DNA from: a virus | Length of the DNA: 64,000 bases | IMG/VR virus record: IMGVR_UViG_3300047325_000130 | Location: 39,637-103,636 of that record | Reading direction: 5' to 3' (one strand) | Notes under the pieces: model-generated | What the model saw: the letters and a program-made list of their open reading frames with translations, nothing else | Told to the model about the DNA's origin: nothing | Databases searched by the model: none | Translations under genes and position numbers: made by a program | Shown: in pieces, positions 1 to 64,000 of the stretch | Layout of the letters: every line of letters begins with the position of its first letter | Numbering within the stretch: the first letter of the stretch is position 1

Positions 1-13
1 CAGCATAGATATA

Positions 14-556
14 ATGCATCAAAATTATTGTATTTCATCTGCTATACAACAAGTTGAGAGAACTGAACTAAATCAGCTCTTAATTAGCGGAAATTGTCAA
101 CAATATCAATGGGCTACATTCCTAAATAATCAAAGAGCTTGTCATGCTGCAATTGAAGCAAAAAAGGTAATAACCCAAGCCGAATTAATGAGAACAGGGC
201 GGTTAAGTCAAGATTTAAGTAAGATGGGATATAACTGCAAAAATCCAAAATTGCCATTAAGTTATATTACCCAAGCATTTGTAAATTATGTATCTAGTAT
301 TTCGGTTTCAAAACTATGGGCACATATATACTTAAGATATTTAATTGATATCGGAACATCGTCCCTTATAAAAGTTTCTATTAATTTACCATCCGTATCG
401 TTAGACTTTGACAATAGTGATTTATGTCTTAATTATATAAGAGAACATATGATAGATATAGATGAAGAAGAGATGAATTCGGCATTAAATTGGTTATTAA
501 CTGGATACGATCAATTATATTGGTTAATTAAAAATCCATCGGAAATAACAACATGA
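14..556 (+). CDS. Degenerate heme-oxygenase-like helical protein
   Basis: LWAHIYLRYLIDIG resembles the heme oxygenase AHxYxRYLGDLSGG motif, but the Gly-rich kink and proximal His are not evident. Confidence 0.35.
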   Translation: MHQNYCISSAIQQVERTELNQLLISGNCQQYQWATFLNNQRACHAAIEAKKVITQAELMRTGRLSQDLSKMGYNCKNPKLPLSYITQAFVNYVSSISVSKLWAHIYLRYLIDIGTSSLIKVSINLPSVSLDFDNSDLCLNYIREHMIDIDEEEMNSALNWLLTGYDQLYWLIKNPSEITT

Positions 557-1197
557 CCAGATTTTTGACTGACGAAGAACAGATAAGAGCTTGGATAAAT
601 GTAAATTGTAATGATAGAGCGCAACAAATTCGTCGCGATGATATTGAAATAAAAGATGACTGTGTCAGGGTCAACTCGACATTAAATATTTCGAATGACA
701 ACCTAAAAGAAATACTGGTGCAATTTTCTTTTTCAAAAAATTTTTACTGCTATAATACCAAACTTACTACATTGGTTGGTTCTCCGATAGTAGTACAAGG
801 AAATTTTGAATGTAGCGATACTGCTATAACATCGTTAAAAGGACCAGAACTAGTATATGGTAACTTTATTTGCAAAGGAACAAAAATAACAAATTTTATT
901 GGATGTCCTAATGTTACTGGTTATATAGATGCATATAATAACAAATTAACATCTATAGATGGACTTCCATCAAATTTTGATAATATTTCTATTTCATATG
1001 ATCCAAATCTGGCAGTATTAAAATTTATAAAATTAAACATATCCGAAGTATATCTCATTGTTGGCAGCATACTTCTTAGTAAAAGTTCTACAATTATTAA
1101 TAAATATTTACAAAATTATGAGCCACTTAAAAAAAGAATATTAGCTTGTCAAAAAGAACTAATAGATAATGGCTTTATAGGCAATGCCTTATGGTAA
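553..1197 (+). CDS. LRR-like repeat protein, divergent first member of the array
   Basis: Degenerate FxCxxxxLTSLxGxP repeats and the family C-terminus CQKELIDNGFIGNALW. Confidence 0.75.
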   Translation: MTRFLTDEEQIRAWINVNCNDRAQQIRRDDIEIKDDCVRVNSTLNISNDNLKEILVQFSFSKNFYCYNTKLTTLVGSPIVVQGNFECSDTAITSLKGPELVYGNFICKGTKITNFIGCPNVTGYIDAYNNKLTSIDGLPSNFDNISISYDPNLAVLKFIKLNISEVYLIVGSILLSKSSTIINKYLQNYEPLKKRILACQKELIDNGFIGNALW

Positions 1198-1703
1198 AAA
1201 TAGAAGAGTATTTTCAAATAGGTGATTATACAATCAAAGATGGATTGATTTCCACTGGTGATAATGTCAAATTAATTAAAAAAGTTAAAAAATTACCAGT
1301 TCAATTCGGTCATGTTGGTGGTAGTTTTAGTTGTTATAACAATCAACTCACTTCTTTAGTTGGATGTCCTGAATCAGTTGGTGATTATTTTAGTTGTGAT
1401 AAAAATCAACTCATTTCTTTAGAAGGAGCTCCTAAATCAGTTAGTGGTGGTTTTTATTGTGGTAATAATAAACTCACTTCTTTAGAAGGTGCACCTAAAG
1501 AAGTTGGTGGTTATTTTTATTGTGATTGGACAGAAAATCTACCTTTACTAAGATTGGTAAGATATAAAAAAATAGAAACATACAATAATCAAGTGAATAC
1601 AATTATAAGAAAATATTCCAATCATACTCCATTAAAAGAAGCCATTTTATTATGTCAGAAAGAACTGATTGATAACGGCTTTGTAGGAAATGCAGCGTGG
1701 TAG
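1191..1703 (+). CDS. LRR-like repeat protein, 3 x 21-aa repeats
   Basis: VGxxFxCxxNxLTSLEGAPxx repeats; C-terminus CQKELIDNGFVGNAAW; start overlaps upstream stop (ATGGTAA). Confidence 0.85.
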   Translation: MVKIEEYFQIGDYTIKDGLISTGDNVKLIKKVKKLPVQFGHVGGSFSCYNNQLTSLVGCPESVGDYFSCDKNQLISLEGAPKSVSGGFYCGNNKLTSLEGAPKEVGGYFYCDWTENLPLLRLVRYKKIETYNNQVNTIIRKYSNHTPLKEAILLCQKELIDNGFVGNAAW

Positions 1704-2401
1704 ATATAAAAGAATATTTTGAAATAAAAAATTACACTATAAAAGATGGATTGATTTCCGTCGATGGTAATGTTTCATTAATCAAGAAAGTAAAAAAACT
1801 ACCTTTTAAATTTGGTCAAATTGGTGGTTATTTTTATTGTTCTGAAAATCAACTAACTTCGTTAGTTGGGTGTCCAAATGAAGTTGGTGGTGATTTTTAT
1901 TGTAATAATAATAAACTTACTTCTTTAGTTGAGAGTCCAAATAAAGTTGGAGGTAATTTTGATTGTTACAATAATAAACTTATGTCTTTAGCCGGAGCTC
2001 CAAAATCCGTTGGAGGTTATTTTGATTGTGCTAATAATCAACTCACCTCTTTAGAGGGAGCTCCGCAATCAGTTGGCGGTTATTTTTATTGTGCTTATAA
2101 TCAACTCACTTCTTTAGAAGGAGCTCCAAATTCAGTTGGTATTTATTTTGATTGTCGTTATAATAAACTCACTTCTTTAGAAGGAGCTCCTAAAGAAGTT
2201 GGTGGTAGTTTTTATCTTTCCTGGTCAAAAGATTTACCTTTACTAAGATTGGTAAGATATAAAAAAGTAGAAACATATAATAATGATCAAGTAAATGATA
2301 TTATAAACAAATATTCTAATCATAAGCCATTAAAAGAAGCCATCATTGGTTGTCAGAAAGAACTAATAGATAATGGCTTTATAGGTAATGCAGCATGGTA
2401 G
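1697..2401 (+). CDS. LRR-like repeat protein, 6 x 21-aa repeats
   Basis: Same N-cap, repeats and C-cap; GTGGTAG start/stop overlap. Confidence 0.85.
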   Translation: MVDIKEYFEIKNYTIKDGLISVDGNVSLIKKVKKLPFKFGQIGGYFYCSENQLTSLVGCPNEVGGDFYCNNNKLTSLVESPNKVGGNFDCYNNKLMSLAGAPKSVGGYFDCANNQLTSLEGAPQSVGGYFYCAYNQLTSLEGAPNSVGIYFDCRYNKLTSLEGAPKEVGGSFYLSWSKDLPLLRLVRYKKVETYNNDQVNDIINKYSNHKPLKEAIIGCQKELIDNGFIGNAAW

Positions 2402-3093
2402 ATATAAAAGAATATTTTAGAATAGATGATTATACAATCAAAGATGGATTAATTTCTACCAATGATGATGTTGAATTAATCAAGAAAGTAAAAGAATTAC
2501 CAGTTCAATTCGGTTATGTTGGCGGTTATTTTTATTGTTATGATAATCAACTCACTTCTTTAGAAGGATCTCCGGAATCCGTTGGTGACGATTTTTATTG
2601 TTCTGAAAATCAACTAACTTCGTTAGTTGGGTGTCCAAATGAAGTTGGCGGCGGTTTTGTTTGTCGTGATAATCAACTCACTTCTTTGGAAGGATCTCCA
2701 CAATCGGTAGGTAATGGTTTTTACTGTCATAATAATCAACTCACTTCTTTAGACGGAGCTCCTGAATCCGTTGACGGTGATTTTGATTGTCGTAATAATC
2801 TACTTACTTCTTTAGCTGGATCTCCGCAATCCGTTGGTGGTAGTTTTAATTGTTCTAATAATAAACTCACCTCTTTAGAAGGAGCTCCAAAATTCGTTGG
2901 CGGTTATTTTTATTGTGGTTGGTCAGAAAATTTACCATTACTAAGATTAGTAAGATATAAAAAAGTACAAACATATAGTCGAGTAAATGAAATTATAAGA
3001 AAATATTCTTATCATAAGCCATTAAAAGAAGCTATATTATTATGTCAGAAAGAACTAATTGATAATGGCTTTGTAGGAAACGCAGCATGGTAG
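2395..3093 (+). CDS. LRR-like repeat protein, 6 x 21-aa repeats
   Basis: Same architecture; ATGGTAG overlap. Confidence 0.85.
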   Translation: MVDIKEYFRIDDYTIKDGLISTNDDVELIKKVKELPVQFGYVGGYFYCYDNQLTSLEGSPESVGDDFYCSENQLTSLVGCPNEVGGGFVCRDNQLTSLEGSPQSVGNGFYCHNNQLTSLDGAPESVDGDFDCRNNLLTSLAGSPQSVGGSFNCSNNKLTSLEGAPKFVGGYFYCGWSENLPLLRLVRYKKVQTYSRVNEIIRKYSYHKPLKEAILLCQKELIDNGFVGNAAW

Positions 3094-3585
3094 ATATAAA
3101 AAATATTTTCAAATAGAAAATTATACCATAAAAGATGGATTAATTTCTACTGATGATGATGTCAGATTAATCAAGAAAGTTGAAAAATTACCTTTTAAAT
3201 TCGGTCATATTGGTGGTTATTTTGATTGTCGTAATAATAAACTCATTTCTTTAGAGGGTGCTTCAAAATACGTTGGCGGCAGTTTTTCTTGCGCTTATAA
3301 TAAACTCACTTCTTTAGAAGGAGCTCCGCAATCAGTTGGTGTTATGATAATAAACTCACTTCTTTAGAAGGAGCTCCGCAATCAGTTGGTGGCAGTTTTT
3401 ATCTTACTTGGTCAGAAAATTTACCATTACTAAGATTGATAATATATCAAACTGTACAAACATTCAATAGTCAAGTAGATAAAATTATAGGAAAATATTG
3501 TAATCATAAACCATTAAAAGAAGCCATATTATTATGTCAGAAAGAACTAATAGATAACGGCTTTATAGGGAATGCAGCATGGTAA
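3087..3585 (+). pseudogene. Frameshifted fifth LRR-like paralog
   Basis: Starts ATGGTAGATATAAAA like its siblings, loses 1 nt at ~3100, has a second deletion near 3341, and ends ...GNAAW-TAA at 3585. Confidence 0.85.
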
Positions 3586-3608
3586 AGCCGGGGTTACCCC
3601 GGCTTTAC
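3582..3608. terminator. Bidirectional intrinsic terminator
   Basis: Perfect inverted repeat gtaaagccgggg-tta-ccccggctttac between convergent genes. Confidence 0.8.
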
Positions 3609-3616
3609 TTTTAAAC

Positions 3617-4081
3617 TTATTCGCTTTTAGCGATAAGCTCTGGTTCTAATTTAGGTAAAATTTTTGTTGTATCAATTGGTATCAATCTTGCTTTTCGAGC
3701 TTCCGGTATCTCTCTTGTAAGATCAATTGTCAACAAACCATTTGTCAAACTAGCCGAAACAACATTTACATGTTGTTCTAGATAGAATGATCGTTTAAAC
3801 GATCTACCTGCAATACCTCTATACAAGATTTGTTTTGATTCTTCTTCTTTTTTCTTACCTTCTATAGTAAGACGATTTTCTTCCTGAGAAACATCAATTT
3901 CAGATTCACCAAAACCTGCAACCGCAAGCGTAAGTCTGTATTGATTTTCAGAAACTTCCTCTAAATCATAGTGAGGATATGAAGAAGTATCATATCTAAA
4001 ATTGTTTAGAGCTCGAATTGTTGGTGAGAAACCAATTGCAAAACGATGTAGGTCATCAAATAGTTCATTAAATGTAGTCAT
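3617..4081 (-). CDS. hsp20: Small heat shock protein (Hsp20/IbpA family)
   Basis: SYPHYDL, AVAGF, YRGIAGRSFKRSF, LTNGLLTIDL alpha-crystallin motifs. Confidence 0.93.
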   Translation of the reverse strand: MTTFNELFDDLHRFAIGFSPTIRALNNFRYDTSSYPHYDLEEVSENQYRLTLAVAGFGESEIDVSQEENRLTIEGKKKEEESKQILYRGIAGRSFKRSFYLEQHVNVVSASLTNGLLTIDLTREIPEARKARLIPIDTTKILPKLEPELIAKSE

Positions 4082-4089
4082 TTTATTGT

Positions 4090-4137
4090 CTCCTTAAAAA
4101 GCGAGTTTAGTTTTTAAGACCTCTTATGAGCATCTTA
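4090..4137 (-). promoter_or_regulatory. ROSE-like RNA thermometer in the hsp20 leader
   Basis: Minus strand CUCGCUUUUUAAGGAG pairs UCGCU opposite the SD with a bulged G; preceded by the hairpin UAAGAUGCUC-AUAA-GAGGUCUUA. Confidence 0.6.
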
Positions 4138-4228
4138 TAATGACAAGTTTATGTCGTCCAATATAAGTTGTCAAGTAACTTGATAAAATTTTTCAATAAA
4201 TTTAATTTGATTTCTATAAATTAATCAT

Positions 4229-4236
4229 TATAAATA
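4229..4236 (+). promoter_or_regulatory. T4-like late promoter TATAAATA
   Basis: Exact TATAAATA upstream of the vWA leader. Also exact at 19471, 55711 and (minus) 11292-11299; TAAATA core at 23445, 23584, 24937, 25615, 27115, 47252, 50507, 59664. Confidence 0.65.
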
Positions 4237-4243
4237 TATTTAA

Positions 4244-4314
4244 TGCTCGAAGTGAGCAGGTTATGAGGCAGCGAAGACCATTCGGTGATGAGTGGCAGTA
4301 AAGACCTCAAAGGA
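4244..4314 (+). promoter_or_regulatory. Structured 5' leader with a two-fold symmetric internal loop
   Basis: UGCUC/GAGCA hairpin, then UGAGG-CAGCGAAGA-CCAUUC-loop-GAGUGG-CAGUAAAGA-CCUCA directly before the AAGGA SD. Confidence 0.55.
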
Positions 4315-4321
4315 CAATAGA

Positions 4322-5116
4322 ATGAACAACAATGGTAATCTACCAAATGCGTTTCCTGGCGCGCCAAATTTAAATTTAAATATTCAGGTAAATCAAAACG
4401 TACCAACCGGTACATCAACTACATCAGTACCATATATTGGTTATAAATTTCAAAAAGCAGGAACAAATGGCAATTTAATTGCAGTTCTACTTGATGAAAG
4501 TGGCAGTATGAATTCTTGTAGACATGCAACCATTGCAGGTTTTAATGAGTTTGTATTAGGACAAAAATCAGTTTCTAATGCCGGTGCTGCATATCTAACT
4601 CTTAATAAATTTGATTCACCCAAAATTACAACTGTTTACGCTGACAGAATTATTTCCGAAGTACCAGAATTAACAACATCAACTTATACACCAAACGGTG
4701 GTACTAATTTGTATGATGGTATTGGTTATACTATCGAACAAGTAAATAATGCACTTGCAAAAATCCCAGAAGATTCTCGTCCAGGTGTAACAATTGTTAT
4801 TACAACTGATGGACAAGAGAATTCTAGCAATAAATTTACCAGCGCAAAAATTAAAGAAATGGTTGCTGCTACTGAAGAAGCTGGGTGGAGCTACCTATTT
4901 TTAGCTGCTAACCTGGATTCATTTGCAGTTGGGTCTGCATTCGGTATGAATGCAATGAATTCTGTTAATTATAGCACATCTAAAATGGGTGCAACAATGA
5001 CTGCATTAAATTCTACTGTAACTAAAATGAGAGTAGCAAAAACAGCTGGTTTAGGTACTGAAGCAGTATATGCATCTGCTATGTTTACTGACCAAGAACG
5101 CAATGATATAGTTTAA
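4322..5116 (+). CDS. vWA (MIDAS) domain protein
   Basis: LLDESGSM, GGTNLYDG, ITTDGQEN; start moved to ATG 4322 behind the AAGGA SD. Confidence 0.85.
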   Translation: MNNNGNLPNAFPGAPNLNLNIQVNQNVPTGTSTTSVPYIGYKFQKAGTNGNLIAVLLDESGSMNSCRHATIAGFNEFVLGQKSVSNAGAAYLTLNKFDSPKITTVYADRIISEVPELTTSTYTPNGGTNLYDGIGYTIEQVNNALAKIPEDSRPGVTIVITTDGQENSSNKFTSAKIKEMVAATEEAGWSYLFLAANLDSFAVGSAFGMNAMNSVNYSTSKMGATMTALNSTVTKMRVAKTAGLGTEAVYASAMFTDQERNDIV

Positions 5117-5127
5117 GGAGAAGAAAC

Positions 5128-5925
5128 ATGCAAAGTTCAGATACACTTTACTCACTACAAGTACGACCAAATGGTCGTACTATAGCAGACGAATATTTAC
5201 ATCAAAATGCAACATGGATAGAAGGAAGAGATGGGTCAAAATATGATGTCATTATCGGAAATAAAAGCTCTACCAAAGCGTTATTCATTGTTGCGATCGA
5301 TGGGTTAGATGTAATAGAAGGCAAACCAGCAGGAACTCAAAGTCAGGGTTATGTTGTTAATCCTTATAGTACCGTAACTATTCCTGGCTGGAAACTTAAT
5401 AATCAAGAAGCTGCTGAATTTTATTTCAGCAGGAAATCTGAAAGTTATGTAAATGCAATAGGCGGCAATACTGCAAATACTGGCGTTATTGGTGCAATGA
5501 TATTTCGTGAGAAGCAACAACAAACCATTTGGCCTTTTCTCATGAATGGTTATCCTTATTCAACAGGAACAGCAGCTAACCCAGGTATATGGCGTTCTTA
5601 TTCTAATCAAGTAGGATCGGGTGTAAGTTTAAATCAATCTTGTGTTGCTAACTCAATTGCATCAATAAGTGCAAATAATGCAGTAACACAAGACGTTGGT
5701 ACTGGTTTTGGTGAGGCAACAGGATTTAATACTTCTCAAGTATCATTTATCAGAGAGGATGAAAATAATCCAACTGCTATTTTAGCAATGTACTACAATA
5801 CAGCTAAAAACTTGCAGAAAATGGGAATACAATTACGTTCTAAAAACAACGTAGGATATAGTCCTAATCCTTTCCCGGCGGTTACCGGAACAGGGTGTGT
5901 TCCTCCAACAGACTGGGTTAAATAA
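5128..5925 (+). CDS. Hypothetical protein co-transcribed with the vWA gene
   Basis: AGGAG SD, 265-aa ORF with AIDGLDV..GKPA..GYVV..IPGW; followed by a terminator. Confidence 0.8.
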   Translation: MQSSDTLYSLQVRPNGRTIADEYLHQNATWIEGRDGSKYDVIIGNKSSTKALFIVAIDGLDVIEGKPAGTQSQGYVVNPYSTVTIPGWKLNNQEAAEFYFSRKSESYVNAIGGNTANTGVIGAMIFREKQQQTIWPFLMNGYPYSTGTAANPGIWRSYSNQVGSGVSLNQSCVANSIASISANNAVTQDVGTGFGEATGFNTSQVSFIREDENNPTAILAMYYNTAKNLQKMGIQLRSKNNVGYSPNPFPAVTGTGCVPPTDWVK

Positions 5926-5934
5926 CCTTTGTAT

Positions 5935-5960
5935 AGAAAGGGTCTTTTAAGACCCTTTCT
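5935..5960 (+). terminator. Intrinsic terminator
   Basis: agaaagggtct-ttta-agaccctttct. Confidence 0.75.
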
Positions 5961-5986
5961 TCTTGAATAGTTATTATATTATTAAT

Positions 5987-6377
5987 ATGAAAATCATAAT
6001 AACATCGCATGATGAAGCTGCAATACATAAATTAAATGCAAATTATATTCTTAGTTTGACAGAATATCGACCACTATTTTATAGTGGCGGAGAGCTTATA
6101 GACAACGCAGATTGTCTTGCTCCAAATCGAAACTTTGATTGTTCATTGTCACGCAGGTGTCAGTCGTAGTACCGCAATATCTGTTGCAATTTTAATTCAG
6201 GATGGAATGACATACGAAGATGCATTCCATTATGTGATTACAATAAGAAATTCCGCATACCCTAATAAAAAATTAGTCGAATTAACTGATAAGCATTTTG
6301 GGCTAAACAGCAATTACATTAAGTTTTACAATAAATGGTTGAATACAAATCAAACTGATAAATTGATCTTGTCATAA
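5987..6377 (+). pseudogene. Protein-tyrosine/dual-specificity phosphatase-like gene, frameshifted or internally deleted
   Basis: VHCHAGVSRS CX5R motif in 6117-6377; likely N-terminus MKIIITS lies in another frame from 5987. Confidence 0.65.
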
Positions 6378-6398
6378 ACCCACTCCGAGTCGAAGTAA

Positions 6399-7397
6399 TT
6401 AAACAGCAAATCCATTATGTATAAAACAAGCTATTTGCGTAGAGCTTAATACCGTAAAAGATAAAATATCAATTGAATTTGATGCTGTACTTAAAATTGG
6501 AGTTATCCCACCAGGAAATAGCCAATTTGATCCAAAGGATATAGTCCTATGTCCTGTTGCATCTTGGGTACAAACTATTTGTCCTGAATTTCCTACGGTA
6601 ACAGATGTCGGATTCAGTAATGTTACGTTTCCTGTTAAAGTAAAAAAGAAATTACTTGTGTTTGATAAATTTAATGATATATTTGATGATGCAGTAATAA
6701 CATTTGGAACAAGTATACTAGTTGATGCAATAACATTAGATGCATTTACGGTATTAGTTACATTAACATTCCCACTAAATTGCCCATTAAATGCATTAAC
6801 AACAAAATTGCCATTTGTAGTAAACGTAACATTTTGTTGAGTCTGAGTGTTACCTGTATAGGTAAGACCTTGGCTTTCAGCGTCTTCTATATCAAAATTT
6901 ATATTTCCTGCTTGGAAATATATTCCCGCGCCCGGCAAACTACCAGCGCCAATTTCAACTTCCGAATAACCAGAATAGATATATTGATCGCCATCTGAAC
7001 CAGCCCAATAGAATTGACTTGGACTCATAGTTAACATAGTTGTTGTATTTACAAATGAACTACCTGAGAAATTTTGTGTGCTTACTACCAATCCGTTTGG
7101 ACCAGTAGTGATAACGCCATTTAGATTTGTGCTATCAGACGAATAAAAAGTTTCAGCTGAATTTGGAGTGGTTGTTGAACCAATTGCAGGTAGTGATGAT
7201 GCAGTAAAAAAATTGGGTAACGATACATTGCTCCCGCCATTACTACCAACCACTATACCACCTGGGGTAATTCCGTCATGAAGTGACAAAGTATTGTTCA
7301 ATGGATTGATAATTAAAGTTCCATTCTCAGCGACATATGTATTGCCGTTTTCATATATTCTTTTAGTTACTACTTTATCTACCATATTTTTTACCAA
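6399..7397 (-). CDS. Virion structural/tail-fibre-like protein
   Basis: N-terminal LSLHDGITPGG; C-terminal TLTGNVTL..QDATGHRT..WLFPGGITPILST beta domain; late-promoter-like ATAAATA upstream on the minus strand. Confidence 0.7.
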   Translation of the reverse strand: MVKNMVDKVVTKRIYENGNTYVAENGTLIINPLNNTLSLHDGITPGGIVVGSNGGSNVSLPNFFTASSLPAIGSTTTPNSAETFYSSDSTNLNGVITTGPNGLVVSTQNFSGSSFVNTTTMLTMSPSQFYWAGSDGDQYIYSGYSEVEIGAGSLPGAGIYFQAGNINFDIEDAESQGLTYTGNTQTQQNVTFTTNGNFVVNAFNGQFSGNVNVTNTVNASNVIASTSILVPNVITASSNISLNLSNTSNFFFTLTGNVTLLNPTSVTVGNSGQIVCTQDATGHRTISFGSNWLFPGGITPILSTASNSIDILSFTVLSSTQIACFIHNGFAV

Positions 7398-7440
7398 TTA
7401 ATTTTAAACTATTTATTTGAATTTGTGACTTAATGATGAA

Positions 7441-7965
7441 AGGTGTAAACACCTAATTCACTATTCGTTTTTCGATAAATCTCAAACTCATACGTTCATT
7501 AATTTAGATATAACGATAGTTTTCTTTTTCTTTTTGATATGGAATGGTAGCCATAAGATCCCCGTTGCCGGGAAATCTTATTTTGTTGGACGTATAGCCT
7601 TGGTAATCATATTGTTCATGTGTTCTCTGGCGGTTGTCCGGTACCAGATATCTTATATAAGAAAATCATTATTACATGATGCCATATAAGAAATATGTGC
7701 TTAGATCTGAGATAAACTCAACAGCGGCAAAATAAACAACATTACCAACAAGTTGTTTATTCCTGAACAGTGTCATGTCTGACAAGTTCCTTTTGTTTTG
7801 AAAATTAAATTTCTTTCGGTTGCGTCATAAGGTGATACATATTGTCCCTTATTGTCCTTCGAGCTGTCGACAGCCATTCGTGCTTTTTTCGCTTCGCACA
7901 ATGCATGATTTAATAGTCTAATAAATGTTCTCATCGATCGCAATATCAAAACTAGCAATTGATCG
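7441..7965 (-). ncRNA. Candidate large structured non-coding RNA
   Basis: About 10 inverted repeats in 520 nt with no credible ORF; minus strand gives CCCG-GCAA-CGGG (GNRA) and UCUGG-UAC-CGG-ACAA-CCG-CCAGA. Confidence 0.5.
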
Positions 7966-8005
7966 AATGAAAAAACATTATATCGAGCTTTAATGATAAA
8001 TAGAA

Positions 8006-8206
8006 TTGAATATGAAGGCGGCTGCAAATGCAGCATTTGGCGAGATTGCACAATTGTATGAAGATGAACAATATAAAATATTGAAGTTATCTGGCATTAA
8101 AACTACCGCTTCTGTTGGTGATGTTTCATTGTCTGATAAAGATATTGAAAAAGCTGTATATGCTCATGCCAGGTTAGAAGCTGCTAGATTAGTTGGTAGC
8201 AGATGA
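8006..8206 (+). CDS. Small hypothetical protein
   Basis: ATAAATA just upstream and a hairpin terminator downstream. Confidence 0.45.
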   Translation: MNMKAAANAAFGEIAQLYEDEQYKILKLSGIKTTASVGDVSLSDKDIEKAVYAHARLEAARLVGSR

Positions 8207-8246
8207 TATTGGTATAACTATGATCAAAACTTTTGAATTTTAAATA

Positions 8247-8277
8247 GGATAGGGATACCCATTGGGTATTCCTATCT
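8247..8277. terminator. Bidirectional terminator
   Basis: gatagggataccc-att-gggtattcctatc between convergent ORFs. Confidence 0.65.
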
Positions 8278-8281
8278 ATAG

Positions 8282-8636
8282 CTATTTTGGAAATAAATCT
8301 TCTAAGATTTCTGGAACTCGATAATTAATACTACCAAAGGCAAGAGCGATCGCTAATATTAGAGATTCTGCTTCTTGTTTGGTTAACGGACCTTTGGTAG
8401 CCGGCAATAATGCCGCACGCAAAATATCTTCAGCATACTTTGAAGCAGATATTGTAGCGTGTGCTATATCCTGAAATTTGCCGTAAGTAACTTTGTTGGC
8501 TTCGCGTTTTGCGCGTTTTACTAGTTCGGGCTCACATTCTTTACATAGGCGGGGAAAGCCTTGTCCACCTTCAAGCAAGTTGCCGGCATTGCTCGCACAT
8601 ATCGCCATTCAAAACCATGTCAGAATATTCGCCCAT
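8282..8636 (-). pseudogene. Small CxxC...CxxC protein with a 1-nt frameshift
   Basis: SD plus MGEYSDMVLNGDMCEQC from 8636 joins GNLLEGGQGFPRLCKEC if one C is removed near 8585. Confidence 0.55.
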
Positions 8637-8674
8637 TTTACTCTCCTGCCCTATATCATCTAATATCATTTCAA

Positions 8675-8707
8675 AAAGAAATAGTAGGGGTAACCCTACT
8701 ATTTCTT
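8675..8707 (-). terminator. Intrinsic terminator after nadV
   Basis: aaagaaatagtaggg-gtaa-ccctactatttcttt. Confidence 0.75.
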
Positions 8708-8716
8708 TCTTGACCG

Positions 8717-10102
8717 TTATACTTGATTAGATCTGGCTCTAACTTCTGCAAAGGTGTGGTCGACAAGCAATTCGCCGTTCTTCCAAACCGGCTGCAAGAT
8801 ATCTGCTGCACCGTTCATATCTTCGATCTTGACAGTCTCATACTTATCGTTTTTGCGGATTAATGCAAGACGACCCTTTTTGCTGGTCTTACCAGGATCA
8901 GTAATCGGGTTCTTAAAGATATCCCGCCATTCACCTTCAATACAAATTGCACTTGCCTTCTGAGCAAATCTTAGAGTATCTCGATTTACCATTTGGGTAA
9001 GTCCGCCGCCCATACCGAGAGCAAGGTTATCGGTAGAGTAGCCCGCATCGTTTAGGTTTTTTAAAATTACCGGAATGCTTTCTGCTGTAATACCATCACC
9101 TTGGATACAACGAACATGGTTAAGTACTTTGTAACCTTTCTTGTTTACAACAGATCCAAACTTGGCATCTAGTTTGGTAATAACCTCTGTCGGGACAGTA
9201 TTTGGATCGCCGGAGTCTGGACGTACAACAAGAAGTGCGCCGCTTTCAACAATCTCGGTCTTCAAACGCTCGCCCCAAATATAATCAATAGCATTCCAAA
9301 GGTCGTATGTATCAGACACACATGCTAGCAATGCACCAGGTTTTGCGAATTGATTTAGCATGTTTTTAAATGCATCAAATTCGCCGTTTCGGCCATAGCT
9401 ACTAATTGTGCTATGTTCGGAAGCTGGGATAGAAAATCCAGGCATCTCTCCGCCATAGAAGTTCATTGCGTACAACAAACCTTCAACAGTATCAGATCCC
9501 ATGAAGTTTACTAAATGTGCTGCACCACCGATTCCTGCAGACTCGCTACTGGAAACACCACGAGCACTAAAATCGTGAAGTTTGAAGGCAATCTGCCCTT
9601 CTGGATCATCACTGGTTAGCTGCAAACTTTTCATTATCGCTTGTTTGCAAGTCCAACTATTGGTTGCAACCGTAGTTGGAAACCATACTGCACGCAAAAT
9701 TGCAGTTTCCATAAAGCTCACTAACCAAGCAAATCCTGGTTCGGTATTAGTGATTTGTACTAATACATTATGACCCGGTATAATAGTACCTTCGGGTACT
9801 GCTGTAATAAGCAATGGTAGCTTACCGTTAAGACGTACTGCAATATCCATCCAGCCATCGTAGTCGAAAATACCCGGACCCATATGACTATCGACAATAA
9901 GTTTTGCTTCTTCAACGTCGGCGACCGTAATCGGTGCCATACCTTTTAAAAACATCTGCAGGCCAAAGAATACAGTGCGGTCCCATTTGCCGCCTCGACT
10001 TTCAATATAAGCGGATAGATATTCGGACTTGTTAGGGTACTGCTTGTGATGAGAATATTTGTAAGAATCTGTCTTCAGAATTGTGTTCTTTAAATTATAC
10101 AT
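8717..10102 (-). CDS. nadV: Nicotinamide phosphoribosyltransferase (NAMPT)
   Basis: TDSYKYSH, LHDFSARG, SIPASEHS, VSDTYD, RPDSGDP, QGDG, KTSKKGRL. Confidence 0.95.
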   Translation of the reverse strand: MYNLKNTILKTDSYKYSHHKQYPNKSEYLSAYIESRGGKWDRTVFFGLQMFLKGMAPITVADVEEAKLIVDSHMGPGIFDYDGWMDIAVRLNGKLPLLITAVPEGTIIPGHNVLVQITNTEPGFAWLVSFMETAILRAVWFPTTVATNSWTCKQAIMKSLQLTSDDPEGQIAFKLHDFSARGVSSSESAGIGGAAHLVNFMGSDTVEGLLYAMNFYGGEMPGFSIPASEHSTISSYGRNGEFDAFKNMLNQFAKPGALLACVSDTYDLWNAIDYIWGERLKTEIVESGALLVVRPDSGDPNTVPTEVITKLDAKFGSVVNKKGYKVLNHVRCIQGDGITAESIPVILKNLNDAGYSTDNLALGMGGGLTQMVNRDTLRFAQKASAICIEGEWRDIFKNPITDPGKTSKKGRLALIRKNDKYETVKIEDMNGAADILQPVWKNGELLVDHTFAEVRARSNQV

Positions 10103-10148
10103 TGCAAAAACTCCTTTTGCGGGTTTATCTTAAGGTCTATCCTTAAGA
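10103..10148 (-). promoter_or_regulatory. Two-hairpin translational leader of nadV
   Basis: UCUUAAGG-AUAGA-CCUUAAGA, spacer, GCAAAA-GGAGU-UUUUGC, then AAUG. Confidence 0.7.
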
Positions 10149-11240
10149 ATTTATAAAATATTTGATTATATCCATATGGTCTTCGAACATCATATCTCGA
10201 CGAACTTTATGGATAGGAAACCATTTGGCCTTTTCAGCATCATCGCCACCTTTTACGCGAACTAAGTTTACTTCGTTTGGCAGCTTGATATGAAATGCAT
10301 GAGTAATAGTTCTACCTCTGGCACTTCGATTTGGCGAATCAAACACGCATTGATTTACAATGCTTCCACGTAAAACTGGTTCGGGTAATTTAATTGCGGT
10401 TTCTTCTCGCAATTCACGCATTGCTGCATCAATAATCCATTCATCCTTATTGATAAATCCTCCGGGAAGGGCATAAAGTCCTCTGCCCGGAACAGCACGC
10501 CGCTTGATAAGTAGAATATGTCCAGACTGTTCTACCAAACAGTCAACAGTTACAAATGTTGGCGGATAAGGAGAATTAATCCACTGCCGATGATAATCGG
10601 TAATGTGTTCATACTCTTCTACAATATATTTGTATCCCTCAGTCTTCATAAACTTTGTGAGAAATTCCTTAACACCGGTTGGGATAAGTTTTTGGCAATC
10701 CTTATCACCTACATTATGTCCATCAGCGTCTTTTAACCAAAGGTCGCCAATATTGGAGAAATATGCCTGACGCATCGGCGTACTGCTGAGTCCGGTTGTA
10801 TCAGGGACTTCGATATTATCTCCCCATTGCGGGAAGAGTTTTAGGTAATAGCTAGTATGGTCTTTGCTATGTCCAATAAGAGAAATTTTTGGAAAATTAA
10901 TCTCATTTTCGCGTTGGTTGTAGATTTTATTGACCGTTTCGTCTACCACTCTTTGAACGGAAGTAATCCATCCGGTATCATCATATGCGGTATCCTCAAC
11001 TACTGCAAAATGCACACGATCAAGCTCATCACTACAAAGAGATGATTCAATCATCTTAATTCGTTCGATTGTGGAAAAAGGATTACGATGGCCTCGTGGC
11101 ATATTTGCCGAGCCGATGATAATCAATAAATTGTCTGCTTTTTCTAGTGCTCGATGTACAACGCCGAGATGACCTAAGTGAAAAATTTGAAATCTGCCCA
11201 TAAACACAGCCAGATCGATAATTTTAACTCGTTTGCTCAT
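10143..11240 (-). CDS. nadM: Bifunctional NMN adenylyltransferase / Nudix ADP-ribose pyrophosphatase (NadM-Nudix, NatV-like)
   Basis: GRFQIFHLGH, RNPFS, SST motif; Nudix box ALPGGF...AAMRELREET; RGRTITHA, GGDDA. Confidence 0.93.
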   Translation of the reverse strand: MSKRVKIIDLAVFMGRFQIFHLGHLGVVHRALEKADNLLIIIGSANMPRGHRNPFSTIERIKMIESSLCSDELDRVHFAVVEDTAYDDTGWITSVQRVVDETVNKIYNQRENEINFPKISLIGHSKDHTSYYLKLFPQWGDNIEVPDTTGLSSTPMRQAYFSNIGDLWLKDADGHNVGDKDCQKLIPTGVKEFLTKFMKTEGYKYIVEEYEHITDYHRQWINSPYPPTFVTVDCLVEQSGHILLIKRRAVPGRGLYALPGGFINKDEWIIDAAMRELREETAIKLPEPVLRGSIVNQCVFDSPNRSARGRTITHAFHIKLPNEVNLVRVKGGDDAEKAKWFPIHKVRRDMMFEDHMDIIKYFINS

Positions 11241-11299
11241 TGTAATAGTGCTCCACTATTGATGTCTAAGAAAGTCTATCTTTCTATGTTGTATTTATA
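11241..11299 (-). promoter_or_regulatory. Late promoter plus two-hairpin leader of nadM
   Basis: TATAAATA, then AGAAAG-AUAGA-CUUUCU, spacer, AAUAGU-GGAGC-ACUAUU, ACAAUG. Confidence 0.7.
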
Positions 11300-11364
11300 G
11301 TATCATGTAGCATTAAATGCAAATATAATAAAAAATTATTTTATCTGATTTGATCTGCCTCGGG

Positions 11365-11697
11365 CTATGTCAATGCGGGTTCGCGGGGAATTATGGTAAT
11401 ATCACTCCCCTTATAAGGGCCATCCAGAAGAACTGCCCTGTACCAGTTACACATACGGTCGTGAAATGTTAGAGGCATGACCCGCACCATGCATCCGTCG
11501 AGCGTGTCATATTCCGGCCCCAGCGCGAACTCTTTTCCAACATGATCTTCAGAAACGATGGGCTCTTCTGGCCACGGCAGGGTGTTGTCTAGCCGCCCGT
11601 ATTTGTCGATCATGATGTTATCTATGGCACACTTCAGGGACTGTATGATGTTCATTTGATCTATATAGCTACTAGTTAAGAAAATTCGTATGGGCAA
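11365..11697 (-). CDS. Hypothetical protein
   Basis: 110-aa ORF on the strand used by neighbouring genes. Confidence 0.45.
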   Translation of the reverse strand: MPIRIFLTSSYIDQMNIIQSLKCAIDNIMIDKYGRLDNTLPWPEEPIVSEDHVGKEFALGPEYDTLDGCMVRVMPLTFHDRMCNWYRAVLLDGPYKGSDITIIPREPALT

Positions 11698-11954
11698 AGA
11701 TCATATGCGCCTTTGCCCGGCGTCGCCTTATCATCGAAGCCTTCATGGCGTCGCCAGTTTTCGCCGCGACAAGTGATGACCATAAGCATTTCTTCCGGCC
11801 TCACCTCACGGTGGTATTCATCAAGGATTTTTGTGCAGGGTTGCGACCAGGAATACCCAATCCGAAAGCTCTTTGTGGCGGTTATCAACGTAGGGCAAAC
11901 GCCCATCCCGCGCTGCTTTTGCCAATATGTTCGCTTGTATCGCCGCGCCCGCAA
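11676..11954 (-). CDS. Hypothetical protein or fragment
   Basis: ORF on the operon strand; competing overlapping frames. Confidence 0.3.
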   Translation of the reverse strand: MRARRYKRTYWQKQRGMGVCPTLITATKSFRIGYSWSQPCTKILDEYHREVRPEEMLMVITCRGENWRRHEGFDDKATPGKGAYDLCPYEFS

Positions 11955-12023
11955 CAGTCGCAGACGTTTTCGTGTAGATAGTAATTCGTTCCCATTTTTG
12001 GCTCCGGGGGTTAAGTTGAGTGG

Positions 12024-12242
12024 TTAAGGCAGCAGCCATGAATCATCTGAACCGAGACCCATAGCAATATTTAATTCAGCTTGGATTGCTCGCTCAGCGA
12101 AACTTTCGTCATATTCTCTAGTTGTACGTTGAGGCTCTCCATTTCCACCGTGTTTGGCGTTGATGTGTTGCTTGCAGTCGTTAATTTGTTTGAAATATTT
12201 TCCGCAGCGGGGGCAGGTACAGGTTTTGTCTGTCTGGCTCAT
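12024..12242 (-). CDS. Small C2H2 zinc-finger protein
   Basis: CPRCGKYFKQINDCKQHINAKH; ATGA overlap with the upstream gene. Confidence 0.65.
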   Translation of the reverse strand: MSQTDKTCTCPRCGKYFKQINDCKQHINAKHGGNGEPQRTTREYDESFAERAIQAELNIAMGLGSDDSWLLP

Positions 12243-12487
12243 AGGTCGAGGTCTTCCAGGGTGAGGTTTGGGTGGATGGTGCGGCCAGTTTTGGTGAAGT
12301 GGGAGATTTGGTTAGGGGAATAGGTTGGGAAGCTGGGCGTCGCAGACGCATGGGCTGGAGGTGGTGGGGTGAGGAGTTTGCGGAGTGTGGCCTCCGCTGT
12401 GTCGCGTTTGAGGGAAAGTTCTCGGCCGGATGGGAGGGTTACTACCAGCTCGCCTTGGAGGCCGAGGGAAACGAGGAGGGCAGTCAT
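12239..12487 (-). CDS. Hypothetical protein
   Basis: AGGAG SD before ATG; stop overlaps the next start. Confidence 0.6.
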   Translation of the reverse strand: MTALLVSLGLQGELVVTLPSGRELSLKRDTAEATLRKLLTPPPPAHASATPSFPTYSPNQISHFTKTGRTIHPNLTLEDLDL

Positions 12488-12553
12488 TGGGGTTCTCCTG
12501 GTTGATGGTCAAGGAGGTTTTGGAGGAGGTTGGCGATATCGAGGGCGGTGACA

Positions 12554-12883
12554 TTATCTAAATAAAAAATAATTGTTTAATAGCCCATTGATATTGTCGG
12601 CACCTGCGTTATTAGCACTATGTACTTTAAATGAAAAATTATCAGGCATGCTGTTTGTATCAAGGTCAAGATTAACAAGGTACTTAGCAAAATCAAATCC
12701 GCTTGGAACATGACCATTTAAATCTTCGCCCAAATCATGATCAAACGAAACTTCAATTGGCCAACCGCGAACAGATATCAATGCCACTGCTTCGTTCATA
12801 GACCTGCATACTACCCAATTGATGTCATTTGGATATGTCCATTTTGGATCACGAATATCGTCAAGAAATAAACGGTAAGTCAT
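12554..12883 (-). CDS. Cyclic-phosphate-processing receiver-like (cREC) domain protein
   Basis: LFLDDIRDP, SFDHDLG, SGFDFAKYL, VHSAN; start at MTYRL after AGGAG. Confidence 0.7.
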   Translation of the reverse strand: MTYRLFLDDIRDPKWTYPNDINWVVCRSMNEAVALISVRGWPIEVSFDHDLGEDLNGHVPSGFDFAKYLVNLDLDTNSMPDNFSFKVHSANNAGADNINGLLNNYFLFR

Positions 12884-12884
12884 A

Positions 12885-13004
12885 TTATCTCCTTTTAGTT
12901 TTGCCTTGCAATACAACTTTTGCTACAGTAATTACTATAGACAACGTTGCTAATCCTGCTCCAATATATGCATAATTAAGAAGTTCTTGAATTGCCGCCG
13001 CCAT
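12885..13004 (-). CDS. 39-aa single-pass membrane peptide (not in the ORF track)
   Basis: AAAGGAG SD; MAAAIQELLNYAYIGAGLATLSIVITVAKVVLQGKTKRR. Confidence 0.55.
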   Translation of the reverse strand: MAAAIQELLNYAYIGAGLATLSIVITVAKVVLQGKTKRR

Positions 13005-13093
13005 TTAATTCTCCTTTAATTTTTTAACATGTTTTTGGTTCAATTGCAAACAAAATACGTCCTGTATTTTTATTATGTCTGCGACTTTATTTT

Positions 13094-13306
13094 TCACACT
13101 TCACCTACATCGTGCAGCAAACGATCTGAGGCTTGAATTTTGTTTTTAGTTACATTTGCGCGCATACGAGAAAGGTCATTGCCCAATGATTTGGCTTCGT
13201 CTAAATCTTCCGGCTTCAAACGTCCTCCGAGAGCTTTCAAAATAAGACGAAGCTCGGCAGTATCAACGTTAAGCGACCAAATCTCTTTCATACCAACTTC
13301 AGCCAT
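13094..13306 (-). CDS. Hypothetical protein
   Basis: Tightly packed after the upstream gene. Confidence 0.6.
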   Translation of the reverse strand: MAEVGMKEIWSLNVDTAELRLILKALGGRLKPEDLDEAKSLGNDLSRMRANVTKNKIQASDRLLHDVGEV

Positions 13307-13309
13307 TTC

Positions 13310-14446
13310 CTAAGCCTCCAAAAATTTGCAACGTGTAACCAGCGTGCTTTTTACACCGCGGAACTCATCGTGCTTCTTAACCGTACCTTTTAGCACTGCG
13401 GTTGTTCCATCCGCCGGCCCATTGGACGTAGTAGCAAACCAAGTCAAAACGTTTTGATTTTCATCCTCGAACTTCCAAAGAATGCTTCCGGTGTCGAGAG
13501 GTTTACGAAGAAGCACCGTTACTTGTACTTCGATTTTATCACCAATCTTACCAATAAAATCAGATACGTTAGTTTGCTTTGGTGCAGCATTTTTCTGGTT
13601 CATCATGTAAACGCCTACAATGCTTGCCGCAAGTCCAACTGACCGATTGGTAATAAATTCGGCATCAGCAATAACACTGATATTATGCTCATAATCGTTC
13701 TTATCTTGTTTATCTGCAATCTGCTGAGCCCATTCAATTGCAGAAGCTGCAACGGCTTGATCTTCGGGGAGAATCTCTAGTTTAACAAAATCCTCAAATC
13801 TAGAATAGTAAAAATCAATTGCCATATCTGAGGTTGAGCGCATTCCGGTTTCAGTAGCCTTTTTACGAGAAACCCAACCATATTTGCGGACAATTGCCGC
13901 GGTACATGCGGTGAATTTTTCCATATCGATTGTCGGAAAGTTTGGGGTAAAGGACTGTGCTGTATGTAGTTTAGAAACGTCCTCCTGCATTTGACTAATA
14001 ATTACAGCCAAGCGAGCCATTTTAGCAGGATCGTGTCCGGCACCAATAAAATCATTTAAACAAGTTTTGCCGACCTGTTTATAAGTGGTTTCGTTCCGCA
14101 ATACATATGTGTTACGGCGAAACCGATTTACATGGCAATGTTCGCATACCGGATCCTCAGTCCGGAAATTTTCCGGAACGGTTTCGCACGGCATGCACCT
14201 GACAATATTACCTGTATCATGTGTATGATCAATTGTTGCAACAAAGTCCCAACCATTAATTTTGAATGCAGGGGTATCGATGTAAATTTTAAAAAATTCG
14301 CCTTTTGCAGGGCTAATTATGCGTGCAGAAACAATATATTGGATGTGATCAAACCCAAGCTTAACAGACTTGCGGTCCACTTTAAGCATAAGAGTCTTGA
14401 ATTTCATCAGATTTGACGCTGGAATTTCAAACTCAAAACGGCTCAT
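13310..14446 (-). CDS. Early phage protein with a CxxC motif and possible C-terminal OB-like domain
   Basis: CEHCHVNRFRR, QVGKTCL, KGTVKKHDEFRGVKSTLVTRC; early promoter and SD. Confidence 0.7.
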   Translation of the reverse strand: MSRFEFEIPASNLMKFKTLMLKVDRKSVKLGFDHIQYIVSARIISPAKGEFFKIYIDTPAFKINGWDFVATIDHTHDTGNIVRCMPCETVPENFRTEDPVCEHCHVNRFRRNTYVLRNETTYKQVGKTCLNDFIGAGHDPAKMARLAVIISQMQEDVSKLHTAQSFTPNFPTIDMEKFTACTAAIVRKYGWVSRKKATETGMRSTSDMAIDFYYSRFEDFVKLEILPEDQAVAASAIEWAQQIADKQDKNDYEHNISVIADAEFITNRSVGLAASIVGVYMMNQKNAAPKQTNVSDFIGKIGDKIEVQVTVLLRKPLDTGSILWKFEDENQNVLTWFATTSNGPADGTTAVLKGTVKKHDEFRGVKSTLVTRCKFLEA

Positions 14447-14468
14447 TTTCTGCTCCTATATCGTCCGC

Positions 14469-14503
14469 GTATAATAGCATATTGCAGCCAAAAGTCAACC
14501 AAA
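14469..14503 (-). promoter_or_regulatory. Sigma70-type early promoter (TTTGGTTGAC...TGCTATTAT)
   Basis: Same motif at ~15218-15252(-), ~15298, ~15745, ~15830 and ~21155(+). Confidence 0.7.
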
Positions 14504-14522
14504 TTTTGAACTATTTTTAAGC

Positions 14523-14807
14523 CTACAACTGCTTTTTAGGTTCGTATGCTATTGCAAGCTTTCCGGATTTTGTGCGTTCTGTTCCATAACCAATGATTTC
14601 GCCGGTATTACCGCCGATGCGAATTATAACATTGGTATCGGCATGTGCAACGCTAATTACTTGCGTTTGTCCGGTAATATACGTTCTATTCCCGCTAGCA
14701 GTATCAAACTCACGAATTGCCATCGCAACTTTTTTGCCAAAAGTTGGATCTCTCTCGATCTCATCGAGGCGATCCAATAGAATAACTAAAGATGCATTAA
14801 AACCCAT
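14523..14807 (-). CDS. Hypothetical protein
   Basis: AGGAG SD; 94 aa. Confidence 0.6.
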   Translation of the reverse strand: MGFNASLVILLDRLDEIERDPTFGKKVAMAIREFDTASGNRTYITGQTQVISVAHADTNVIIRIGGNTGEIIGYGTERTKSGKLAIAYEPKKQL

Positions 14808-14868
14808 TGTAAAACTCCTATTTTATCGCACTTGCGAATTTGGACAATGTTTGAACTTTTTATTTAGG

Positions 14869-15213
14869 TTATGCTCCGGCCATTTCGCGTATATCGCTAT
14901 TCAAAGTAGGTTTCAGTTGCGAAATAAGCTGCCGCTCAATTTTATGTGCAGGAGCTTTACCTCTCACAGTATCAAGTACTACAAAAGTAAAAGCTTCTGG
15001 ACCATGCTCGCGTATAGCAACGCAAAGAGACCAATTCTTGTCTTCATTTATAGCGCGCCCAACATGTTTAGCAAAGCGTCTACGGACACTTGCATCAATG
15101 CCGCCGTCTTTATGCGTTATGCCAATATAAAAATCCCCGTTTGGTGCTTCAAGCTGATAGATAATGTGGGTTCTATCGGAGCGTTTTTTGCGGGGTTTAG
15201 CTTGCTTGTCCAT
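14869..15213 (-). CDS. GIY-YIG domain protein
   Basis: IIYQL...FYIGIT...R...E...LN; ATG 15213 lies 5 nt after a -10 box (apparently leaderless). Confidence 0.7.
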   Translation of the reverse strand: MDKQAKPRKKRSDRTHIIYQLEAPNGDFYIGITHKDGGIDASVRRRFAKHVGRAINEDKNWSLCVAIREHGPEAFTFVVLDTVRGKAPAHKIERQLISQLKPTLNSDIREMAGA

Positions 15214-15350
15214 TCCGTATAATAACATATTGCAGTCAAACGTCAACCAAAAAAACGTCCAATTTTCTCACAAAATTTCGATATTTTGAATGTTTTTTTG
15301 GTTGACAGGACGAAAATCCATGTTAAAATCCAAGCCTTGGAGAACTAAAA

Positions 15351-15737
15351 ATGCCATCTATTTTACGCGATGATCAGCTAATACAAAAGCTTAAAATTCA
15401 GTTAAGGGCACAAGATAGTTATATAGCGTTTAAAAGCGCACAGAGCACCGTACAAGTGCGCGAAGTGCTTTTATGGTATAGTGACTACGCTATTGTTGCA
15501 GGTACTGTAGCAGACGATTTTCCAAGTGTTGGACCTGCAAATCCGGACGGTGATTGCTTAATTTGTGTGCCGTTTATGGATATTTTGACGATTTTAACGT
15601 CTATCGAATACAGAAATTTAGTATTGATATATCTGTTGAAACAGCTGAAGAGATTTGCCAAGAGTTTTGGAAGAGCGAATTATTTTTTAATTTACCGCCT
15701 ATGCCTTGTGCTAAAGCAGTTCTTCCTCACCTTATAA
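15351..15737 (+). CDS. Hypothetical protein (possibly frameshifted into 15554-15787)
   Basis: Early promoter and GGAG SD; C-terminal part looks out of frame. Confidence 0.45.
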   Translation: MPSILRDDQLIQKLKIQLRAQDSYIAFKSAQSTVQVREVLLWYSDYAIVAGTVADDFPSVGPANPDGDCLICVPFMDILTILTSIEYRNLVLIYLLKQLKRFAKSFGRANYFLIYRLCLVLKQFFLTL

Positions 15738-15914
15738 TGCATTTTTTGGTTGACTGTGGACAAAATGGTGCTAGTGTCCGAGCGTAATTGAAATAAAAAC
15801 AAATAACAATTTAGCATTTTGGTTATTTTTTGGTTGACCAATATGTCCAAAACTGCTAAATTGGACTTGTAAGACGTGCTTAAAACTTTCAAAACTTTTA
15901 AAAAGGAAAATCAT

Positions 15915-16370
15915 ATGTCGACTGATAAAAAGCTTTTTACGATTGCTGGTACTTCCGTTCATGAAGGTAAGCTGAGTGTTCGTGTTGCAACCGGTAAGAT
16001 TTCTGTACGCGAAGGTGTGTTGCGCCGGAATGATCATACCGAAATTAAACTTTTTGAATTGCCGCAGCCGATGACGCGCGCGGATGCTGCTGCGTATATC
16101 GAAACGCTGAATGGTAACTTCCCTGCACCTGCTCCGAAGCCCGCAAAGGCGAAAAAGGAGAAGATTGCAAAGGAGAAGAAGGAGAAGCTCGCAAAGCCTG
16201 CGAAGATTGAAGCGAAGGCAGTTAAGGCCGAAGTTGTCGAAGCGCCGCCGGCGCCCCTTGCACTAACTCCGGAGCAGAAGATTGCGGCGAAGCGCGAGCG
16301 TGATGCTGCTCGTAAGCGTGAGCAGCGTGCAAAGGCTAAAGAAGCTAAGGCGGAGGCTATTGCTGCTTAA
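15915..16370 (+). CDS. Early protein with a small conserved domain and Lys/Ala-rich histone-H1-like tail
   Basis: AGGA SD; FTIAGTS..HTEIKLFELPQPMT; KAKKEK/KAEA-rich tail. Confidence 0.75.
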   Translation: MSTDKKLFTIAGTSVHEGKLSVRVATGKISVREGVLRRNDHTEIKLFELPQPMTRADAAAYIETLNGNFPAPAPKPAKAKKEKIAKEKKEKLAKPAKIEAKAVKAEVVEAPPAPLALTPEQKIAAKRERDAARKREQRAKAKEAKAEAIAA

Positions 16371-16397
16371 AATACGCAAACAAACCTAAGGTTTTTA

Positions 16398-16427
16398 GAA
16401 AATGCTCCGTAATTACGGAGCATTTTC
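16398..16427 (+). terminator. Intrinsic terminator
   Basis: Perfect palindrome gaaaatgctccgtaattacggagcattttc. Confidence 0.8.
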
Positions 16428-16959
16428 ATGAGTAACATAGATTTTACCATGCGTTAACATGTATCACCGTGAATTTAATGGGAGTGCGTAACAACCAAAA
16501 ATCACATAAATTTGGTAAAATCAATTATATTTTTTGATATTTTTTGGTAAGTTTTTAAAATTAAACACTATTTAAATAAAAACACAAAATCGTTATAAGC
16601 AAAACGAAAATAGATAGTTTGATTTACATTTAGTAAAATAGCAGTTGCTATCTATAAACTTTTAAAACACGCGAAATTTACATATATATTATTTTTCGCT
16701 AATACGAAAAAATTACTGTTTGTCAAACAGTTTGATGAAATATTACAAAATTTTAACTTGGAAAATTAATTAAGGCTGTTACTTAAAGAGTATGGCACAG
16801 GTGAACCAAATGTTGGTTAGAATTTTGCAATAGACTGTTAAAAAGACTTGATAGTTTAAGTAAAAGAAACTAATATTTGGTTACTAAATGCTTACAACGA
16901 TTGTGCATTATATGGTATAATGTACAAGTCAATAACAGACTATATACGGAGTAAGACTT

Positions 16960-17310
16960 ATGGAAAATACGGAAAATACGGAAAATGCTGAGCGCACCTT
17001 CAATGTGGTTGGGACCTCAATGCTCGAACGTCAACGTAAGCTACGGTTTGCGTCTGGTTCGGCAAGGACCCGTGCAAACATACTGAAGAGACACAATCAC
17101 CGCGAAGTTCAGCTAATTGAACTTCCGAAGCCGATGACCAAGGCTGAGGCAATTGCGTGGTTGCAGAATAAAGTTGGTATCAAGCCGGCAGCTGATGTAG
17201 CTGATATAGATTTGAAGCAGATAGCTACCGGACTAAAGGAAGTGATGAAGAGCTTGCCGCCGCAGCAAGCACCAAAACGAGGTCGCCCGGTAAAAGAGAC
17301 GACCGCGTAA
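16960..17310 (+). CDS. Paralog of 15915-16370
   Basis: FNVVGTS..HREVQLIELPKPMTKAEA; KRGRP AT-hook-like motif near the C-terminus. Confidence 0.75.
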   Translation: MENTENTENAERTFNVVGTSMLERQRKLRFASGSARTRANILKRHNHREVQLIELPKPMTKAEAIAWLQNKVGIKPAADVADIDLKQIATGLKEVMKSLPPQQAPKRGRPVKETTA

Positions 17311-17330
17311 CAGTAGTTACGTGACTTCCG

Positions 17331-17366
17331 TAAAAGGTAGGCGGCTTACTGGCCGCCTATTCTTTT
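17331..17366 (+). terminator. Intrinsic terminator
   Basis: taggcggc-ttactg-gccgccta followed by a T tract. Confidence 0.75.
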
Positions 17367-17464
17367 GCCTGAATTTTGAATACAACCATACCGTGTAAAA
17401 ATTTGAAATACAACCATAAATATATTTGACAACTATTACATGTTAGACTAACTTCTAGTTAAGT

Positions 17465-17785
17465 TTGTGTAATTGCAAAAAATTAACAGACCCAACGGTT
17501 ATAAAAATTGGGGTAGGTTGTATGATTCGAAAATTTTCAACTGCGGTTACTAGCATTCAATATAATGATGAAGACTTAACTAGAGTTTATATCGAGCTCT
17601 ATGATAGAGCATTTACTTTAGAAGGACCGAATGCCGTTGTTCTTTTAAAAGAATGCTTTGTTGCCGTAAACATGTTTGCACATGGCGGTAATGAAGAATT
17701 TGAATTTGAACATGATAACTTTCATAATTGGCTAGACGATACTATTTCGGCATTAGTAGATATGCCGGCGATTGTTATGCATTGA
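17465..17785 (+). CDS. Hypothetical protein
   Basis: ORF; true start probably ATG ~17522. Confidence 0.55.
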   Translation: MCNCKKLTDPTVIKIGVGCMIRKFSTAVTSIQYNDEDLTRVYIELYDRAFTLEGPNAVVLLKECFVAVNMFAHGGNEEFEFEHDNFHNWLDDTISALVDMPAIVMH

Positions 17786-17856
17786 ATCTATGAAAGTTAC
17801 TTCTAATCTTTTGAGGGCCAAATCATCAAAGCCTGACCTGCCATCGATTTACTTAT

Positions 17857-18147
17857 TTGATAATTGATCAAATAATAGCAAATATATATTTGATCAGGAT
17901 TTATTGCATGTTATTGTATTTCTTTTATATTGCTGCATCTGTTGTACTTCTATGGTTTTTTGTAAAAAACTATTGGTTTTTAATTTTTGGACGAAGAAAT
18001 TCTGTCAATAAGACTGGGTTACCGGCCCACCAACGATATAGAAATGCTTTGCTAGACGAGGTTGCTAATGCCATTTCGTCCAAAACAGAATTAATGAATA
18101 GTAAATATTTTTCTGATTTTGTCCTGTCATTAAAAGACATTCAATAA
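17857..18147 (+). CDS. Hypothetical membrane protein
   Basis: Hydrophobic N-terminal segment. Confidence 0.5.
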   Translation: MIIDQIIANIYLIRIYCMLLYFFYIAASVVLLWFFVKNYWFLIFGRRNSVNKTGLPAHQRYRNALLDEVANAISSKTELMNSKYFSDFVLSLKDIQ

Positions 18148-18185
18148 TTGGTTTACTTTAGTAATGTTTTATGCTACATTGTAGT

Positions 18186-18746
18186 ATGAATATTGTTGAA
18201 AAAATGGATATATTTGCAACAGCGGCTCATGCTGCTGTTGGACAGGTACGAAAATACACAGGTGAACCATATATTGTTCATCCAAGACATGTACGAGAAA
18301 TCTTACTTAAATTTTGTACAAGTGAGGTTACTCCGGAAATGGAAGCAATTGCCCTTGGACATGATGTATGCGAAGATACTGATGTAACAATTGAATTGAT
18401 TGACGAAATTTTTGGAAAAGAAATTGCCGAAGGCATTGGTTGGTTAACTGATGTCAGTAAACCGAGCGACGGTAATCGAAAAGTACGTAAGGAAATTGAT
18501 AGGCAGCATACCGTTCAAGCTCCGGTTAGATTCAAAAATATTAAAATATCTGACTTGATCAGTAATACGTATAGTATACGCGAGCATGATCCAAATTTTG
18601 CCGAAGTGTACTTAAAAGAAAAAGCTGCATTGCTTGCGAGTTGTGATGATGCTGATCCCGGACTACTAGCAGAAGCTCATCGAATTTTGACAGAATCGAT
18701 TTCTATTTTAGAAAACGAGCGGTTACAAGCTTCTCTTAAGAAATAG
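18186..18746 (+). CDS. HD-domain phosphohydrolase (SpoT/MESH1-like small hydrolase family)
   Basis: AHAAVGQVRKYTGEPYIVHP, HDVCEDT, IKISDLISN. Confidence 0.85.
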   Translation: MNIVEKMDIFATAAHAAVGQVRKYTGEPYIVHPRHVREILLKFCTSEVTPEMEAIALGHDVCEDTDVTIELIDEIFGKEIAEGIGWLTDVSKPSDGNRKVRKEIDRQHTVQAPVRFKNIKISDLISNTYSIREHDPNFAEVYLKEKAALLASCDDADPGLLAEAHRILTESISILENERLQASLKK

Positions 18747-18942
18747 AATCGTAAAATTGTTCGGCTCTTGCGCGTGTAGCAAAGTTTTTTGTTTCCACAT
18801 CTCGGTCACTATCCCATGTAACTGAAAAATGAGAACCTTCGTCGGTTAGTTGTTTAACTCCGATTCGGCGCATGGTTCTAGTATCGTATAACGGATGTTC
18901 CTCTAGAACCGTACCTTCGATTATTAAATCTTTTACTTTCAT
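18736..18942 (-). CDS. Small late protein, candidate internal head protein
   Basis: ATAAATA upstream; N-terminus MKVKDLIIE. Confidence 0.55.
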   Translation of the reverse strand: MKVKDLIIEGTVLEEHPLYDTRTMRRIGVKQLTDEGSHFSVTWDSDRDVETKNFATRARAEQFYDSIS

Positions 18943-19031
18943 ATTTTTATCCAAGTTAAAACTATATTTATCTATCCAATAAAAGTTTTGCCTGGTTGAT
19001 CTTTTATAAAAATTTTGTTAAATATATCGTT

Positions 19032-19196
19032 ATGAGTAAGAAATCGATATCGCGCGAAATTAAAATCGCACCTATTCAAAAGCGGCGGCGCGCGATTGAA
19101 CTCTTTGCGGTTGATTCTCCGTTTCGTGCAAAAATTACACCAGTTAAAAAGCCTTATAAACGTAAACCAAAGCATCAAAATCAACCTCCGGAGTAG
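19032..19196 (+). CDS. Small basic protein with ArfA-like similarity
   Basis: AIELFAVDSPFRAKITPVKKPYKRKPKH. Confidence 0.45.
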   Translation: MSKKSISREIKIAPIQKRRRAIELFAVDSPFRAKITPVKKPYKRKPKHQNQPPE

Positions 19197-19202
19197 GTAA
19201 CT

Positions 19203-19430
19203 ATGATACCGATTGACTTGCAAAAAGAGTATTATAACAAAATTCGAAAATTTTGGAACACTGTCATTCCTGGACTAGAAGATCAAACTCTGGAGTTTGA
19301 TATAAAAACATCAATTTTTAATGCTCTTCAAAAGCGCGGCCATTATGCTTTAGGTATTTCTGGTGGTCCGGACGATATACTTAATGCTTTACGTGACGAC
19401 GGATTTGAAATTACACGTAAAAAGAAATGA
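19203..19430 (+). CDS. Hypothetical protein
   Basis: SD-preceded ORF in tandem. Confidence 0.55.
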   Translation: MIPIDLQKEYYNKIRKFWNTVIPGLEDQTLEFDIKTSIFNALQKRGHYALGISGGPDDILNALRDDGFEITRKKK

Positions 19431-19501
19431 TCCCGTCAAAGCCTTCTATTGAGGGCGCTTGGGGTGAGCGTATAAATAGTATATCATTACAAGGATATAC
19501 T

Positions 19502-20134
19502 ATGTCGCACACCGAAGATATGAGAAAACTAATCAAGTTATTAGAAGCATCTGAACCATATGTCGGTCCGGACAAATACCTTCTTGACCCTGATGTAGAA
19601 TATAGTGCAGAAGGTAAGAAAAAAGGCGAAATAAACAAAGTCGTTGCAAGATTAAAAAGTATTGCAAGCGGACGTTATACTCGTCTTGCAAATAATGTAA
19701 GAAGAATCGGTGAACTACAAACAGAGATTGAAAAATTAGATCAAGAAGCTAAAGAAGATGCTCGCGAAGCAATTGCTGATTTGTTTCATGCTAAAGATAG
19801 TATCTATACACGAGTTGTTGAGACTGTGAGTTTTGTAATCAAATTAACCGCTGATCCAAAACCTACCACAACAGTAAAATATGAAAAAGTTTTAACTGAT
19901 TTAGAACAACATTTGACTCCGCAACTACGGGTAATTTTAGAAGATCTTAAAGTCAAATATTCTACTGAAACAACTAAAGCGGCTGCGTTAACTATTCAAG
20001 GCCCTGGGCCAAAAAAGAAAGTAGAAGAATCTTTTGAAAATGATCCGTTTGCAGCTTATCTTAATAAGATTGAAAATTGGGCTAGGAAATATGATCAAGT
20101 TTTAGATTCTTTGGAAAACGAAGTCTTCAATTGA
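19502..20134 (+). CDS. Late coiled-coil protein, candidate internal head protein
   Basis: TATAAATA at 19471, AAGGA SD, N-terminus EDMRKLIKLLE. Confidence 0.7.
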   Translation: MSHTEDMRKLIKLLEASEPYVGPDKYLLDPDVEYSAEGKKKGEINKVVARLKSIASGRYTRLANNVRRIGELQTEIEKLDQEAKEDAREAIADLFHAKDSIYTRVVETVSFVIKLTADPKPTTTVKYEKVLTDLEQHLTPQLRVILEDLKVKYSTETTKAAALTIQGPGPKKKVEESFENDPFAAYLNKIENWARKYDQVLDSLENEVFN

Positions 20135-20165
20135 CATTTTTAAAAGCGTAACATACGCTTTGTAA

Positions 20166-20609
20166 ATGTTGATATTATTAGTATATGTTTTTTTTATTTT
20201 AGCGATTGCATGTTGTAATTATTCAATAATATATAAACGCAATTATCCTGCTCGACAACTCAAAAAAGATTTAAAATCCGGGCAAGCAAAACATGTAGAA
20301 TTATTTCATTGGAATGGTAAGATAGTAGCTGTTATTGCATATAAAATTAACAATATATGGGTTGCACCTTTCACTGACGGAACTTGTTATAAACAGCAGG
20401 ACCATAAGTTTTTAGTAAAATTAAACGATGATGGCAGTACTGTACCATATACAGGGGAGAAGTTAGATTTTGTTAAATGTTGGTTACCTGTTGACGATGA
20501 TGAAAAAATATTGATGTTACTTAAAAATGAAGACTATATAAGAAATCATTTTAAAAATATTGATAATTCCTGGCTACACGAATCTTTTAGAAAAAGATAT
20601 GGTAGATGA
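20166..20609 (+). CDS. Hypothetical membrane-anchored protein
   Basis: N-terminal TM segment; C-terminal LNDDGS..WLP..DDEKILMLL. Confidence 0.6.
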   Translation: MLILLVYVFFILAIACCNYSIIYKRNYPARQLKKDLKSGQAKHVELFHWNGKIVAVIAYKINNIWVAPFTDGTCYKQQDHKFLVKLNDDGSTVPYTGEKLDFVKCWLPVDDDEKILMLLKNEDYIRNHFKNIDNSWLHESFRKRYGR

Positions 20610-21152
20610 AAATTCTATTACTTGAAATATTTAAATTACTATCATCTATAATTATATCTATATTATATATTTCATATATGGTATCAACATTACATTCTGG
20701 TTTTTATATTGGATGTATTATCACTATTGTATATTCGTTCTTATTGGTTTTTATAAACGTTAATACGTTTAAGAGAGTTAAACGAATTATACGACTTATA
20801 AAAGGTATAGAATATCAAGTAATATTGGTCGATTTCGATGGAGACTCGTATCTTGCAAGTGCAGTAAAAATTAAGGATGATATTTTTGCAAAATATTATT
20901 ATTACACAGATAGCAATTACTTACGTTTATTAGATGGACGGCACTGTTCTTCACCCGGATTTAGATAACCATCATATTAGCTTTTGGGAACCAGGTCATA
21001 TTAGATTTTGGGAACCAAGTAGTATAGATGATAAAATACAGATGCGGTTAACTGTAGGCAATTACATTGGGGATTATCTAATGTCATTAAATGACGGTGG
21101 TTACGAAATTAAAAAGAAGAACTTAAAAAAGTACTGCGGAAAAGAGTCCTAA
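20606..21152 (+). pseudogene. Frameshifted paralog of 20166-20609 (ORFs 20606-20968 + 20934-21152)
   Basis: Joined product RLL/DGTV..FWEP..DDKIQMRL parallels the neighbour; 24-nt tandem duplication HISFWEPG/HIRFWEPS. Confidence 0.5.
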
Positions 21153-21211
21153 ATTTGGTTGACATATAGTTCAATGTATGCTATTGTGAACAACATATAA
21201 GGGGTTTAAAT

Positions 21212-22645
21212 ATGAAAACAGCGACCGATGTAATTGCAAAGCTTGAAGCTCATAATGGTAAACTCGAAAAAGAGCAAATTGTTAAGGATGCATTTGCAGC
21301 TGGTATTTTTGAGTTTTTTGAAGCCGCTGCAATGGCATATAATAAACTACGCAGTTTTGGTGTTAAGCAAGTTCCGCTGATTGAGGATGAGGACGAGCCC
21401 GGGTTTGTTTCAACTTTTACTTGGGATCATTTTAAGATACTTGTTGCCAAACTTGAATCTCGCGAATTGACAGGTAATGCTGCGCGGGATGCGCTTCGTG
21501 CCGCAGCCGATAAATGCACTGTTCGTGATTGGAATGGATTTTATCGTCGAGTACTTATCCGTGATTTTAAATGTGGTGCGGGTGAGGGTACAATCAATCG
21601 TGCTCTTGCGGATTTAATGAAAGCAACAAAAGACAAGAAAATTAAGGCTGAATTGCTTAGGCACATGGTTCCTGAATTTAGTGTGCAACTTGCTAAGAAC
21701 GGCGACGATCATCCAAAGAAAATGACCGGTATCAAATTGCTTGATCCCAAGTTGGATGGTTGTCGATTAACTACGATAATTGATATCGTCGATAAAACAG
21801 TAACTCAATATACCCGCCATGGAGCAATTAACGATCGCTTCACTAATATTACAACTGCACTTGCTAAACTAATCCCTCTTCTAAAACGTAGTGTTGTTCT
21901 AGACGGCGAAGTAGTTAGTCAAAACTTTCAGCAGATGATGACTCAGCTAAATCGAAAAACTGCTGACACGCGCGATGCTAAGCTTGCATTGTTTGATATT
22001 ATCGCATTGGATGATTTTAAAAAGCTTCAAGACCCGGATCCTGAAGTAAAAAGTACTGCAAGCAAAATTACTCAAACAAAACGTCACGAAGAATTGGTCG
22101 AACTTATTCCTTTGTTGCAGCAAGTGTCAGGTGATACAGTTTACGTTATTCCTAAGTTGTCGGTAGATTTGAATACCGTCGAAGGACAACAGACCTTCAA
22201 AGAATTCAATAATACAACGGTCGCTGCTGGGTTTGAAGGTATTATGGTTAAGGATCCGATGGCGTCATATGAATGTGATCGCACATTTGCTTGGCTAAAA
22301 ATAAAACCGTTCATTACCGTTGATCTAGAAATTATCGACGTTCTCCCTGGTAACGCAGGCAGTAAGTATGAAAAGACTTTGGGCCGACTTGTTTGTAAAG
22401 GTGAAGAACAAGGAAAGAAAGTCAAAACCAAGTGCGGTGGCGGGTTTAGCGACAAGCAACGTGATGAAATTTGGACAGCATTTAAAAAGAATCCAAAGTC
22501 GGTTATTGGTTTAATTGTTGAGATCAAGGGAGACTGCTTGACCCTTAGTGCGGATGATGATTTAGATTTAGCAGAAGACGAATGGAGTGTACGTTTTCCG
22601 GTGTTTATGCGGTTCCGTGGGCAAGTACGGGGAGAAAAGATTTGA
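21212..22645 (+). CDS. lig: ATP-dependent DNA ligase
   Basis: PKLDGCR (motif I), LDGE, FDII, EGIMVK, WLKIKP, VRFPVF. Confidence 0.95.
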   Translation: MKTATDVIAKLEAHNGKLEKEQIVKDAFAAGIFEFFEAAAMAYNKLRSFGVKQVPLIEDEDEPGFVSTFTWDHFKILVAKLESRELTGNAARDALRAAADKCTVRDWNGFYRRVLIRDFKCGAGEGTINRALADLMKATKDKKIKAELLRHMVPEFSVQLAKNGDDHPKKMTGIKLLDPKLDGCRLTTIIDIVDKTVTQYTRHGAINDRFTNITTALAKLIPLLKRSVVLDGEVVSQNFQQMMTQLNRKTADTRDAKLALFDIIALDDFKKLQDPDPEVKSTASKITQTKRHEELVELIPLLQQVSGDTVYVIPKLSVDLNTVEGQQTFKEFNNTTVAAGFEGIMVKDPMASYECDRTFAWLKIKPFITVDLEIIDVLPGNAGSKYEKTLGRLVCKGEEQGKKVKTKCGGGFSDKQRDEIWTAFKKNPKSVIGLIVEIKGDCLTLSADDDLDLAEDEWSVRFPVFMRFRGQVRGEKI

Positions 22646-22647
22646 AC

Positions 22648-22836
22648 ATGAAACTCCGGCATTTTTTGCAGACGGTTGTAAATCAATTTGAGAGTTATCC
22701 TGACGATGAAGTGCTAACGCTGGGTGATTGGCTTGAGTCCAACGACCCTGCCGAGCCGGACCTGTGTTTCCGGGGTGTTTTCAAAATTAAGGTGGGAGAC
22801 TTTCGCGCTTGGCTTAATGAAACCAATGATAGTTAG
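22648..22836 (+). CDS. Hypothetical protein
   Basis: ATG just after the ligase stop. Confidence 0.5.
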   Translation: MKLRHFLQTVVNQFESYPDDEVLTLGDWLESNDPAEPDLCFRGVFKIKVGDFRAWLNETNDS

Positions 22837-23166
22837 ATGGCAAGTGCTCGCAGTACCATATCGGACCGATCTATGATTCTTTTCAAATTGACTTTAACGA
22901 ATCCGTTTATTAAAGAGAAATTTATTTCTGGTTGGGATAAATTTTATAAACTTAATAAACATAAAGTATTTGAGATTGATACTCATTATTATTCTAAATC
23001 TTTGTTCGAATTAGATGTAGATTTAAATTGGCTAGGGAGGGATCATGCTGGTCCAGAAATCTCAATAGCACTGTTTGGGTTTACTATTCGTTTAGTAATT
23101 TATGACATTCGGCATTGGGATTATGATAAAAACACCTGGCTTACGGAGAAGAGTAATGCGTTTTAA
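22837..23166 (+). CDS. Hypothetical protein
   Basis: DHAGPEISIALFG...YDIRHWDY. Confidence 0.6.
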   Translation: MASARSTISDRSMILFKLTLTNPFIKEKFISGWDKFYKLNKHKVFEIDTHYYSKSLFELDVDLNWLGRDHAGPEISIALFGFTIRLVIYDIRHWDYDKNTWLTEKSNAF

Positions 23167-23434
23167 ACAGTTGTCTCCCAAGTTCTTTCCATTTTTAGGA
23201 GCAATAATTTTACTTGTATTTTCAATTAAATGGACTACAAATTGGACACAAGATGAACTTGGTTGGGTCTGCAGCGGTCTCAAAATGATTTTTCAGCATT
23301 TAACAGGTACTCCGTTAATTAACGATACAGTGCATATTTCATTCGTTGTGGCATTGCTCATAAATGTATTTACATGCTTTAGTATGTTGGTATTTGATTT
23401 TTGGATTTGGGTTGTACATGCAATTTTTGGATAA
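23156..23434 (+). CDS. Hypothetical membrane protein
   Basis: GGAG SD; two hydrophobic segments. Confidence 0.55.
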   Translation: MRFKQLSPKFFPFLGAIILLVFSIKWTTNWTQDELGWVCSGLKMIFQHLTGTPLINDTVHISFVVALLINVFTCFSMLVFDFWIWVVHAIFG

Positions 23435-23454
23435 AATATCCAAATAAATATTAT

Positions 23455-23580
23455 TGTGGTAAGGAAAGTCTACCTACCGGTTGGCGCCGACAGAGTAGGT
23501 AGAGCAGGGATTGCAACTCTGTAAACGGAGAATGGGAAAACGGAGCGGACTTAACGTAGTTTGATACCTCACCGGCCACA
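23455..23580 (+). ncRNA. Candidate ~126-nt structured small RNA
   Basis: GC-rich island between two TAAATA motifs; closing stem UGUGGU/GCCACA, UCUACCUAC/GUAGGUAGA, GCAGGG/CUCUGU. Confidence 0.55.
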
Positions 23581-23613
23581 TGTTAAATAAATATAGGATA
23601 ACTTGGGTATTAT

Positions 23614-24714
23614 ATGAGAATTAGTGACTTAACAGAAAATTTAGTAGAATCGTATAGTTTGAATAGTTCTCGTATAGAACATCCGGAAGACCTGGTCTTA
23701 GAAGCTGCTGGATCAGGTGCAATCCAAGCGGTTAGAGCATTAGAGTACGCAGTATCAAATCCAGATTCAATAACTTTTAAACCAGACGGCAAGCCTGCTA
23801 TTATTTGGGGGAAAGACGAGAACGGATTTACAATGGGCGACAAATATATGTTCAAAAAACAAACAATGCCCAGGTCAGTAACTGAAATCGACGCTATACT
23901 ATTAAGTCGCCGCGGTGGCGGCCGAGAAGACTTAATTGATATGTATAAAAGACTTTGGCCAATATTTGAACAATCACTTAAACCAGAATTTAAAGGTTTT
24001 GTGATGGGAGATTTAATGTGGAATAAAACTCCCACCATTGTCAAATCAAATTATGAATTTAAACCAAATACGGTAACATATACTGTAGAAGTTAATTCTG
24101 AATTAGGGCAAGAAATTAGTAAGAGCATTGCTGGTATTGTCGCTCATAGTTATTTTTCTAGTATAGGCGGCACTGGATCACATATTCTTGATTTTAACCA
24201 ATTGAATACAAATGGTAAATTATTGATAATTAGTGATCATTTTACCAGCTCACCAAACATAGTAAGACCTATTAAGCTAACTCAATTGGAAGATTTTGTA
24301 TTGCAACAAAGACCTTTAATCAATGCATTCTTTCAATCCGGTATACAAGATCTCGGCGGAATATTAAAAAGATATGTCAATTTTAGAGTAAGAAGTTTAA
24401 GTTACTCTGGGTTCACCAAAGAGTTTTTGCCTTGGTTAGATACAACAGAAACTGGCGCCTTTAAAAAATTATCTATTAAAAAATGGATCAAATCTCATGC
24501 AAAAGAATTTGATGCAGTAGCTAACGTATTTTTAGGTATTACTACCGTAAAGAATGAAATTATTGCGCAGCTAGATAAATTACCAACCGAATTACATCCT
24601 TCTGTAAATGGTGTGCCTGGACACGAAGGGTATATTGTAAGTAGTAATACACAACCAATTAAATTGGTGAACAGATTTCATTTCAGTTCTGCTAATTTTA
24701 AAGAAAATCCATAA
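23614..24714 (+). CDS. Conserved T4-like phage protein with ligase-type KxDG motif (DUF6267-like)
   Basis: RIEHPEDL, FKPDGKPAIIWG, MGDLM, GHEGYIV, IKLVNR; late promoter; N-terminus MRISDLTE. Confidence 0.6.
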   Translation: MRISDLTENLVESYSLNSSRIEHPEDLVLEAAGSGAIQAVRALEYAVSNPDSITFKPDGKPAIIWGKDENGFTMGDKYMFKKQTMPRSVTEIDAILLSRRGGGREDLIDMYKRLWPIFEQSLKPEFKGFVMGDLMWNKTPTIVKSNYEFKPNTVTYTVEVNSELGQEISKSIAGIVAHSYFSSIGGTGSHILDFNQLNTNGKLLIISDHFTSSPNIVRPIKLTQLEDFVLQQRPLINAFFQSGIQDLGGILKRYVNFRVRSLSYSGFTKEFLPWLDTTETGAFKKLSIKKWIKSHAKEFDAVANVFLGITTVKNEIIAQLDKLPTELHPSVNGVPGHEGYIVSSNTQPIKLVNRFHFSSANFKENP

Positions 24715-24715
24715 T

Positions 24716-24943
24716 ATGAAAGCCGGCGATCACGTAATTATAAAAAATAAATTTTGCAAAACAGAACTTGTTTGCAAAATAACTGGTGTCATTAAAGAAT
24801 TTAATGACCAATCTAGAGTATATTTTAACATAAAACCGTATAATAGGAATATTGAATTCAATATGTATTTAGATACATCGACGAAATACAATATAGATTA
24901 TTATAAGCACGTTGTTGACCTTATGCTAAAAATAGGTAAATAA
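24716..24943 (+). CDS. Hypothetical protein
   Basis: Tandem ORF. Confidence 0.5.
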   Translation: MKAGDHVIIKNKFCKTELVCKITGVIKEFNDQSRVYFNIKPYNRNIEFNMYLDTSTKYNIDYYKHVVDLMLKIGK

Positions 24944-24949
24944 CGTAAC

Positions 24950-25537
24950 ATGAAATTAACTGAATTATTTGAACAAAACAAAATAACAAACCCAACACAT
25001 GTTGTTTGGAGTTTTGGCCGTTTCAGCGTCCCGCATCGGGGGCATTCAGGTCTTATAAGAATTATAATAAAAACTGCAAAAACAGCCAAATGCAATTGGC
25101 GTTTATTTGCAAGTAAAACACACGATTCTCAACGTAATCCGTTAACCTATGCGCAAAAGGTAAGTTGGCTTTATAAGTTATTTCCGGTTCTTAAAGGACA
25201 TCTTGTTGAAGACGAAAATGTCCGTACTTATTTGCAAGCGGCTGAATATCTTTATAAGAAAGGTTTCAGAAGTGCAACAATCGTAGTTGGCGAAGATGAT
25301 ATTGATAATATTAGAGATCTTTTAACGAAATACAATTCAATTGACGAAGAAGGGAATGGCTATAAATTTGCACCTATAACATTTATACCTGCACCAAGAA
25401 TTACTTCTGCAACAATAGCTCGTTTAGATGTAGCAAATAACGATCCGGCTAAGTTTCAAAAGGATACAGGTGTTGATCCGTCACTTAAAGTTGATGGCGA
25501 AACACTCTTTCAAGCAATTAAATACGGTCTCTCTTAG
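24950..25537 (+). CDS. Cytidyltransferase-like (HxGH) nucleotidyltransferase
   Basis: FGRFSVPHRGH, RNPL, VVGED, SAT..R; TAAATA upstream; N-terminus MKLTELFE. Confidence 0.8.
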   Translation: MKLTELFEQNKITNPTHVVWSFGRFSVPHRGHSGLIRIIIKTAKTAKCNWRLFASKTHDSQRNPLTYAQKVSWLYKLFPVLKGHLVEDENVRTYLQAAEYLYKKGFRSATIVVGEDDIDNIRDLLTKYNSIDEEGNGYKFAPITFIPAPRITSATIARLDVANNDPAKFQKDTGVDPSLKVDGETLFQAIKYGLS

Positions 25538-25647
25538 GATTTATTGGACAAGTATCCTCCGGTGTCCATCAAAATACCTGATGTTAACGGTGCTCAGTAG
25601 GCAATGCAACTTGGTAAATAATAGTAGTATTTTATTTAGGATCCATC

Positions 25648-25980
25648 ATGACAATTACATACGCTTGGACTTTTCCATTTTTTGAAACAATTCCTGTAGC
25701 TGCTAACGGATTAAAAAATGTAGTTGCTATTGTTCATTGGACGTACACTGCACAAAGCGGAACTGGGGATTCAATAACAACTGCAAAGTCATACGGTACA
25801 TTTAATCTTCCAACAGCGGAACCAGATCTTTTTATTCCGTACGAGGATATTACATTTCAAATGACTGTAAACTGGGCAAATGCAATGATGGATGTTCCTG
25901 CATTAGAAGCAAGTTTAGCAAATGAGATCAATCAACAATTAAATCCTGTAAATATTGCTTTGCCTCCATTTAGTAGTTGA
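25648..25980 (+). CDS. Small late/structural-region protein
   Basis: GLKNVVAIVHW..FIPYEDIT; late promoter. Confidence 0.6.
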   Translation: MTITYAWTFPFFETIPVAANGLKNVVAIVHWTYTAQSGTGDSITTAKSYGTFNLPTAEPDLFIPYEDITFQMTVNWANAMMDVPALEASLANEINQQLNPVNIALPPFSS

Positions 25981-26016
25981 TTTAATATTACTTTGCAATA
26001 ATAATAAAAATAAAAA

Positions 26017-26442
26017 GTGAGATTTAAAATGAAAAGGTTTTTAGCTCCTGTAAATAAATTTAATGATTGGATTGCCATTAGAGCTAATCAATTATTTTCT
26101 ACAATGGTATGTTTTTGGGTATTTTTACTTATAACACTAATACCATTGAAGTGGCCAGTTACAATGCCATTTTTACAATATCTATCAAGTGGAATATTGC
26201 AATTATGCAGCTTACCGCTATTAGCAGTCGGAACGGTTTTAGCTGCAAAAAGTAGCGACAAACTAGCACAAGAACAACACGCTGCTGTAATTGAGAGTCA
26301 CGAAGAGATTAAGAAATTAATTGCGGAAGATGATCAAATTGAAGCTCGGTTAGATCGCATAGAAGCACTACTTGCAAAACTTGTACCAACAACAGAAAGT
26401 CTATCAAAAACTTGTGATAAAAATATCTGCGATTGTAAATGA
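26017..26442 (+). CDS. Membrane protein with coiled-coil tail (DUF1003-like)
   Basis: Two TM segments, then a coiled coil. Confidence 0.5.
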   Translation: MRFKMKRFLAPVNKFNDWIAIRANQLFSTMVCFWVFLLITLIPLKWPVTMPFLQYLSSGILQLCSLPLLAVGTVLAAKSSDKLAQEQHAAVIESHEEIKKLIAEDDQIEARLDRIEALLAKLVPTTESLSKTCDKNICDCK

Positions 26443-26921
26443 AATACATCTCCCACAGAGGAAATTTATTTGGTTCTAATCCAGAGACTGAAAATTCTCC
26501 TGCTCAAATTGAAAAAGCATTATCATTAGAATTTGACGTAGAAATTGATCTGTATGTAATTGATAATAAATTATTACTTGGTCATGATTATGGTCAATAT
26601 GAAGTAGATTATTCATTTATAACACAACCTGGTCTTTGGATACATGCAAAAAATTTAGCTGCATTAGAATATTTGTCAAATCTATATGTGCAAACACATT
26701 ATTTTTGGCATCAAAATGATGATTTAACTTTAACTTCTAGAAATGTTATATGGACGTTTCCCGGAAAACCCCTTGCATCCAATGCGATCGCTGTCATGCC
26801 CGAAACGGTTCTTGCTTTAGAAGACATAGTTAAGCTACAATGCGGCGGATTCTGTAGTGATATCATAGCTGATATAAGGAAAGGTTATGACAAAATCCGA
26901 AAACTATGTTACTCAACGTGA
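26439..26921 (+). CDS. Short glycerophosphodiester phosphodiesterase-like protein
   Basis: ISHRGN, ENSP, FDVEIDL, GHD, WIHAKN, CSD. Confidence 0.7.
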   Translation: MKYISHRGNLFGSNPETENSPAQIEKALSLEFDVEIDLYVIDNKLLLGHDYGQYEVDYSFITQPGLWIHAKNLAALEYLSNLYVQTHYFWHQNDDLTLTSRNVIWTFPGKPLASNAIAVMPETVLALEDIVKLQCGGFCSDIIADIRKGYDKIRKLCYST

Positions 26922-27117
26922 TCCAATTAATACAGAATATATAATTGATCTTGTTCGAAAAGAACTTGTCACAAGATTACAAAATGGCTTTGAGTTAGAT
27001 GGGTCTTCTTTAGAGGCAGAATATTATTGGTTGGCACATAATAGAAATTGCAATTTCACTGATTTAATTCAAGCAATTGCTGGTACGATCGAAAATGCAG
27101 TCTTAAAAGGTAGGTAA
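26887..27117 (+). CDS. Hypothetical protein
   Basis: SD-preceded ORF. Confidence 0.5.
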   Translation: MTKSENYVTQRDPINTEYIIDLVRKELVTRLQNGFELDGSSLEAEYYWLAHNRNCNFTDLIQAIAGTIENAVLKGR

Positions 27118-27142
27118 ATACTGCTATCAATAAGGTAGCAGT

Positions 27143-30100
27143 ATGACAGATTTAATTTTCGCTCTTGGGCAAAACCTGAGCGACCCGCTAAGCAACGTAG
27201 TAGTATATCAATCAGATGACGGAGTTAGTTGGACAAATCCAACAACTCCTTTTTCTAGATATCAATCTGCATCTAGCATTTCTTACGGATTAGTTGATTC
27301 TGTACCAACACTTATTACTATAAGTTCGGTTGGAAATGTCGCAGTTAGCACGAATTTTATAAATTGGGAAATAACTACGCAATTGGAAGGTGGGTATTTC
27401 TCACCTCTTTCTATTGATTACGGTAATAGTATATTTGCTACTTGTGGATTTAATAAAAACAATTCATCGTTTAATGAAACTGCAATAATATTTCATAGTG
27501 CAGACGGATCTACTTGGAATAATTCATACACAAATAGTATATCACCCAGCATATTATACAGTATCAAATATATTAACGCAATGTGGGTAGCTGTTGGCCA
27601 AAGTAATAATACTCCGTTGGTAATTTACAGTACAGATGCAGTTAACTGGACGGTTCTTGATGTTCCAGATGAATTTAATGGTTTTATTTTCTACGACGTA
27701 GATTATTTTGATAATTATTATTATTTTAGTTCAAACAGCTACATTGTTAATAACTTAAATTTAAGTTCTACTTGGGGTGCTAGTGCAAAATTAGAAAGTG
27801 ATTACAGCAATACTAATTTTACAAAAATAGGTATTAATTCAAACGGACAAGCAGTTGCAGTTAGTAGTGGTGCAATTTACTCTAGTACCGATTTAACAAC
27901 TTGGAACAAATTTCAATATCCGGGATATGCATTTATAAGTGTTGCATATTTTAATAATAATTGGTTAGTAGGCTCTTATAGTACATTAAATCAATTTACA
28001 TTATTTACAAGTACCAACGGGATTGCTTGGTCCGCAAGTAATAATGGTGTTCAAACTATCGAATTTGTATCAAATTATATACCTGTAACGCCAACACCCC
28101 CTGTTCCGGTATCAAATATAACTATTGTAAGTTCGCCTCCGGCCGTTTCGGTAAACAGCATCTTCGGTGTAACCGGTAACATAAAAAATGTAAGCGATCA
28201 GGTTTTAGTTTTTGTTTCTTCGTCTGACACGTCAAGCTTGTTTATAAGTGACTTGATCGGATTAGATAGTACTCCAGCAATTCCATATAGCAGCGGAAAT
28301 TGGATAGAGCCAAAAGTAACACTATTTGAAGGCTCTGTTGGTCCGGCATATATCGTTGCTATTGATTACACGCAATTTGCTGCAAATGGTGGTACTACAT
28401 TAACCGGAGTTGATTATGCGGTTACTCCGATTAATATCATATCAACCCCTACTCCGTATTTTGTTATTTCTATATATAATACTGCAAACGTAAACCAAAC
28501 ACCATTTTACTATGCGGGGTTTGCTCAAAATTATTTGGTGCAAATGTATAATACTACTTTTGCCCAAACCTCTGCAGGTTTATCAACTACACCGAGTCTT
28601 GAAGGTCTTCTTCAAAATCAAACTTCTGATTCATACACGCCTTTTGCAGTAAACCCACAGGGCATAATATCAGCTACAGTAATTACCACACCCCCAACTG
28701 CCGGAACATATTACGTTGTAGTATGGGTTACTGATAATCCTTTATATTTTAGTGCAAGTGCTGCTTTAGTTGTTACTGAAAATGATTCTGGTGGTAATGC
28801 CTTATCAAGCATTGCTTCGCAATCAAATCCTCCTATGTTCTCTAATTGGGGAGTAAATGAAAAAAATCTAGCAGCAGGACCTTATCCAACAACATTAGCA
28901 GTTGAACCGGCTGCAATTCTGCTACCCGGCGAATCATACCAAAGCGGAAACATGTATATATATCCTGCATTGGCAGAATCTACTGGGCTTGTAGCACCAA
29001 CTGGACCGGTACCTATTGTTAATGCATATTGGACAAATTTTTCACCAACCACAACAGAACCAACGCCTGATAATAGTACGACATATTTGATGGCTACATC
29101 AGATTCTACTAGCCCATTTTTTGCATTTGCATTGCTTGCATTTCCGGACCAATATACGGTTGTTACTTCACACTTTAGTGGTTCAATTCGAACACTTTTC
29201 GCTGATTTACCTGCTCCACCAACTGCCGGAACTTGGTATCTTTCATATTGGTTAAATAATTCTTCCGGTGAAAATATTGCATGGTGTGTATTTGAACCAT
29301 TTAATGTTACCGCCCCTAATGTTTTGTTTATAACATCAACGACCGGCGAATATACGTTACCTTCTGATTTTTCAGGTACAAGTCCGTGGACCATAGAGAT
29401 GATTGGTGCAGGCGGCGGCAGCACATTTTCAATTAATCCTGCCGGTGCTGGTGGCGGCGGCGGCGCCTACTCTAAGATCTCTTCTTCCGACGGATATTCA
29501 TTATCAGCAAATCAAACAATATATGTCAATGTAGGTTTAGCTACTGATAGCTGGGTTAATTTTTCAGCTAACTCTCCGCCAACAGCTCGTTATGAAGGAG
29601 CATTGGCAAAAGCTGGTGCAAACGCAATAGGAACAACAGGCGGTGTCGGCGGACAAGCCTCTGAATCAATTGGTACAATAGTTTATTCGGGCGGCAATGG
29701 CGGCGACTGTACTGATAACTACGGCCTCGGAGGCGGAGGTGGAGGTTCTGCTGGACCAAACGGTAATGGGCAAAATGGCGGCTCTGGCGGTAACACATCA
29801 GGCACTGGCGGCGGTGGCGGCGGAGGAGCAAATGGGGGGTTATCTACTGCAGGTGGGAGCTCAACTAGTTCAACCGGCGGTCTCGGCGGCCTTGGACCAA
29901 CTGGTAGTGGGCCAGCGCAACCAGGTGTAAATGGTACAAATGGCGGCGGCGGCGGCGGCAGTAGCAGTAGTGGTTTTACATATGCCGGTAACGGTGGCTC
30001 ACAAAATGTTTGGGTTCAAACATCTGATGGTTCAATCGCAGGACCAGGGGGAGGGGGAGGCGCCTTTTATATCGGTATATCTAATACGCTTCGCGGTGCA

Positions 30101-30193
30101 GGAGGCAATTACGGTGGCGGATCTGGCGGCGGCGGGTATGCTGACGTAACAATTAATGGTGCACCAGGAATTATTGTCATAACTTATAAATGA
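27143..30193 (+). CDS. Large tail-fibre/virion protein: beta-propeller-like N-terminus and glycine-rich C-terminal domain
   Basis: SxDGxxW Asp-box-like repeats; IGAGGG..GGGGGAY..GIIVITY Gly-rich domain; late promoter. Confidence 0.8.
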   Translation: MTDLIFALGQNLSDPLSNVVVYQSDDGVSWTNPTTPFSRYQSASSISYGLVDSVPTLITISSVGNVAVSTNFINWEITTQLEGGYFSPLSIDYGNSIFATCGFNKNNSSFNETAIIFHSADGSTWNNSYTNSISPSILYSIKYINAMWVAVGQSNNTPLVIYSTDAVNWTVLDVPDEFNGFIFYDVDYFDNYYYFSSNSYIVNNLNLSSTWGASAKLESDYSNTNFTKIGINSNGQAVAVSSGAIYSSTDLTTWNKFQYPGYAFISVAYFNNNWLVGSYSTLNQFTLFTSTNGIAWSASNNGVQTIEFVSNYIPVTPTPPVPVSNITIVSSPPAVSVNSIFGVTGNIKNVSDQVLVFVSSSDTSSLFISDLIGLDSTPAIPYSSGNWIEPKVTLFEGSVGPAYIVAIDYTQFAANGGTTLTGVDYAVTPINIISTPTPYFVISIYNTANVNQTPFYYAGFAQNYLVQMYNTTFAQTSAGLSTTPSLEGLLQNQTSDSYTPFAVNPQGIISATVITTPPTAGTYYVVVWVTDNPLYFSASAALVVTENDSGGNALSSIASQSNPPMFSNWGVNEKNLAAGPYPTTLAVEPAAILLPGESYQSGNMYIYPALAESTGLVAPTGPVPIVNAYWTNFSPTTTEPTPDNSTTYLMATSDSTSPFFAFALLAFPDQYTVVTSHFSGSIRTLFADLPAPPTAGTWYLSYWLNNSSGENIAWCVFEPFNVTAPNVLFITSTTGEYTLPSDFSGTSPWTIEMIGAGGGSTFSINPAGAGGGGGAYSKISSSDGYSLSANQTIYVNVGLATDSWVNFSANSPPTARYEGALAKAGANAIGTTGGVGGQASESIGTIVYSGGNGGDCTDNYGLGGGGGGSAGPNGNGQNGGSGGNTSGTGGGGGGGANGGLSTAGGSSTSSTGGLGGLGPTGSGPAQPGVNGTNGGGGGGSSSSGFTYAGNGGSQNVWVQTSDGSIAGPGGGGGAFYIGISNTLRGAGGNYGGGSGGGGYADVTINGAPGIIVITYK

Positions 30194-30263
30194 AATCATA
30201 ATTTATATAGATTCCTGTCTTACTAGTTGATTAATATTAGTAAAAGAAGATAGGAGTTTATAA

Positions 30264-30536
30264 ATGAGCATTGGTTCACTAGGTCCAGCAGAAAAAGCAA
30301 AAATTCAACATATTATAGATGAAGGCGTTCGCGTTCTTGCAGATATTTCAGTACTTAAGGAAGGTCTTAAGGAAACCGTAGATGCTATTGCAGAAGAACT
30401 TGATATTAAAAAGACTGTGATTTCAAAAGCGATTAGAATGGCACATAAGCTAAGCGAGAACCGTGATAGTCTTACAGAAGGTCGTGAAGAGTTTGAAGAG
30501 ATTGAAGAACTTCTGATGCATGCCGGGAAAGCATAA
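30264..30536 (+). CDS. T4 DsbA-like dsDNA-binding protein
   Basis: 90-aa helical protein (IDEGV..LKEGLKETV.AIAEELDIK..KAIRMAHK) upstream of the polymerase. Confidence 0.5.
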   Translation: MSIGSLGPAEKAKIQHIIDEGVRVLADISVLKEGLKETVDAIAEELDIKKTVISKAIRMAHKLSENRDSLTEGREEFEEIEELLMHAGKA

Positions 30537-30633
30537 TGAGTAGGTTGCAATTAATTCAAACTATTAACCAGGGTAATGAATACGAATACAAAGGTATAAA
30601 ATTAAAAATGCCAACTGAATTATTCAAGATGTA

Positions 30634-30831
30634 TTGGAATATCAAGGAATAAATGTATTCGTTGCATTTCCTAAAATGATTGATTACCTAATAGCTGCAG
30701 GTAAAGTAGTTGTTGGAGACTCAGTAAGAGTTCGAGTAGAAAATCACTGTATTACAAACAAAGATGGAACCGCTTATACAAATAGCGAAGGTGCATCATT
30801 CTCAGTTTCAATGTTTAAGAAAGAGGTATAA
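30634..30831 (+). CDS. Hypothetical protein or fragment
   Basis: Short ORF, start uncertain. Confidence 0.35.
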   Translation: MEYQGINVFVAFPKMIDYLIAAGKVVVGDSVRVRVENHCITNKDGTAYTNSEGASFSVSMFKKEV

Positions 30832-30833
30832 CA

Positions 30834-31085
30834 ATGACAATAATAGCAAGAGTAAGAGTTCAATCTGTGCAAGATAATATGCAGGGTGACAATACAAAGT
30901 GGTCTGAAAATATTAGACTATCAGCAGTCTATTCAAATGACAAAAATTCGCCAAACTATTCTTTCAGTGAGGCAACACCATATGCTGATTTTACTATGAG
31001 CATATCTAATCCGGGTGCATTTGGATTTTTTGTTGAAGGTAAGGAATATGATTTAACTTTCACTCCGGCACCTAATAATTCCTAA
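30834..31085 (+). CDS. Hypothetical protein
   Basis: GAGG SD; NYSFSEATP..ISNPGA..GKEYDLTFTPA. Confidence 0.65.
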   Translation: MTIIARVRVQSVQDNMQGDNTKWSENIRLSAVYSNDKNSPNYSFSEATPYADFTMSISNPGAFGFFVEGKEYDLTFTPAPNNS

Positions 31086-31144
31086 TATTGATTTTATTAA
31101 AATCAATTAATTATAATTTATAGTAATAATAAGAAGGAAAATGA

Positions 31145-34100
31145 ATGTCGTATATAGATGCCATTATAGATAAAGAAAAGAATCAGATTGTTGTTGTTGA
31201 ACGAAGAAATGATGGCAAACGATATTATAAGACATACCCAACTGAATACTTAACGTATTGGCCGAGCGAAAAAGGAAAATTTGAATCAATATTTGGAAAT
31301 AAATTAGAAAAATATAAAACCAATAATTGGAAAGAATTTCAAAAAGAAATTAAATTATTATCTGGTAAGAAATTACACGAATCAGATATTAATCCAATAT
31401 TTAGATGCTTATACGAGAATTATAGATCTCTACCCGCTCCTGATTTAAACATTGGATATTTTGATATAGAAACTGATTTCTCTAAAGATCGGGGGTTTTC
31501 TTCATCAGAAGAAGCTTTTATGCCTATAACTGCAATAACTATTTTTGTAAGTAATCATAATAAAAATTATACATTGGTTGTAGCACCTAAAGGAATAACA
31601 TCTGGTGCAGCACAATCTATTGTAGATAAATTTGAAAATACATTACTTTGCGAAAACGAAAAACAATTACTTGAAACATTCTTAATGTTAATTGAGGATG
31701 TTGATATATTAACTGGCTGGAATTGTCTTGACGAAAATTCTCCAATCTTTTTAGAAGATAGAATTATTAAAATTAAAAATTGTAAATCAAATCAAAAGCT
31801 AATTTCTGGAGAACAAATACTTAAGACGCACAATTCTGGTAAAAAAGAAAAACTTGTGATCGAATTAGATAACGGGTTGATAATTAATTCATCTGAGGAT
31901 CATAAATTTCCAATAATAAGTAAAAAATTTGAAAAATATACAAATTTAAATCAGATGAAAAATAATGGTCAAGTTATGAATTTAAAATCAATCGAAAAGC
32001 ATATCACTGATAATCATGTATATTTTAAATTAGAACTAAAAGGTAACAACAATTTAGACTTAACTTGGGGACAATATATAAAAAATAATTTAAATCTTTT
32101 ATTGGAATATCATTGGTTTGATATAGTTATTACAGAAAAAAACTTAAAAAATAAAATATGGAATTTTTATAAAGATTGTGGTAAATTAGAATCATCTGGT
32201 TTTACCCGGAGTGAGTATAAAAATCAAACTGTACCAAAATTATGGTCCTTTAAAAAGCATAAAGGTATTTTGACAACAGAAGATATAGAATTATTGTTGA
32301 ATCAAGACGTAATGCCGATTTACCTGAATAAAGTAAGAGGTGTTATAAATGTCAATATGAACGAAGTAATTGATAAAACTTATTGGAAATTGCTTGGATT
32401 TATATTTACTGATGGATTTTATTCAAAATATGATAATTGCTTTTCTATTTGTAATAAAAGAGAGGATGTAATTAGTTATTACGCTGAACTATTGAATACT
32501 CAATATAAATTAAAACGTCAAGATAATTGCTACTACGCAAATCGAAATAATGGTATGTTGAAGTTATTATCACCGTTTATCTATACAAATGAATGGAAAA
32601 AAGTTATTAATATAGAACTTTTTAGTAGATGTTCTATTTCTCAATTCTCACAATTTATATCGTCATCAATTGATGGTGATGGTAGTGTAGGAGATTCATC
32701 AGTATCTATATGTGAATTTCAAAATAATTCAGAATCTTTTCAAACACTGTTTTCATGGTTTGGTATATATAGTAATCGTCGCGCCGATAATATATCAGTT
32801 CCTTTTCATGAACATAACAATCAATTTTTAAATATGCTTGAATTATCACATGGCGATAAAAAGGCAAAACTTTTAGAAAGAAGAATGTTTGTAACAGTAG
32901 GCGCTCCAAATAAAAAGTTAAAACAAGTATATGATAAAGTTGAGAAATCTTTTTATATAAGAATTCGTAATATAAAACGAACAGGACTAATGGTTTGTAT
33001 GTTTGATATTATGACTGAATCACAATATTTTATATGTAACGGTGCGAAGGTACATAACAGTACCTCTTATGATGTACCTTATACACATAATAGAATTATT
33101 CAAGTTTTAGGAAAAGAGGAAACTCGCAAACTCTGTCTATTAGGTAAATTCCCAAAGAAAAGAGAATATACCCAATATGGTAAAGAGCAAATAACATATG
33201 ATTTGATAGGTAGAGTTCATATCGATTATCTGGATTTATATAAGAAACACGTAACTCATGAAATGCATAGTTATAGACTTGACTATGTGGGTGAGGTAGA
33301 AGTTGGTGATAGAAAGACTCCTTACGAGGGTACTTTAGATCAATTATATAATAATGATTTCGAAAAGTTTATTGAATATAACAGGCAGGACGTGTTGCTG
33401 CTGGTTAAGATTGATAAAAAATTAAAATTTATTCAACTTGCAAATGAAATTGCACATACCAATACAGTTTTAATACCAACAACAATGGGCGCGGTTGCGC
33501 TTATTGACCAAGCAATTGTTAACTTTGCGTGGAATAAAAATCTACATGTTCCTACAAGAGAACGAGAAACAATTGAAGAAAGAAACATACGACATCTTGA
33601 AGAAGAAGAGTCCGGTGTAGTTGGCATAGTAGGTGCATATGTTGCTGATCCAAAACCCGGATTGCATGATTGGATAGGCGGCGTTGATATTAACAGTCTA
33701 TATCCAAGTACTATTAGAGCGTTGAATATGAGTCCCGAAACTGTAATAGGGCAGATACGTTCAGATTTTACTGATGAATTAATAAAATCTAGAATGTCCT
33801 CTAAAATTTTAATTGACGATGCAAAAGTTAATTTATTTGGTCCAGACACTTATCAGAAATTGTTGATTGATGCACGAACAAGCAAAGAACTGTCATTTGC
33901 AGACGCGTGGCATGAAATGTTTGGTACTCTTGAATATAATTGGATTATGGATCAGACTGATACTGTTCTTACAATAGATTTTGAAGATGGTAGTGAAGTA
34001 CGAGCAACAGCAGCAGAGATATATGAATTAATATTTGATGGCACAAACAAATGGATGTTAAGCGCAAATGGCACGATACTTGATATTTCTAAAGCAGGTT

Positions 34101-35320
34101 TAATCCCAACAGTTTTATCAACTTGGTATGCCGAACGAAAAAGTCTACAGGCCAAAGCAAAGGAATTTGATGCACTTGCATCAGCCGAAACTGATCCAGA
34201 TAAAAAGAAAGAACTATTGGCTCAATATGAGCATTATGATAGATTGCAATATATTAAGAAAATTCTTTTGAATTCTCTATATGGCGCGGTGGGAAATATG
34301 GGGTCGAGGTGGTTCGATGTTCGTATAGCTCAAAGTACAACTCTTAGTGGTAGATGCATTGCTAAGCATATGAATGGTAAAATTAATGATATCTTGACCG
34401 GAGACTATAATCATAAAGGCGCTGCGGTGATTTACTCGGATACAGATTCATCTTATTTCTCAGCCTACAAAGTAATGATGGACGAACCAGAGTTTGCTGA
34501 TTATGAATGGACACCGGAGAACGTTATTAAGTTATATGATAGCATAGGTGATATGACCAACGCATCATTCCCAGAATTTATGAAGCAAGCATTTAATTGT
34601 CCAGAAGAAAACGGTAAGCTTATTAAAGCATCTCGAGAACTTTGTGCAAGCAAAGGATTGTTTATTACCAAGAAACGTTATGCAGTTATGATTTTTGATA
34701 AGGAAGGCAAGAGAAAAGATAAAAACGGCCCCGGCGAAGTTAAAGTTATGGGTATGGATCTTAAAAGAAGTGACACACCCAAACCGGTACAAGAATTCTT
34801 ATTTGAAGTCTTAACTTCGGTTCTTACCGGCGGAACAAAAGAAACTGTTTTACAACAGATAGCTGATTTTAGAATTAAATTTAAAGATTGGCCAAGTTGG
34901 GAAAAAGGTAGTCCAAAGCGTGTTAATAATTTGACTTATTATGGTAATGTGAAAAACAATCAAGAGTCACCTGACGTAAGAAAAAGTTCAGTTAAGAAAA
35001 TGATTCCCGGGCATGTTCTAGCAAGTATTAACTGGAATAACCTAAAGAAAATATATAATGACGCATATAGCGTTCCTATTATGGATGGCGCAAAGGTTAT
35101 TGTTTGCAAGGTAAAGCCTAACCCCGCGGGTATCACAAGTGTAGCTTATCCAACAGATCAACATGTCTTACCAGAGTGGTTTAGAACCTTACCATTTGAT
35201 ACCGATTTAATGGAAACGACTCTGATTGATAAAAAAATTGGAAATTTATTAGATGTATTAAATTGGGATCTAAGTCAAGCCAAAAGTGATTCGAGTTTTT
35301 CAGATTTATTTCAATTTTAA
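31145..35320 (+). CDS. polB: Family B DNA polymerase (intein-containing)
   Basis: ExoI FDIETD, ExoII GWN/STSYD, ExoIII YNRQD; DINSLYPS, KILLNSLYG, YSDTDS, KKRYA. Confidence 0.97.
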   Translation: MSYIDAIIDKEKNQIVVVERRNDGKRYYKTYPTEYLTYWPSEKGKFESIFGNKLEKYKTNNWKEFQKEIKLLSGKKLHESDINPIFRCLYENYRSLPAPDLNIGYFDIETDFSKDRGFSSSEEAFMPITAITIFVSNHNKNYTLVVAPKGITSGAAQSIVDKFENTLLCENEKQLLETFLMLIEDVDILTGWNCLDENSPIFLEDRIIKIKNCKSNQKLISGEQILKTHNSGKKEKLVIELDNGLIINSSEDHKFPIISKKFEKYTNLNQMKNNGQVMNLKSIEKHITDNHVYFKLELKGNNNLDLTWGQYIKNNLNLLLEYHWFDIVITEKNLKNKIWNFYKDCGKLESSGFTRSEYKNQTVPKLWSFKKHKGILTTEDIELLLNQDVMPIYLNKVRGVINVNMNEVIDKTYWKLLGFIFTDGFYSKYDNCFSICNKREDVISYYAELLNTQYKLKRQDNCYYANRNNGMLKLLSPFIYTNEWKKVINIELFSRCSISQFSQFISSSIDGDGSVGDSSVSICEFQNNSESFQTLFSWFGIYSNRRADNISVPFHEHNNQFLNMLELSHGDKKAKLLERRMFVTVGAPNKKLKQVYDKVEKSFYIRIRNIKRTGLMVCMFDIMTESQYFICNGAKVHNSTSYDVPYTHNRIIQVLGKEETRKLCLLGKFPKKREYTQYGKEQITYDLIGRVHIDYLDLYKKHVTHEMHSYRLDYVGEVEVGDRKTPYEGTLDQLYNNDFEKFIEYNRQDVLLLVKIDKKLKFIQLANEIAHTNTVLIPTTMGAVALIDQAIVNFAWNKNLHVPTRERETIEERNIRHLEEEESGVVGIVGAYVADPKPGLHDWIGGVDINSLYPSTIRALNMSPETVIGQIRSDFTDELIKSRMSSKILIDDAKVNLFGPDTYQKLLIDARTSKELSFADAWHEMFGTLEYNWIMDQTDTVLTIDFEDGSEVRATAAEIYELIFDGTNKWMLSANGTILDISKAGLIPTVLSTWYAERKSLQAKAKEFDALASAETDPDKKKELLAQYEHYDRLQYIKKILLNSLYGAVGNMGSRWFDVRIAQSTTLSGRCIAKHMNGKINDILTGDYNHKGAAVIYSDTDSSYFSAYKVMMDEPEFADYEWTPENVIKLYDSIGDMTNASFPEFMKQAFNCPEENGKLIKASRELCASKGLFITKKRYAVMIFDKEGKRKDKNGPGEVKVMGMDLKRSDTPKPVQEFLFEVLTSVLTGGTKETVLQQIADFRIKFKDWPSWEKGSPKRVNNLTYYGNVKNNQESPDVRKSSVKKMIPGHVLASINWNNLKKIYNDAYSVPIMDGAKVIVCKVKPNPAGITSVAYPTDQHVLPEWFRTLPFDTDLMETTLIDKKIGNLLDVLNWDLSQAKSDSSFSDLFQF
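31724..33058 (+). mobile_element. 445-aa intein with LAGLIDADG endonuclease in the PolB ExoII motif
   Basis: Begins CLDENS after GWN, ends KVHN before Ser; SEDHKF block B; LLGFIFTDG and SSIDGDGS motifs. Confidence 0.93.
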
Positions 35321-35404
35321 AATTGATTACCGTAACAGTATATAGACACAATAGAATTAACAGATAGATAAAATTACAAAATAATAAAACGGAGCGTAAT
35401 AATA

Positions 35405-36157
35405 ATGGCAACAATTAAAGATGTAGCACAGGACTTAGTTAAGACTGTGATCAGCACAGGGTTTTTTGAAAAGATTAAAGTAGATGCAAGTACAAACGGT
35501 GTTGTAATCGAAGCAATGGATAACGAAAGAGAAGTAATCCTTAAGGGCAGTTTTAATGCGCCGTTGACAGAATTAACTGGTGCATTTGGTTTAAGTAATC
35601 TTAGTTTGCTAAGTCATATTACAAGTGATCCGGAATTTACTCATAAGGACAGTGATTTGTCTATTGTGTATAAAAAAGATTCTACATCTGGTGATGATGT
35701 TCCAACGGAATTTGCATATACAAACAAGAGTAAGAGTTATATTAACTATCGTTTCATGCCACAACAGTTGGTCCCGGCCCAACCTAAGTTTATTGAACCG
35801 TCTTGGGATGTAGTTATTACTCCGACAAAGAGTAATATTCAGCAGTTTGGCTGGGCAGCAAACGGACTTAGTCAATATGAACAATATTTCATACCTAAGA
35901 TTAAAGATGGCCAATTAAAATTCTTTATTGGTGATGATAACGCTGCAAGCCAACGGGGCGGCGTGGTATTTGCAGCTGATAGAACTGAAAAGTTTGACGG
36001 AGTTCACAAGTGGAAGATTGGCCATATTATGAGCGTTCTTAAGCTAGCTGATAGTACAGATTGTGAGATGGCATTTTCAACAAAGGGTGCAATTCAGATC
36101 ACTGTTAAGAGCGGCGTTGGTGCATATCGTTACATATTCCCAGCAAAGGTGAACTAA
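35405..36157 (+). CDS. Probable sliding clamp/processivity factor
   Basis: 250 aa, directly downstream of polB; alternating beta/alpha pattern ending YRYIFPA. Confidence 0.5.
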   Translation: MATIKDVAQDLVKTVISTGFFEKIKVDASTNGVVIEAMDNEREVILKGSFNAPLTELTGAFGLSNLSLLSHITSDPEFTHKDSDLSIVYKKDSTSGDDVPTEFAYTNKSKSYINYRFMPQQLVPAQPKFIEPSWDVVITPTKSNIQQFGWAANGLSQYEQYFIPKIKDGQLKFFIGDDNAASQRGGVVFAADRTEKFDGVHKWKIGHIMSVLKLADSTDCEMAFSTKGAIQITVKSGVGAYRYIFPAKVN

Positions 36158-36240
36158 AATGCATATTCAAACATGCAATTGCACAGTTTCATTATAAAAC
36201 ATCTGTATACTCTCCCACATCACTACCCTCGTCATCAGCA

Positions 36241-36447
36241 CAGTACTATTATGATAGTTTTTCTTCCGAATGGATTAAAATGTATGCGTTAGCATCTGCA
36301 AAAGAACTTTTAGGACTTGCATATCAAAATAATATTAAATCTGTGGGAGCAGATGTAGCAAAATTATTATTATTATCTGATGCACAAGATATGAAAAAAA
36401 CTTTAGAAAACAAAAATGGAAAATGGAAAGAAAGATGTCTGATATAA
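36241..36447 (+). pseudogene. Fragment resembling the C-terminus of a T4 gp13-like neck protein
   Basis: Start-less frame EWIKMYALASAKELLGLAY. Confidence 0.3.
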
Positions 36448-36842
36448 TGCCTATACACCAATATCAAAGAGAGGCGGATGCAACAAAATCAACAACTTTT
36501 GTTATGCCGGGTCAAGAAAATAACCCAGCTTCGGTTCCTATTGATGTGCTACATGCTATGATAGGTATTGCAACAGAAAGTGGTGAGTTTCTAAATCCTG
36601 CAAAGAAAGCAATGTTTTACGGGTCTCCGATTGATTTTGTGAATCTGGATGAAGAAATTGGCGATCTTATGTGGTATATTGCAATCTATTGTAATTATAG
36701 AAACGTTGATATTGAGAAGATTTGTAAAACCAATAATGAAAAGTTAAAAGCTCGTTTTCCTAATAAGTTTACTGAGTTTCATGCCAATAACAGAGACTTG
36801 AATAAAGAAAGAGGTATATTGGAGTCAGGTAGTCATTCATAA
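36423..36842 (+). CDS. MazG-like nucleotide pyrophosphohydrolase
   Basis: GIATESGE, KK..FYG, DEEIGDLMWY, N..KLKARFP. Confidence 0.85.
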   Translation: MERKMSDIMPIHQYQREADATKSTTFVMPGQENNPASVPIDVLHAMIGIATESGEFLNPAKKAMFYGSPIDFVNLDEEIGDLMWYIAIYCNYRNVDIEKICKTNNEKLKARFPNKFTEFHANNRDLNKERGILESGSHS

Positions 36843-36850
36843 ATAGTTGA

Positions 36851-37084
36851 GTGTATTACTTTTTTGTTAAGCTTTTTGAAACAATTGTTGGATTTTCCAG
36901 GTCCCCGTTATTCTGGATATTCCTTATAAGTGCTGGGGTTTTTTCAGATAATTCAAATATAAATGGTTGGTCAAGCGAGTTAGCATTGCTTTTTGCAGCA
37001 TTTGCTACCTTGCTTTATCATGGCGGAAAGGCTATATTTAAAGAACTTATGAAACAAATTAAAATTCGAAAGAGAAAACCTTGA
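36851..37084 (+). CDS. Hypothetical membrane protein
   Basis: Two hydrophobic segments. Confidence 0.45.
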   Translation: MYYFFVKLFETIVGFSRSPLFWIFLISAGVFSDNSNINGWSSELALLFAAFATLLYHGGKAIFKELMKQIKIRKRKP

Positions 37085-37142
37085 AAGCCAACGTAGTTAG
37101 TGAACTTAACGGTAATCAAATTGACAGCGCGTGTAGAGAAGT

Positions 37143-37958
37143 TTGGTTATGAAAAATTATTATAAGTCTATTTTTATATCGGATATACATTTAGGAACAA
37201 CTGCTTGTAATGCTGATGCACTAAATGCATTTTTGAAAGAAAGTAAAAGCGATAATTTGTTTTTAATCGGCGATATAATTGATATGACTTCGTTAAAGAG
37301 ATCATGGAAATGGCCACAATCGCATAGTGATGTAATTAAGAAAATAATTAATCGTGCTAAAAATGGAACCAACGTCGTTTATATAATTGGTAACCATGAT
37401 TATCCTTTAAGAAACTGGTTGAATCACGGACTTGAGTTTGGAAATATCAAATTCTGTAATGAATACGACTATGTTTCTGTATCAGGAGATAATTGGTTAC
37501 TAACCCACGGAGATTTATTCGACAGTGTAATGTTGCATTCCTGGTTGGTAAGTTTAGGTGATCATTTATATACGATATTGTTAAAAACAAATACAGCGGT
37601 AAATTGGTTTAGATATAAATTTGGTTTAGGATTTTGGAGTTTAAGTAAGTGGGCTAAAGCCAACACTAAACAAGCGCTAAATTTTATTTTAAAATTTGAA
37701 GACCATTTAGCAAAATATGCAAAAGATAATGGATATGTTGGAGTTTTCGCCGGGCATATCCATTCTCCTGTAATGAAAGAATTGCATGGTATTATGTATA
37801 TGAATGATGGCGATTTTTGTGAAACATGCTCTGCGATAGTAGAACGTTTAGATGGTGTGTTTGAATTAAAAATTCTTCATTCAAATGGAAAAATGGAAAC
37901 CGTTACAGAATATAATCCAATTTATAAATCTATAATAAACGTCAAAAACATCGATTGA
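37143..37958 (+). CDS. plcP: PlcP-like metallophosphoesterase (phospholipase C / LpxH-like, COG2908)
   Basis: ISDIHLG, GDIID, WKWPQSH, GNHD, HGDLFD, FWSLSKWAK, GHIH, NDGDFCE. Confidence 0.75.
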   Translation: MVMKNYYKSIFISDIHLGTTACNADALNAFLKESKSDNLFLIGDIIDMTSLKRSWKWPQSHSDVIKKIINRAKNGTNVVYIIGNHDYPLRNWLNHGLEFGNIKFCNEYDYVSVSGDNWLLTHGDLFDSVMLHSWLVSLGDHLYTILLKTNTAVNWFRYKFGLGFWSLSKWAKANTKQALNFILKFEDHLAKYAKDNGYVGVFAGHIHSPVMKELHGIMYMNDGDFCETCSAIVERLDGVFELKILHSNGKMETVTEYNPIYKSIINVKNID

Positions 37959-38009
37959 CTTAACGTTCTTCTTGGTTACAATAGAAATGTTGCAACCATT
38001 GGAGTTTAT

Positions 38010-38270
38010 ATGTCAAAAATTAAGATTGAAACTGGTATTCCGGTAGTAAACGCTCGAGCTTCGGTTAGTTTGTACGGTCCTAGAACCGAACTCACAATTG
38101 CTCTTCATAATCTTCAGAAGTCAGAATCTATTTTTGTTAAGAAGGGTAATCATCTAACGATTAAATCAGAACTACAAAGTGCTCGCAGAACTAAGGAAAA
38201 AGCTAAGTCAAAGACCCGTTTTGTTACACGTTTGGTAGATGGCGGCATTCGAATTTGGCGTACAAAGTAA
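38010..38270 (+). CDS. Small basic putative DNA-binding protein
   Basis: IKIETGIP...FVTRLVDGGIRIWR; promoter and SD. Confidence 0.6.
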   Translation: MSKIKIETGIPVVNARASVSLYGPRTELTIALHNLQKSESIFVKKGNHLTIKSELQSARRTKEKAKSKTRFVTRLVDGGIRIWRTK

Positions 38271-38304
38271 AGTAAGTTCTATAACTTAGAGAATGTCATC
38301 ACAA

Positions 38305-38332
38305 TATAGACCCGAATTAATCCGGGTCTATA
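38305..38332 (+). terminator. Intrinsic terminator
   Basis: tatagacccg-aattaatc-cgggtctata. Confidence 0.65.
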
Positions 38333-38352
38333 ATTTTGAGTAGGTATATCAT

Positions 38353-39357
38353 ATGAAGATTAGCATTGTTACTGATACTTCCCCTGCAATAAGTATTAAT
38401 GGTGTTTCTACGACTCTAAAAAATACAGTTTTGTGTTTAACCGAGTTGGGACATAATGTTCAAGTTATTGATCCGACTCAATTTAAAACAACTGGTAGCC
38501 CCGGATATCCGGAAGTACGATTGTCTCTAAATCCTTGGAAAATGTCAAAATTAATCAATGATTTCAAACCCGATGCTATCCATATTTCTACAGAAGGTCC
38601 ATTAGGCTTATTTGCTATTTTATATTGTCGTTATAAGAAAATTGAATACACTACCTCTTATCATACTAAGTTTCCAGAATATCTAAATCAATATTTTAAA
38701 TTACCGGTTGGTATTGGGTACACCTTCTTACGTTGGTTTCACAATAAAAGCTCTGCTGTATTAGTAACAACCGAAACTATGAAGAATGAACTTACTGCTC
38801 GCAAGTTTAAGAATATGGTAGTTTGGAATAGAGGTGTCGATCGTAAAATATTCAAACCACATTATCGCATTAGTACAAATCCTAAACCTATTTTGCTTTG
38901 CGTGAGTAGAATAAGTTCAGAGAAAAACCTAGAAGCATTTCTTAACATTTCAATGGATGCAGAAATGATTATGGTAGGCGATGGTCCTGATAGAGCAATG
39001 CTTGAAAAGAAATATCCGCATGTTAAATTTCTCGGGTATAAGCATGGAGAAGAATTGGCTAAGCTTTATGCACAAGCTGATGTTTTTGTATTTCCTAGCC
39101 TTACTGATACGTTTGGCATTGTGATGATCGAAGCTCTTTCTACAGGAACACCAGTAGCTTCATATCCTGTAACTGGACCAATTGATATTATTGAACAAGA
39201 TGTCAATGGATATATGAGTGACAATTTAGAAGAAGCTGTAGGTCACGCATATTATTTGAGTAGGAAGCAAGTTTACGAAAGTAGTCTTAAATGGACTTGG
39301 GAAGCAGCTACTAAAATATTTTTGGATAATTTAGCTGTAAATGCTAAAACAAATTAA
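38353..39357 (+). CDS. agt: GT4 glycosyltransferase, Agt-like glycolipid synthase
   Basis: NGVSTTL, YPEVRL, IHISTEGPLG, TTSYHTKFPEY, RGVD, EKN, DVFVFPSLTDTFGIVMIEA. Confidence 0.75.
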   Translation: MKISIVTDTSPAISINGVSTTLKNTVLCLTELGHNVQVIDPTQFKTTGSPGYPEVRLSLNPWKMSKLINDFKPDAIHISTEGPLGLFAILYCRYKKIEYTTSYHTKFPEYLNQYFKLPVGIGYTFLRWFHNKSSAVLVTTETMKNELTARKFKNMVVWNRGVDRKIFKPHYRISTNPKPILLCVSRISSEKNLEAFLNISMDAEMIMVGDGPDRAMLEKKYPHVKFLGYKHGEELAKLYAQADVFVFPSLTDTFGIVMIEALSTGTPVASYPVTGPIDIIEQDVNGYMSDNLEEAVGHAYYLSRKQVYESSLKWTWEAATKIFLDNLAVNAKTN

Positions 39358-39378
39358 ATTATAGCCAAAGTTACAATC

Positions 39379-39621
39379 ATGGATGGAATAAAATTATTAA
39401 CACTTGATGTAGGGCAATGGTTTAAATTAATATCAACGTCAGATGCCGAAGCACATGCAGGATATATAGTTATTACAAATAATTTAGAGACGGTAGTTAA
39501 ATTGTATTGGCCTGATAATTCTTCGGGTCTGCGACATATTACCAAAAATAATTCATCGACGATGGATTTTGAACTTATGTCTGAGGAAGAAACAATACAG
39601 TTTAAATTAAGCCAATTTTAA
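39379..39621 (+). CDS. Hypothetical protein
   Basis: ORF ending EEETIQFKLSQF. Confidence 0.5.
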   Translation: MDGIKLLTLDVGQWFKLISTSDAEAHAGYIVITNNLETVVKLYWPDNSSGLRHITKNNSSTMDFELMSEEETIQFKLSQF

Positions 39622-39672
39622 AATTGTAAATTTATATCCTAATACGTCATAATAAAATAAAAAGAAGAGAGT

Positions 39673-40053
39673 ATGATGACACAAAAAACGTTTGTTTACA
39701 CAACCTTTCAAAAATCAGGGTACCATTACTTTCCTGGGGCCGATACGAACCCTGTTACAGCAACAGGAGATCAATACGATGTCTCCCATTTAGGTACAAG
39801 GCATATGCACTATTTTAATTTTAAGGTTTGGGTAGAAGTGACACATTCTAATCGTCAAATCGAATTCATACAGTTACGTCGTTGGATTGAAAATTTATAT
39901 TCAGAAAAACAAATTGAAGTAGATCATAAATCATGCGAAATGCTTGCAGAGGATTTATATACAAAACTATCTGCAAAATATCCTGGGGTTGAAATACGAA
40001 TTGATGTAAGCGAAGAAGGTATAAATGGGGCATATGTTGAGTTTACTGTATGA
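39673..40053 (+). CDS. QueD-like T-fold protein, DpdL-type (candidate CDG decarboxylase)
   Basis: H..LGTRHMHYF in place of the QueD CxxxHGH motif; IEF, SCEMLAE, VSEEG.NG. Confidence 0.6.
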   Translation: MMTQKTFVYTTFQKSGYHYFPGADTNPVTATGDQYDVSHLGTRHMHYFNFKVWVEVTHSNRQIEFIQLRRWIENLYSEKQIEVDHKSCEMLAEDLYTKLSAKYPGVEIRIDVSEEGINGAYVEFTV

Positions 40054-40685
40054 CCTGGTTAGACAGCAGAGAAAAATTTGACAAAAGTTTTTTAATTGAA
40101 AGTCTAGAAAAAACTGGACCAAGAAATGACTTTAGTTTTTTATTAACTCTTATAAATGAAAAGAAGCAATATTTTCCAAATTCTGTAACCAAAGTAAAAG
40201 ATAATTGGATAAAATACCAAAGTAAGGAAATTTTATTATTTTGGTATGAGGATAATAATGAAATTTATATTGCGGCAGAATTTTCTATAGATCCATATAT
40301 TTTAACTGTCAACATAATAGGTAAGAATCTAAAATTTAAAAAATCATATCCATATGCATCAGATTTATATAGTGAAGTTTTAGAAGATTCTAAATCTAAT
40401 AATCCGGCAATTAAATTGTATAGTGATAAAAGTTTAAGTGAAGAAGGATTTAAAATTTGGCAAAGATTATTAGATAAAGGACATAAAATTTCGGTATATG
40501 ATGTTTCAGATAAAAATCATATTGAATTACAAAAAATTACAAATATTGATGATTTAAAAAAATATCATATGCAAGATCCAGAATTTCAAAAATATAGATA
40601 TGTTATTTCAGAAACTTCATATACTTCTGATTTAAATCATTTTTTTGTATTAAGAGAGTATCGTAGATTATCTGGAATTCTTTAA
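40050..40685 (+). CDS. Hypothetical protein
   Basis: 211-aa ORF, ATGA-coupled to the T-fold gene. Confidence 0.6.
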   Translation: MTWLDSREKFDKSFLIESLEKTGPRNDFSFLLTLINEKKQYFPNSVTKVKDNWIKYQSKEILLFWYEDNNEIYIAAEFSIDPYILTVNIIGKNLKFKKSYPYASDLYSEVLEDSKSNNPAIKLYSDKSLSEEGFKIWQRLLDKGHKISVYDVSDKNHIELQKITNIDDLKKYHMQDPEFQKYRYVISETSYTSDLNHFFVLREYRRLSGIL

Positions 40686-40755
40686 TGAAACAGGAAAAAT
40701 ACGCTTTAAAACTTTAGAAATTTTATATACTGAAGATGATAGGATGGAAAAATAA

Positions 40756-40827
40756 ATGACGAAAAAACAAATAATTATTGTACCTATTGAAAAACTTGAA
40801 TCTGTTAAACTTTTGAAATTTTATTAA
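40756..40827 (+). pseudogene. Orphaned 5' stub of the glycosyltransferase gene
   Basis: MTKKQIIIVPIEKLES matches MAKNIFVCPIEKLES of 41228. Confidence 0.7.
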
Positions 40828-41173
40828 TAATATATTTTCCGTAACAAGGTCCTTTACCATTATTAACATAAGCTGTTTTTGAATAATCATATTTGTTTCC
40901 GTGAACATTAGTTGCATGGTTAATAAAAACTGATGTTGTAAATTTTGCTTTATTATTTTCATGCTTTTTTATTTTATGATAACATTCATAACAGCCTTGG
41001 CCGTTCATATGGCTAGCTGGTGTTTGTTCAAACTCTCCATGTGCTACACAGGTTATCTTGACTTTGCTATGTGCATCTTTATACTTAACATTATCATATA
41101 AGTATCTACCATGTGTATGCACATTTTTGAATCGAGATATCGCTTCTTCCTGTGTAAGTTTTCTTCTACTCAT
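40805..41173 (-). pseudogene. Truncated homing-endonuclease-associated repeat protein (DUF723/CapR-like)
   Basis: VHTHGRYLYDNVKY..KVKITCVAHGEFEQTP.SHMNGQGC repeat, a partial second repeat, no nuclease domain. Confidence 0.65.
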
Positions 41174-41227
41174 TATGGTTCCTATTTTTATCGTTCTGCT
41201 TGAAACATTTATACTTAAGGTTAGACA

Positions 41228-42340
41228 ATGGCAAAAAATATTTTCGTATGTCCTATAGAAAAATTAGAAAGCCGTTATTCTTGGAATTGGTATGACCATA
41301 TACCAAAACTATTAGACGCTGCAATCAAAACAAGAAATCTTGACATAGACGTAACCGTTATAGATGGTGACGATGTACCGCCTACACCCACCCCAGGCGC
41401 CTTTCTGGATTTTGGTGCCACCAACATATTCAAGAGTTCTCAACTGCTTATAATAGCTCAACTCTTTAGAGAAAACCGTGTAAAATCAGGGGATAAATTC
41501 TTATATACAGACGCTTGGAACCCTAATGTTATGCAGCTTCGTTATATGAGTAAATTATTAGGAATTGATGTAGAAATACATGGGTTGTGGCATGCCTCCT
41601 CCTCCGATCCTCAAGATTTTCTAGGGCGTTTAATAGGCGATGTGCCTTGGATAAGACATGCCGAAAAAGCAATGTTTGAATGTTTTGATACGAATTGGTA
41701 TGCAACCAAATTTAGTCGAGATTTACTAGATCCGTATTTGCACGATTACAGATACTCTACATCTGAAAAGATGATTACCTCCGCAAAAAAAACTAAGTTA
41801 ACTGGTTGGCCGATGGAATATCTAAAAGATATACTACAGCCATATGTAGCAACACCAAAAAAGAATCAAATTGTATTTCCCCATAGGTTAGCACCAGAAA
41901 AGCAATTGAATATTTTTAAAGATTTGGCTGCCTCTATGCCAGAATATGATTGGGTTGTATGTCAAGAACAAAAACTATCTAAGCCTAAATATCATCAAAT
42001 GTTAGCCGAAAGTAAAATATGTTTTTCTGCTAGCTTGCAAGAAACACTTGGAATCTCCCAATGCTTAGAAGCACCATTAGTAAATACTCTTCCTTTTACA
42101 CCAGATAGATTAAGTTATTCTGAAATATTTAACGATCATAAAGAGTTTTTATATCCAAGTAACTGGACTATTAATTGGGAAAGTTATTTGGTTAATAAAG
42201 AAAAGTTGATGTACAAAATATCTCAGCTCATGCAAGCATCAGATGAAACTATTAAGACTCTAACTCAATTCTATGTATCAGAAACCTTTAATCAATTTGG
42301 GTCATCGCATAATCTGGTAAATGAATTAATAAAAGACTAG
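41228..42340 (+). CDS. GT-B fold glycosyltransferase-like protein in the deazaguanine cluster
   Basis: GAFLDFG, DAWNP, WHASSSDP, FPHRLAPEKQ, SASLQETLGIS..E. Confidence 0.7.
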   Translation: MAKNIFVCPIEKLESRYSWNWYDHIPKLLDAAIKTRNLDIDVTVIDGDDVPPTPTPGAFLDFGATNIFKSSQLLIIAQLFRENRVKSGDKFLYTDAWNPNVMQLRYMSKLLGIDVEIHGLWHASSSDPQDFLGRLIGDVPWIRHAEKAMFECFDTNWYATKFSRDLLDPYLHDYRYSTSEKMITSAKKTKLTGWPMEYLKDILQPYVATPKKNQIVFPHRLAPEKQLNIFKDLAASMPEYDWVVCQEQKLSKPKYHQMLAESKICFSASLQETLGISQCLEAPLVNTLPFTPDRLSYSEIFNDHKEFLYPSNWTINWESYLVNKEKLMYKISQLMQASDETIKTLTQFYVSETFNQFGSSHNLVNELIKD

Positions 42341-42348
42341 TCCGCCTT

Positions 42349-43386
42349 TTGTATAAAATTTGTGTATATACAATTTCATTGAATGAAGAACAAAATGTAG
42401 ATGACTGGTATAAATCTTGTCAAGACGCTGATTATATCTTGGTAGGGGATACCGGTTCAGTTGATAATACTGTTAAGAAATTTAAAGATCTAAATATACC
42501 TGTATATCCAATATCAATTAAACCTTTTAGATTTGATATTGCTCGTAATACGGTTCTTGCAATGGTACCAAACGATATTGATATATGTGTTTGTTTAGAT
42601 CTGGATGAAAGATTAGAAGATGGTTGGAGAAAAAAGATTGAGGATGTGTGGACCCCAACGACAACCAAATTGCAATATACCAGCTATTATAACTTTGCTC
42701 AAAATCCAAATTTGGTTACCAAATTAGATCGTATTCATAAAAGATATAATTATGTTTGGAAAAGAGCTGTACACGAATGTATTATGCCTATTGGTATAGA
42801 TGAAGTTATTACACAATCAGACCTTAACATTTATCAATTTCAAGATACTTCAAAATTTAGAAATTATCTGCCAATGATGAAAATGACATGCGAAGAATAT
42901 CCGGATGATCAAAATTTTTTACATTGGTATGGTAGAGAGTTACGAAGTAGAAATGATAAATCTTGTGTAGAAATATTTAAAAAATATTTGTCTCATCCAA
43001 ATGCAACTTGGAAAGAAGAGAGAGCTGATGCAATGAGATCAATAGGATTATTTGAGAATCAAGAATATTGGCTAAAATTAGCTGTTGAAGAATCAAAATT
43101 ATATCGTAAACCATATGTAGAATTAGCATTGATTTATTATTCTAGATTAGACTGGAGTAAATGTCTTACTCAATGTCTGCACGCGATAAATTTACCAAAA
43201 ACTAATACATATTTAGATGATCAAAATGATTTTGGCCCAATACTTGATGATTTGGCATCAATATCTTATTGGAATTTAAATATGAAAGAAAAATCACTCG
43301 AACATGCTCAAAAAGCATTTGATTTATCTCCAAACGACGAAAGACTCAAAAATAATCTAATTGCAATTAAAAACTCAATAAACTGA
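42349..43386 (+). CDS. GT2 glycosyltransferase with C-terminal TPRs
   Basis: NEE, DTGSVDNT, FRFDIARN, LDLDE (DxD), VHE; TPR-like helices. Confidence 0.85.
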   Translation: MYKICVYTISLNEEQNVDDWYKSCQDADYILVGDTGSVDNTVKKFKDLNIPVYPISIKPFRFDIARNTVLAMVPNDIDICVCLDLDERLEDGWRKKIEDVWTPTTTKLQYTSYYNFAQNPNLVTKLDRIHKRYNYVWKRAVHECIMPIGIDEVITQSDLNIYQFQDTSKFRNYLPMMKMTCEEYPDDQNFLHWYGRELRSRNDKSCVEIFKKYLSHPNATWKEERADAMRSIGLFENQEYWLKLAVEESKLYRKPYVELALIYYSRLDWSKCLTQCLHAINLPKTNTYLDDQNDFGPILDDLASISYWNLNMKEKSLEHAQKAFDLSPNDERLKNNLIAIKNSIN

Positions 43387-43416
43387 TTGTTTTTTACAAT
43401 ATAATATCATAGATAG

Positions 43417-43650
43417 ATGAGCATGAAAATCGGCGATGTAATTAAATGGACGAATAATGAATATTTTTATATTACACATTTAGGCAACTCTGACATAGGT
43501 ACCAAAATAACTGGTTTATGGTTGATCAAACCAAATAATTTATCTGTTGAGGTAATACATTTAACCCATACAGATATATTTCGTTCTCATGCAATCGAAA
43601 ATATCGATAATACAACTCAATTCATTTTGAAATACGTAGATAGCAATTAA
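43417..43650 (+). CDS. Hypothetical protein
   Basis: MKIGDVI start; 77 aa. Confidence 0.5.
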   Translation: MSMKIGDVIKWTNNEYFYITHLGNSDIGTKITGLWLIKPNNLSVEVIHLTHTDIFRSHAIENIDNTTQFILKYVDSN

Positions 43651-43735
43651 TCATTGTTTATCCATATATTTTAGCAATATTGTTGCAATTTCTTTATTCT
43701 TATAATAAAGTTACTTTAACACTTTAGGAAAAACA

Positions 43736-44002
43736 ATGACCGACAACATTTTAATTTGTCAATGCGGTAGTGTAGAACATCAAATTATTTGGATTTATGA
43801 TCCAAGCGACGAAGAAACCCTTGCCTGCCTACGGATTCATTTGTCTGAACAAAATTTCTGTCAAAGATTAATTAAAGGTATCAAATATATTTTTGGTTAT
43901 AAATGTAAACACGGGCATTGGGACGAAGTTCATTTAGATAAATCTAAGGTAAAGGAGCTAAAGACTCTTTGCGAAAATGCATTGAACTCTGATACCAACT
44001 AA
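43736..44002 (+). CDS. Hypothetical protein
   Basis: AGGA SD; CQCGSVEH..IKYIFGYKC..GHWDE. Confidence 0.6.
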   Translation: MTDNILICQCGSVEHQIIWIYDPSDEETLACLRIHLSEQNFCQRLIKGIKYIFGYKCKHGHWDEVHLDKSKVKELKTLCENALNSDTN

Positions 44003-44252
44003 ATTATAAAAGATAATTAGATAAAACTACATTGTTTTCAAAGACAGGTGTTGAGATGAGCTCACTCAATACCATACTTTTAACCAAAAGATAATTAGAC
44101 TTTCTTTTATAATAAGATCATAATTGTTTATGACCTGTAATTTACATCCAGAAGAAACAAAGAAAATATTACAGTCTTTAGCTGGAAAATCAAAAGTGAA
44201 GAACACAGAAAAAGATATGTCAGAAAAAGAAAGAATATTGGAAAAATAAAAA

Positions 44253-45884
44253 ATGCATGATTTATCAAGAACTGATATAAATCCAAACGCAAAAAACTTC
44301 TCAACAAATATGAATGACATGGCAGTATATTTGCCTTCTATTTCTGCGATCTATGCGAAAATAGTTAGCATGCCTGAATATAAAATACGTGATTCTATGC
44401 CAAAAGGGTTGCCATTAGGTTTAGAAGATCTAAATTTTTTAAACCCTAAAAATAATCTATATTATTATCCGGCTGCCTTATACAGTGCCGGACATGCAAT
44501 TTTAGACGTAGATTGCAGTAATGAACAAGAATCTATGATTCAGAAAAGAGATAGAAAAAATACAATTATGATAGGGGATTCGGGAGGATTCCAAGTTGCA
44601 ACCGGCGTATTAAAATGGCCGTGGGAACAAAAAAATAAAACAAATGACGAATGGAATTCAGATAAAAATGACATAAGATTGACTATATTAAGATGGCTTG
44701 AAGCTACTTCGGATTATGCAATGCCGTTAGATTTCCCAACTTATGGGTTAGTAAAGTTTGGTTTAGATCCCGTAACAGGCGAAAGCTTGCACCCAGGTAT
44801 GAAAACGTTTAACGATTGCTTAACACAAAGCTTAGAAAATCATCATTTTTTTATTAAGCATAGAAAAGAAGGTGCTACTAAATTTATGAACGTTCTGCAA
44901 GGGCGTAACCAAGAGGAAGGTGATATTTGGTGGGAAGCTGTAAAGGATCTTCCATTTGAAACTTGGAGCTTCTCAAACGTTCAAGCAAGTAATTTTAATA
45001 TCAATTTACGTCGTTTAATTATAATGCGAGACAATGGCTATTTAGAAAATAGGGAATGGTTGCATTATCTAGGTAATGGTAAGATTAAAGCAGGTTGTGC
45101 ATTAACAACATTGCAACGTTCGCTAAGACAATATGTTGATCCAAATTTGACACTGAGTTATGACGCGGCATCTCCTTTTGTCATGTCATCCCGGGGCCAA
45201 GGTTACGAAGGTTATGAACTATCGAATAGAAATATGGGATTTAAAGGCGGTTCATTTGTCGATGATAAATCATTGAAAGGTAATAAAGAATTATTTAATG
45301 ACTGGATTGCAAGAACATCAAAAAATACAAAATTTCTAAAAAGAACCAATGTAGGTGATAGGATAACAGTTGGTGATATTTGTGTTCGTGGGTATGAGGA
45401 TCTCAAATACAAAAAAGTTGCATGGACTAAGAAAGAACTTGAAACCGATCTATATAAAAACAGTCCTGAAGGGAGAGTCGGCGATCAATTCAGATGGTCG
45501 AAAGAATATCATGATTATCTAACACATCATAGCGATCACGGCGGTCTATTTGATTTCAGTGAATCCAGATTTGAAAAAGAAACAGAAAAGTATCAGGTTA
45601 AGTGGCCATCGTCTATGGACGGGTTTAGTTATTTGTTGTCGATGTGTCATAATTGTGAATTACATATACAAGCAATTCAAGAGGCGAATAATTGGCAAGA
45701 TCAGGAATTATCAATTGCAAATCAATATGTAACCCCCGACCTACTTGAATTTAAAGATCTGTGTCCTGAAATATTCAAGTCAGAGAAGCCAATGGATCTA
45801 ATCGCAAAACATACTAGATTGCTTCAAAATATTACCGGGATGGATGCTTCAAATACTACCCCTATTGACATCGAAAATTTCTAA
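44253..45884 (+). CDS. dpdA: TGT-family DpdA-like 7-deazaguanine insertion enzyme
   Basis: [32 protein letters not shown]...H; folE and queE nearby. Confidence 0.75.
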
Positions 45885-47025
45885 CCTTGCAATTATCAAA
45901 ATGAAACATTGACATACCACCGCTAGCAGGACCGGATTTTTTACAGTGAGGACAAGTTCTTAAAGGTTGAACATAGTCAGGATTCATCTTACATTTGTCA
46001 AAATGATTCATCAGCATGCCTGCACTATAAACACCTTCTAACTCACAATGTGGACAAATAACCATATTTTTAGGTTTCTTAGGTGTTGGTTCAGGCTCTA
46101 CATAGTCAGGATTTTGTTTGCAATTATCAAAGTGATAACGAGTCATGCCTGAACCTCGACCAGTTAAGTCACAATGCGGGCATTGGCTTTCTTTTATAAC
46201 CTTCGGTTCTAGTTTGATATGATCTGTCTTTTGTTTACAATAGTCGAAATGATATCTAGTCATATTGGCTGACCCTCCGGTTAAATTACAATGCGGACAA
46301 GTTAATTTTACAGCTTTACTCTTGCTTTTGTCCGGAGGAACATAACCAGGATTCTTTTTACAATTATCGAAATGACATTTATTATAAGAACCTCTAGCAA
46401 TTAATTTTTTATCACAATGGGGACATATCACTTTTAGTTTATTTTCATCATAATTAGGTGCCGATTTGCAGTTATCAAAATGCCATCTTTTCATTAATAT
46501 AGAGCCACCTGTTTCTTTACAATGTGGGCAAGTTTCCTGAATTTTATTTGGATGTTCATCACTTAGAAAAAAGTGGGTTCCGTCTTCTACTTCTTTTCTA
46601 ACTCTGGCCACACATTCTTCTCTGAAAACAGTATCGAAAAAATTATGATTGCCGGCTTTAATTCTTTTCAAGTTATTTTTCGATTTGAGTTTTTGAGTTT
46701 TTTTCGATGTTATTACACCTGATGCACCATCGCCACCGTCACTCATATTTCTTAAAATACCAGTACCATTATCAATTCTTCCGAACCAATTAATTAATCT
46801 TCTTTCTAAAGCTAACGAACCAGTTTCGGTTAAATTTCGTTCTAAAATTATAATGAATTTTTTATCAGGTAGTTTAACTCTATGTTTTCCCCATGCTCTT
46901 TTACCTTTACCTTTTCCAATATAATAAGGTGTACCAGCTTTTGCTGTTTTTGAATCTTTACTTCTTATATAAGCATAAACATAATATGAAAGTGATAGTT
47001 TATAGTCATAAATAATTTTAGACAT
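45862..47025 (-). CDS. GIY-YIG homing endonuclease with six CPHC...HFD(N)CK zinc repeats
   Basis: [26 protein letters not shown]; repeated CPHC..M..YHFDNCK. Confidence 0.85.
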
Positions 47026-47092
47026 GCTGTAATTCCTGTAAGGTTATAGAATGGTTGGAGACTGTGAATCTCGCGAACCATACTTATTTATC
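47026..47092 (-). promoter_or_regulatory. Late promoter plus structured leader of the endonuclease gene
   Basis: ATAAATA-AGT-ATGGTT-CGC-GAGA..TCTC-C-AACCAT-TCTATAAC..AGGA..ATG; second copy at 55658-55712. Confidence 0.6.
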
Positions 47093-47261
47093 AGGTATCG
47101 TCATTGAAAAAAGAATCAAAAGAAAGAAAAATGTTCAACGATATGAGTGAACAATTGCAAAAATTAGGTTATAATCAACCTAATAAGGTTCAATGTCCAT
47201 GGTGTCTTAAATTTAAAAATTCCAGAAATATTCAAGTCAGAAAGATCAAACTAAATAATTC

Positions 47262-48347
47262 ATGACAAAATCAATTGATCCAACTACATATCCATTTAAA
47301 GGAAAAATAAAAAAATATTATATTGCATTAAGGACTTACCTAAAATCTTTAGGTATATCTTTAGACAAAATGGTGGTAAGAAAATATGGGTTTGATCTTT
47401 ATACAAGCGTTAAGAATGTAAAAACCGGTGAGCCTTTGATTTTGTGGAAGTATGAGATAATTGACCAATATACAACTATGTTTAATGATGTACGTTATGG
47501 AAATACTGCATATAAAATATCAATAGAAGATTTTCTATCTAAGCCAGAATATAAACAAGAGTTTGAAAATATTTTAAAAGCTAATCAAACTATCAAGATT
47601 ACCGACAATAACATATTTAAATATTTTATTGGCGATATAAATACCGTTATTACTAAATCAAAAGGCCGTCTAAATGTAAAAACGGCATTATTTGGTAAAA
47701 ATACAATCTCTGGTAAAATACCAAATTTAAATTTGGGTATTGTTGGCGGAAATTTTTCTGTAGGAAGCTTAAAATTAACAACTCTGGAAAATTGTCCGTA
47801 TGAGGTTCGAAATGGATTTAACTGTTCGTTCAATTTATTAACATCATTAGAGTATTGTCCGTTGGTTAAAGGTGACTTTACTTGCGAACATAATAAATTA
47901 ACATCATTAGAGTATTGTCCGCCAGTTATCACTGGCGATTTTAATTGTTCTAATAATTTGATATCATCATTTGATCATTTCCCTAAATTTGCCAATGAGT
48001 ACTATGTCGATTGTTCTAATAACAACATTGTAACTTTTGACGGATGTCCAAAAGTATATTATCTAAACGTTCGTAAAAATCCACTTAAGAGCTTTTCTTC
48101 TTTACCTGCAACTGTACAAAACATCGAGTTTACATATAATAATGATTTAAAATTATTAGCTCTTATTCCATTAATGATGAAAGGGTTAATTATTGATCCA
48201 TATGATTGGCCAGCGGCGATAGATAAATTCTTTGATATAGACACTCTTGATGAAATGTACAAAGAACACAAAAATATGAAATCATTTATTTTGTATATTC
48301 AAAAAGAATTAATAGATAACGGTTTTGTAGGCAATGCAGGCTGGTAA
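47262..48347 (+). CDS. LRR-like repeat protein with an extra N-terminal domain (dispersed member of the array family)
   Basis: FNCSFNLLTSLEYCP repeats and C-terminus QKELIDNGFVGNAGW; TAAATA upstream. Confidence 0.8.
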   Translation: MTKSIDPTTYPFKGKIKKYYIALRTYLKSLGISLDKMVVRKYGFDLYTSVKNVKTGEPLILWKYEIIDQYTTMFNDVRYGNTAYKISIEDFLSKPEYKQEFENILKANQTIKITDNNIFKYFIGDINTVITKSKGRLNVKTALFGKNTISGKIPNLNLGIVGGNFSVGSLKLTTLENCPYEVRNGFNCSFNLLTSLEYCPLVKGDFTCEHNKLTSLEYCPPVITGDFNCSNNLISSFDHFPKFANEYYVDCSNNNIVTFDGCPKVYYLNVRKNPLKSFSSLPATVQNIEFTYNNDLKLLALIPLMMKGLIIDPYDWPAAIDKFFDIDTLDEMYKEHKNMKSFILYIQKELIDNGFVGNAGW

Positions 48348-48350
48348 ATA

Positions 48351-48794
48351 TTATTTGGAAACGTTAAAAATATAACCAGTACTTGTTTGAACAAATTCAA
48401 CATTGAGTCTTTTAAGTTCTTTAACAAATGCAGCTTTATCTTTTCTATATGGCCATTGTGGTTCTTGAACTTTAACTGACCCCATTGGACTACGACCATT
48501 GCCGCCTGCTCTATAGGTAACATAAATTTTCTTATGAACATTAAAAAAATCTTCAACTATTTCTTTTACCATCTCAATTTTATCAAGATACGCATCATCA
48601 AAGAATTCTGGATTAGATCTTACAGCCTGAGCACTACGTTCTTTTGCATCAGACCAAGCAGCAAACCCATTATATGACTTTCTAGTATTCTTTACTTTGT
48701 CTACATCCAGATCTTCTAATAAAATATTTTCTTTGACTGAAATATTTTCTAGTAGATTAATAAGTTTTCTAATTTCATCAACATTGCTCATCAA
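48351..48794 (-). CDS. Hypothetical protein, candidate internal head protein
   Basis: N-terminus DEIRKLINLLE...ILLE. Confidence 0.6.
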   Translation of the reverse strand: MMSNVDEIRKLINLLENISVKENILLEDLDVDKVKNTRKSYNGFAAWSDAKERSAQAVRSNPEFFDDAYLDKIEMVKEIVEDFFNVHKKIYVTYRAGGNGRSPMGSVKVQEPQWPYRKDKAAFVKELKRLNVEFVQTSTGYIFNVSK

Positions 48795-48888
48795 TTATTT
48801 ATCCATAATTTGTTTCTTGGTCGGTGGTATATTATATTTACCAATTTTAAATTAGACATTGGTTACACATATCTATCATACTTAAAAA

Positions 48889-49392
48889 ATGAAACGAGAT
48901 TATTCAACAGGCGAAGCAACCGCAGTAGATTTTTTTGTCGGAGTCGAAATTGAAAAAACTCCGGCTTATGGATTAAAGACATTATTCGTAACTGGAATTC
49001 ATACCGTAGAAAAAATAATAGAATTGTATAATGAACATTCTTGTTCTCATATATTTTTGGGAGCAAATCAAAGTTATAATTATTCATTGGATAAATGGAA
49101 TCAAATGATAACAGGTGTTCTTGATTACGAGATATTAGTTACTTTAGATTTTGATATTGATAAACTATCATGGATTAAAAATCAACCTTGGTTTAATCGG
49201 GAAAATTTTATTCCGCAAATATCATTTAAAATACCGAACATAAAAAATCTAAATAAAAACACAATGTTGAAATTAGATGATATAGACTTCAAAGCAACAA
49301 ACCCAGGTGTATGGTGTCATAAACTCAGTGATTTACAAACTGATGAAACTTTTACCGGATGGGAAGAATATAAAGGAGATACACCGTTATGA
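48889..49392 (+). CDS. Hypothetical protein between dpdA and folE
   Basis: FVGVEIEKTPAYG.KTLFV, HIFLGANQS, KLDD.DFKATNPGVWCH, FT.W. Confidence 0.7.
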   Translation: MKRDYSTGEATAVDFFVGVEIEKTPAYGLKTLFVTGIHTVEKIIELYNEHSCSHIFLGANQSYNYSLDKWNQMITGVLDYEILVTLDFDIDKLSWIKNQPWFNRENFIPQISFKIPNIKNLNKNTMLKLDDIDFKATNPGVWCHKLSDLQTDETFTGWEEYKGDTPL

Positions 49393-49775
49393 CAACAGAG
49401 ACTACACCAGAAGAAGACTTCTTAGCACATCGCGAAGAATTGTTTAAAGAATACAAAAATGTTAAAAATCAATTGGACCTCGAATGCAACGATCTGGATG
49501 TGTTTCTTAAAACATTAGAAGAAAAGAGAAATGTTATAAGAACTTTATCTACAAAAGAAGATTATCTTAAATCAATTATTAATATAGTATTAAAAGATGA
49601 AATTGATCCATATCTTGCCAAATTACAATATGATCACGAGAAACAACAAAAGGATGACGGATATGCATATGATGACGCCCCCGTCGCCAAATCATATAAA
49701 AAATTCGATTCTAGACATCCCAGAACAAAAATTGGTAGAGTATTTAACCATTTATTAAAGACTTGGAAAGTTTAA
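49389..49775 (+). CDS. Coiled-coil protein, paralog 1
   Basis: HREELF...IDPYLAKLQYD. Confidence 0.65.
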   Translation: MTTETTPEEDFLAHREELFKEYKNVKNQLDLECNDLDVFLKTLEEKRNVIRTLSTKEDYLKSIINIVLKDEIDPYLAKLQYDHEKQQKDDGYAYDDAPVAKSYKKFDSRHPRTKIGRVFNHLLKTWKV

Positions 49776-50101
49776 TGAAGTTAACTAATTTGGATAACGA
49801 TGGTTTGCAACATAGAGAAGAACTATTTTGTGAACTTAGAAAGAAATTGATTGAGAAAAAATCTCTTGAACTAGAATTTGACAATTTTAGAAAATTGGCT
49901 GAAGAATTAAATCATAAAAATGATAGTTTAGAAAAACAGATATTCAATATTAGAAATATTATTCAAAAGGTAATAGAAGATGATATTCATCCTATACAAG
50001 CAAAATTGCAGCATGACCAAAATTTAAAAAATGAAGAAATATACGAAGAAATGAATAGACCAAAGTCTTCTTCATATGGTGCATCAAAGGCATTTAGATG
50101 A
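49763..50101 (+). CDS. Coiled-coil protein, paralog 2
   Basis: HREELF...IHPIQAKLQHD. Confidence 0.65.
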   Translation: MESLMKLTNLDNDGLQHREELFCELRKKLIEKKSLELEFDNFRKLAEELNHKNDSLEKQIFNIRNIIQKVIEDDIHPIQAKLQHDQNLKNEEIYEEMNRPKSSSYGASKAFR

Positions 50102-50469
50102 ATACTGAATATTTTGAAAAATATAAATCTGAATTAGATTTAATGAATTCTTTGACAGCTGAAGCAAAAAGAATAAATGCGCAAAGTATAGAATTAAAAA
50201 AAGCAGCACTTAATATTTTACAACATGCTAAGGATCAATCAAAAGTTGTTCATCACATGCGCAAAGTAATAAGTTATGCACTTGACTCCGGACGCGATCC
50301 GGTAGAGATTTCACTAAGTGACGAAATACAGATTACAAATATAGAAGATGATTCGTCGTGTGCCACACTATGGACAAATATATATTCATTAGAAGAAGAA
50401 TTTAGAAAAGAACAAGAACGTGTCACTAGAAATAGTGGGTATGCAGTTGATCCTCTAAATTATCCTTAG
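50098..50469 (+). CDS. Coiled-coil protein, divergent paralog 3
   Basis: Coiled coil followed by RDPVEISL. Confidence 0.55.
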   Translation: MNTEYFEKYKSELDLMNSLTAEAKRINAQSIELKKAALNILQHAKDQSKVVHHMRKVISYALDSGRDPVEISLSDEIQITNIEDDSSCATLWTNIYSLEEEFRKEQERVTRNSGYAVDPLNYP

Positions 50470-50594
50470 GTTCTAAATAGTTTTTCAATAACCAATGACT
50501 GTACAATAAATATAGTTGTCACACAAAGGTGACAATATAGGGTGTAACCCTCGTTGAGCGTGAACGATAGACGCTTTGAAAAGGAGAATATATT

Positions 50595-51266
50595 ATGTCG
50601 TTTAATAAAAATAAATCAGATCCAGAACTGGGAAAGCGTGTTAATCAACACTTAATTAAAGTCGGAGTCGAAACTCCCACTACGCCAAATAATTTAAGTC
50701 GTACAGATAAAATTGATATTATTGAAACCAAATTTAGAGATATAATGGAAACATTGGGTCTAGATTTAACTGATGATAGTCTAGAAGAAACACCAAAACG
50801 AGTCGCTAAGATGTATGTTGGCGAAATTTTTTATGGTCTTGATTATGATGCATTTCCTAAATGCACCACTGTTGATAACAAAATGAATTATGATGAGATG
50901 GTAATTGAAAGAAATGTAAATGTTCAATCTTCATGCGAACATCATTTTATTACAATATCAGGCGTAGCGACAGTTGCTTATATTCCTAACAAAAAAGTAT
51001 TAGGTCTGAGCAAGTTGAACAGGTTAGTAGAATTTTTTAGCAAGAGACCTCAGATACAAGAAAGATTAACTTCTCAAATATATCATGCTTTACAATATAT
51101 TTTAGAAACAGATAATATCGCAGTAGTTATTGATGCAAAACATTTCTGCGTCGCCGCTAGAGGCGTAGAAGATACAGGCAGTACCACAATTACAAGTAAA
51201 TTAGGCGGGGGCTTTAAGACTGATCCTGCGCTACGAGCCGAATTTATGAATTTTACAAAATCTTAA
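50595..51266 (+). CDS. folE: GTP cyclohydrolase I
   Basis: ETPKRVAKMY, SSCEHH, GLSKLNR, QIQERLT, HFCVAARG. Confidence 0.95.
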   Translation: MSFNKNKSDPELGKRVNQHLIKVGVETPTTPNNLSRTDKIDIIETKFRDIMETLGLDLTDDSLEETPKRVAKMYVGEIFYGLDYDAFPKCTTVDNKMNYDEMVIERNVNVQSSCEHHFITISGVATVAYIPNKKVLGLSKLNRLVEFFSKRPQIQERLTSQIYHALQYILETDNIAVVIDAKHFCVAARGVEDTGSTTITSKLGGGFKTDPALRAEFMNFTKS

Positions 51267-51282
51267 CTTCTTGGTTTAAAGT

Positions 51283-51310
51283 TTGGATTTGGGTTTAAAC
51301 CCAAATCCAA
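51283..51310 (+). terminator. Intrinsic terminator
   Basis: Perfect palindrome ttggatttgggtttaaacccaaatccaa. Confidence 0.7.
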
Positions 51311-51451
51311 CTTCCATCTACTTGAATTTTCAATTAATCTTTTGTAATAGGTGAATTGTTATTCACAAATAGAAATTCCATGACATTTATCAAATAAAAA
51401 TTGATATTTTATCAAAGCTTGTCATAATAATATATAGAGGATGGATAGAAG

Positions 51452-51793
51452 ATGTTAGAAATAAAATCATTTAATGAAGTACCTTGGAAAGATATTAGTT
51501 TTGAAAATGAATGGTATAGTTCATTTCATGCACCGGTGCCAATTTCCCCAGGGCATCTTATCTATGTCCCAAAAGACACGCAAGCATCTAGTATGGCAAT
51601 TGCGTTAAAAGCTGCTCTCGAGGTTGGCGAGTTCATGGTAAAAAGTAAGAAATGGGATGGTTTTAATTTGGGAATTAACTACGGCGAAGCCGCCGGCCAA
51701 AATACAAATTATCCGCACGCTCACTTGATTCCGCGTTTTAACGGTGATAAAGAAAATCCAAAGGGCGGTATAAAAACCATACTCAAAAGTTGA
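51452..51793 (+). CDS. HIT-family protein
   Basis: PISPGHL..PK, GFNLGIN.GEAAGQ...PHAHLIPR..GD. Confidence 0.85.
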   Translation: MLEIKSFNEVPWKDISFENEWYSSFHAPVPISPGHLIYVPKDTQASSMAIALKAALEVGEFMVKSKKWDGFNLGINYGEAAGQNTNYPHAHLIPRFNGDKENPKGGIKTILKS

Positions 51794-52269
51794 AATATAA
51801 GGAAAAGAATTTGACATATCTATCTAATGTAAACGGACTATCTGGTAATTATACTAATGTAAACGGACTATCATCTGGTAATTATATTATGGTACCAAAT
51901 GGCGGATATATAAATACGTTGCAAAACACATATTATCAGTCTTCTTATACATCTTATCCAAGTACTGTAAATGTAACTGATATGTATGGAAAAAACTGTT
52001 TAAGTATAGATTATGAGGGAAATATCAAATATAGTGGTACCCCTAGTAAAGCTGCTAATGAGTTTGTAAAAGCAATTGGCGTAACATTTGATAAGACGTC
52101 CAAGAAATCAATGCTTGCTCGTGCATATATCAGAGCAAATGATAGAATTTTAAAATTAGCTAAAAAAATGACAAAAGAAGAATTGATTGCAAAGCTAGAG
52201 GAAGAACAAAATAATAGAGAATGTACGGAAATTTTTAATAGATTATCCGAATCCGAGGAAGATATTTAG
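51790..52269 (+). CDS. Hypothetical protein with a 30-nt tandem duplication
   Basis: NVNGLSGNY repeated at 51824-51886. Confidence 0.55.
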   Translation: MKYKEKNLTYLSNVNGLSGNYTNVNGLSSGNYIMVPNGGYINTLQNTYYQSSYTSYPSTVNVTDMYGKNCLSIDYEGNIKYSGTPSKAANEFVKAIGVTFDKTSKKSMLARAYIRANDRILKLAKKMTKEELIAKLEEEQNNRECTEIFNRLSESEEDI

Positions 52270-52370
52270 AAATTTAATGCAACGTCAGCATTTTATTCAA
52301 AAATACAATCAATTTATCAAGAAGAAAACAATCTCAATCCGACCAGATATAAACCTCTACCAAAGGCAAA

Positions 52371-52631
52371 GTGTTGGCGTTTGATACAATCGAAAAAAAG
52401 AATATATTGATTGATCAAAAAGAGTTTGATGGTGTCAGATATGTCGGACAAACTAAAAATTTAACAACGGTATTTGATACGGTTGAACAGAAATATGTGC
52501 AAATAGATAAAGAACTTGCAAAAGATGCCAGGTATCAAGGACCTTGCACTGGCAAAAAGAATGTGATTAATTTCATAACTGGTAAAAGATCTCAAATCAA
52601 TTCGACAGATTTTGATTCAACTAAAACATAA
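52371..52631 (+). pseudogene. Repeat-module remnant, possibly from a homing endonuclease
   Basis: Tandem FDT.E.K...ID.....RY.G units; start unsupported. Confidence 0.35.
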
Positions 52632-52768
52632 ATGTACGTTTTTACCAAAAAATAAAATCAAAAATATTCATATATACGAATGGAATCATATTGATCAAAC
52701 TCAATATAAAATTATAGATATTGAAAAATTTAATGAATTATATAATACTTACTTAGGAGATAATAGAA

Positions 52769-53620
52769 ATGAGTGAAATAAAAATAGCGGAAAATTTCTG
52801 GTCGTGTCAGGGTGAAGGACAATATGTAGGTGTTCCTAGTATATTCCTGAGAACGTTTGGGTGCAATTTTACATGTAGCGGATTTGGTCTACCTAAAGGT
52901 GAAATTAGTAAAGAACGTGATATTGTGGCATCTAATATTGATCAATATGACGAATATATGAAATTGCCTCTTGTTACAACAGGTTGCGACAGCTATGCGT
53001 CATGGGATCCTAGGTTCAAGCATCTGTCACCTACATATACTATTTCTCAAATAGTAGATAAATTTCAAGAATTATTACCAGATAGTAAATTCAGTCAAGA
53101 TAAGCATTTAATTATAACTGGCGGTGAGCCACTATTACCAAAATGGCAGAAGTCGTATGTTGAATTACTTAAAGAAATTCAAAACAGAGATATGGAATTA
53201 TCACACCTGACATTTGAAACAAACGGCACCAAGAAACTAGATCCTGTATTGAAAGAATATTTGTGTGAGTCTGGGTTGGAGATTACTTTCTCTGTATCGG
53301 CTAAACTGCCGTGCAGTGGCGAGAAATGGGAAAAAGCCATCTTACCAGAAGTAGTGAAGACTTACTTAGAAGTATCTAATCATAAGAGTTATTTTAAATT
53401 TGTTGTATCGACACAAGATGATATTGACGATGCAAAGAAGGCTGTCAAAGAATATAGAGACGCTGGCATAACAATACCGGTTTATTTAATGCCTGTAGGG
53501 GGAGTTAATTCAATATATGAATTAAACGAAAGACAAGTGGCCGATTTTTGTCGAGATAATGGGTTTAGATTTTCTCCCAGAATTCAAGTACCTTTATACA
53601 AGAACGCCTGGGCGACATGA
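52769..53620 (+). CDS. queE: 7-carboxy-7-deazaguanine synthase (radical SAM), CX3CX36C variant
   Basis: ENFWSCQGEG..G.PSIFLR..GCNFTC...GCDS, ITGGEPLL, FETNG. Confidence 0.85.
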   Translation: MSEIKIAENFWSCQGEGQYVGVPSIFLRTFGCNFTCSGFGLPKGEISKERDIVASNIDQYDEYMKLPLVTTGCDSYASWDPRFKHLSPTYTISQIVDKFQELLPDSKFSQDKHLIITGGEPLLPKWQKSYVELLKEIQNRDMELSHLTFETNGTKKLDPVLKEYLCESGLEITFSVSAKLPCSGEKWEKAILPEVVKTYLEVSNHKSYFKFVVSTQDDIDDAKKAVKEYRDAGITIPVYLMPVGGVNSIYELNERQVADFCRDNGFRFSPRIQVPLYKNAWAT

Positions 53621-53820
53621 TTTTAAGATCGGTAGAAAAGCTAAATATTGGAGATATTGTTAAATTATCGAATGATTTCAGTATTATAGAAAACATTCTT
53701 GTAGGAGATGGCATAGCTTACTTCCCAGGTAATAAAACATCAAAAATAACAATAATTACAGAGGATGGCAGGCAAACTGCCAACCTCAATTTTAATGATC
53801 TTGTGGAGATTAAACTATGA
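53617..53820 (+). CDS. Hypothetical protein
   Basis: ATGA-coupled on both sides. Confidence 0.55.
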   Translation: MILRSVEKLNIGDIVKLSNDFSIIENILVGDGIAYFPGNKTSKITIITEDGRQTANLNFNDLVEIKL

Positions 53821-54518
53821 AAAAAAATAAATTAATACCATTTCATCTATTACCAGCGTCCTGGGGATTATCTGGCAAGACACGAAAGATGGCAGAAGCT
53901 GAATATTATTTTGATGGATATGATTTAGATATAGCATTAGTTAATATTCATCATGATGGATATGATGCTCATGTAGCTAAGTTGGGAGTTGATCTTAAAT
54001 ACGGAAAAATAACGCAGTATGAGCACGATATTAAGTTATCTGAAGTTAAAACTTCAAAAGATGAAGATACTGCTTTAGCTACAATGGCAGATATTATATC
54101 AGATGAAAAATTAACAGACGAAGTTGCTAATAAAAAAATAGATGAAATTAAAGCTGCTTATGAAGATAAGAAATTAATTAATAAATTAGATGTTGATTTA
54201 TTGCATGGTAAGATATCTAAGATTGATTATGATAAAAAGTTGGCTGAAATAACAGGCGCACCATGGGTGAGTATACCAAAAATTAATTGGGACCCAACCA
54301 ATAATAAGCAAACTTATTTTGAATTAGATTATAATCCTGCTTTCGTAGAAGATTTACGTGAAAATGGTTACTCTGGTACCGAAGAAGAAGTAATTGATCA
54401 ATGGCTTAATGATGTTTGCGGAAGTATTGCAAACGAAATGAATGACGAGTTAGTTAATAATACCTTTGTTTCTGTAAATCGAAAGAAACGTAATGGTGGC
54501 TTAACTGAACATTCGTGA
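53817..54518 (+). CDS. Hypothetical phage protein
   Basis: PWVS..YFELDYNPAFVEDL..GY.G..E.VIDQW. Confidence 0.7.
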   Translation: MKKNKLIPFHLLPASWGLSGKTRKMAEAEYYFDGYDLDIALVNIHHDGYDAHVAKLGVDLKYGKITQYEHDIKLSEVKTSKDEDTALATMADIISDEKLTDEVANKKIDEIKAAYEDKKLINKLDVDLLHGKISKIDYDKKLAEITGAPWVSIPKINWDPTNNKQTYFELDYNPAFVEDLRENGYSGTEEEVIDQWLNDVCGSIANEMNDELVNNTFVSVNRKKRNGGLTEHS

Positions 54519-54607
54519 TTAATTTTTCAATAAGAGAACATGCTTGGTTACTTTTAGGATTGATAAGCATTTATTGCTTTTATTCATTGTTTAGCACATA
54601 ATTAATT

Positions 54608-55609
54608 ATGACATATATGATATTAGATTTGCAGAATTTATTCTTACGTGTACGTTACGGTATGCGAGCCCCAGATATTGATGCTCAAGTTGGAATGAGT
54701 TTACATATTTGTTTAACAAGCATAAAGAAAGTTTGGAATCAATTTAACGGACAACATTTAGTCGTTTGCTTAGAAGGCCGATCTTGGCGAAAAGATGTAT
54801 ATCCAATTTATAAAAATAATAGAAAAGCTATTGCATTAGCGAGAACTCCGCGAGAAGTGGAGGATGATAAAGTCTTTTTTGAAATAATGGACGATTTTAT
54901 TCAGTTTATGAAAACGCAAACTAATGCAACTGTTTTACAGCATCAAAATGCAGAAGCAGATGATTTAATCGCTCGCTGGATATTTCTTCATCCGGAGGAT
55001 GACCATGTGATCATTAGTACAGATAGTGATTTTCAACAATTGATAGCACCAAATGTAAAAATTTATAATGGTATAGCAGGTTTGCTTTATACAGACACTG
55101 GAATTTTTGATAAGGATAATAATCCTGCCTTAGATAAAAAAAATCAACCATTGCCTGCACCAAACCCGGGATGGTTACTATTTGAAAAATGCATAAGAGG
55201 CGATGCCGGAGATAATGTAATGAGTGCATTTCCCGGTGTTAGAAAAAATCGTATGCAAGCAGCATGGGATGATAGAACCAATAAAGGTTTTGATTGGAAT
55301 AATCTTATGCTCAGCAAGTGGACAGATCAAGACGGTGTTGAACATCGAGTAAAAGATGACTACGAGCGCAACTGTCTTCTTGTGGATTTAACCAAAATTC
55401 CTCCGGATCTCGTCGATAAATTTGATAGAATGATTGTCGATGCAGTATTAGAACCTGTTAAGAAACAAGTTGGTATCAATTTAATTAGATTTTGCAATAA
55501 GCACGGTTTAGTTAGAATTGAAAAAAACTCGAGTGAATTTAGTTCGTGTTTAAGTAGTTCATATCAAGGATATCTTCTTAGCTATCGCCAAGTAGAGAAT
55601 GACGAGTAA
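54608..55609 (+). CDS. rnh: T4 RNase H-like 5'-3' exonuclease / flap endonuclease
   Basis: LEGRSWRK..YK.NR, EADDLIA, STDSDF, RGDAGDNV. Confidence 0.88.
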   Translation: MTYMILDLQNLFLRVRYGMRAPDIDAQVGMSLHICLTSIKKVWNQFNGQHLVVCLEGRSWRKDVYPIYKNNRKAIALARTPREVEDDKVFFEIMDDFIQFMKTQTNATVLQHQNAEADDLIARWIFLHPEDDHVIISTDSDFQQLIAPNVKIYNGIAGLLYTDTGIFDKDNNPALDKKNQPLPAPNPGWLLFEKCIRGDAGDNVMSAFPGVRKNRMQAAWDDRTNKGFDWNNLMLSKWTDQDGVEHRVKDDYERNCLLVDLTKIPPDLVDKFDRMIVDAVLEPVKKQVGINLIRFCNKHGLVRIEKNSSEFSSCLSSSYQGYLLSYRQVENDE

Positions 55610-55657
55610 TTCTTTTATACCTTTTAAGGTATTAGGTATTTTCTTTTAATTCTTGTC

Positions 55658-55712
55658 CTGTAACTCCTCTAGTTATAGAATGGATAGGGCGGTAACCCGT
55701 GATCCATACTTA
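55658..55712 (-). promoter_or_regulatory. Orphan copy of the endonuclease leader motif
   Basis: AAGT-ATGGAT-CAC-GGG..CCC-T-ATCCAT-TCTATAACT-AGAGG-AGTTACAG with no ORF downstream. Confidence 0.55.
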
Positions 55713-55722
55713 TAAATAATAT

Positions 55723-56226
55723 ATGAGTTTTAATTTTCATAATGTTGATAATGTATTGAGAACACATAGAAACCCTGAAATATGGCACTATTCTGCAAGT
55801 CTTCATCCCGGGGTAAACTGGTACATCAAAACAATATTACCAAATCACCCAGCAAATAATAATGCTACTGATATAGTTAGGTTTTGGCATAAACTAGAAT
55901 CTTTATATCCGAAACAAATTCTTATAACAGAAACTGCATTTGATTGGAATGGCAATAAAATTCAATTTTGTAATACCATATGGTTAAACAAGAAGATCGA
56001 TATCAAAATTAAAATTGATGATCTTGGTAAATTTGATTATGATATTTTAGACTATGATGAAGGTTTACATGATTCGGCTAAAGAATTATTGCTTTTAGAA
56101 CCATTAACTCCGGAATTATTAGATGCTGTTGAATTTTTAATTCGCTTTACGCCTGACAAAAAGAGTAAACTATTAAGAAGCAAACTAAAGGTTCTAGATG
56201 TCTTACAGCATAAAACAAATAAGTGA
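55723..56226 (+). CDS. Hypothetical late protein
   Basis: TATAAATA at 55711. Confidence 0.6.
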   Translation: MSFNFHNVDNVLRTHRNPEIWHYSASLHPGVNWYIKTILPNHPANNNATDIVRFWHKLESLYPKQILITETAFDWNGNKIQFCNTIWLNKKIDIKIKIDDLGKFDYDILDYDEGLHDSAKELLLLEPLTPELLDAVEFLIRFTPDKKSKLLRSKLKVLDVLQHKTNK

Positions 56227-56674
56227 CCAAAGTTATATTCTAAGTGAATTAGGTACCAGAATAGCAATACTTACCAAAACTGAAGAAGGCATAACTGCAA
56301 TAGGAAAATTGTCGGTTAAACAATTTAAAAATTGGGATGTCTTTGAAAAATATTTAGGTAAACCGTTAGAATTTGAAACAGATAATGATAACGACGACAA
56401 TAGTACAAAAGAAACAGTTCAATTATCTGGCTTACCAGTTAAGCATTCCCCTATTTTTGATACACAAGAAAATCCAGTATCATATACTAAAATTGCAGGT
56501 AGTAAGGTAAGATATGCCGCTGGCTATTGGGGCATATCTTTTCGAGAAGGGTGGGTACCTTCATTTTGTCCAAAGTTGTCAACTTTAGATAATATTGAAA
56601 CCATTGGTCCGTTCACGTCTAAATTAGAACTTAACACTTTTTTGAGTAGTGTTAAAAATAAAACAAATATATGA
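56198..56674 (+). CDS. Hypothetical phage protein
   Basis: YAAGYW....GWVPSFCPKL.TL....GPF. Confidence 0.7.
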   Translation: MSYSIKQISDQSYILSELGTRIAILTKTEEGITAIGKLSVKQFKNWDVFEKYLGKPLEFETDNDNDDNSTKETVQLSGLPVKHSPIFDTQENPVSYTKIAGSKVRYAAGYWGISFREGWVPSFCPKLSTLDNIETIGPFTSKLELNTFLSSVKNKTNI

Positions 56675-57055
56675 CAAATAAAATTACATCTTTTTCTGGT
56701 AAGTATAATTTCCTTAGTAATTTCTACCCGGTAGAAATTAGCTACGAAGGAATTATATATCCTACAACCGAACATGCGTATTGCGCTGCCAAAAACTCTT
56801 AGTATAGAAGATCGATTGGTAATTAAAAGTTGCGAAACTCCTGGCCTTGCAAAGAAATTATCTAAGTCATTAACGCTAAGAGAAAATTGGGATAATTACA
56901 AACTTATTGTGATGGCAAATATATTATCTCAAAAATTTGATCTAAATGGAAGCAATGAACAAAAAGTTCTTGCTCAAAAATTAATTGATACAGGTGATGC
57001 TGAATTAATAGAAGGCAATTATTGGGGTGATGTATTTTGGAGTAAAATTTTTAAT
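56671..57055 (+). pseudogene. NADAR (YbiA-like) pseudogene
   Basis: FLSNFYP..YPTTEHAY.AAK, +1 frameshift in the A-run at ~56790, then KF..L..TGDAELIEGNYWGDVFW; truncated at the IS. Confidence 0.85.
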
Positions 57056-58330
57056 CTTCATGTCGTAAGTCCGCTAGAGCTCGCTCGGCGGATACAAGAC
57101 ATATTTTTTAACCAACCGAATTTAAATTATAAATACATTTGTGTATAAAGCATTTAAATATAAATTAAATCCGACCAAACAACAAATAACCGAACTAACA
57201 AAATGGTTTGGTTGTGCAAGATGGATTTGGAATTGGGCTTTAACAACAAATACTCAACAATATCAATTGAATAAAAAATTTGTATTTAAATTTGACTTAA
57301 CAAATCAATTGCCGAAACTGAAACAAGATAAAGATTGGCTTAAAGATATACCAGCACATGGGCTATTAAATAGATTAATTGACTTCGATGTGGCACTAAG
57401 ACGAGTTTGGAAATTAGGTGCTGGATTTCCTAAATATAAATCAAAATTAATTGAACACCATAACACATTTAAAATAAATCAAATCAATAAACATATTAAA
57501 TTATTTGATAAACAAATACAAATACCAAAAATAGGCTTAGTCAAATACCGATATCATAGACCTATAGAAGGAATACTTAAATCCATTACAATCAAAAAAG
57601 AAAATGATATGTATTGGGTTGTTTGTCTTTGTGATTTAGGTGATATCCAACCAATACATCCAAACGAAGATGTTGTTGGTATTGATCTAGGACTTAAAGA
57701 TTTTGCTGTTACTTCAGATGGTGTAGTATTTGCTACACCAAAACTATACAGAAAGAAACAAAAGAAATTAAAATGGCTGCAACAAAGATTATCAAAAAAG
57801 AAAAAAGGAAGTAAAAACAAAGAAAAAGCACGTAAAAAATTAAATCGTTTGCATTATAAAATTAAATGCCAACGAAACGATTTTACTCATAAAATAAGTA
57901 ATCAAATAACCAACGATTACAAATACATAGCTATTGAAGACTTAAATGTTAAAGGAATGATTAAAAATCATAACTTAGCAAAAAGTATTCAAGATCAAGC
58001 ATGGAGTAGTTTTACATTGCAGTTAGCATATAAGAGTTTATATAAGGGTGGGATAACGAAAAAGATTGATCGTTTCTACCCTTCAAGTAAAACTTGCTCA
58101 TGCTGTGGGAATGTTCAGACTATTTCATTATCAGAACGAATATATAATTGCGATGCATGTGAAATTTCTATTGACCGAGACCTAAATGCAGCAATTAACA
58201 TCAAAAATAGGGCTGGGATAGCCCAAATTAACGCCTGTGGAAATACCTCTAGCGGGGACGATGTCATGACGTCATCTAGTTATGTATTGATGAAGCAGGA
58301 AGCCGCTTGAGCTCGCTCAGCGGTGGTTCA
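57056..58330 (+). mobile_element. Non-autonomous IS200/IS605-family (IS1341-like, tnpB-only) element
   Basis: Near-identical end hairpins ccgctagagctcgctcggcgg (57071-57091) and ccgcttgagctcgctcagcgg (58303-58323); right end ...ggttca; no tnpA; left boundary approximate. Confidence 0.85.
57141..58310 (+). CDS. tnpB: TnpB RNA-guided endonuclease
   Basis: HTH start YKAFKYKL.P, RuvC GIDLG / IEDL / DRDLNAAINI, Zn finger CSCCG..CDAC. Confidence 0.95.
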   Translation: MYKAFKYKLNPTKQQITELTKWFGCARWIWNWALTTNTQQYQLNKKFVFKFDLTNQLPKLKQDKDWLKDIPAHGLLNRLIDFDVALRRVWKLGAGFPKYKSKLIEHHNTFKINQINKHIKLFDKQIQIPKIGLVKYRYHRPIEGILKSITIKKENDMYWVVCLCDLGDIQPIHPNEDVVGIDLGLKDFAVTSDGVVFATPKLYRKKQKKLKWLQQRLSKKKKGSKNKEKARKKLNRLHYKIKCQRNDFTHKISNQITNDYKYIAIEDLNVKGMIKNHNLAKSIQDQAWSSFTLQLAYKSLYKGGITKKIDRFYPSSKTCSCCGNVQTISLSERIYNCDACEISIDRDLNAAINIKNRAGIAQINACGNTSSGDDVMTSSSYVLMKQEAA

Positions 58331-58350
58331 AAATATCGCGTATTTTCATT
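58208..58350 (+). ncRNA. Predicted TnpB omega/reRNA with 3' flank-derived guide
   Basis: gggct-gggat-agccc hairpin, gcctg..cagg pairing and RE hairpin overlapping the tnpB 3' end; guide would begin ~58331 (aaatatcgcgtattttc). Confidence 0.65.
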
Positions 58351-58427
58351 AGTATTCTACCGAGCCAGTTTTCTCCAGACAAAGTGCCATCTTTAGTAAA
58401 TGGACATGATATTTTAAAGGATTTGAA

Positions 58428-58655
58428 ATGATAACACCATCACCAGTAGAAGCATTTTTAGTAAAATATAAAACGGCTAAAAGTGTAAACAGTAAAGATT
58501 TAAGGCTCACAATTTTAGAAGCTGAGCAATTATCGATAGGTATTTCATTATTATTAGCACAAGAATCAAAGCTAACTACCAAAATAATCGAGCTGCAAGA
58601 TGCATTATTAGCTGAAAAACAGATTGTAGAGGTTAGCGGCGGAAGTTTTGATTGA
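58428..58655 (+). CDS. Hypothetical protein
   Basis: AAGGA SD; ends VEVSGGSF. Confidence 0.6.
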   Translation: MITPSPVEAFLVKYKTAKSVNSKDLRLTILEAEQLSIGISLLLAQESKLTTKIIELQDALLAEKQIVEVSGGSFD

Positions 58656-58685
58656 CTACAACCAAAAAATTTTTATCATGTAAAT

Positions 58686-59297
58686 ATGACAGAAATTGAT
58701 AATTATTGGACAGGTATACTACCTTTTGATAAAAACTTTAATAAATTTATCCTCAAGCTTGGAAGATTTGATATAGATTCTGGTCCATGGATTGCAGGCG
58801 GATCTGTCAGAAAGCTATGGCAGGGCAAAGATTGGGACGATGGTGATATAGATGTTTGGTTTAGATATAAGGAACAATATTTAGATTTTTGCAAAAGAAT
58901 GATGAAAAAAGGTAAGTGTGTTAGCGTAACTGATAATGCAATTACATTTAAAATTCGATTTAAATTCAAATATATCACTGTTCAAGCTATTTCGACATTT
59001 AGCGATAACATACACGATTTATTAAACAAATTTGATTTTACAATATGTCAGTTCGCCACTGCCAATGGTAATATATATGCAACTCAAAATGCAATCGATG
59101 ATTGCCAAAAAAATAAAATCACACTTAACCCAACTCGATATAGTTCTCAAATAGATTTAAAAAGACTAGTAAAATATTGCGAATATGGATTTAACCCAGA
59201 TCATGAATTGGTTACAGAAGGTTTCAAATTTATCCAAACACACAATTCAAACAATTTCCTTTCTGGATTTGCGGCAAAATCGCAATTATATCGTTGA
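58686..59297 (+). CDS. Pol-beta superfamily nucleotidyltransferase (CCA/poly(A) polymerase head-like)
   Basis: WIAGGSVR, DGDIDVWF, FDFTICQFA. Confidence 0.75.
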   Translation: MTEIDNYWTGILPFDKNFNKFILKLGRFDIDSGPWIAGGSVRKLWQGKDWDDGDIDVWFRYKEQYLDFCKRMMKKGKCVSVTDNAITFKIRFKFKYITVQAISTFSDNIHDLLNKFDFTICQFATANGNIYATQNAIDDCQKNKITLNPTRYSSQIDLKRLVKYCEYGFNPDHELVTEGFKFIQTHNSNNFLSGFAAKSQLYR

Positions 59298-59640
59298 TTT
59301 TTCCGAATATTTGCTTCAAGCAAAATTAGCAGGAGGTCCTATTACATTTATTGAAAATGATAAAAAATATGTAATATGTGATAATGTTATAATTCCGTAT
59401 CCTGTTTTTATAGTTATTTCGATGTATCTTGTTTGGATGTTACATAATAGAAAGACTAACCAACAACATTATCTTATATCTAAAATTAGTGCAAAAGATA
59501 TAAAGAAATACAACCCATCTATGTTTAGATATACCAAATTAAAACATATTAATTTCAAAATTTTAAATTTATTTAACGATTATTTTCTTAAATATAATCA
59601 AGATGAATTAATTAAAATGTTGGTTGATTTGTCTAGGTAA
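59185..59640 (+). CDS. Hypothetical protein (start uncertain)
   Basis: Overlaps the upstream gene. Confidence 0.35.
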   Translation: MDLTQIMNWLQKVSNLSKHTIQTISFLDLRQNRNYIVDFSEYLLQAKLAGGPITFIENDKKYVICDNVIIPYPVFIVISMYLVWMLHNRKTNQQHYLISKISAKDIKKYNPSMFRYTKLKHINFKILNLFNDYFLKYNQDELIKMLVDLSR

Positions 59641-59697
59641 TACCATGTTGTGACCAAATTTGCTAAATATACAGAGTTAGCAAATTAAAGGTGTATA

Positions 59698-60015
59698 ATG
59701 TCCAGGCCAAAACCACAAGTTCTTTTAAGCTATGTAGATAAGAAAACCTATCAAAATCAAGAAGTTTTAGCAGCATCCGGTATCTATGCAGTTTTTTATA
59801 ATGGCGCACCTGTAAACTTACGTAAGATGCATAGTCTTATCAGTTCTCCATCACCTAAGTATCAAAAGTCGTCTTTTGGAAATTACGGGCATGCCTTTAA
59901 TTTGGCCGAAAAATTAAACAAATTATTTAAGACAGACAAGTTTGAAGTTTATGAGTTAACCGGCGGTAAACCAATTATCGAAGATGAAATCAAAAAAATC
60001 AAAGAGGATAAATAA
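59698..60015 (+). CDS. Hypothetical T4-like phage protein
   Basis: MSRPKP.VLL..YAVFY.G.P.NL..PKY.K.SF.N.GHA.NLA.KLN; TAAATA upstream. Confidence 0.7.
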   Translation: MSRPKPQVLLSYVDKKTYQNQEVLAASGIYAVFYNGAPVNLRKMHSLISSPSPKYQKSSFGNYGHAFNLAEKLNKLFKTDKFEVYELTGGKPIIEDEIKKIKEDK

Positions 60016-60053
60016 CCTATCAAAAAAAATCGTTGAGGTAACAAAAGACGATT

Positions 60054-60470
60054 ATGGTAATAGCTCAATCAAAATATGATTTACCTGATATAAGTGCCAA
60101 TGCAGATATTTTAGATTTTTGCACCAATATCAGAAATTCTGTTCAATCAATTTCTGGTCCTTTTTGGTTTGAAGGACAAGACGTTACGTTTATACGAAAA
60201 ACCTTATTCATTAATAAAGGTTGGCGCCTTACCTATGGCGGCGTATTACAATTAGCTTACTATTTCAAAAGTTACAGCATTTCAAATATAGAAAACCAAA
60301 CTCTTACCGCAAAAGTCTTACTTAATATTGATAGCTGCATAAACAGCCCATGGTATGTTGGTTCTAAAGGCAAAGTTACATTATTCGATAGTATACCATT
60401 TTTTGAATTATCGATGTTTGATGGTAATTTGAATAATTTTATTAAATCAATTGCCGTAAATTTACGGTGA
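60054..60470 (+). CDS. Hypothetical protein
   Basis: GWRLT..G...LL.ID.....PWY...L.MFDG. Confidence 0.6.
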   Translation: MVIAQSKYDLPDISANADILDFCTNIRNSVQSISGPFWFEGQDVTFIRKTLFINKGWRLTYGGVLQLAYYFKSYSISNIENQTLTAKVLLNIDSCINSPWYVGSKGKVTLFDSIPFFELSMFDGNLNNFIKSIAVNLR

Positions 60471-60611
60471 ACTGTCACGCTCTAAAGAGTTTCATACTTC
60501 TTATGCGAAGAGATAAAATTAAACCAAAGTTTGACTAGACAAATATAAGACCTGCGAGTACAAAAGAGTATAGGCATTTTAAACAACACAACACCAAAGG
60601 AAAGGCGTTAA

Positions 60612-61790
60612 ATGAGCAAAACTAAAACTAGAATTGCAGATGATAGCACAGTATCACCTAGTCGTTTAAAGATGGCAATTCAACATTGCACTACCATTAA
60701 ACACCCATTGATGATCTGGGGTGCACCTGGTATTGGTAAGAGTGATATCGTTGCAGAAGTGGCTCGTGAACAAAAGCGTCCTCTTATTGACATTCGGTTG
60801 CCGTTACTTGAACCAACTGATTTGCGTGGCATTCCGCATTTGATTGATATTAAGATTACAAGTGCAGACGGAAAGATTTTGCGTGACGATCATGGGGTAG
60901 AACTTACTGAGAAACTATTTAAGTGGTCTAACCCAAGCGATTTGCCTACTGATCCGCTTAGTAATGCATTAGTGTTTTTTGACGAAATGAGCGCAGCATC
61001 CCCTAGCGTACAGGTTGCTACATATCAGATTATTTTAAATCGTAAGATCGGCGATTATACACTACCTGATAATGTTGTAATTGTTGCAGCCGGCAACCGA
61101 GTTAAAGATAAAGGCGTTGCATATAACATGCCTCTGCCGCTTGGTAATAGATTCTCACATCTTACACTTGCTGTTGATTTTGATGATTGGCAGGAATGGG
61201 CTCTATTAAATCGCGTTCATCAAGACATTGTTGGATATTTGAGCTTTTGTCCGGGTGATTTGAATCAGTTTGGTGCAGATGTTGCAACACTTGCTTTTGC
61301 TACACCGCGTAGTTGGTCATTTGTTGATAAGATCATTTCATCCGGTTCTTTGCCCGATGAAGTTTTATCAGACTTGATTAAAGGTACGGTTGGTGACGGG
61401 CCAGGCTTCAAGTTTATGACTTATCGAAAGAGTGCTGCTAATCTACCTGCTGCGAGAGATATTTTAGAAGGCAAAGTTACTAAACTAGCTCTTAAGCAAA
61501 TTGACATCATGTACGCATTGACTACATCATTGTGCTATGGGGTTGTTGATAGCTTTAAGCGTGCAGAAAAAGCAGGTATTACTTCTCAAGAAAGAGAGCA
61601 GGCTGTAGTAAAAGCTCATGCAGATACTGATAATTTCCTACGCTTTACAATGGATAACTTTGAAGATGAGTTGACCGTTATGGGAGCTAAGACGCTTCTA
61701 AGCGTTCATAAGATTCAGATGGAAGCTAAACGGTTGAAAAATTGGAAAGAGTTCTGCAGTCGATTCAAAGAATTAATTCCAAGTATGTAA
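60612..61790 (+). CDS. MoxR-like AAA+ ATPase
   Basis: Walker A GAPGIGKS, Walker B FFDE, AAGNR, NRF, ATPRSW. Confidence 0.9.
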   Translation: MSKTKTRIADDSTVSPSRLKMAIQHCTTIKHPLMIWGAPGIGKSDIVAEVAREQKRPLIDIRLPLLEPTDLRGIPHLIDIKITSADGKILRDDHGVELTEKLFKWSNPSDLPTDPLSNALVFFDEMSAASPSVQVATYQIILNRKIGDYTLPDNVVIVAAGNRVKDKGVAYNMPLPLGNRFSHLTLAVDFDDWQEWALLNRVHQDIVGYLSFCPGDLNQFGADVATLAFATPRSWSFVDKIISSGSLPDEVLSDLIKGTVGDGPGFKFMTYRKSAANLPAARDILEGKVTKLALKQIDIMYALTTSLCYGVVDSFKRAEKAGITSQEREQAVVKAHADTDNFLRFTMDNFEDELTVMGAKTLLSVHKIQMEAKRLKNWKEFCSRFKELIPSM

Positions 61791-61802
61791 GAGAAACTAC
61801 AT

Positions 61803-61835
61803 AACCCTTACTGTATCAAAAGTGCAGTAAGGGTT
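61803..61835 (+). terminator. Intergenic hairpin/terminator
   Basis: aacccttactg..cagtaagggtt followed by a T-rich tract. Confidence 0.55.
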
Positions 61836-61845
61836 TATTTAAAAT

Positions 61846-63150
61846 GTGGGAATAAAAATGACAGATAAGATTTCAGAAAAAGTTACATTTAAAATTAAGA
61901 AGATGAGAATGGAAATGCTATTTCAGCAGCCATTTTTTGGAAACTTAACCATGCAGCTAAAATTAGTAGATGCAACAGATGCTGGTTGGTGTCCTACTGC
62001 GGCAGTTGATGGCATGAACATTTATTATAATCGAGATTTCTTTCATGATATGGAAGAACAGGAGGTTAAATTTGTTCTTGCGCACGAAGTAATGCACGTT
62101 GCTTTAGACCATTTAGGTCGTAGATCTCATAGAGATCCAGAATGGTGGAATATGGCAGCCGACTATGTTATCAACGCGCTGCTGATTGAAGAAAAAATTG
62201 GTAAAATGCCAACTAAGCCTGTCCAGGATAAAGATGGTACAGGAGCAACTGTACAGCGTGTCGGCTTGTACGATCCAAAGTACATAGGTTGGACTAGCGA
62301 AGCTGTATATGATGATCTTGAAAAACGCAAGGTCAAAAAACAAATGACACTTGATGTACATCTTCAACTAGGTAAAGATGGTGACGGTAAGGAAGGTCAG
62401 AAGCAAAGAGGGCAAGGTATGCCCGTCAATATTAGCGAAGAAGATCTAAAGAAAATTCGCGAAGAAATGAAGAATAAGGTTCAACAAAGTGCTCAGGCAG
62501 CAAAAGCGGCAGGTAAAATGCCGGGTAACATTGCACGATTGGTTGATGAGTTAGTTGAACCAAAAATTAGCTGGCGCGATCTTTTGCAGGATACTATTCA
62601 ATCTTGCCTAACTGATGATTTTACATTTATGAAGCCTAATAGACGCTATATGAACAGCGGCATTTTTATGCCGTCGTTAAAGAAAGATAACACTATCGAT
62701 TTAGAAATTTGCATAGATGTTTCTGGATCTATTAGCGATGAAATGGCAAAAGACTTCTTATCTGAAATTTACGGAATTTCAGAAACTTATTCTGATTTTT
62801 CGATAGGTATTTTATGTTTTGATACGCAGATTCATAATCATCAAAAATTTACAAAAGAAGATAATATTTTGGACTATAAAATTACAGGAGGTGGTGGGAC
62901 CGATTTTGGTAATTCATTCATGAAATATTATAGAGACCATGCCGTTGTTCCCAAAAAGCTTATTGTATTTACAGATGGTTACGATTCTAGTCCAGATTGG
63001 GGAATGTCAATTTATGACGGTAGACCACCATTTGATATACTATGGATAATTACAGAGGGCGCTAAGACACATGTCAAAGCGCCGCCGGGCGCCGGCAGAT
63101 GGGTTTGGTATACACATGGTGATGGTGTCGACGATGTTGGAGAATCATAA
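61846..63150 (+). CDS. HEXXH metallopeptidase-like plus vWA protein (DUF2201-like), partner of the AAA ATPase
   Basis: TAAVDG, AHEVMH, WNMAADY.IN; IDVSGSI, GGGTDF, FTDG. Confidence 0.85.
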   Translation: MGIKMTDKISEKVTFKIKKMRMEMLFQQPFFGNLTMQLKLVDATDAGWCPTAAVDGMNIYYNRDFFHDMEEQEVKFVLAHEVMHVALDHLGRRSHRDPEWWNMAADYVINALLIEEKIGKMPTKPVQDKDGTGATVQRVGLYDPKYIGWTSEAVYDDLEKRKVKKQMTLDVHLQLGKDGDGKEGQKQRGQGMPVNISEEDLKKIREEMKNKVQQSAQAAKAAGKMPGNIARLVDELVEPKISWRDLLQDTIQSCLTDDFTFMKPNRRYMNSGIFMPSLKKDNTIDLEICIDVSGSISDEMAKDFLSEIYGISETYSDFSIGILCFDTQIHNHQKFTKEDNILDYKITGGGGTDFGNSFMKYYRDHAVVPKKLIVFTDGYDSSPDWGMSIYDGRPPFDILWIITEGAKTHVKAPPGAGRWVWYTHGDGVDDVGES

Positions 63151-63931
63151 AACAAACCGATTACGTACTAATTTCCACTCCGGATAAAGTTTTTCAAACT
63201 TTATAATTTCCTCATATAGTTCGACTATAGTAAGAGATGAAAGTCTACCTTTCTTAGAATTTTCATCTCTTGTTATAATTTTACAATTGGCCGGATGAGA
63301 TATCAAATTAGGTTCAATTGAATAACCAACCGTAATTTCTAGAAAGTCTATGATCTCTAACTACACCCTTTATTACTTGTACCCGGCGAAAACCAACCTA
63401 ACTTCTTAAGTAAATCAAGATCAAACCAATTTGGAAAATCATATACATTAAACCTAAATTCAACCATTTCATAATATTTTTCTTTTTCTGATTTTCATAG
63501 AAATTATGTTCTGAAAAACATTTAACGCTACAGAATTTCTTACTTATTGGCGTGCCAGATGAAATTTTAATTAAATTTATACAATGTTCATTTTTGCATT
63601 TAATGTTATATGGTTCAAACCAATCACCATTACGTTTTAGATAACATTCTCTACAACAATATACTTGATCGGGTTCTTTATTTGGCACTTCAAATGTTTC
63701 GTTACAAGTTAAACAATCACGTGTAATAGGTTTTGAATAACCGACACCTACCCGATAACATTCCCAACTACAATAACGTTTCTTATCACCTATTGTAAAA
63801 ATATTTCCACATGTATCACAATTAGCTTTGGGTTGATTATTTCTTTTATATTCATAATGACATTTTCTACTACAATAGTTAACAATCTCATAGTATTTTA
63901 TTACTTGGATTGATTTTTGTGACGTGGGCAC
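63150..63931 (-). pseudogene. HNH endonuclease with CSxxC zinc repeats, multiply frameshifted
   Basis: YCSRKC/YCSWEC/FCSVKC repeats; out-of-frame continuations FRFNVYDFP..LGWFSP, GVVRDH, ISHPANC..ENSKK. Confidence 0.7.
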
Positions 63932-64000
63932 TATTTGTCCCTCGATGTAATATATTAATAGCTGCGTTCAAATCAGCATCTATTTCTACACCACATGAAT
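63888..64000 (-). CDS. tnpB: C-terminal end of a second TnpB (runs off the window)
   Basis: Minus-strand frame SCGVEIDADLNAAINILHRG...stop at 63888. Confidence 0.75.
   Translation of the reverse strand, partial: SCGVEIDADLNAAINILHRGTNSAHVTKINPSNKIL

Follow-up and report, generated by a model that had tools for sequence, protein, structure and literature searches.

The window analysed here is a stretch of 64,000 nucleotides from a 103,636 bp record that represents a fragment of a jumbo phage (approximately 26% of the phage by CheckV estimate). The locus is contained in six sequencing runs, all of them from moss metagenomes and none recorded as RNA. Two consecutive genes for NAD salvage lie on the minus strand. 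The upstream gene, nadM-Nudix (10143-11240, 365 aa, Pfam CTP_transf_like and NUDIX), encodes a bifunctional NMN adenylyltransferase / ADP-ribose pyrophosphatase that has thousands of homologues, carried under the source name bifunctional NMN adenylyltransferase/nudix hydrolase, and its closest relatives (P0002, P0003 and P0058) show 68-79% identity. It is followed by nadV (8717-10102, 461 aa, Pfam NAPRTase and NAMPT_N), encoding a nicotinamide phosphoribosyltransferase that matches annotated phage nadV genes. Immediately 3' of the nadV stop codon a strong stem-loop and then a run of U are found (8671-8713, minus strand; RNAfold -23.1 kcal/mol, z -6.2), a probable intrinsic terminator that would end a two-gene nadM-nadV operon. 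This stem-loop escaped a simple terminator scanner, which counts only four T after the stem.

At the 5' end of the pair, sequence inspection and a pattern search identified a TATAAATA box (11292-11299, minus strand) that lies 6 nt upstream of the first leader hairpin of nadM and resembles either a T4 late promoter or a -10 element. If this box acts as a promoter in the window the 5' end of the nadM mRNA would fall at the foot of that hairpin, and boxes of the TAAATA type are present 4-6 nt upstream of the same hairpin in many phage nadM leaders. The window contains 7 copies of TATAAATA where 13.6 are expected, and 3 of the 7 precede a start codon with a Shine-Dalgarno sequence; with no enrichment of the box, a late promoter for nadM is offered only as a suggestion.

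Both genes are preceded on the minus strand by a leader composed of two hairpins, H1 and H2, each identified from the sequence and by RNAfold and, for H1, by a hairpin search as well. In the nadM leader H1 (11269-11285) has a 6-bp stem, AGAAAG/CUUUCU, and an AUAGA pentaloop with a G-C closing pair. The linker UAGACAUC connects it to H2 (11244-11260; AAUAGU-GGAGC-ACUAUU), which carries the Shine-Dalgarno sequence GGAG in its loop and ends 3 nt (ACA) before the AUG at 11238-11240. In the nadV leader H1 (10128-10148) has an 8-bp stem, UCUUAAGG/CCUUAAGA, with the same pentaloop and closing pair, and the UAA stop codon of nadM (10143-10145) lies inside its 5' arm. Here the linker is UAAACCC and H2 (10104-10120; GCAAAA-GGAGU-UUUUGC), again with the Shine-Dalgarno sequence in the loop, ends a single A before the AUG at 10100-10102. 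Measured from the end of H1, the AUG lies 28 nt away in nadM and 25 nt away in nadV. The leader sequences quoted in a first-pass annotation of this DNA were correct and RNAfold recovers exactly the hairpins described, at -13.2 kcal/mol for the nadV leader (z -3.7) and -8.7 kcal/mol for the nadM leader (z -1.9). Its description of stems that differ in sequence and pair throughout, on a constant G-AUAGA-C tip and with the Shine-Dalgarno sequence in a loop, is borne out in both leaders. H2 is weak, at approximately -4.5 kcal/mol, and GGAG is presented in the loop rather than hidden. Similar hairpins presenting a Shine-Dalgarno sequence were also seen at a few other genes of the window phage.

A covariance model built from relatives of these leaders, R1, scores 44 bits at 10100-10151 (nadV) and 37 bits at 11238-11290 (nadM). 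These are its only two hits in the 103.6-kb record, the next-best match reaching 19 bits, and a search of the whole 103,636-bp record for ATAGA loops on stems of 6 bp or more likewise returned the two leader sites only. As a plain word GATAGAC is about as frequent in the window as expected (5 found against 4.5); it is only the hairpin context that is specific. With just two copies in 103.6 kb, both at NAD salvage genes, we rejected the leader as a genome-wide phage regulatory cassette (the PeSL type of T4-type phages) or a dispersed repeat. In ten bacterial genomes (3.6-7 Mb) we scored 150 prefilter candidates per genome and examined the genes at part of the hits; the R1 matches at E<=1 that were located adjoin or sit at nadM/nadV, and one match lies on a contig without a matched NAD gene. 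The first-pass annotation had proposed a structured RNA element that the NAD salvage genes share and that is specific to them, and had named GAUAGAC hairpins in front of unrelated genes as the observation that would speak against it. The two R1 sites in the record and the nadM/nadV location in the bacterial genomes support the proposal, and no such hairpin was found before an unrelated gene in the record of the window phage or at the hits located in the tested bacterial genomes.

Related loci were retrieved with alignments, single-protein queries having given almost nothing. Both helices of the aligned phage and bacterial leaders covary heavily, with double-sided changes at 13 of 13 pairs. In the phage leaders 93% of H1 and 91% of H2 is paired in comparison with 33-48% in slid controls, and an independent MAFFT alignment gave 97% for H1 and 69% for H2. 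Stem positions 2-7 contain all six pair types and no conserved half-sites, G-U pairs account for up to approximately 35% at some stem positions, and every hit at the E-value limits used (335/335) is on the gene strand. What is conserved is the closing pair and an NNAGA pentaloop, a core of some 5-7 nucleotides that all lie in the terminal pentaloop, and in the family alignments neither an internal loop nor a junction nor a partner for a pseudoknot is conserved. The G-AUAGA-C tip of the window copies is shared by 79% of 233 aligned family members, and loop variants of the form AGUGA, which lack AGA, also exist. We considered the H1 loop as a codon/anticodon partner (through AGA) or a kissing partner of H2, and rejected both given these AGUGA variants and the lack of a conserved complement.

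The spacing of the elements is also maintained, with the end of H1 mostly 23-29 nt from the AUG across the family and the end of H2 within -3 to +3 nt of it. The linkers are G-poor, CAA-rich and of fairly fixed length, CAA and UUAAC are enriched in them, and several nadV linkers contain UUAACUUUA, which we take to be the enhancer word of T7 gene 10. A conserved UA(A/G)AC at the start of the linker had been proposed from the window leaders. Both of them have it, but across the family it is not conserved, with 9 occurrences among 125 non-redundant leaders compared with 7.4 expected from shuffles. The window leaders belong to the family in that both have a covarying H1 with a G-C-closed NNAGA loop, an H2 with a Shine-Dalgarno pentaloop at the AUG and a gene-strand position before nadM-Nudix or nadV.

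Most of the related phage and bacterial loci have the same leader before nadM, nadV and a few neighbouring genes. It abuts the start of the NadM gene in 52 of the 69 phage and 60 of the 80 bacterial genes sampled, and the 80 nadV-centred phage loci yielded 43 nadV genes with the leader upstream. Cultured carriers among phages are Synechococcus B23, Roseobacter DSS3P8 and Xanthomonas LucasX. Free-living Proteobacteria and at least one cyanobacterium have the leader on their chromosomal nadM-nadV operons too, so that its range takes in Alpha- and Gammaproteobacteria, at least one cyanobacterium and many phage lineages. Its presence on the operons of free-living bacteria points to a general control of NAD salvage that travels with the cassette, and leaves unsupported the tie specifically to NAD-depleting host defences that the first-pass annotation had raised as a possibility. 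Unrelated genes can carry it too; in Gammaproteobacteria this is an SPFH/Band-7 gene, and in phages small ORFs.

Some NadM-Nudix phages are without the leader: no R1 match was found in the whole genome of KVP40, a phage whose NAD salvage pathway was studied experimentally, or in the nadM loci from RsoM2USA, phiN3, phiRSL1 and Ci1. True negatives of this kind are too few, and too confounded with clade membership, to single out residues that mark the NadM proteins of leader-bearing genomes. NadM-Nudix and NadV are both present in every leader-bearing genome tested, and the nadV genes of genomes with no detected NadM-Nudix (four Gammaproteobacteria and one complete phage) also have no leader. Because the two proteins always co-occur in leader-bearing genomes, the phyletic pattern does not separate them as candidates for a protein that reads the leader. 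One NadM clade (SH-like 97) has a C-G-closed tip in the nadM leader of 10/10 members and, wherever it is readable (6 genomes), in the nadV leader as well, whereas nearly all genomes outside this clade have a G-C closing pair in both leaders.

We put at roughly even the chance that the leader is a cis-acting translational operator read by a protein encoded within the cassette, with NadM-Nudix as the favoured candidate. Its place on the ribosome-binding site makes control at translation likely, in agreement with the first-pass annotation, and the leader probably sets the amount of enzyme made. The translational level, repression as the direction and the identity of the reader are what we infer from a leader whose structure, conservation, strand, position and gene specificity are shown above. 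As an operator it would control the initiation of translation one NAD salvage gene at a time. H1 would serve as the recognition module, with a stem free in sequence and a fixed tip (the closing pair plus NNAGA; G-AUAGA-C in the window), the CAA-rich linker would set it approximately 23-29 nt upstream of the AUG, and H2 would carry the Shine-Dalgarno GGAG in its pentaloop and finish at the start codon. A trans-acting protein co-inherited with the cassette, possibly NadM-Nudix and then probably in a ligand-dependent manner, would bind the tip of H1 and block or trap the 30S subunit on the adjacent H2/AUG, the outcome being a feedback limitation of two PRPP- and ATP-consuming enzymes.

Protein-binding operators usually take the form seen here, in which the terminal loop is fixed, the stem is free in sequence and internal loops or junctions show no conservation. 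The concerted C-G tip in the nadM and nadV leaders of one NadM clade may reflect co-evolution with the reader, and a NadM-Nudix reader would fit with the leader being missing from nadV genes where no NadM-Nudix was found. A rationale for limitation is offered by NARP2, the pathway of NadV plus NadM-Nudix that phages use as a counter-measure, which overproduces NAD+ and consumes PRPP (bioRxiv 10.1101/2024.02.11.579819). Against an operator, common descent of one mobile cassette could account for the C-G clade as well as for the leader occurring together with NadM, and with a weak H2 and a loop-exposed Shine-Dalgarno sequence the leader could equally aid translation. The NadM-Nudix phages that do without the leader and its presence upstream of unrelated genes (SPFH/Band-7, small phage ORFs) also count against it. 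As a universal reader we also considered the families of small ORFs that have the leader in other phages, and rejected them, as they are found at no more than 9 of 160 loci with none significant in the window record (best tblastn E 0.03).

The very wide host range that counts against an operator also fits a metabolite sensor, and the RNA could itself bind NAD+, NMN, nicotinamide, ADP-ribose or PRPP as a minimal riboswitch, which we regard as rather unlikely. Ligand binding would then alter the docking of the H1 tip, linker and H2 and with it access to the Shine-Dalgarno sequence and AUG, with which the ribosome-binding-site position and fixed spacing are compatible. Such a switch would need no single host protein, in keeping with the strict link to one metabolic pathway across distant hosts and phages, and the leader upstream of genes other than nadM and nadV is a further point in its favour, as is a two-hairpin layout reminiscent of guanidine-II, where only the loops are conserved. 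Conservation is however confined to approximately 5-7 nucleotides in the terminal pentaloop. Internal loops, junctions and pseudoknot partners are not conserved, nor is any downstream complement to the H1 loop, and reading leaders by eye revealed no alternative pairing between the arms of H1 and H2. The concerted tip change in one phage clade would also be reached more easily through drifting protein specificity than with a fixed ligand pocket, and we are doubtful that the leader constitutes a new, exceptionally small class of riboswitch for NMN, nicotinamide, ADP-ribose or NAD+ common to bacteria and phages.

That tip change would go unexplained if the reader were universal, a host factor of the kind of the ribosome, protein S1 or an RNase. 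Such a reader is what is expected of an element for constitutive expression, in which H1, 5'-terminal for nadM and intercistronic for nadV, would either protect the mRNA or act as a mark for processing while H2 and the CAA-rich linker form a strong, loop-presented ribosome-binding site. We consider this unlikely, as a generic stabiliser or enhancer needs neither an invariant loop nor restriction to two genes per 104-kb record, and the restriction to the nadM-nadV locus in the tested bacterial genomes would be unexpected. It has on its side the Shine-Dalgarno sequence in the loop of a weak H2, the linkers enriched in CAA/UUAAC with UUAACUUUA in several of those of nadV, the comparable Shine-Dalgarno-presenting hairpins at a few other window-phage genes and the position of H1, which in many phage nadM leaders lies approximately 6 nt past a promoter-like TATAAATA/TAAATA box and would thus be 5'-terminal. 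A site acting in the DNA, whether a cruciform, a repeat element or an operator bound by NrtR or another dimeric transcription factor, is highly improbable and given the strand bias and wobble pairs is largely refuted. The hairpins are inverted repeats in the DNA also, and Synechocystis nadM-nadV is repressed by NrtR at a DNA operator (PMC2330246), but the stems vary freely without conserved half-sites, the frequent G-U pairs become A-C mismatches on the opposite strand and all 335 hits are on the coding strand. In addition the conserved letters lie in an unpaired loop and one copy falls within the end of the nadM coding region, inside the operon.

Depletion of NAD is a major anti-phage strategy and NadV with NadM-Nudix is a published counter-measure. 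A dedicated and conserved control RNA on NAD salvage genes, which include chromosomal nadM-nadV operons of free-living bacteria, would reveal how the cost of the pathway is managed, and together with NAD+-I and NAD+-II would bring the RNA-level regulators of NAD metabolism to three. Were NadM-Nudix the reader, this would be a new example of sequence-specific repression of translation by a metabolic enzyme, and were the leader a riboswitch, phages would adjust the rebuilding of NAD to the NAD status of the cell they infect with no need of a protein sensor. The leader also singles out co-regulated genes of unknown function, the SPFH protein and the small ORFs of phages, that may belong to the pathway. 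As cultured carriers exist the question is directly testable.

The leader is absent from Rfam and is not mentioned in the literature searched; a cmscan of window positions 8000-13000 against Rfam release 15 (4227 families) at E<=10 gave only two chance-level hits to unrelated families. Neither the NAD+-I riboswitch (nadA motif; tandem bulged-stem domains) nor the NAD+-II riboswitch (pnuC motif; a conserved internal loop in a stem, and a pseudoknot covering the Shine-Dalgarno sequence) matched at E<=10, in line with the initial view that the leader resembles neither. Like the leader these are cis-regulatory leader RNAs of NAD-metabolism genes, and NAD+-II acts at the ribosome-binding site. NAD+-I and NAD+-II RNAs have conserved internal loops or a pseudoknot, whereas the leader alignments contain no conserved internal loop or pseudoknot partner to suggest NAD+-II, and the leader has only its conserved terminal pentaloop and would control the salvage genes nadV and nadM.

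NrtR represses nadM-nadV in Synechocystis at a DNA operator with ADP-ribose as effector, and NrtR operators are found on nadM-nadV and prs-nadV operons (PMC2330246). This Nudix-related transcriptional regulator, with a Nudix-like domain joined to a winged helix, is related to the Nudix domain of NadM and has target genes, nadM-nadV, in common with the leader, and in both the control presumably tracks the status of the NAD pathway. NrtR acts on transcription through a DNA palindrome conserved in sequence, whereas the leader is conserved in structure, strand-specific, contains G-U pairs and is repeated for each cistron. The leader was rejected as an NrtR operator on the six pair types at stem positions 2-7, the G-U share of approximately 35% and the 335/335 gene-strand hits. 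Guanidine-II (mini-ykkC) RNAs have two hairpins with like ACGR tetraloops that kiss, and resemble the leader in having two small free-stem hairpins with conserved loops, a variable linker and the second hairpin at the Shine-Dalgarno sequence. The leader was rejected as a member of this class since its loops, AUAGA and GGAGC/GGAGU, are unlike each other and not complementary, the genes are unrelated and the Rfam search was negative.

The autogenous translational operators include the E. coli thrS operator bound by ThrRS, the phage T4 gene 43 and gene 32 operators and the targets of RegA. None of these resembles the leader in sequence or loop. In common with it they have a small hairpin, its loop specific in sequence, that overlaps the Shine-Dalgarno sequence or lies just upstream of it, a gene-by-gene mode of action, an occurrence in phages and bacteria and, as proposed here, feedback on the amount of enzyme. 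They differ in that one type of leader serves two different enzymes and a few other genes, with a partner that is a candidate only, and in that the leader spans bacterial classes and many phage lineages rather than a single lineage.

The two NAD-salvage genes form an operon on the minus strand of the window, with nadM-Nudix first (10143-11240; Pfam CTP_transf_like and NUDIX) and nadV second (8717-10102; Pfam NAPRTase and NAMPT_N), and a strong stem-loop with a U run lies 3' of nadV on the same strand (8671-8713; -23.1 kcal/mol, z -6.2). Each gene is preceded on this strand by an upstream hairpin with an AUAGA pentaloop (H1) and a Shine-Dalgarno hairpin at the AUG (H2). The nadM leader consists of H1 AGAAAG-AUAGA-CUUUCU (11269-11285) and H2 AAUAGU-GGAGC-ACUAUU (11244-11260), then ACA and the AUG, and the nadV leader of H1 UCUUAAGG-AUAGA-CCUUAAGA (10128-10148), which holds the nadM stop codon within its 5' arm, and H2 GCAAAA-GGAGU-UUUUGC (10104-10120), then A and the AUG. 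These are the sequences quoted in the first-pass annotation, and RNAfold predicts exactly these hairpins for both leaders. The source record, a 103,636-bp IMG/VR virus contig, has a CheckV completeness of 26% and is therefore a jumbo-phage fragment; its DNA is also contained in moss-metagenome runs.

A TATAAATA box, which we take to be the T4 late-promoter word, lies at 11292-11299 on the minus strand and ends 6 nt upstream of the nadM H1. The word has no overall enrichment across the window; exact copies stand 4-6 nt 5' of H1 in many nadM leaders of phages (relative loci L031, L028, L026), a position from which a late transcript would begin with H1 itself. The nadM promoter region is directly preceded by a GC-rich island (11300-12600; 48-54% GC vs 36% for the record), which has several small minus-strand ORFs of 72-110 aa without a Pfam match and appears to be foreign DNA or a recent acquisition. 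Just upstream of this island is a gene (12554-12916, minus strand) whose 120-aa product has a cREC_REC domain (cyclic-phosphate processing receiver domain, PF20274, E 1e-19).

The leader is a real, specific and widespread RNA. The GATAGAC heptamer by itself is not enriched; hairpins with an ATAGA loop and a stem of 6 bp or more do not precede unrelated genes in the record, where they occur at two sites only, the nadM and nadV leaders. In order to follow the element into relatives we fetched 80 phage and 80 bacterial loci via the NadM alignment and 80 further phage loci via the NadV alignment, and in a simple hairpin scan dozens of these showed the same layout 5' of nadM and nadV, namely a 5-11-bp stem of free sequence, a G-C-closed AUAGA loop, a linker, a Shine-Dalgarno hairpin and the AUG. 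R1, a covariance model built from 100 non-redundant leaders, gave 132, 86 and 117 matches across the fetched loci, 335 of 335 on the gene strand, and the leader abuts the gene start in 52/69 phage and 60/80 bacterial NadM genes; wrongly assigned start codons explain part of the remainder. Within the window's own genome R1 recovers only the two leader sites (44 and 37 bits; next match 19 bits). Among ten bacterial genomes of 3.6-7 Mb (Pseudoalteromonas luteoviolacea, Hahella, Neptuniibacter, Halioxenophilus, Microbulbifer, Teredinibacter, Pleionea, an Acetobacteraceae MAG, a Methylococcales MAG and a Moraxellaceae genome), with 150 prefilter candidates scored per genome and genes inspected at part of the matches, all located matches at E<=1 were at or adjoining nadM/nadV; the single Moraxellaceae match is on a contig not matched to a NAD gene. 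Among cultured phages, both genes have the leader in Synechococcus phage B23, Roseobacter phage DSS3P8 and Xanthomonas phage LucasX, and Synechococcus phage BUCT-ZZ01 has a G-AAAGA-C form on nadM. R1 had no match in the whole KVP40 genome or in the fetched nadM loci of RsoM2USA, phiN3, phiRSL1 and Citrobacter phage Ci1.

As had been claimed, the stems differ in sequence and still pair. In a MAFFT alignment, for which H1 pairs 1-5 and not H2 were the criterion for selecting sequences, H1 is 97% and H2 69% paired, with slid-partner controls at 30-50%. Model-fitted alignments, which are biased towards the model, give 93% for H1 and 91% for H2 in phages and 93% and 66% in bacteria, with double-sided changes at 13/13 pairs; their slid controls retain relatedness yet remain at 33-50%. 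The G-AUAGA-C tip is exact in 79% of 233 aligned R1 matches; minor tips among these are G-AAAGA-C, G-ACAGA-C, C-AGAGA-G, C-AGUGA-G, A-AUAGA-U and G-AUAUA-C, with G-GUAGA-C and G-GCAGA-C also seen by eye, and changes of the closing pair are rare and compensated. The conserved core is therefore the closing pair plus NNAGA.

H1 mostly ends 23-29 nt from the AUG. Between the hairpins, the linker has few Gs in its central part and an excess of CAA and UUAAC. What the first-pass annotation observed holds, except for its conserved UA(A/G)AC spacer, present in 9/125 leaders vs 7.4 expected, and its interpretation is supported in part, as regards a shared leader specific to the NAD-salvage genes. The Shine-Dalgarno-in-loop geometry does hold: H2 is usually an A-U-closed pentaloop, GGAGU, GGAUU or GGGGU, which ends -3 to +3 nt from the AUG and is weak (about -5 kcal/mol), and the Shine-Dalgarno is therefore presented rather than buried. 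It straddles the H2 5' arm in some bacterial nadV leaders. Because this AT-rich phage has weak hairpins like H2 at a few further genes, H1 is the specific part; the gene starts at 14807 (minus strand) and 58428 (plus strand) have 6-9-bp hairpins with the Shine-Dalgarno in the loop at the start codon and no H1. Many phage nadV linkers read (GG)CAAUUUAACUUUA (L073:3504-3557, L041:3987-4039, L024:3743-3792, L059:1628-1675, in coordinates local to each locus) and so contain UUAACUUUA, presumably the translational enhancer word of T7 gene 10; these leaders have AAGUCC as 5' flank, and the flanks are constant while the stem in between covaries.

Other genes carry the leader. In several Gammaproteobacteria an SPFH/Band-7 gene 3' of nadM-nadV has its own copy (L111:5158-6039, L123:5079-6022, L158:4554-5573, L161:5024-5999), which suggests co-regulation of a membrane-scaffold protein with NAD salvage. 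Small ORFs of about 67-155 aa without a Pfam match, next to nadM/nadV in some phages, also bear it (L038:1599-1973, L050:2127-2498, L064:2084-2410, L068:2094-2423, and starting at 3818 in L245 and 3572 in L224). They include families of 117-125 aa (GEDPNCD..GG.HY), 108-110 aa (C.WNH.D.CGW) and 117-118 aa (YYD.D.HSGGY), are rare overall, had no significant match in the source record and are candidate accessory members of the NAD pathway.

Evidence on what reads the leader comes first from one NadM clade (SH-like support 97), in which the nadM leader has a C-G-closed tip in 10/10 members, with AGAGA, AGUGA, AUAGA or AAAGA loops, and the nadV tip agrees in all six readable genomes; outside it both leaders are G-C in almost all genomes. 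The joint change of two separate sites in one lineage, which counts as one evolutionary event, suggests a shared reader with shifted preference. Of 151 evenly sampled Gammaproteobacteria, two have the leader, both with a nadM-Nudix/nadV operon; it is absent from four with NadV but no detected NadM-Nudix and from a fifth in which the copies of both genes are divergent and unlinked; absence was rechecked with filters off upstream of nadV in three of the four and upstream of both genes in the divergent genome. A complete 193-kb phage with NadV and without NadM-Nudix has no leader, and a leader-bearing genome demonstrably without one of the two enzymes was not found. A cassette-encoded reader would explain these data, which tilt slightly towards NadM-Nudix; inheritance of a mobile cassette from a common ancestor would explain them just as well. 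The great breadth of hosts speaks against a host protein restricted to one lineage.

Beyond the observed structure, specificity and position of the leader, we infer a level and direction of control and a reader, and favour, at about even chances, a translational operator read by a protein. The protein would recognise the H1 tip and, through the fixed spacing, interfere with 30S binding or accommodation at H2 and the AUG, which would limit by feedback two enzymes that consume PRPP and ATP. The NARP2 pathway of NadV and NadM-Nudix overproduces NAD+ and drains PRPP (bioRxiv 10.1101/2024.02.11.579819), a reason for such feedback. A site acting in DNA is very improbable, as G-U and U-G pairs (up to about 35% at one stem position) and the complete strand bias mark a structure formed in RNA and not in duplex DNA. 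That the leader, whose two tips changed jointly, is a constitutive stability, processing or enhancer element is unlikely. A minimal riboswitch, for which the guanidine-II riboswitch offers a comparable layout, is possible but doubtful. The leader is without the defining loops of the guanidine-II class. It has no match in Rfam 15 at E<=10 and is thus, as had been proposed, neither NAD+-I nor NAD+-II.

A full-text literature search for nadV/nadM with riboswitch or motif returned no description of the leader, and the NARP paper (bioRxiv 10.1101/2024.02.11.579819) makes no mention of an RNA element; the leader is thus absent from Rfam and from the papers covered by the search. New here are the range of loop variants, the placing of the clade-wise tip switch on the NadM tree, the cultured carriers and a small unbiased census. 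In Synechocystis, NrtR controls nadM-nadV at a DNA operator with ADP-ribose as effector (PMC2330246). The leader shares these targets and is an RNA-level counterpart outside the NrtR system. In working mode the putative operator would be closest to those of thrS and T4 gene 43, translational operators read by enzymes.

Follow-up and report, generated by a model that had tools for sequence, protein, structure and literature searches.

The window, that is, the whole stretch of 64,000 nucleotides analyzed here, belongs to a 103.6-kb IMG/VR virus record with an estimated completeness of 26% and a GC content of 36%. The locus of interest is a spacer of 179 nt between the end of a small open reading frame at 23434 and the start of the DUF6267 gene at 23614. 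Most intergenic stretches of the record contain approximately 24–35% GC; the segment from 23455 to 23580 forms an island with 50% GC, as measured over 100 nt. The first-pass annotation had given the sequence of this segment and placed a TAAATA-containing box just 5′ of it, and both were found as claimed. The box, AAATAAATAT, is late-promoter-like and occupies positions 23442–23451 on the + strand, ending 3 nt before P1, the first helix of the RNA described below. A second copy at 23585–23594 (+) lies 19 nt before the DUF6267 start codon. The 10-mer has just these two occurrences in the 103.6-kb record, both flanking the RNA, and no terminator was found between the RNA and the downstream box. 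The DUF6267 gene (23614–24714, +; Pfam PF19782, E = 2e-32) is context only and lies outside the RNA family. The three small overlapping open reading frames 5′ of the RNA (84, 109, and 110 aa; 22582–23434) had no Pfam or PHROG match. ARAGORN found no tRNA gene in the window or in the 103.6-kb record, which holds only approximately 26% of the genome.

The spacer was compared with those of DUF6267 relatives. Directly 5′ of the DUF6267 gene, a (T)ATAAATAT box was present in 14 of the 17 relatives with a callable gene, and in 14 of the 17 the spacer to the previous gene measured 15–29 nt and contained a single promoter-like box without the RNA. Searches with blastn, nhmmer, and the single-sequence model R1 detected no similar RNA at 80 loci of DUF6267 relatives with 27–42% identity; the closest relative, P0002 (60% identity), is on a contig outside the loci compared. 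Because the spacer of the relatives holds the box alone, we conclude that the RNA is an extra unit at the window site. TAAATA is not enriched in the genome (73 occurrences on the + strand vs. approximately 110 expected from base composition), and thus the promoter reading rests mainly on the conservation of the box upstream of the DUF6267 relatives. From this conservation we infer that the AAATAAATAT box acts as a promoter. Late transcription of the window copy from the upstream box is plausible; with a T4-type start approximately 6 nt past the box, the transcript is predicted to begin at the first base or bases of P1. In one group of DUF6267 relatives (L023–L034, just upstream of position 3001), the (T)ATAAATAT box lies 3–6 nt before the called start codon, and late transcripts from these boxes would have little or no leader unless translation truly starts further 3′.

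Several other features of this record and of related loci were noted. A 44%-GC intergenic stretch (G000:C1:38836-39046), approximately 600–800 nt before the first base of the window, has strong hairpins (MFE of −54.6 kcal/mol for 211 nt) and may be another structured RNA of the same phage. The GC-richest spacer of the record is an intergenic island within the window, at 11656–11775, which has 48% GC and contains GC-rich hairpins. The family-B DNA polymerase (1391 aa; 31145–35320) carries an intein-like insert with a weak Intein_splicing match at residues 223–638. The loci of DNA-ligase relatives had no synteny in common with the window; in four IMG/VR phages (L108–L111, approximately 3620–5000), an insertion of approximately 1.4 kb, possibly an intron, an intein, or a homing-endonuclease cassette, interrupts the ATP-dependent DNA ligase homologue near residue 184.

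Folding of 23455–23580 (+) gave a structure with a minimum free energy (MFE) of −38.8 kcal/mol, consisting of a closing helix, two adjacent hairpins, and a 3′ domain. Its z-score was −1.86, and 9 of 200 shuffled sequences folded equally well, which is weak evidence when taken alone; the minus strand of the same segment folded no better than chance. The MFE fold was identical to the structure derived independently from covariation among the homologues described below. All of its parts are given here on the + strand. The 5′ strand of P1, UGUGG plus the U of a closing U·G pair, occupies 23455–23460, and its 3′ strand, CCACA, which covaries with it, occupies 23576–23580; among the homologues, P1 positions 1–6 are paired in 84–100% of the sequences, with up to six pair types. 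The purine-rich junction AAGGAAAGU at 23461–23469, the 5′ part of J1/2, is near-invariant in at least 131 distinct sequences and unpaired in the consensus structure. It is followed by accessory hairpin A (23469–23503; UCUACCUACC...GGUAGGUAGA), with the palindromic apex GGCGCC, which is found in long forms only and has a stem whose sequence differs in each member and always pairs. Accessory hairpin B (23504–23522; GCAGGG-AUUGCAA-CUCUGU) has the loop palindrome UUGCAA, and RNAalifold predicted it for the long forms, with compensatory changes between columns 63–67 and 77–81. With these two extra hairpins, each of which has a palindromic apical loop, the window RNA belongs to the long form.

The remaining parts make up the core. 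The middle core AAACGGAGAAUGGGAA (23523–23538) comprises AAA, the rest of J1/2; the P2 5′ strand CGGAGA; AU; and the GG of P2b. The variable hairpin P3 (23539–23562; AAAC...GUUU, with an inner ACG/CGU) was aligned as P3 by the covariance model R2; in the window copy it is weaker than in most members. The 3′ core GAUACCUCACCGG (23563–23575) comprises the internal loop GAUA, the CC of P2b, the P2 3′ strand UCACCG, and the G of the closing U·G pair, and its columns 28–40 are invariant or covarying. Both core segments fall within the R2 match. In the single-sequence ensemble of the window copy, P2 had a probability of approximately 0.15.

The closing helix UGUGG(U)/(G)CCACA and the GCAGGG-AUUGCAA-CUCUGU arm had both been proposed in the first-pass annotation, and both are in the MFE fold, the closing helix also in the covariation-derived structure. 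The arm that had been described as 9 bp, UCUACCUAC/GUAGGUAGA, is likewise in the MFE fold, with 9–10 bp. The proposed long-range AAGUCU/GGACUU helix fared differently: enforcing it cost 7.2 kcal/mol, and its strands belong to the stem of hairpin A and to P3, which are variable or absent in the homologues. An alternative closing helix, GGUAAGG/CCUCACC, was rejected, since P1 covaries independently. A coding reading was rejected as well: the 42-aa minus-strand open reading frame over the GC island had no ribosome-binding site, and the changes in the family are compensatory and not codon-like.

Homologues were identified by three pattern scans of IMG/VR, which together yielded at least 131 distinct sequences in at least 174 loci, nearly all of them phage contigs. 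For the pattern GATACCTCACC-N(0-2)-GCCACA, there were 71 loci among the matches listed, compared with approximately three expected by chance, and approximately 66 were clear homologues. The matches listed for the second pattern, GGAGAATGGG-N(18-48)-GATACCTC, and for the third, AAGGAAAGTAAAMGGAG, are lower bounds. The apparent invariance of several core blocks is partly a product of the scan patterns: GGAGAAUGGG, GAUACCUC, and AAGGAAAGUAAA were each prescribed by one or more patterns, and each could vary in another. Copies lacking annotation were found in the cultured phages Ralstonia phage RSP15 (after tRNA-Leu), Cobetia phage Carin-5, and Vibrio phage 1.121.O (blastn, short form), and a complete 162-kb phage with terminal repeats had a family match at 31282–31335. 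All four of the complete phage genomes checked contained a single copy. Among the 120 matches listed for prokaryote genomes, 119 were due to chance and one, on short contigs of a small metagenome-assembled genome (MAG), was real; an 18-base pattern is too loose for 596 Gb, and this result says little about bacteria. The family RNA was not found in 150 other genomes of the phylum of the positive MAG. Two narrower searches gave no relatives: the window region had no blastn homologue among the INPHARED phages, and the exact 15-mer GGAAAGTCTACCTAC had 17 matches in IMG/VR, all due to chance.

The alignments revealed short and long forms of one architecture. The short forms, 55–95 nt in length, have the order P1 - UAAGGAAAGU - AAA(A/C)GGAG(N)AUGGG(C/A)A - hairpin P3 - (R)GAUACC(N)CACC(N)G - P1′, with a minimal form of about 57 nt, within a range of approximately 55–75 nt. 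In the long forms, of 110–145 nt, two hairpins are inserted in the junction after AAAGU. P1 is followed by the 12-nt invariant purine-rich junction AAGGAAAGU/AAA and then by P2, NGGAGN/NCACCN, which has a central A·A and is stacked directly on P1. Beyond P2 are AU, a GG/CC step, an internal loop of G(C/A)A opposite (R)GAUA, and P3, which is present in almost all members, is free in sequence, and ranges from approximately 8 to 45 nt. In one subclass of P3 (e.g., L126:536-619 and L369:1495-1577), CGAAA lies opposite GAGUAG and resembles a loop-E or sarcin-ricin (bulged-G) motif; other members have a plain GAAA tetraloop.

Support for these helices was determined for 53 distinct short forms (alignment A5). 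Under the P1, P2, and P3 structure, 85.5% of cells were paired vs. 66.9% in shuffles, and the covariation score was 0.471 vs. 0.152 for shuffled alignments; none of 500 shuffles reached 0.471, and slid controls gave 0.05–0.10. RNAalifold independently returned the same helices plus the GG/CC step. In at least 131 sequences, the outer pair of P2 was A-U in 84, C-G in 43, and C·C in 4, and the inner pair was A-U in 92, C-G in 26, and G-C in 13; mutual information was 0.94 for each pair. The first and last bases of the core pair as U·G, C-G, or A·A. The base at junction position 2 (A or C) changes together with the outer P2 pair, a hint of a base triple. U·G and G·U pairs occur in P1 and P3, and because of these pairs and of an orientation in common with the neighboring tRNAs, we assign the RNA to the + strand. 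The search for homologues and covariation that the first-pass annotation had proposed thus yielded relatives with a conserved structure.

Membership of the window copy was examined with covariance model R2, which was built from 53 short forms with the window sequence excluded. R2 matched the window at 23521–23574 with 36.7 bits (E = 1.9e-8), and this was the sole match in the window and in the 103.6-kb record. The match is local (model positions 17–73) because a 53-nt insert interrupts the junction of the window copy. The 15 nt at the 5′ end of the window copy are identical to the family consensus, and the copy carries all of the invariant blocks, its outer P2 pair being C-G and its inner pair A-U. 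On this comparative evidence, the island genuinely encodes a small, tightly folded RNA, whose family is absent from Rfam and recurs in well over a hundred large phages.

The apical loops of the accessory hairpins have a property that the family retains. The apex of hairpin A contains a 6-nt palindrome in 80% of the long forms, represented by nine different sequences, the commonest of which is CUGCAG. The loop of hairpin B contains a 6-nt palindrome in 72% of the members, represented by three sequences: UGAUCA, UAAUUA, and UUGCAA, the last of which is found in the window. Only 7% of P3 loops, used as a control, contained a 6-nt palindrome. Because palindromy is kept while the sequence changes, and a 6-nt palindrome cannot pair within its own loop, loop-loop pairing between molecules is suggested. 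The pattern suggests that the long forms self-associate through kissing loops of their accessory hairpins; alternatively, the palindromes could be DNA-level sites or binding sites of a dimeric protein. A precedent for such a loop is the HIV-1 DIS, a kissing-loop dimerization hairpin with a 6-nt palindromic loop. Like the DIS, hairpin B has a 6-nt self-complementary loop, the identity of which varies in the family (UGAUCA, UAAUUA, or UUGCAA) with palindromy kept. The two RNAs and their contexts are unrelated, however, and dimerization of the family RNA is a prediction from its loops.

The family did not correspond to any catalogued RNA in the searches performed. Rfam 15 gave no match in the whole window at gathering scores, and at E≤10 the region 23300–23750 had only a 12-bit DUF805b match, which we consider to be noise. 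Infernal comparison with the RNase P, tRNA, and Rfam models, a check that the first-pass annotation had suggested, gave no match. Searches of the literature by motif strings and by topic retrieved no description of the family RNA, which is no proof of absence. The earlier proposal of a structured small RNA outside Rfam therefore agrees with our results. HDV-like folds, an 11-nt tetraloop receptor, and mimicry of SD/anti-SD pairing were each considered and ruled out on pairing geometry or covariation.

The genomic context of the family was examined in 130 loci with distinct sequences. A same-strand tRNA lies within 40 nt of the RNA in 74 of them (approximately 57%); 98 have same-strand tRNAs somewhere in the locus, and 32 have none in the fetched locus. 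Typically, the RNA starts approximately 4 nt past the CCA of the upstream tRNA and the next tRNA begins approximately 7–11 nt past the end of the RNA, so that the spacing between RNA and tRNA in the arrays is similar to that between tRNAs. The model RF00005 detected the neighboring tRNAs in the loci of relatives and never the RNA itself. Location in a tRNA array is thus usual and not obligatory, and the window copy is not so placed. No association with one particular tRNA was found, the identities of the neighboring tRNAs being varied. Some of the stand-alone copies are followed by an intrinsic terminator, and others by a ribosome-binding site and an unrelated gene. The consistent class of downstream gene that would indicate a riboswitch or leader was not found in the family loci: what follows is mostly tRNAs, and the protein genes are unrelated to each other. 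In one phage tRNA array (L127), a permuted (two-piece) tmRNA gene (3005–3253; RF04321, 100.7 bits) lies approximately 700 nt upstream of the family RNA copy.

Two features of the window locus turned out not to be family traits. The first-pass annotation had considered the RNA as a possible substrate of the adjacent enzymes, but DUF6267 and the HxGH nucleotidyltransferase were near none of 110 family loci, and no protein family occurred in more than 10% of the 130 loci; an association with DUF6267, the nucleotidyltransferase, or another protein was not borne out. The putative late-promoter drive would likewise be particular to the window copy: among at least 131 distinct members, a TAAATA box lies directly upstream only in the window copy. 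Taken together, the earlier observation was partly confirmed and its interpretation partly supported.

Three kinds of phage RNA invite comparison with the family. RNAs C and D of T4 (species 1 and 2; rnaC and rnaD), at the end of the T4 tRNA cluster, are small stable RNAs of 119–139 nt. Like the family RNA, they belong to a large virulent phage and are encoded on the tRNA strand, directly beside tRNA genes. They are not homologous to it, however: R2 gave no match on T4 70.9–71.2 kb with filters off, and rnaC has a tRNA-like T-arm (GGGUUCGAAUCCC) whereas the family RNA has none. GOLLD and ROOL are large ornate RNAs that are often near phage tRNAs and form homo-oligomers (PMC12286853). They resemble the family in being phage-linked, tRNA-adjacent structured RNAs; self-association has been demonstrated for them and is suggested by the loops in the family. 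Their lengths run to hundreds of nucleotides, and the Rfam families that represent them gave no match here, whereas the family RNA measures 55–145 nt. The third kind, theta (minimal HDV-like) ribozymes, lie immediately beside tRNA genes of uncultivated phages (PMC10879173) and are, like the family, small conserved RNAs adjoining phage tRNAs. HDV-like ribozymes fold as a nested double pseudoknot and carry a catalytic C in J4/2; in the family RNA, by contrast, the 5′ end pairs with the 3′ end and the supported helices are nested only.

Our best reading, which we regard as probable although far from secure, is that 23455–23580 (+) is a long-form member of an uncatalogued family of compact small RNAs of large virulent phages and would act in trans as a stable RNA. 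In most phages the RNA would be co-transcribed with tRNAs and freed passively by the processing of its tRNA neighbors. P1 would then shield both ends of the RNA and allow it to accumulate as a stable trans-acting species. To our knowledge, structured RNAs with covariation-proven helices and dozens of invariant core nucleotides nearly always have a precise biochemical job, as do riboswitches, ribozymes, and RNP scaffolds. The approximately 35 invariant nucleotides of the family may serve as a surface to which a partner binds specifically; this partner would be conserved in very different hosts, the likeliest candidates being a widely shared phage protein and components of translation or of tRNA metabolism. 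Long forms would pair with each other by kissing of their self-complementary apical loops. In the window phage, the gene would have been relocated from a tRNA array to a position between two late-promoter-like DUF6267 boxes, and would thus be made late. The window RNA would head the DUF6267 transcript, or it would be released as a free 126-nt RNA by cleavage in the AU-rich spacer. Because no terminator follows the window copy, a discrete 126-nt species would need processing.

A bolder proposal, to which we give a small but real chance, is that the family represents a new functional class of natural RNA. Its members would be stand-alone aptamers or ribozymes, or else trans-acting RNAs that target the translation or tRNA apparatus of the host; large phages would express them from tRNA operons, and the long forms would self-assemble through two kissing loops per molecule. 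If this were true, the class would be a phage countermeasure or take-over tool made of RNA alone.

Other explanations were weighed against the same evidence. The minimal form of approximately 55–75 nt, the highly conserved core, the location between tRNAs, and the precedent of ribozymes adjoining phage tRNAs (PMC10879173) would all suit a small self-cleaving or otherwise catalytic RNA that helps to cut the transcripts of phage tRNA operons, in the style of the theta (HDV-like) ribozymes. We consider this unlikely, as several results oppose it: the covariation-supported helices are all nested, with no pseudoknot and no HDV-like topology; the Rfam ribozyme models gave no match even at E≤10; no conserved nucleotides outside P1 mark a flanking cleavage site; and approximately 35 invariant positions exceed the usual need of small ribozymes.

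A comparably low probability attaches to a stand-alone aptamer, expressed at a high level from tRNA operons, that would bind or sequester a small molecule such as a nucleotide signal used in host immunity. The size of the RNA is aptamer-like, and its invariant junction and internal-loop nucleotides, with the three-way covariation of junction position 2 and the outer P2 pair, would fit this reading, as would the lack of an expression platform or fixed downstream gene. Its target would have to be widely conserved, given the diversity of the hosts. The idea is purely by analogy, however; the RNA shows no likeness to the riboswitch classes in Rfam and no genetic link to a metabolic or defence gene.

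It is equally improbable, in our estimation, that the RNA is a cis-acting structured 5′ leader that stabilizes or regulates the late mRNA of DUF6267 and the nucleotidyltransferase in the window phage. A base-paired 5′ end is a known stabilizer of mRNA, and here transcription from the upstream box is predicted to begin at the first base of P1 and no terminator separates the RNA from the DUF6267 gene. Approximately six other stand-alone members lie 15–45 nt upstream of a ribosome-binding site and start codon; the genes downstream of these members are, however, mutually unrelated, and what comes next is a tRNA in most members and a terminator in some. In the window itself, the second promoter-like box 3′ of the RNA would give transcripts without the RNA leader, and no segment of the element pairs with the translation start region.

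A MITE-like origin, in which the element would be a miniature mobile DNA that duplicated a 10-bp target on insertion and whose RNA fold is incidental, appears very unlikely. Exact 10-bp direct repeats do flank the element and occur nowhere else in the 103.6 kb, its ends are the short inverted repeats UGUGG/CCACA, and the DUF6267 relatives examined lack it at this site. Nevertheless, the record and the four complete phage genomes contain one copy each, none of the other 130 members is bordered by such repeats or by TAAATA boxes, and the compensatory changes and G·U pairs in the homologues are explained only by selection at the RNA level.

Least credible of all is a reduced RNase P RNA, a tRNA-like mimic, or a decoy of either, because no model matched and no P4 helix is conserved, which contradicts homology. 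The octamer AGGAAAGU is common to the CR-I block of RNase P RNA (RF00010) and to the conserved junction of the family, and the usual home of the family is among tRNA genes; all of the Rfam RNase P and tRNA models, however, were unmatched even at E≤10 (RF00010 in the whole record, with matches in control genomes), ARAGORN found no tRNA, the core has no T-arm-like element, and the family RNA is one-quarter to one-third the length of RNase P RNA. The echo of P4 strands that the first-pass annotation had noticed did not hold: ACGGAGCGGACUUA is not conserved as a block, since the core includes just the first part of it, AAACGGAG; GGAAAGU, the other supposed strand, is conserved but is an unpaired junction; the supposed partner lies in the variable P3, short forms having no complementary ACUU; and enforcing the helix costs 7.2 kcal/mol.

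Returning to the favored reading, a trans-acting stable RNA of large virulent phages, the family is widespread: its hosts include Ralstonia, the Vibrio group, and Cobetia, and it is found on environmental contigs of widely differing base composition. For annotation, it accounts for a recurrent gap in phage tRNA regions that lacks annotation. At least three cultured phages carry the RNA, which makes it open to study at once. With it, the passengers of phage tRNA arrays are of three kinds, tRNAs and tmRNA being the other two, and the decades-old question of what role non-tRNA RNAs have in phage tRNA operons, raised also by T4 RNAs C and D, GOLLD, and ROOL, becomes sharper.

Follow-up and report, generated by a model that had tools for sequence, protein, structure and literature searches.

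Which modified base does this phage place in its DNA, and what does a glycosyltransferase do among the genes that would make it? The window analyzed here covers 64 kb of a viral contig 103.6 kb long, and its source is a jumbo phage distantly related to Pseudomonas phage PA5oct. The record is only ~26% complete (CheckV), and absences from it are therefore weak evidence.

Gene content of the locus

The genes of the locus and of its upstream flank are listed below in window coordinates.

35405-36157, + strand: conserved 250-aa protein upstream of the module (no Pfam match)
36423-36842, + strand: MazG-type NTP pyrophosphohydrolase (PF03819, E 3.7e-9, 33.8 bits, above cut-off)
37143-37958, + strand: metallophosphoesterase (Pfam Metallophos, E 8e-12)
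38353-39357, + strand: canonical GT4 glycosyltransferase directly upstream of dpdL (GT4 families, E about 1e-21)
39673-40053, + strand: DpdL-family T-fold protein, a QueD paralog without the catalytic Cys (motif, tblastn)
40050-40685, + strand: 211-aa orphan (no Pfam or PHROG match)
41228-42340, + strand: predicted GT4-like GT-B glycosyltransferase (AlphaFold2 model and Foldseek)
42349-43386, + strand: GT2 + TPR glycosyltransferase directly after GT-B (phrog_13126, E 1.5e-82)
44253-45884, + strand: DpdA-like transglycosylase of a divergent 543-aa subfamily, with predicted TGT fold (AlphaFold model)
45862-47025, - strand: homing-type endonuclease, inserted where the dpdA-like gene ends (PHROG endonuclease/homing-endonuclease families, E down to 2e-22)
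48889-49392, + strand: p167, a 167-aa orphan family (no Pfam, PHROG or PDB match)
50595-51266, + strand: FolE, GTP cyclohydrolase I (PF01227, E 7e-64, 215 bits; phrog_2197, E 7e-77)
51452-51793, + strand: HIT-family protein between folE and queE (PF01230, E 3.4e-6, above cut-off)
52769-53620, + strand: QueE, 7-carboxy-7-deazaguanine synthase of the radical SAM type (phrog_2076 'QueE-like radical SAM', E 3.4e-49)

All genes named in a preliminary description of this DNA were recovered as intact open reading frames at the positions it gave. The mazG gene that it counted in the set is real but lies outside the range 39673-53620 assigned to that set; its PF03819 match at 76203-76406 of the record corresponds to 36567-36770 of the window, and the enzyme may shape the nucleotide pool. 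In QueE, the Fer4_12 match scored 25.5 bits (cut-off 22) and the Radical_SAM match 27.3 bits, just under the cut-off of 29.5.

The same description had reported no canonical QueD, QueC or QueF. This held for the whole record, where Pfam gave no match to QueD (PF01242) or QueC (PF06508) and the sole QueF signal was a cross-match inside FolE. However, PA5oct and three relatives whose genomes CheckV rates as complete carry Cys-bearing QueD-type genes elsewhere, so the missing QueD is best explained by the fragmentary contig. A Cys-bearing QueD-type gene is located inside the module in 17 loci.

A recurring module in related phages

Related loci were collected from IMG/VR in two sets, 80 anchored on GT-B and 80 anchored on the DpdA-like protein. 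Across these 160 loci we identified a recurring module of five genes, encoding DpdL, GT-B, the DpdA-like protein, p167 and FolE. QueE is present in 74 of the 160 loci, and the HIT protein is a recurrent optional member (20/80 GT-B-anchored and 7/80 DpdA-like-anchored loci). The module genes are also grouped in phages PA5oct, ACP17, Phosso, X1, BCSR5 and BUCT-ZZ01. To judge from its sequences, the module is a widely conserved set for making a 7-deazaguanine base and inserting it into phage DNA. The 160 loci are not independent observations, since most are related phages that share gene order. The p233 and exonuclease genes are likewise conserved neighbours of the module, yet they are not pathway genes.

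The p167 family, whose co-occurrence with dpdA had been proposed as a check, was found in 120 of the 160 loci and in 35 of the 36 full-flank loci, that is, GT-B-anchored loci flanked by 6 kb or more on each side. Its homologs are present in PA5oct and ACP17 (gp122), and a model from the ESM Atlas suggests, at low confidence, a partial beta/alpha barrel.

DpdL and the DpdA-like transglycosylase

The window DpdL contains LGTRHMHYF, which bears out the reported LxxxHMHxF in place of the QueD CxxxHGH motif; Met stands where the published LxxxHRHxF has Arg. By tblastn, the protein is 39% identical to ACP17 gp125 (E 5e-24) and 30% identical over 96% of its length to phiST CGPG_00067 (E 1e-5), and His and Glu positions are common to the window, phiST and ACP17 proteins (alignment A5). 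Among the 75 loci with a DpdL match, Lxxx-H-[R/M/F]-H-x-F is retained in nearly all, with HRH, HMH and HFH variants all represented. By analogy, we propose that this DpdL-family protein is a 7-carboxy-7-deazaguanine (CDG) decarboxylase.

The 543-aa DpdA-like protein has no Pfam match at E 0.01 and no PHROG match; PF01702 (TGT) matched nothing in the 103.6-kb record at E 1, and profile searches recovered no TGT from PDB by sequence. Its AlphaFold2 model (pLDDT 88, pTM 0.85) has tRNA-guanine transglycosylases as all of its best 50 PDB matches in Foldseek (probability 1.00, E 5e-7 to 9e-6), with TM scores of about 0.35 by query and 0.5 by target. The sequence contains GDSGGFQ, and D109 (in this motif), D160 and D304 are invariant; we tentatively take the invariant Asp residues to be the equivalents of TGT Asp102 and Asp280. 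In hhalign comparisons, the protein matched ACP17 gp123, presumably the ACP17 dpdA gene, with 91% probability (E 9e-7), whereas phiST DpdA3 (259 aa) was barely detectable, at 30% only. None of the 695 homologs that we found has a Pfam domain. The lack of PF01702 and PDB matches by sequence, together with these two hhalign results, points to a separate, unnamed DpdA subfamily. Thus, the DpdL motif and homology and the modelled TGT fold support the earlier assignment of a DpdL-type 7-deazaguanine set with a DpdA-like transglycosylase.

Given that the structural matches are tRNA-guanine transglycosylases, the product could lie outside DNA: the TGT-like enzyme would act on tRNA, or the genes would make a soluble deazapurine or pterin glycoside of the huimycin or cyanobacterial pterin-glycoside kind. 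A combination of FolE, a PTPS-like T-fold protein and a glycosyltransferase resembles pterin-glycoside routes, and HuiG-type glycosyltransferases are proposed to act on free bases. We consider this very improbable, because QueE commits the route to deazaguanine, the DpdA-like family is homologous to the presumed ACP17 dpdA, and every described phage set of this type modifies DNA. Furthermore, PA5oct has the same module, and its DNA is reportedly resistant to G-site restriction enzymes and targeted by sensors of modified G; by analogy, this points indirectly to DNA, not tRNA, as the substrate of the DpdA-like enzyme.

The GT-B glycosyltransferase and sugar-related genes

No gene of the module is more constant than GT-B, which blastp clustering placed in 151 of the 160 loci. 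Its co-occurrence with dpdA, a check suggested in the preliminary description, proved very tight and extends to dpdL: both DpdL and the DpdA-like protein are encoded in all 36 full-flank loci, and GT-B lies less than 1 kb from DpdL in 67 of 74 loci. In the group of DpdA-like-anchored loci where tblastn missed GT-B, a divergent member of the GT-B family occupies the same slot (hhalign 99.4%, E 2.5e-21). The gene still adjoins dpdL or dpdA despite the rearranged order in PA5oct, ACP17, Phosso, X1, BCSR5 and BUCT-ZZ01. By tblastn, GT-B was found beside DpdL and in no deazaguanine set without DpdL, a distribution that would make sense if a sugar were attached at the free C7, or if decarboxylation itself supplied the attachment point.

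The AlphaFold2 model of the window protein (pLDDT 93.5, pTM 0.91) has a GT-B fold with two Rossmann domains. It has at least 500 PDB matches with E < 0.001 in Foldseek, with BshA, MshA, LmbT, SenB and glycogen synthase at the top (E down to 1.6e-10). Against Pfam Glycos_transf_1 the window protein scored 16.4 bits (E 0.0066), below the 26.4-bit cut-off; a family member in another locus (L061) reached 28.8 bits and 99.4% against the family profile in hhalign. In the family, E281 never varies and R220, K225 and E272 almost never do. The corresponding stretches of the window protein read FPHRLAPEKQ and QETLGISQCLEA; its two Glu are separated by 8 residues, not 7. We assume that these positions form a GT4-type donor site, with an Arg/Lys pair and an EX7E-like Glu pair.

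Genes for NDP-sugar tailoring (epimerase/dehydratase, GFO/IDH/MocA, ADH_N and DegT families) are located inside the module in 58 of the 160 loci, which strengthens the earlier idea that GT-B adds a sugar. UDP-glucose dehydrogenase is encoded in the module in 11 loci and a cytidylyltransferase in 8, and in some lineages the sugar-tailoring genes stand between dpdA, dpdL and folE. The 103.6-kb record, ~26% complete, encodes no NDP-sugar tailoring gene.

From these data we favor a reading in which 7-deazaguanine is placed in DNA and then glycosylated by the module GT-B, and we regard it as evenly poised between right and wrong. A rather unlikely alternative is plain 2'-deoxy-7-deazaguanine (dDG) or dCDG in DNA, as in phiST, with GT-B glycosylating a different base, a protein of the phage or host, or a component of the host envelope, and belonging to the module only by shared timing or inheritance. 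Non-DNA targets are common for phage glycosyltransferases, many of the loci come from related phages in which gene order is conserved, and neither of the adjacent genes GT2-TPR and GT4 shows a conserved linkage to the module. This alternative fits poorly with the persistence of GT-B next to dpdL or dpdA across several rearrangements, in phages whose hosts span six genera, with the presence of DpdL in every full-flank locus, and with the sugar-tailoring genes among dpdA, dpdL and folE. Plain dDG or dCDG is a possible final base.

Local insertions and upstream genes

Two glycosyltransferases had been described as embedded in the set. GT-B is indeed a module gene, but GT2-TPR is not: it has a homolog in 0 of the 160 related loci, as does the 211-aa gene, and both are therefore considered local insertions. 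Homologs of GT2-TPR were found in other jumbo phages (PaBG, Lu11 and Erwinia phages), and none of these phages is among the DpdL-carrying records found. The homing-type endonuclease has homologs in only 7 of 84 loci, a comparison comprising 80 viral loci and four phage-record regions.

Upstream of dpdL, the Metallophos and GT4 genes occur together in 19-20 of the 80 DpdA-like-anchored loci; in the GT-B-anchored loci GT4 was found in 0/80 and Metallophos in 1/80. This pair is facultative and probably has a function separate from the module. The 250-aa protein is 66% identical to the representative of a cluster present in 82 of the 160 related loci.

Comparison with known systems

The Cellulophaga phage phiST has plain dDG in its DNA and encodes DpdL (Cui et al. 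2023, PMC10516641). It shares with the window FolE, QueE, a QueD paralog in which Leu replaces the catalytic Cys, a transglycosylase, a nearby MazG (in phiST a mazG-like gene beside dpdL) and the absence of QueC. The differences are LxxxHRHxF and the short DpdA3 in phiST versus LxxxHMHxF and the long DpdA-like protein in the window, and a QueD within the phiST cluster that the window fragment lacks. No homolog of GT-B was found in phiST by tblastn and none of p167 either; CGPG_00066, the neighbouring 159-aa protein of phiST, has no similarity to p167. Since phiST makes plain dDG, a sugar is not required for DpdL-type modification; its paper contains 0 occurrences of glycosylation (PMC10516641).

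The module itself is found in the cultured phages ACP17 (gp119-gp126) and PA5oct (EST35_0316-0322), which share the DpdA-like, GT-B, DpdL, p167 and QueE families with the window. Identities to the window proteins are 37-44% for GT-B, 39-50% for DpdL and 31-46% for p167; the DpdA-like protein is 31% identical in PA5oct, and ACP17 gp123 was detected only by profile comparison. The downstream synteny of p233 and the exonuclease is common to PA5oct and the window. The ACP17 module is compact and includes QueD, and PA5oct has FolE, QueD and p167 elsewhere in its genome; the window has in addition the 211-aa gene, GT2-TPR, two endonuclease-type genes and an LRR gene. Of these sets, the literature that we searched had noted only dpdL and dpdA of ACP17, and QueE and a PTPS-type gene (gp230) of PA5oct.

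When ACP17 dpdL and dpdA alone were expressed in E. coli, no dDG was obtained, which led the authors to suggest that additional enzymes might be needed. GT-B (gp124) and the p167 homolog lie within the ACP17 operon, and both families accompany the long DpdA types, not the short phiST DpdA3. Hence GT-B and p167 might be needed to make or insert a base that ends without sugar; for example, DpdL or this DpdA subfamily could in fact act on a glycosylated intermediate whose sugar is removed later. We find this improbable, as no known 7-deazaguanine route has a transient sugar and the diverse tailoring genes in the module better fit a displayed, diversifying end product.

For the favored reading, with glycosylated 7-deazaguanine in DNA, HuiG of huimycin biosynthesis in Kutzneria albida offers a precedent: it is proposed to attach GlcNAc at the N2 position of a 7-deazaguanine-type base in free form, and the GT4-type domain PF13439 occurs in the glycosyltransferases of huimycin-family clusters (PMC7439116; bioRxiv 10.64898/2026.04.15.718813). 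As in the window scheme, the sugar would go to a deazaguanine-type base made by FolE, QueD and QueE. Unlike the window, the HuiG system belongs to secondary metabolism, where the proposed substrate is O6-methylated preQ0 as a free base; it has QueC and no DpdA.

Phage glycosyltransferases of the T4 AGT/BGT type act on 5-hydroxymethylcytosine or 5-hydroxycytosine (bioRxiv 10.1101/2023.12.21.572611; PMC13326640). The proposed system would resemble them in having a modified base decorated by phage glycosyltransferases with lineage-specific sugars against nucleases. However, these pyrimidines offer a hydroxyl acceptor, whereas 7-deazaguanine is a purine analogue with no obvious one, so the sugar would have to be attached through N2, C7 or some other atom. 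In structure, GT-B is most similar to small-molecule GT4 enzymes, and T4 AGT and BGT are not among the matches listed. With BshA/BshB and MshA/MshB, which pair a GT4 GlcNAc transferase with a PIG-L deacetylase, the likeness is in fold only; the window has neither a thiol pathway nor a deacetylase. A weak PIG-L-like gene was observed near GT-B in BCSR5, and in PhiXhv-12 a distant glycosyltransferase paralog adjoins genes with the annotations BshB-like deacetylase and GlmS.

Proposed pathway and implications

In the proposed pathway, FolE, a QueD encoded elsewhere in the genome or by the host, and QueE would convert GTP to CDG, from which DpdL would form 7-deazaguanine, as proposed for phiST. 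The DpdA-like enzyme would then put this base in the place of guanine in phage DNA that has already been replicated. Finally, GT-B would transfer a sugar from an NDP-sugar to the deazaguanine, either as the free base or in DNA, and GT2-TPR, a local addition, might extend it. The identities of FolE and QueE, the placing of DpdL in its family, and the TGT and GT-B folds come from the sequence and model results above; we infer in what order the steps follow, which acceptor and sugar are used and where the sugar is attached. Its product, a glycosylated 7-deazaguanine, would shield the DNA from host nucleases.

More tentatively, and with somewhat more doubt than belief, we suggest that phages with the module, including this one, carry glycosylated 7-deazaguanine in their DNA, with a sugar that differs between lineages. 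No sugar-bearing purine in DNA has been described in the literature that we searched, and if the suggestion is correct, this would be the first sugar-bearing purine-type base known in any genome. Lineages with embedded tailoring genes would display amino sugars, uronic acids or deoxy sugars, and in this phage the adjacent GT2-TPR might give a disaccharide. The sugar-linked reading can be tested in cultured phages.

Source record and gene content

The source record is 103,636 bases long, the window being its bases 39637-103636, and its estimated completeness of about 26% (CheckV) points to a jumbo phage genome near 400 kb. The G+C content is about 30-35% across the region, which had no DNA-level match among phage records by megablast. 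At the protein level, the closest cultured relatives of the studied genes are found in the PA5oct group of Pseudomonas jumbo phages and in Sinorhizobium phage Phosso, with ACP17, Aeromonas phage Ahp1 and others being relatives for single genes. Each gene named in the preliminary description is an intact ORF in the position assigned to it, including those of the HIT and MazG proteins, the latter lying beyond the range described at that time.

Genes of the module and its surroundings (plus strand where no strand is noted)
36423-36842, MazG
37143-39357, metallophosphoesterase and canonical GT4 glycosyltransferase (the latter at 38353-39357)
39673-40053, DpdL, 126 aa, carrying LGTRHMHYF
40050-40685, 211-aa gene
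40805-41173, minus strand, Cys/His-rich 122-aa ORF preceding GT-B
41228-42340, GT-B glycosyltransferase, 370 aa
42349-43386, GT2-TPR glycosyltransferase
44253-45884, DpdA-like protein, 543 aa
45862-47025, minus strand, homing-type endonuclease, 387 aa, overlapping the end of the dpdA-like gene
48889-49392, p167 (167 aa), orphan family
50595-51266, FolE, unambiguous (PF01227, E 7e-64)
51452-51793, HIT
52769-53620, QueE (phage QueE family, E 3.4e-49)

The T-fold protein with LxxxHMHxF had been described as DpdL-like, and both homology and alignment bear this out. By tblastn it is homologous to phiST CGPG_00067 and to the ACP17 gene adjoining queE, both named DpdL by Cui et al. (PMC10516641). Aligning these three with QueD proteins of phages brings the metal-binding His into register, and likewise the Glu positions, with Leu where QueD has Cys. 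The search for DpdL homologs covered 80 viral loci and four phage-record regions, 84 loci in all; 75 had one, nearly all with the motif L-x3-H-[R/M/F]-H-x-F. Relative to the published HRH, the HMH of the window is a common sub-variant. In the translation of the window QueE, the first two cluster Cys lie in GCNFTC and the third, apparently displaced some 36 residues, is in TTGCDSY; the spacing reads C-x3-C-x36-C versus the usual C-x3-C-x2-C.

Comparison of the 543-aa protein, GT-B and p167 with the PDB by sequence, using single sequences and profiles, returned nothing useful, and structure models alone were informative. The 543-aa protein has no Pfam, PHROG or sequence-level PDB match; the top 50 PDB matches of its AlphaFold model (27 homologs, pLDDT 88) are all tRNA-guanine transglycosylases. 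GDSGGFQ and three invariant Asp residues are kept in this family. A broader family profile matched ACP17 gp123, the TGT-like gene of the ACP17 cluster, with 91% probability and phiST DpdA3 weakly. We regard the protein as a putative DpdA-like enzyme that represents an unnamed subfamily of its own, with at least 695 members. The p167 family lacks a Pfam match in any of 15 members and does not match phiST CGPG_00066. Its comparisons with small proteins beside GT-B in phages X1 and BCSR5 (E 0.15 and 0.0064) are hints only, and its ESM Atlas matches are partial-barrel look-alikes at low confidence.

Conservation of the module

From IMG/VR we took 80 of 396 confirmed loci with the DpdA-like protein as anchor and 80 of at least 592 confirmed loci with GT-B as anchor, mapped the window proteins onto these 160 loci and counted families by blastp clustering. 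GT-B was present in 151 loci, the DpdA-like protein in 148, DpdL in 144, p167 in 120, FolE in 114 and QueE in 74. Two gene orders dominate, namely DpdL, GT-B, DpdA, p167, FolE ... QueE, as in the window, and DpdA, p167, DpdL, GT-B, FolE ... QueE. The co-occurrence of the GT-B and p167 families with dpdA, proposed earlier as a check, was found: among the GT-B-anchored loci with at least 6 kb on each side, DpdL and the DpdA-like protein are present in 36/36 and p167 in 35/36. GT-B lies less than 1 kb from DpdL in 67 of 74 loci. One group of loci apparently lacked GT-B by tblastn; in the single locus of this group that was checked (L061), the GT-B slot is occupied by a divergent family member (hhalign 99.4%) that scores above the cut-off for Pfam Glycos_transf_1.

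The main weakness of this genomic argument is that many of the loci come from related phages with a common gene order. The rearrangements in distant phages and the sugar genes embedded in the module are independent of shared gene order. In cultured phages whose hosts belong to six genera, the GT-B association is kept although the genes are rearranged: the order is QueD, FolE, p167, DpdA, GT-B, DpdL, QueE in ACP17 and DpdA, GT-B, DpdL ... QueE in PA5oct; DpdL adjoins GT-B in BUCT-ZZ01 and in Phosso, where DpdA is 170 kb away; and GT-B adjoins DpdA in X1 and BCSR5. Within the ACP17 block gp119-gp126, p167 is gp122 and GT-B is gp124; GT-B of PA5oct is EST35_0317.

The window module is this common core split by insertions, since the GT2-TPR and 211-aa genes occur in none of the 160 loci and the upstream GT4 in 20. 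The insertions comprise the 211-aa gene, the small minus-strand ORF, GT2-TPR, two small genes, the homing-type endonuclease, an LRR gene and the three small paralogs. Of the two embedded glycosyltransferases proposed earlier, GT-B thus belongs to the module and GT2-TPR was rejected as a core member. The GT2-TPR family is at home in other jumbo phages, none of them among the DpdL-carrying phage records found. The gene starts 8 bases past the end of GT-B, and from this position its product could add a second sugar. The upstream GT4 was likewise rejected as core, being almost always accompanied by the metallophosphoesterase; the pair stands directly upstream of dpdL in 19-20 of the 160 loci and looks like a separate two-gene unit, for which lipid remodelling and a second sugar step in DNA modification are both possible roles.

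The 387-aa endonuclease combines a GIY-YIG-like N-terminus with repeated CPHC...HFDxCK units. The small genes that lie in tandem between p167 and folE (49389-50469; 128, 112 and 123 aa) are paralog-like, with HREELF... and ...KLQ[YH]D... stretches in common; they had no family match, and homologs occur in just a few related loci.

Probable deazaguanine pathway

The earlier observation that canonical QueD, QueC and QueF are absent extends from the window to the entire record, itself about a quarter of a genome. The simplest explanation for the absence of QueD is that three quarters of the genome are missing, because PA5oct and complete relatives encode it, mostly far from the module. PA5oct and three CheckV-complete relatives (328-519 kb) have one or two PF01242 genes each, with the catalytic Cys in a CxxxHGH or CxxxHGY motif, and a Cys-bearing PF01242 gene lies inside the module in 17 loci. 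No QueC was found in PA5oct, consistent with the rule of Cui et al. that a DpdL pathway goes no further than 7-carboxy-7-deazaguanine (CDG; PMC10516641).

Weak QueC and QueF matches are probably other PP-loop proteins and FolE cross-matches, with one exception. The 518-kb complete relative L185 has a genuine QueF (66.9 bits, G002:C1:457835-458062) about 5 kb from its module, and only weak QueC-like PP-loop matches elsewhere in the genome, so the deazaguanine derivative may differ in some relatives. In Xanthomonas phage X1, a PP-loop gene of the 'PAPS reductase family' follows folE within the module (L180, 70090-70623), and in G004 a weak QueC-like ORF adjoins QueD; both may be divergent QueC-type amidotransferases of some lineages.

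Among accessory genes, a small PF00156 phosphoribosyltransferase is found in the module in 54/160 loci (e.g. L059:15804-16292 and L061:16273-16848), as well as in the cyanophage BUCT-ZZ01 (L179:4453-4914). Its role could be to recycle guanine set free by DpdA, or else to form a deazaguanine nucleotide. S-adenosylmethionine synthetase, found in 9 loci, would serve QueE.

Glycosyltransferase and sugar genes

The GT-B model (pLDDT 93.5) has the GT4 enzymes BshA, MshA, LmbT and SenB as its best structural matches, and by this model the protein is a true GT-B. Its conserved Arg/Lys and Glu...Glu are located where, we presume, GT4 enzymes bind the NDP-sugar. Metagenomes contain more than 6,700 proteins of the family, whose clusters P0293 and P0324 are abundant and marine. 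Complex prediction for GT-B with DpdL (score 0.01) is evidence neither for nor against pairing.

NDP-sugar tailoring genes lie within the module span in 58/160 loci: NAD-dependent epimerase/dehydratase in 21, GFO/IDH/MocA oxidoreductase in 28, ADH_N-type dehydrogenase in 29 and DegT-type sugar aminotransferase in 18. UDP-glucose dehydrogenase (11 loci) and a cytidylyltransferase (8 loci) are likewise found within the span but stand outside this count. Two tailoring genes separate dpdA from GT-B in locus L068, and GT-B of L059 and L061 is followed by an epimerase, with folE or a phosphoribosyltransferase after it. In BCSR5, the weak PIG-L-type deacetylase that lies two genes away from GT-B recalls the BshA/BshB and MshA/MshB pairs, whose glycosyltransferases are among the best structural matches of GT-B. 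Tailoring genes were not found in the record of the window; the donor in this phage would be a host NDP-sugar.

Xanthomonas phage PhiXhv-12 (L182, 120910-124144) has a distant GT-B paralog, preceded by genes with the annotations GlmS and BshB-like GlcNAc deacetylase. Paralogs of this type sit in jumbo phages without a DpdL match, and the locus looks like a separate amino-sugar transfer system.

Probable target and possible product of the modification system

The DNA of PA5oct is reported to withstand G-site restriction enzymes, and the phage is restricted by END nucleases, one of which hits only phages with modified G; its QueE and a PTPS-like gene were noted by the authors, and the base was not determined (PMC12191111). 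These findings favour DNA rather than tRNA as the target. The DpdL-type set is already known, with 2'-deoxy-7-deazaguanine (dDG) being the product in phiST and ACP17 a DpdL phage (Cui et al. 2023, PMC10516641). We consider it highly probable that the set makes a 7-deazaguanine, which the DpdA-like enzyme inserts into DNA.

That GT-B then places a sugar on this base, leaving a glycosylated base in the virion, has in our judgement at most an even chance. The leading alternative is plain dDG, in which case GT-B would act on some other target or in a transient step. The sugar genes of the module accord with glycosylation, and GT-B occurs with DpdL sets and not with DpdL-less deazaguanine sets (tblastn and loci examined). 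Speculatively, a GT-B requirement for an unsubstituted C7, or for the decarboxylation step, would explain this pairing. Attachment of a sugar at N2 has precedent in the HuiG proposal. In huimycin biosynthesis, HuiG is proposed to attach GlcNAc to a deazaguanine-type base through its N2 amino group, and glycosyltransferases of huimycin-family clusters have the GT4-type domain PF13439 (PMC7439116; bioRxiv 10.64898/2026.04.15.718813). Phage glycosyltransferases that attach varied glycans to 5hmC or 5-hydroxycytosine provide a functional analogy, but on pyrimidines (bioRxiv 10.1101/2023.12.21.572611; PMC13326640).

None of the eight 7-deazaguanine derivatives of phage DNA given by Cui et al. 2023 (PMC10516641) bears a sugar, and the paper is silent on glycosylation. 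In the literature searched, all DNA glycosylation described concerns pyrimidines and glycosylated 7-deazaguanine in DNA is not described, an absence that is not proof as most subscription journals fell outside the search. Expression of dpdL and dpdA of phiST or ACP17 in E. coli gave no dDG, and its authors suggest that other enzymes may be needed (PMC10516641); GT-B and p167 are obvious candidates for these.

The genes and their arrangement are thus as first described, and the proposed interpretation is supported in part. The system is probably a DpdL-type deazaguanine DNA modification with a new DpdA subfamily, the orphan p167 and an integral glycosyltransferase, and the module is widespread. 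With its proposed product, the module would bring a new chemical class of DNA hypermodification as well as a new DpdA subfamily, and would help to explain why dpdL and dpdA alone gave no dDG in E. coli. For PA5oct, which has been studied against P. aeruginosa infection, it supplies a concrete candidate for the G modification, and the presence of the same genes in cultured PA5oct, ACP17, Phosso, X1, BCSR5 and BUCT-ZZ01 makes the question directly testable.
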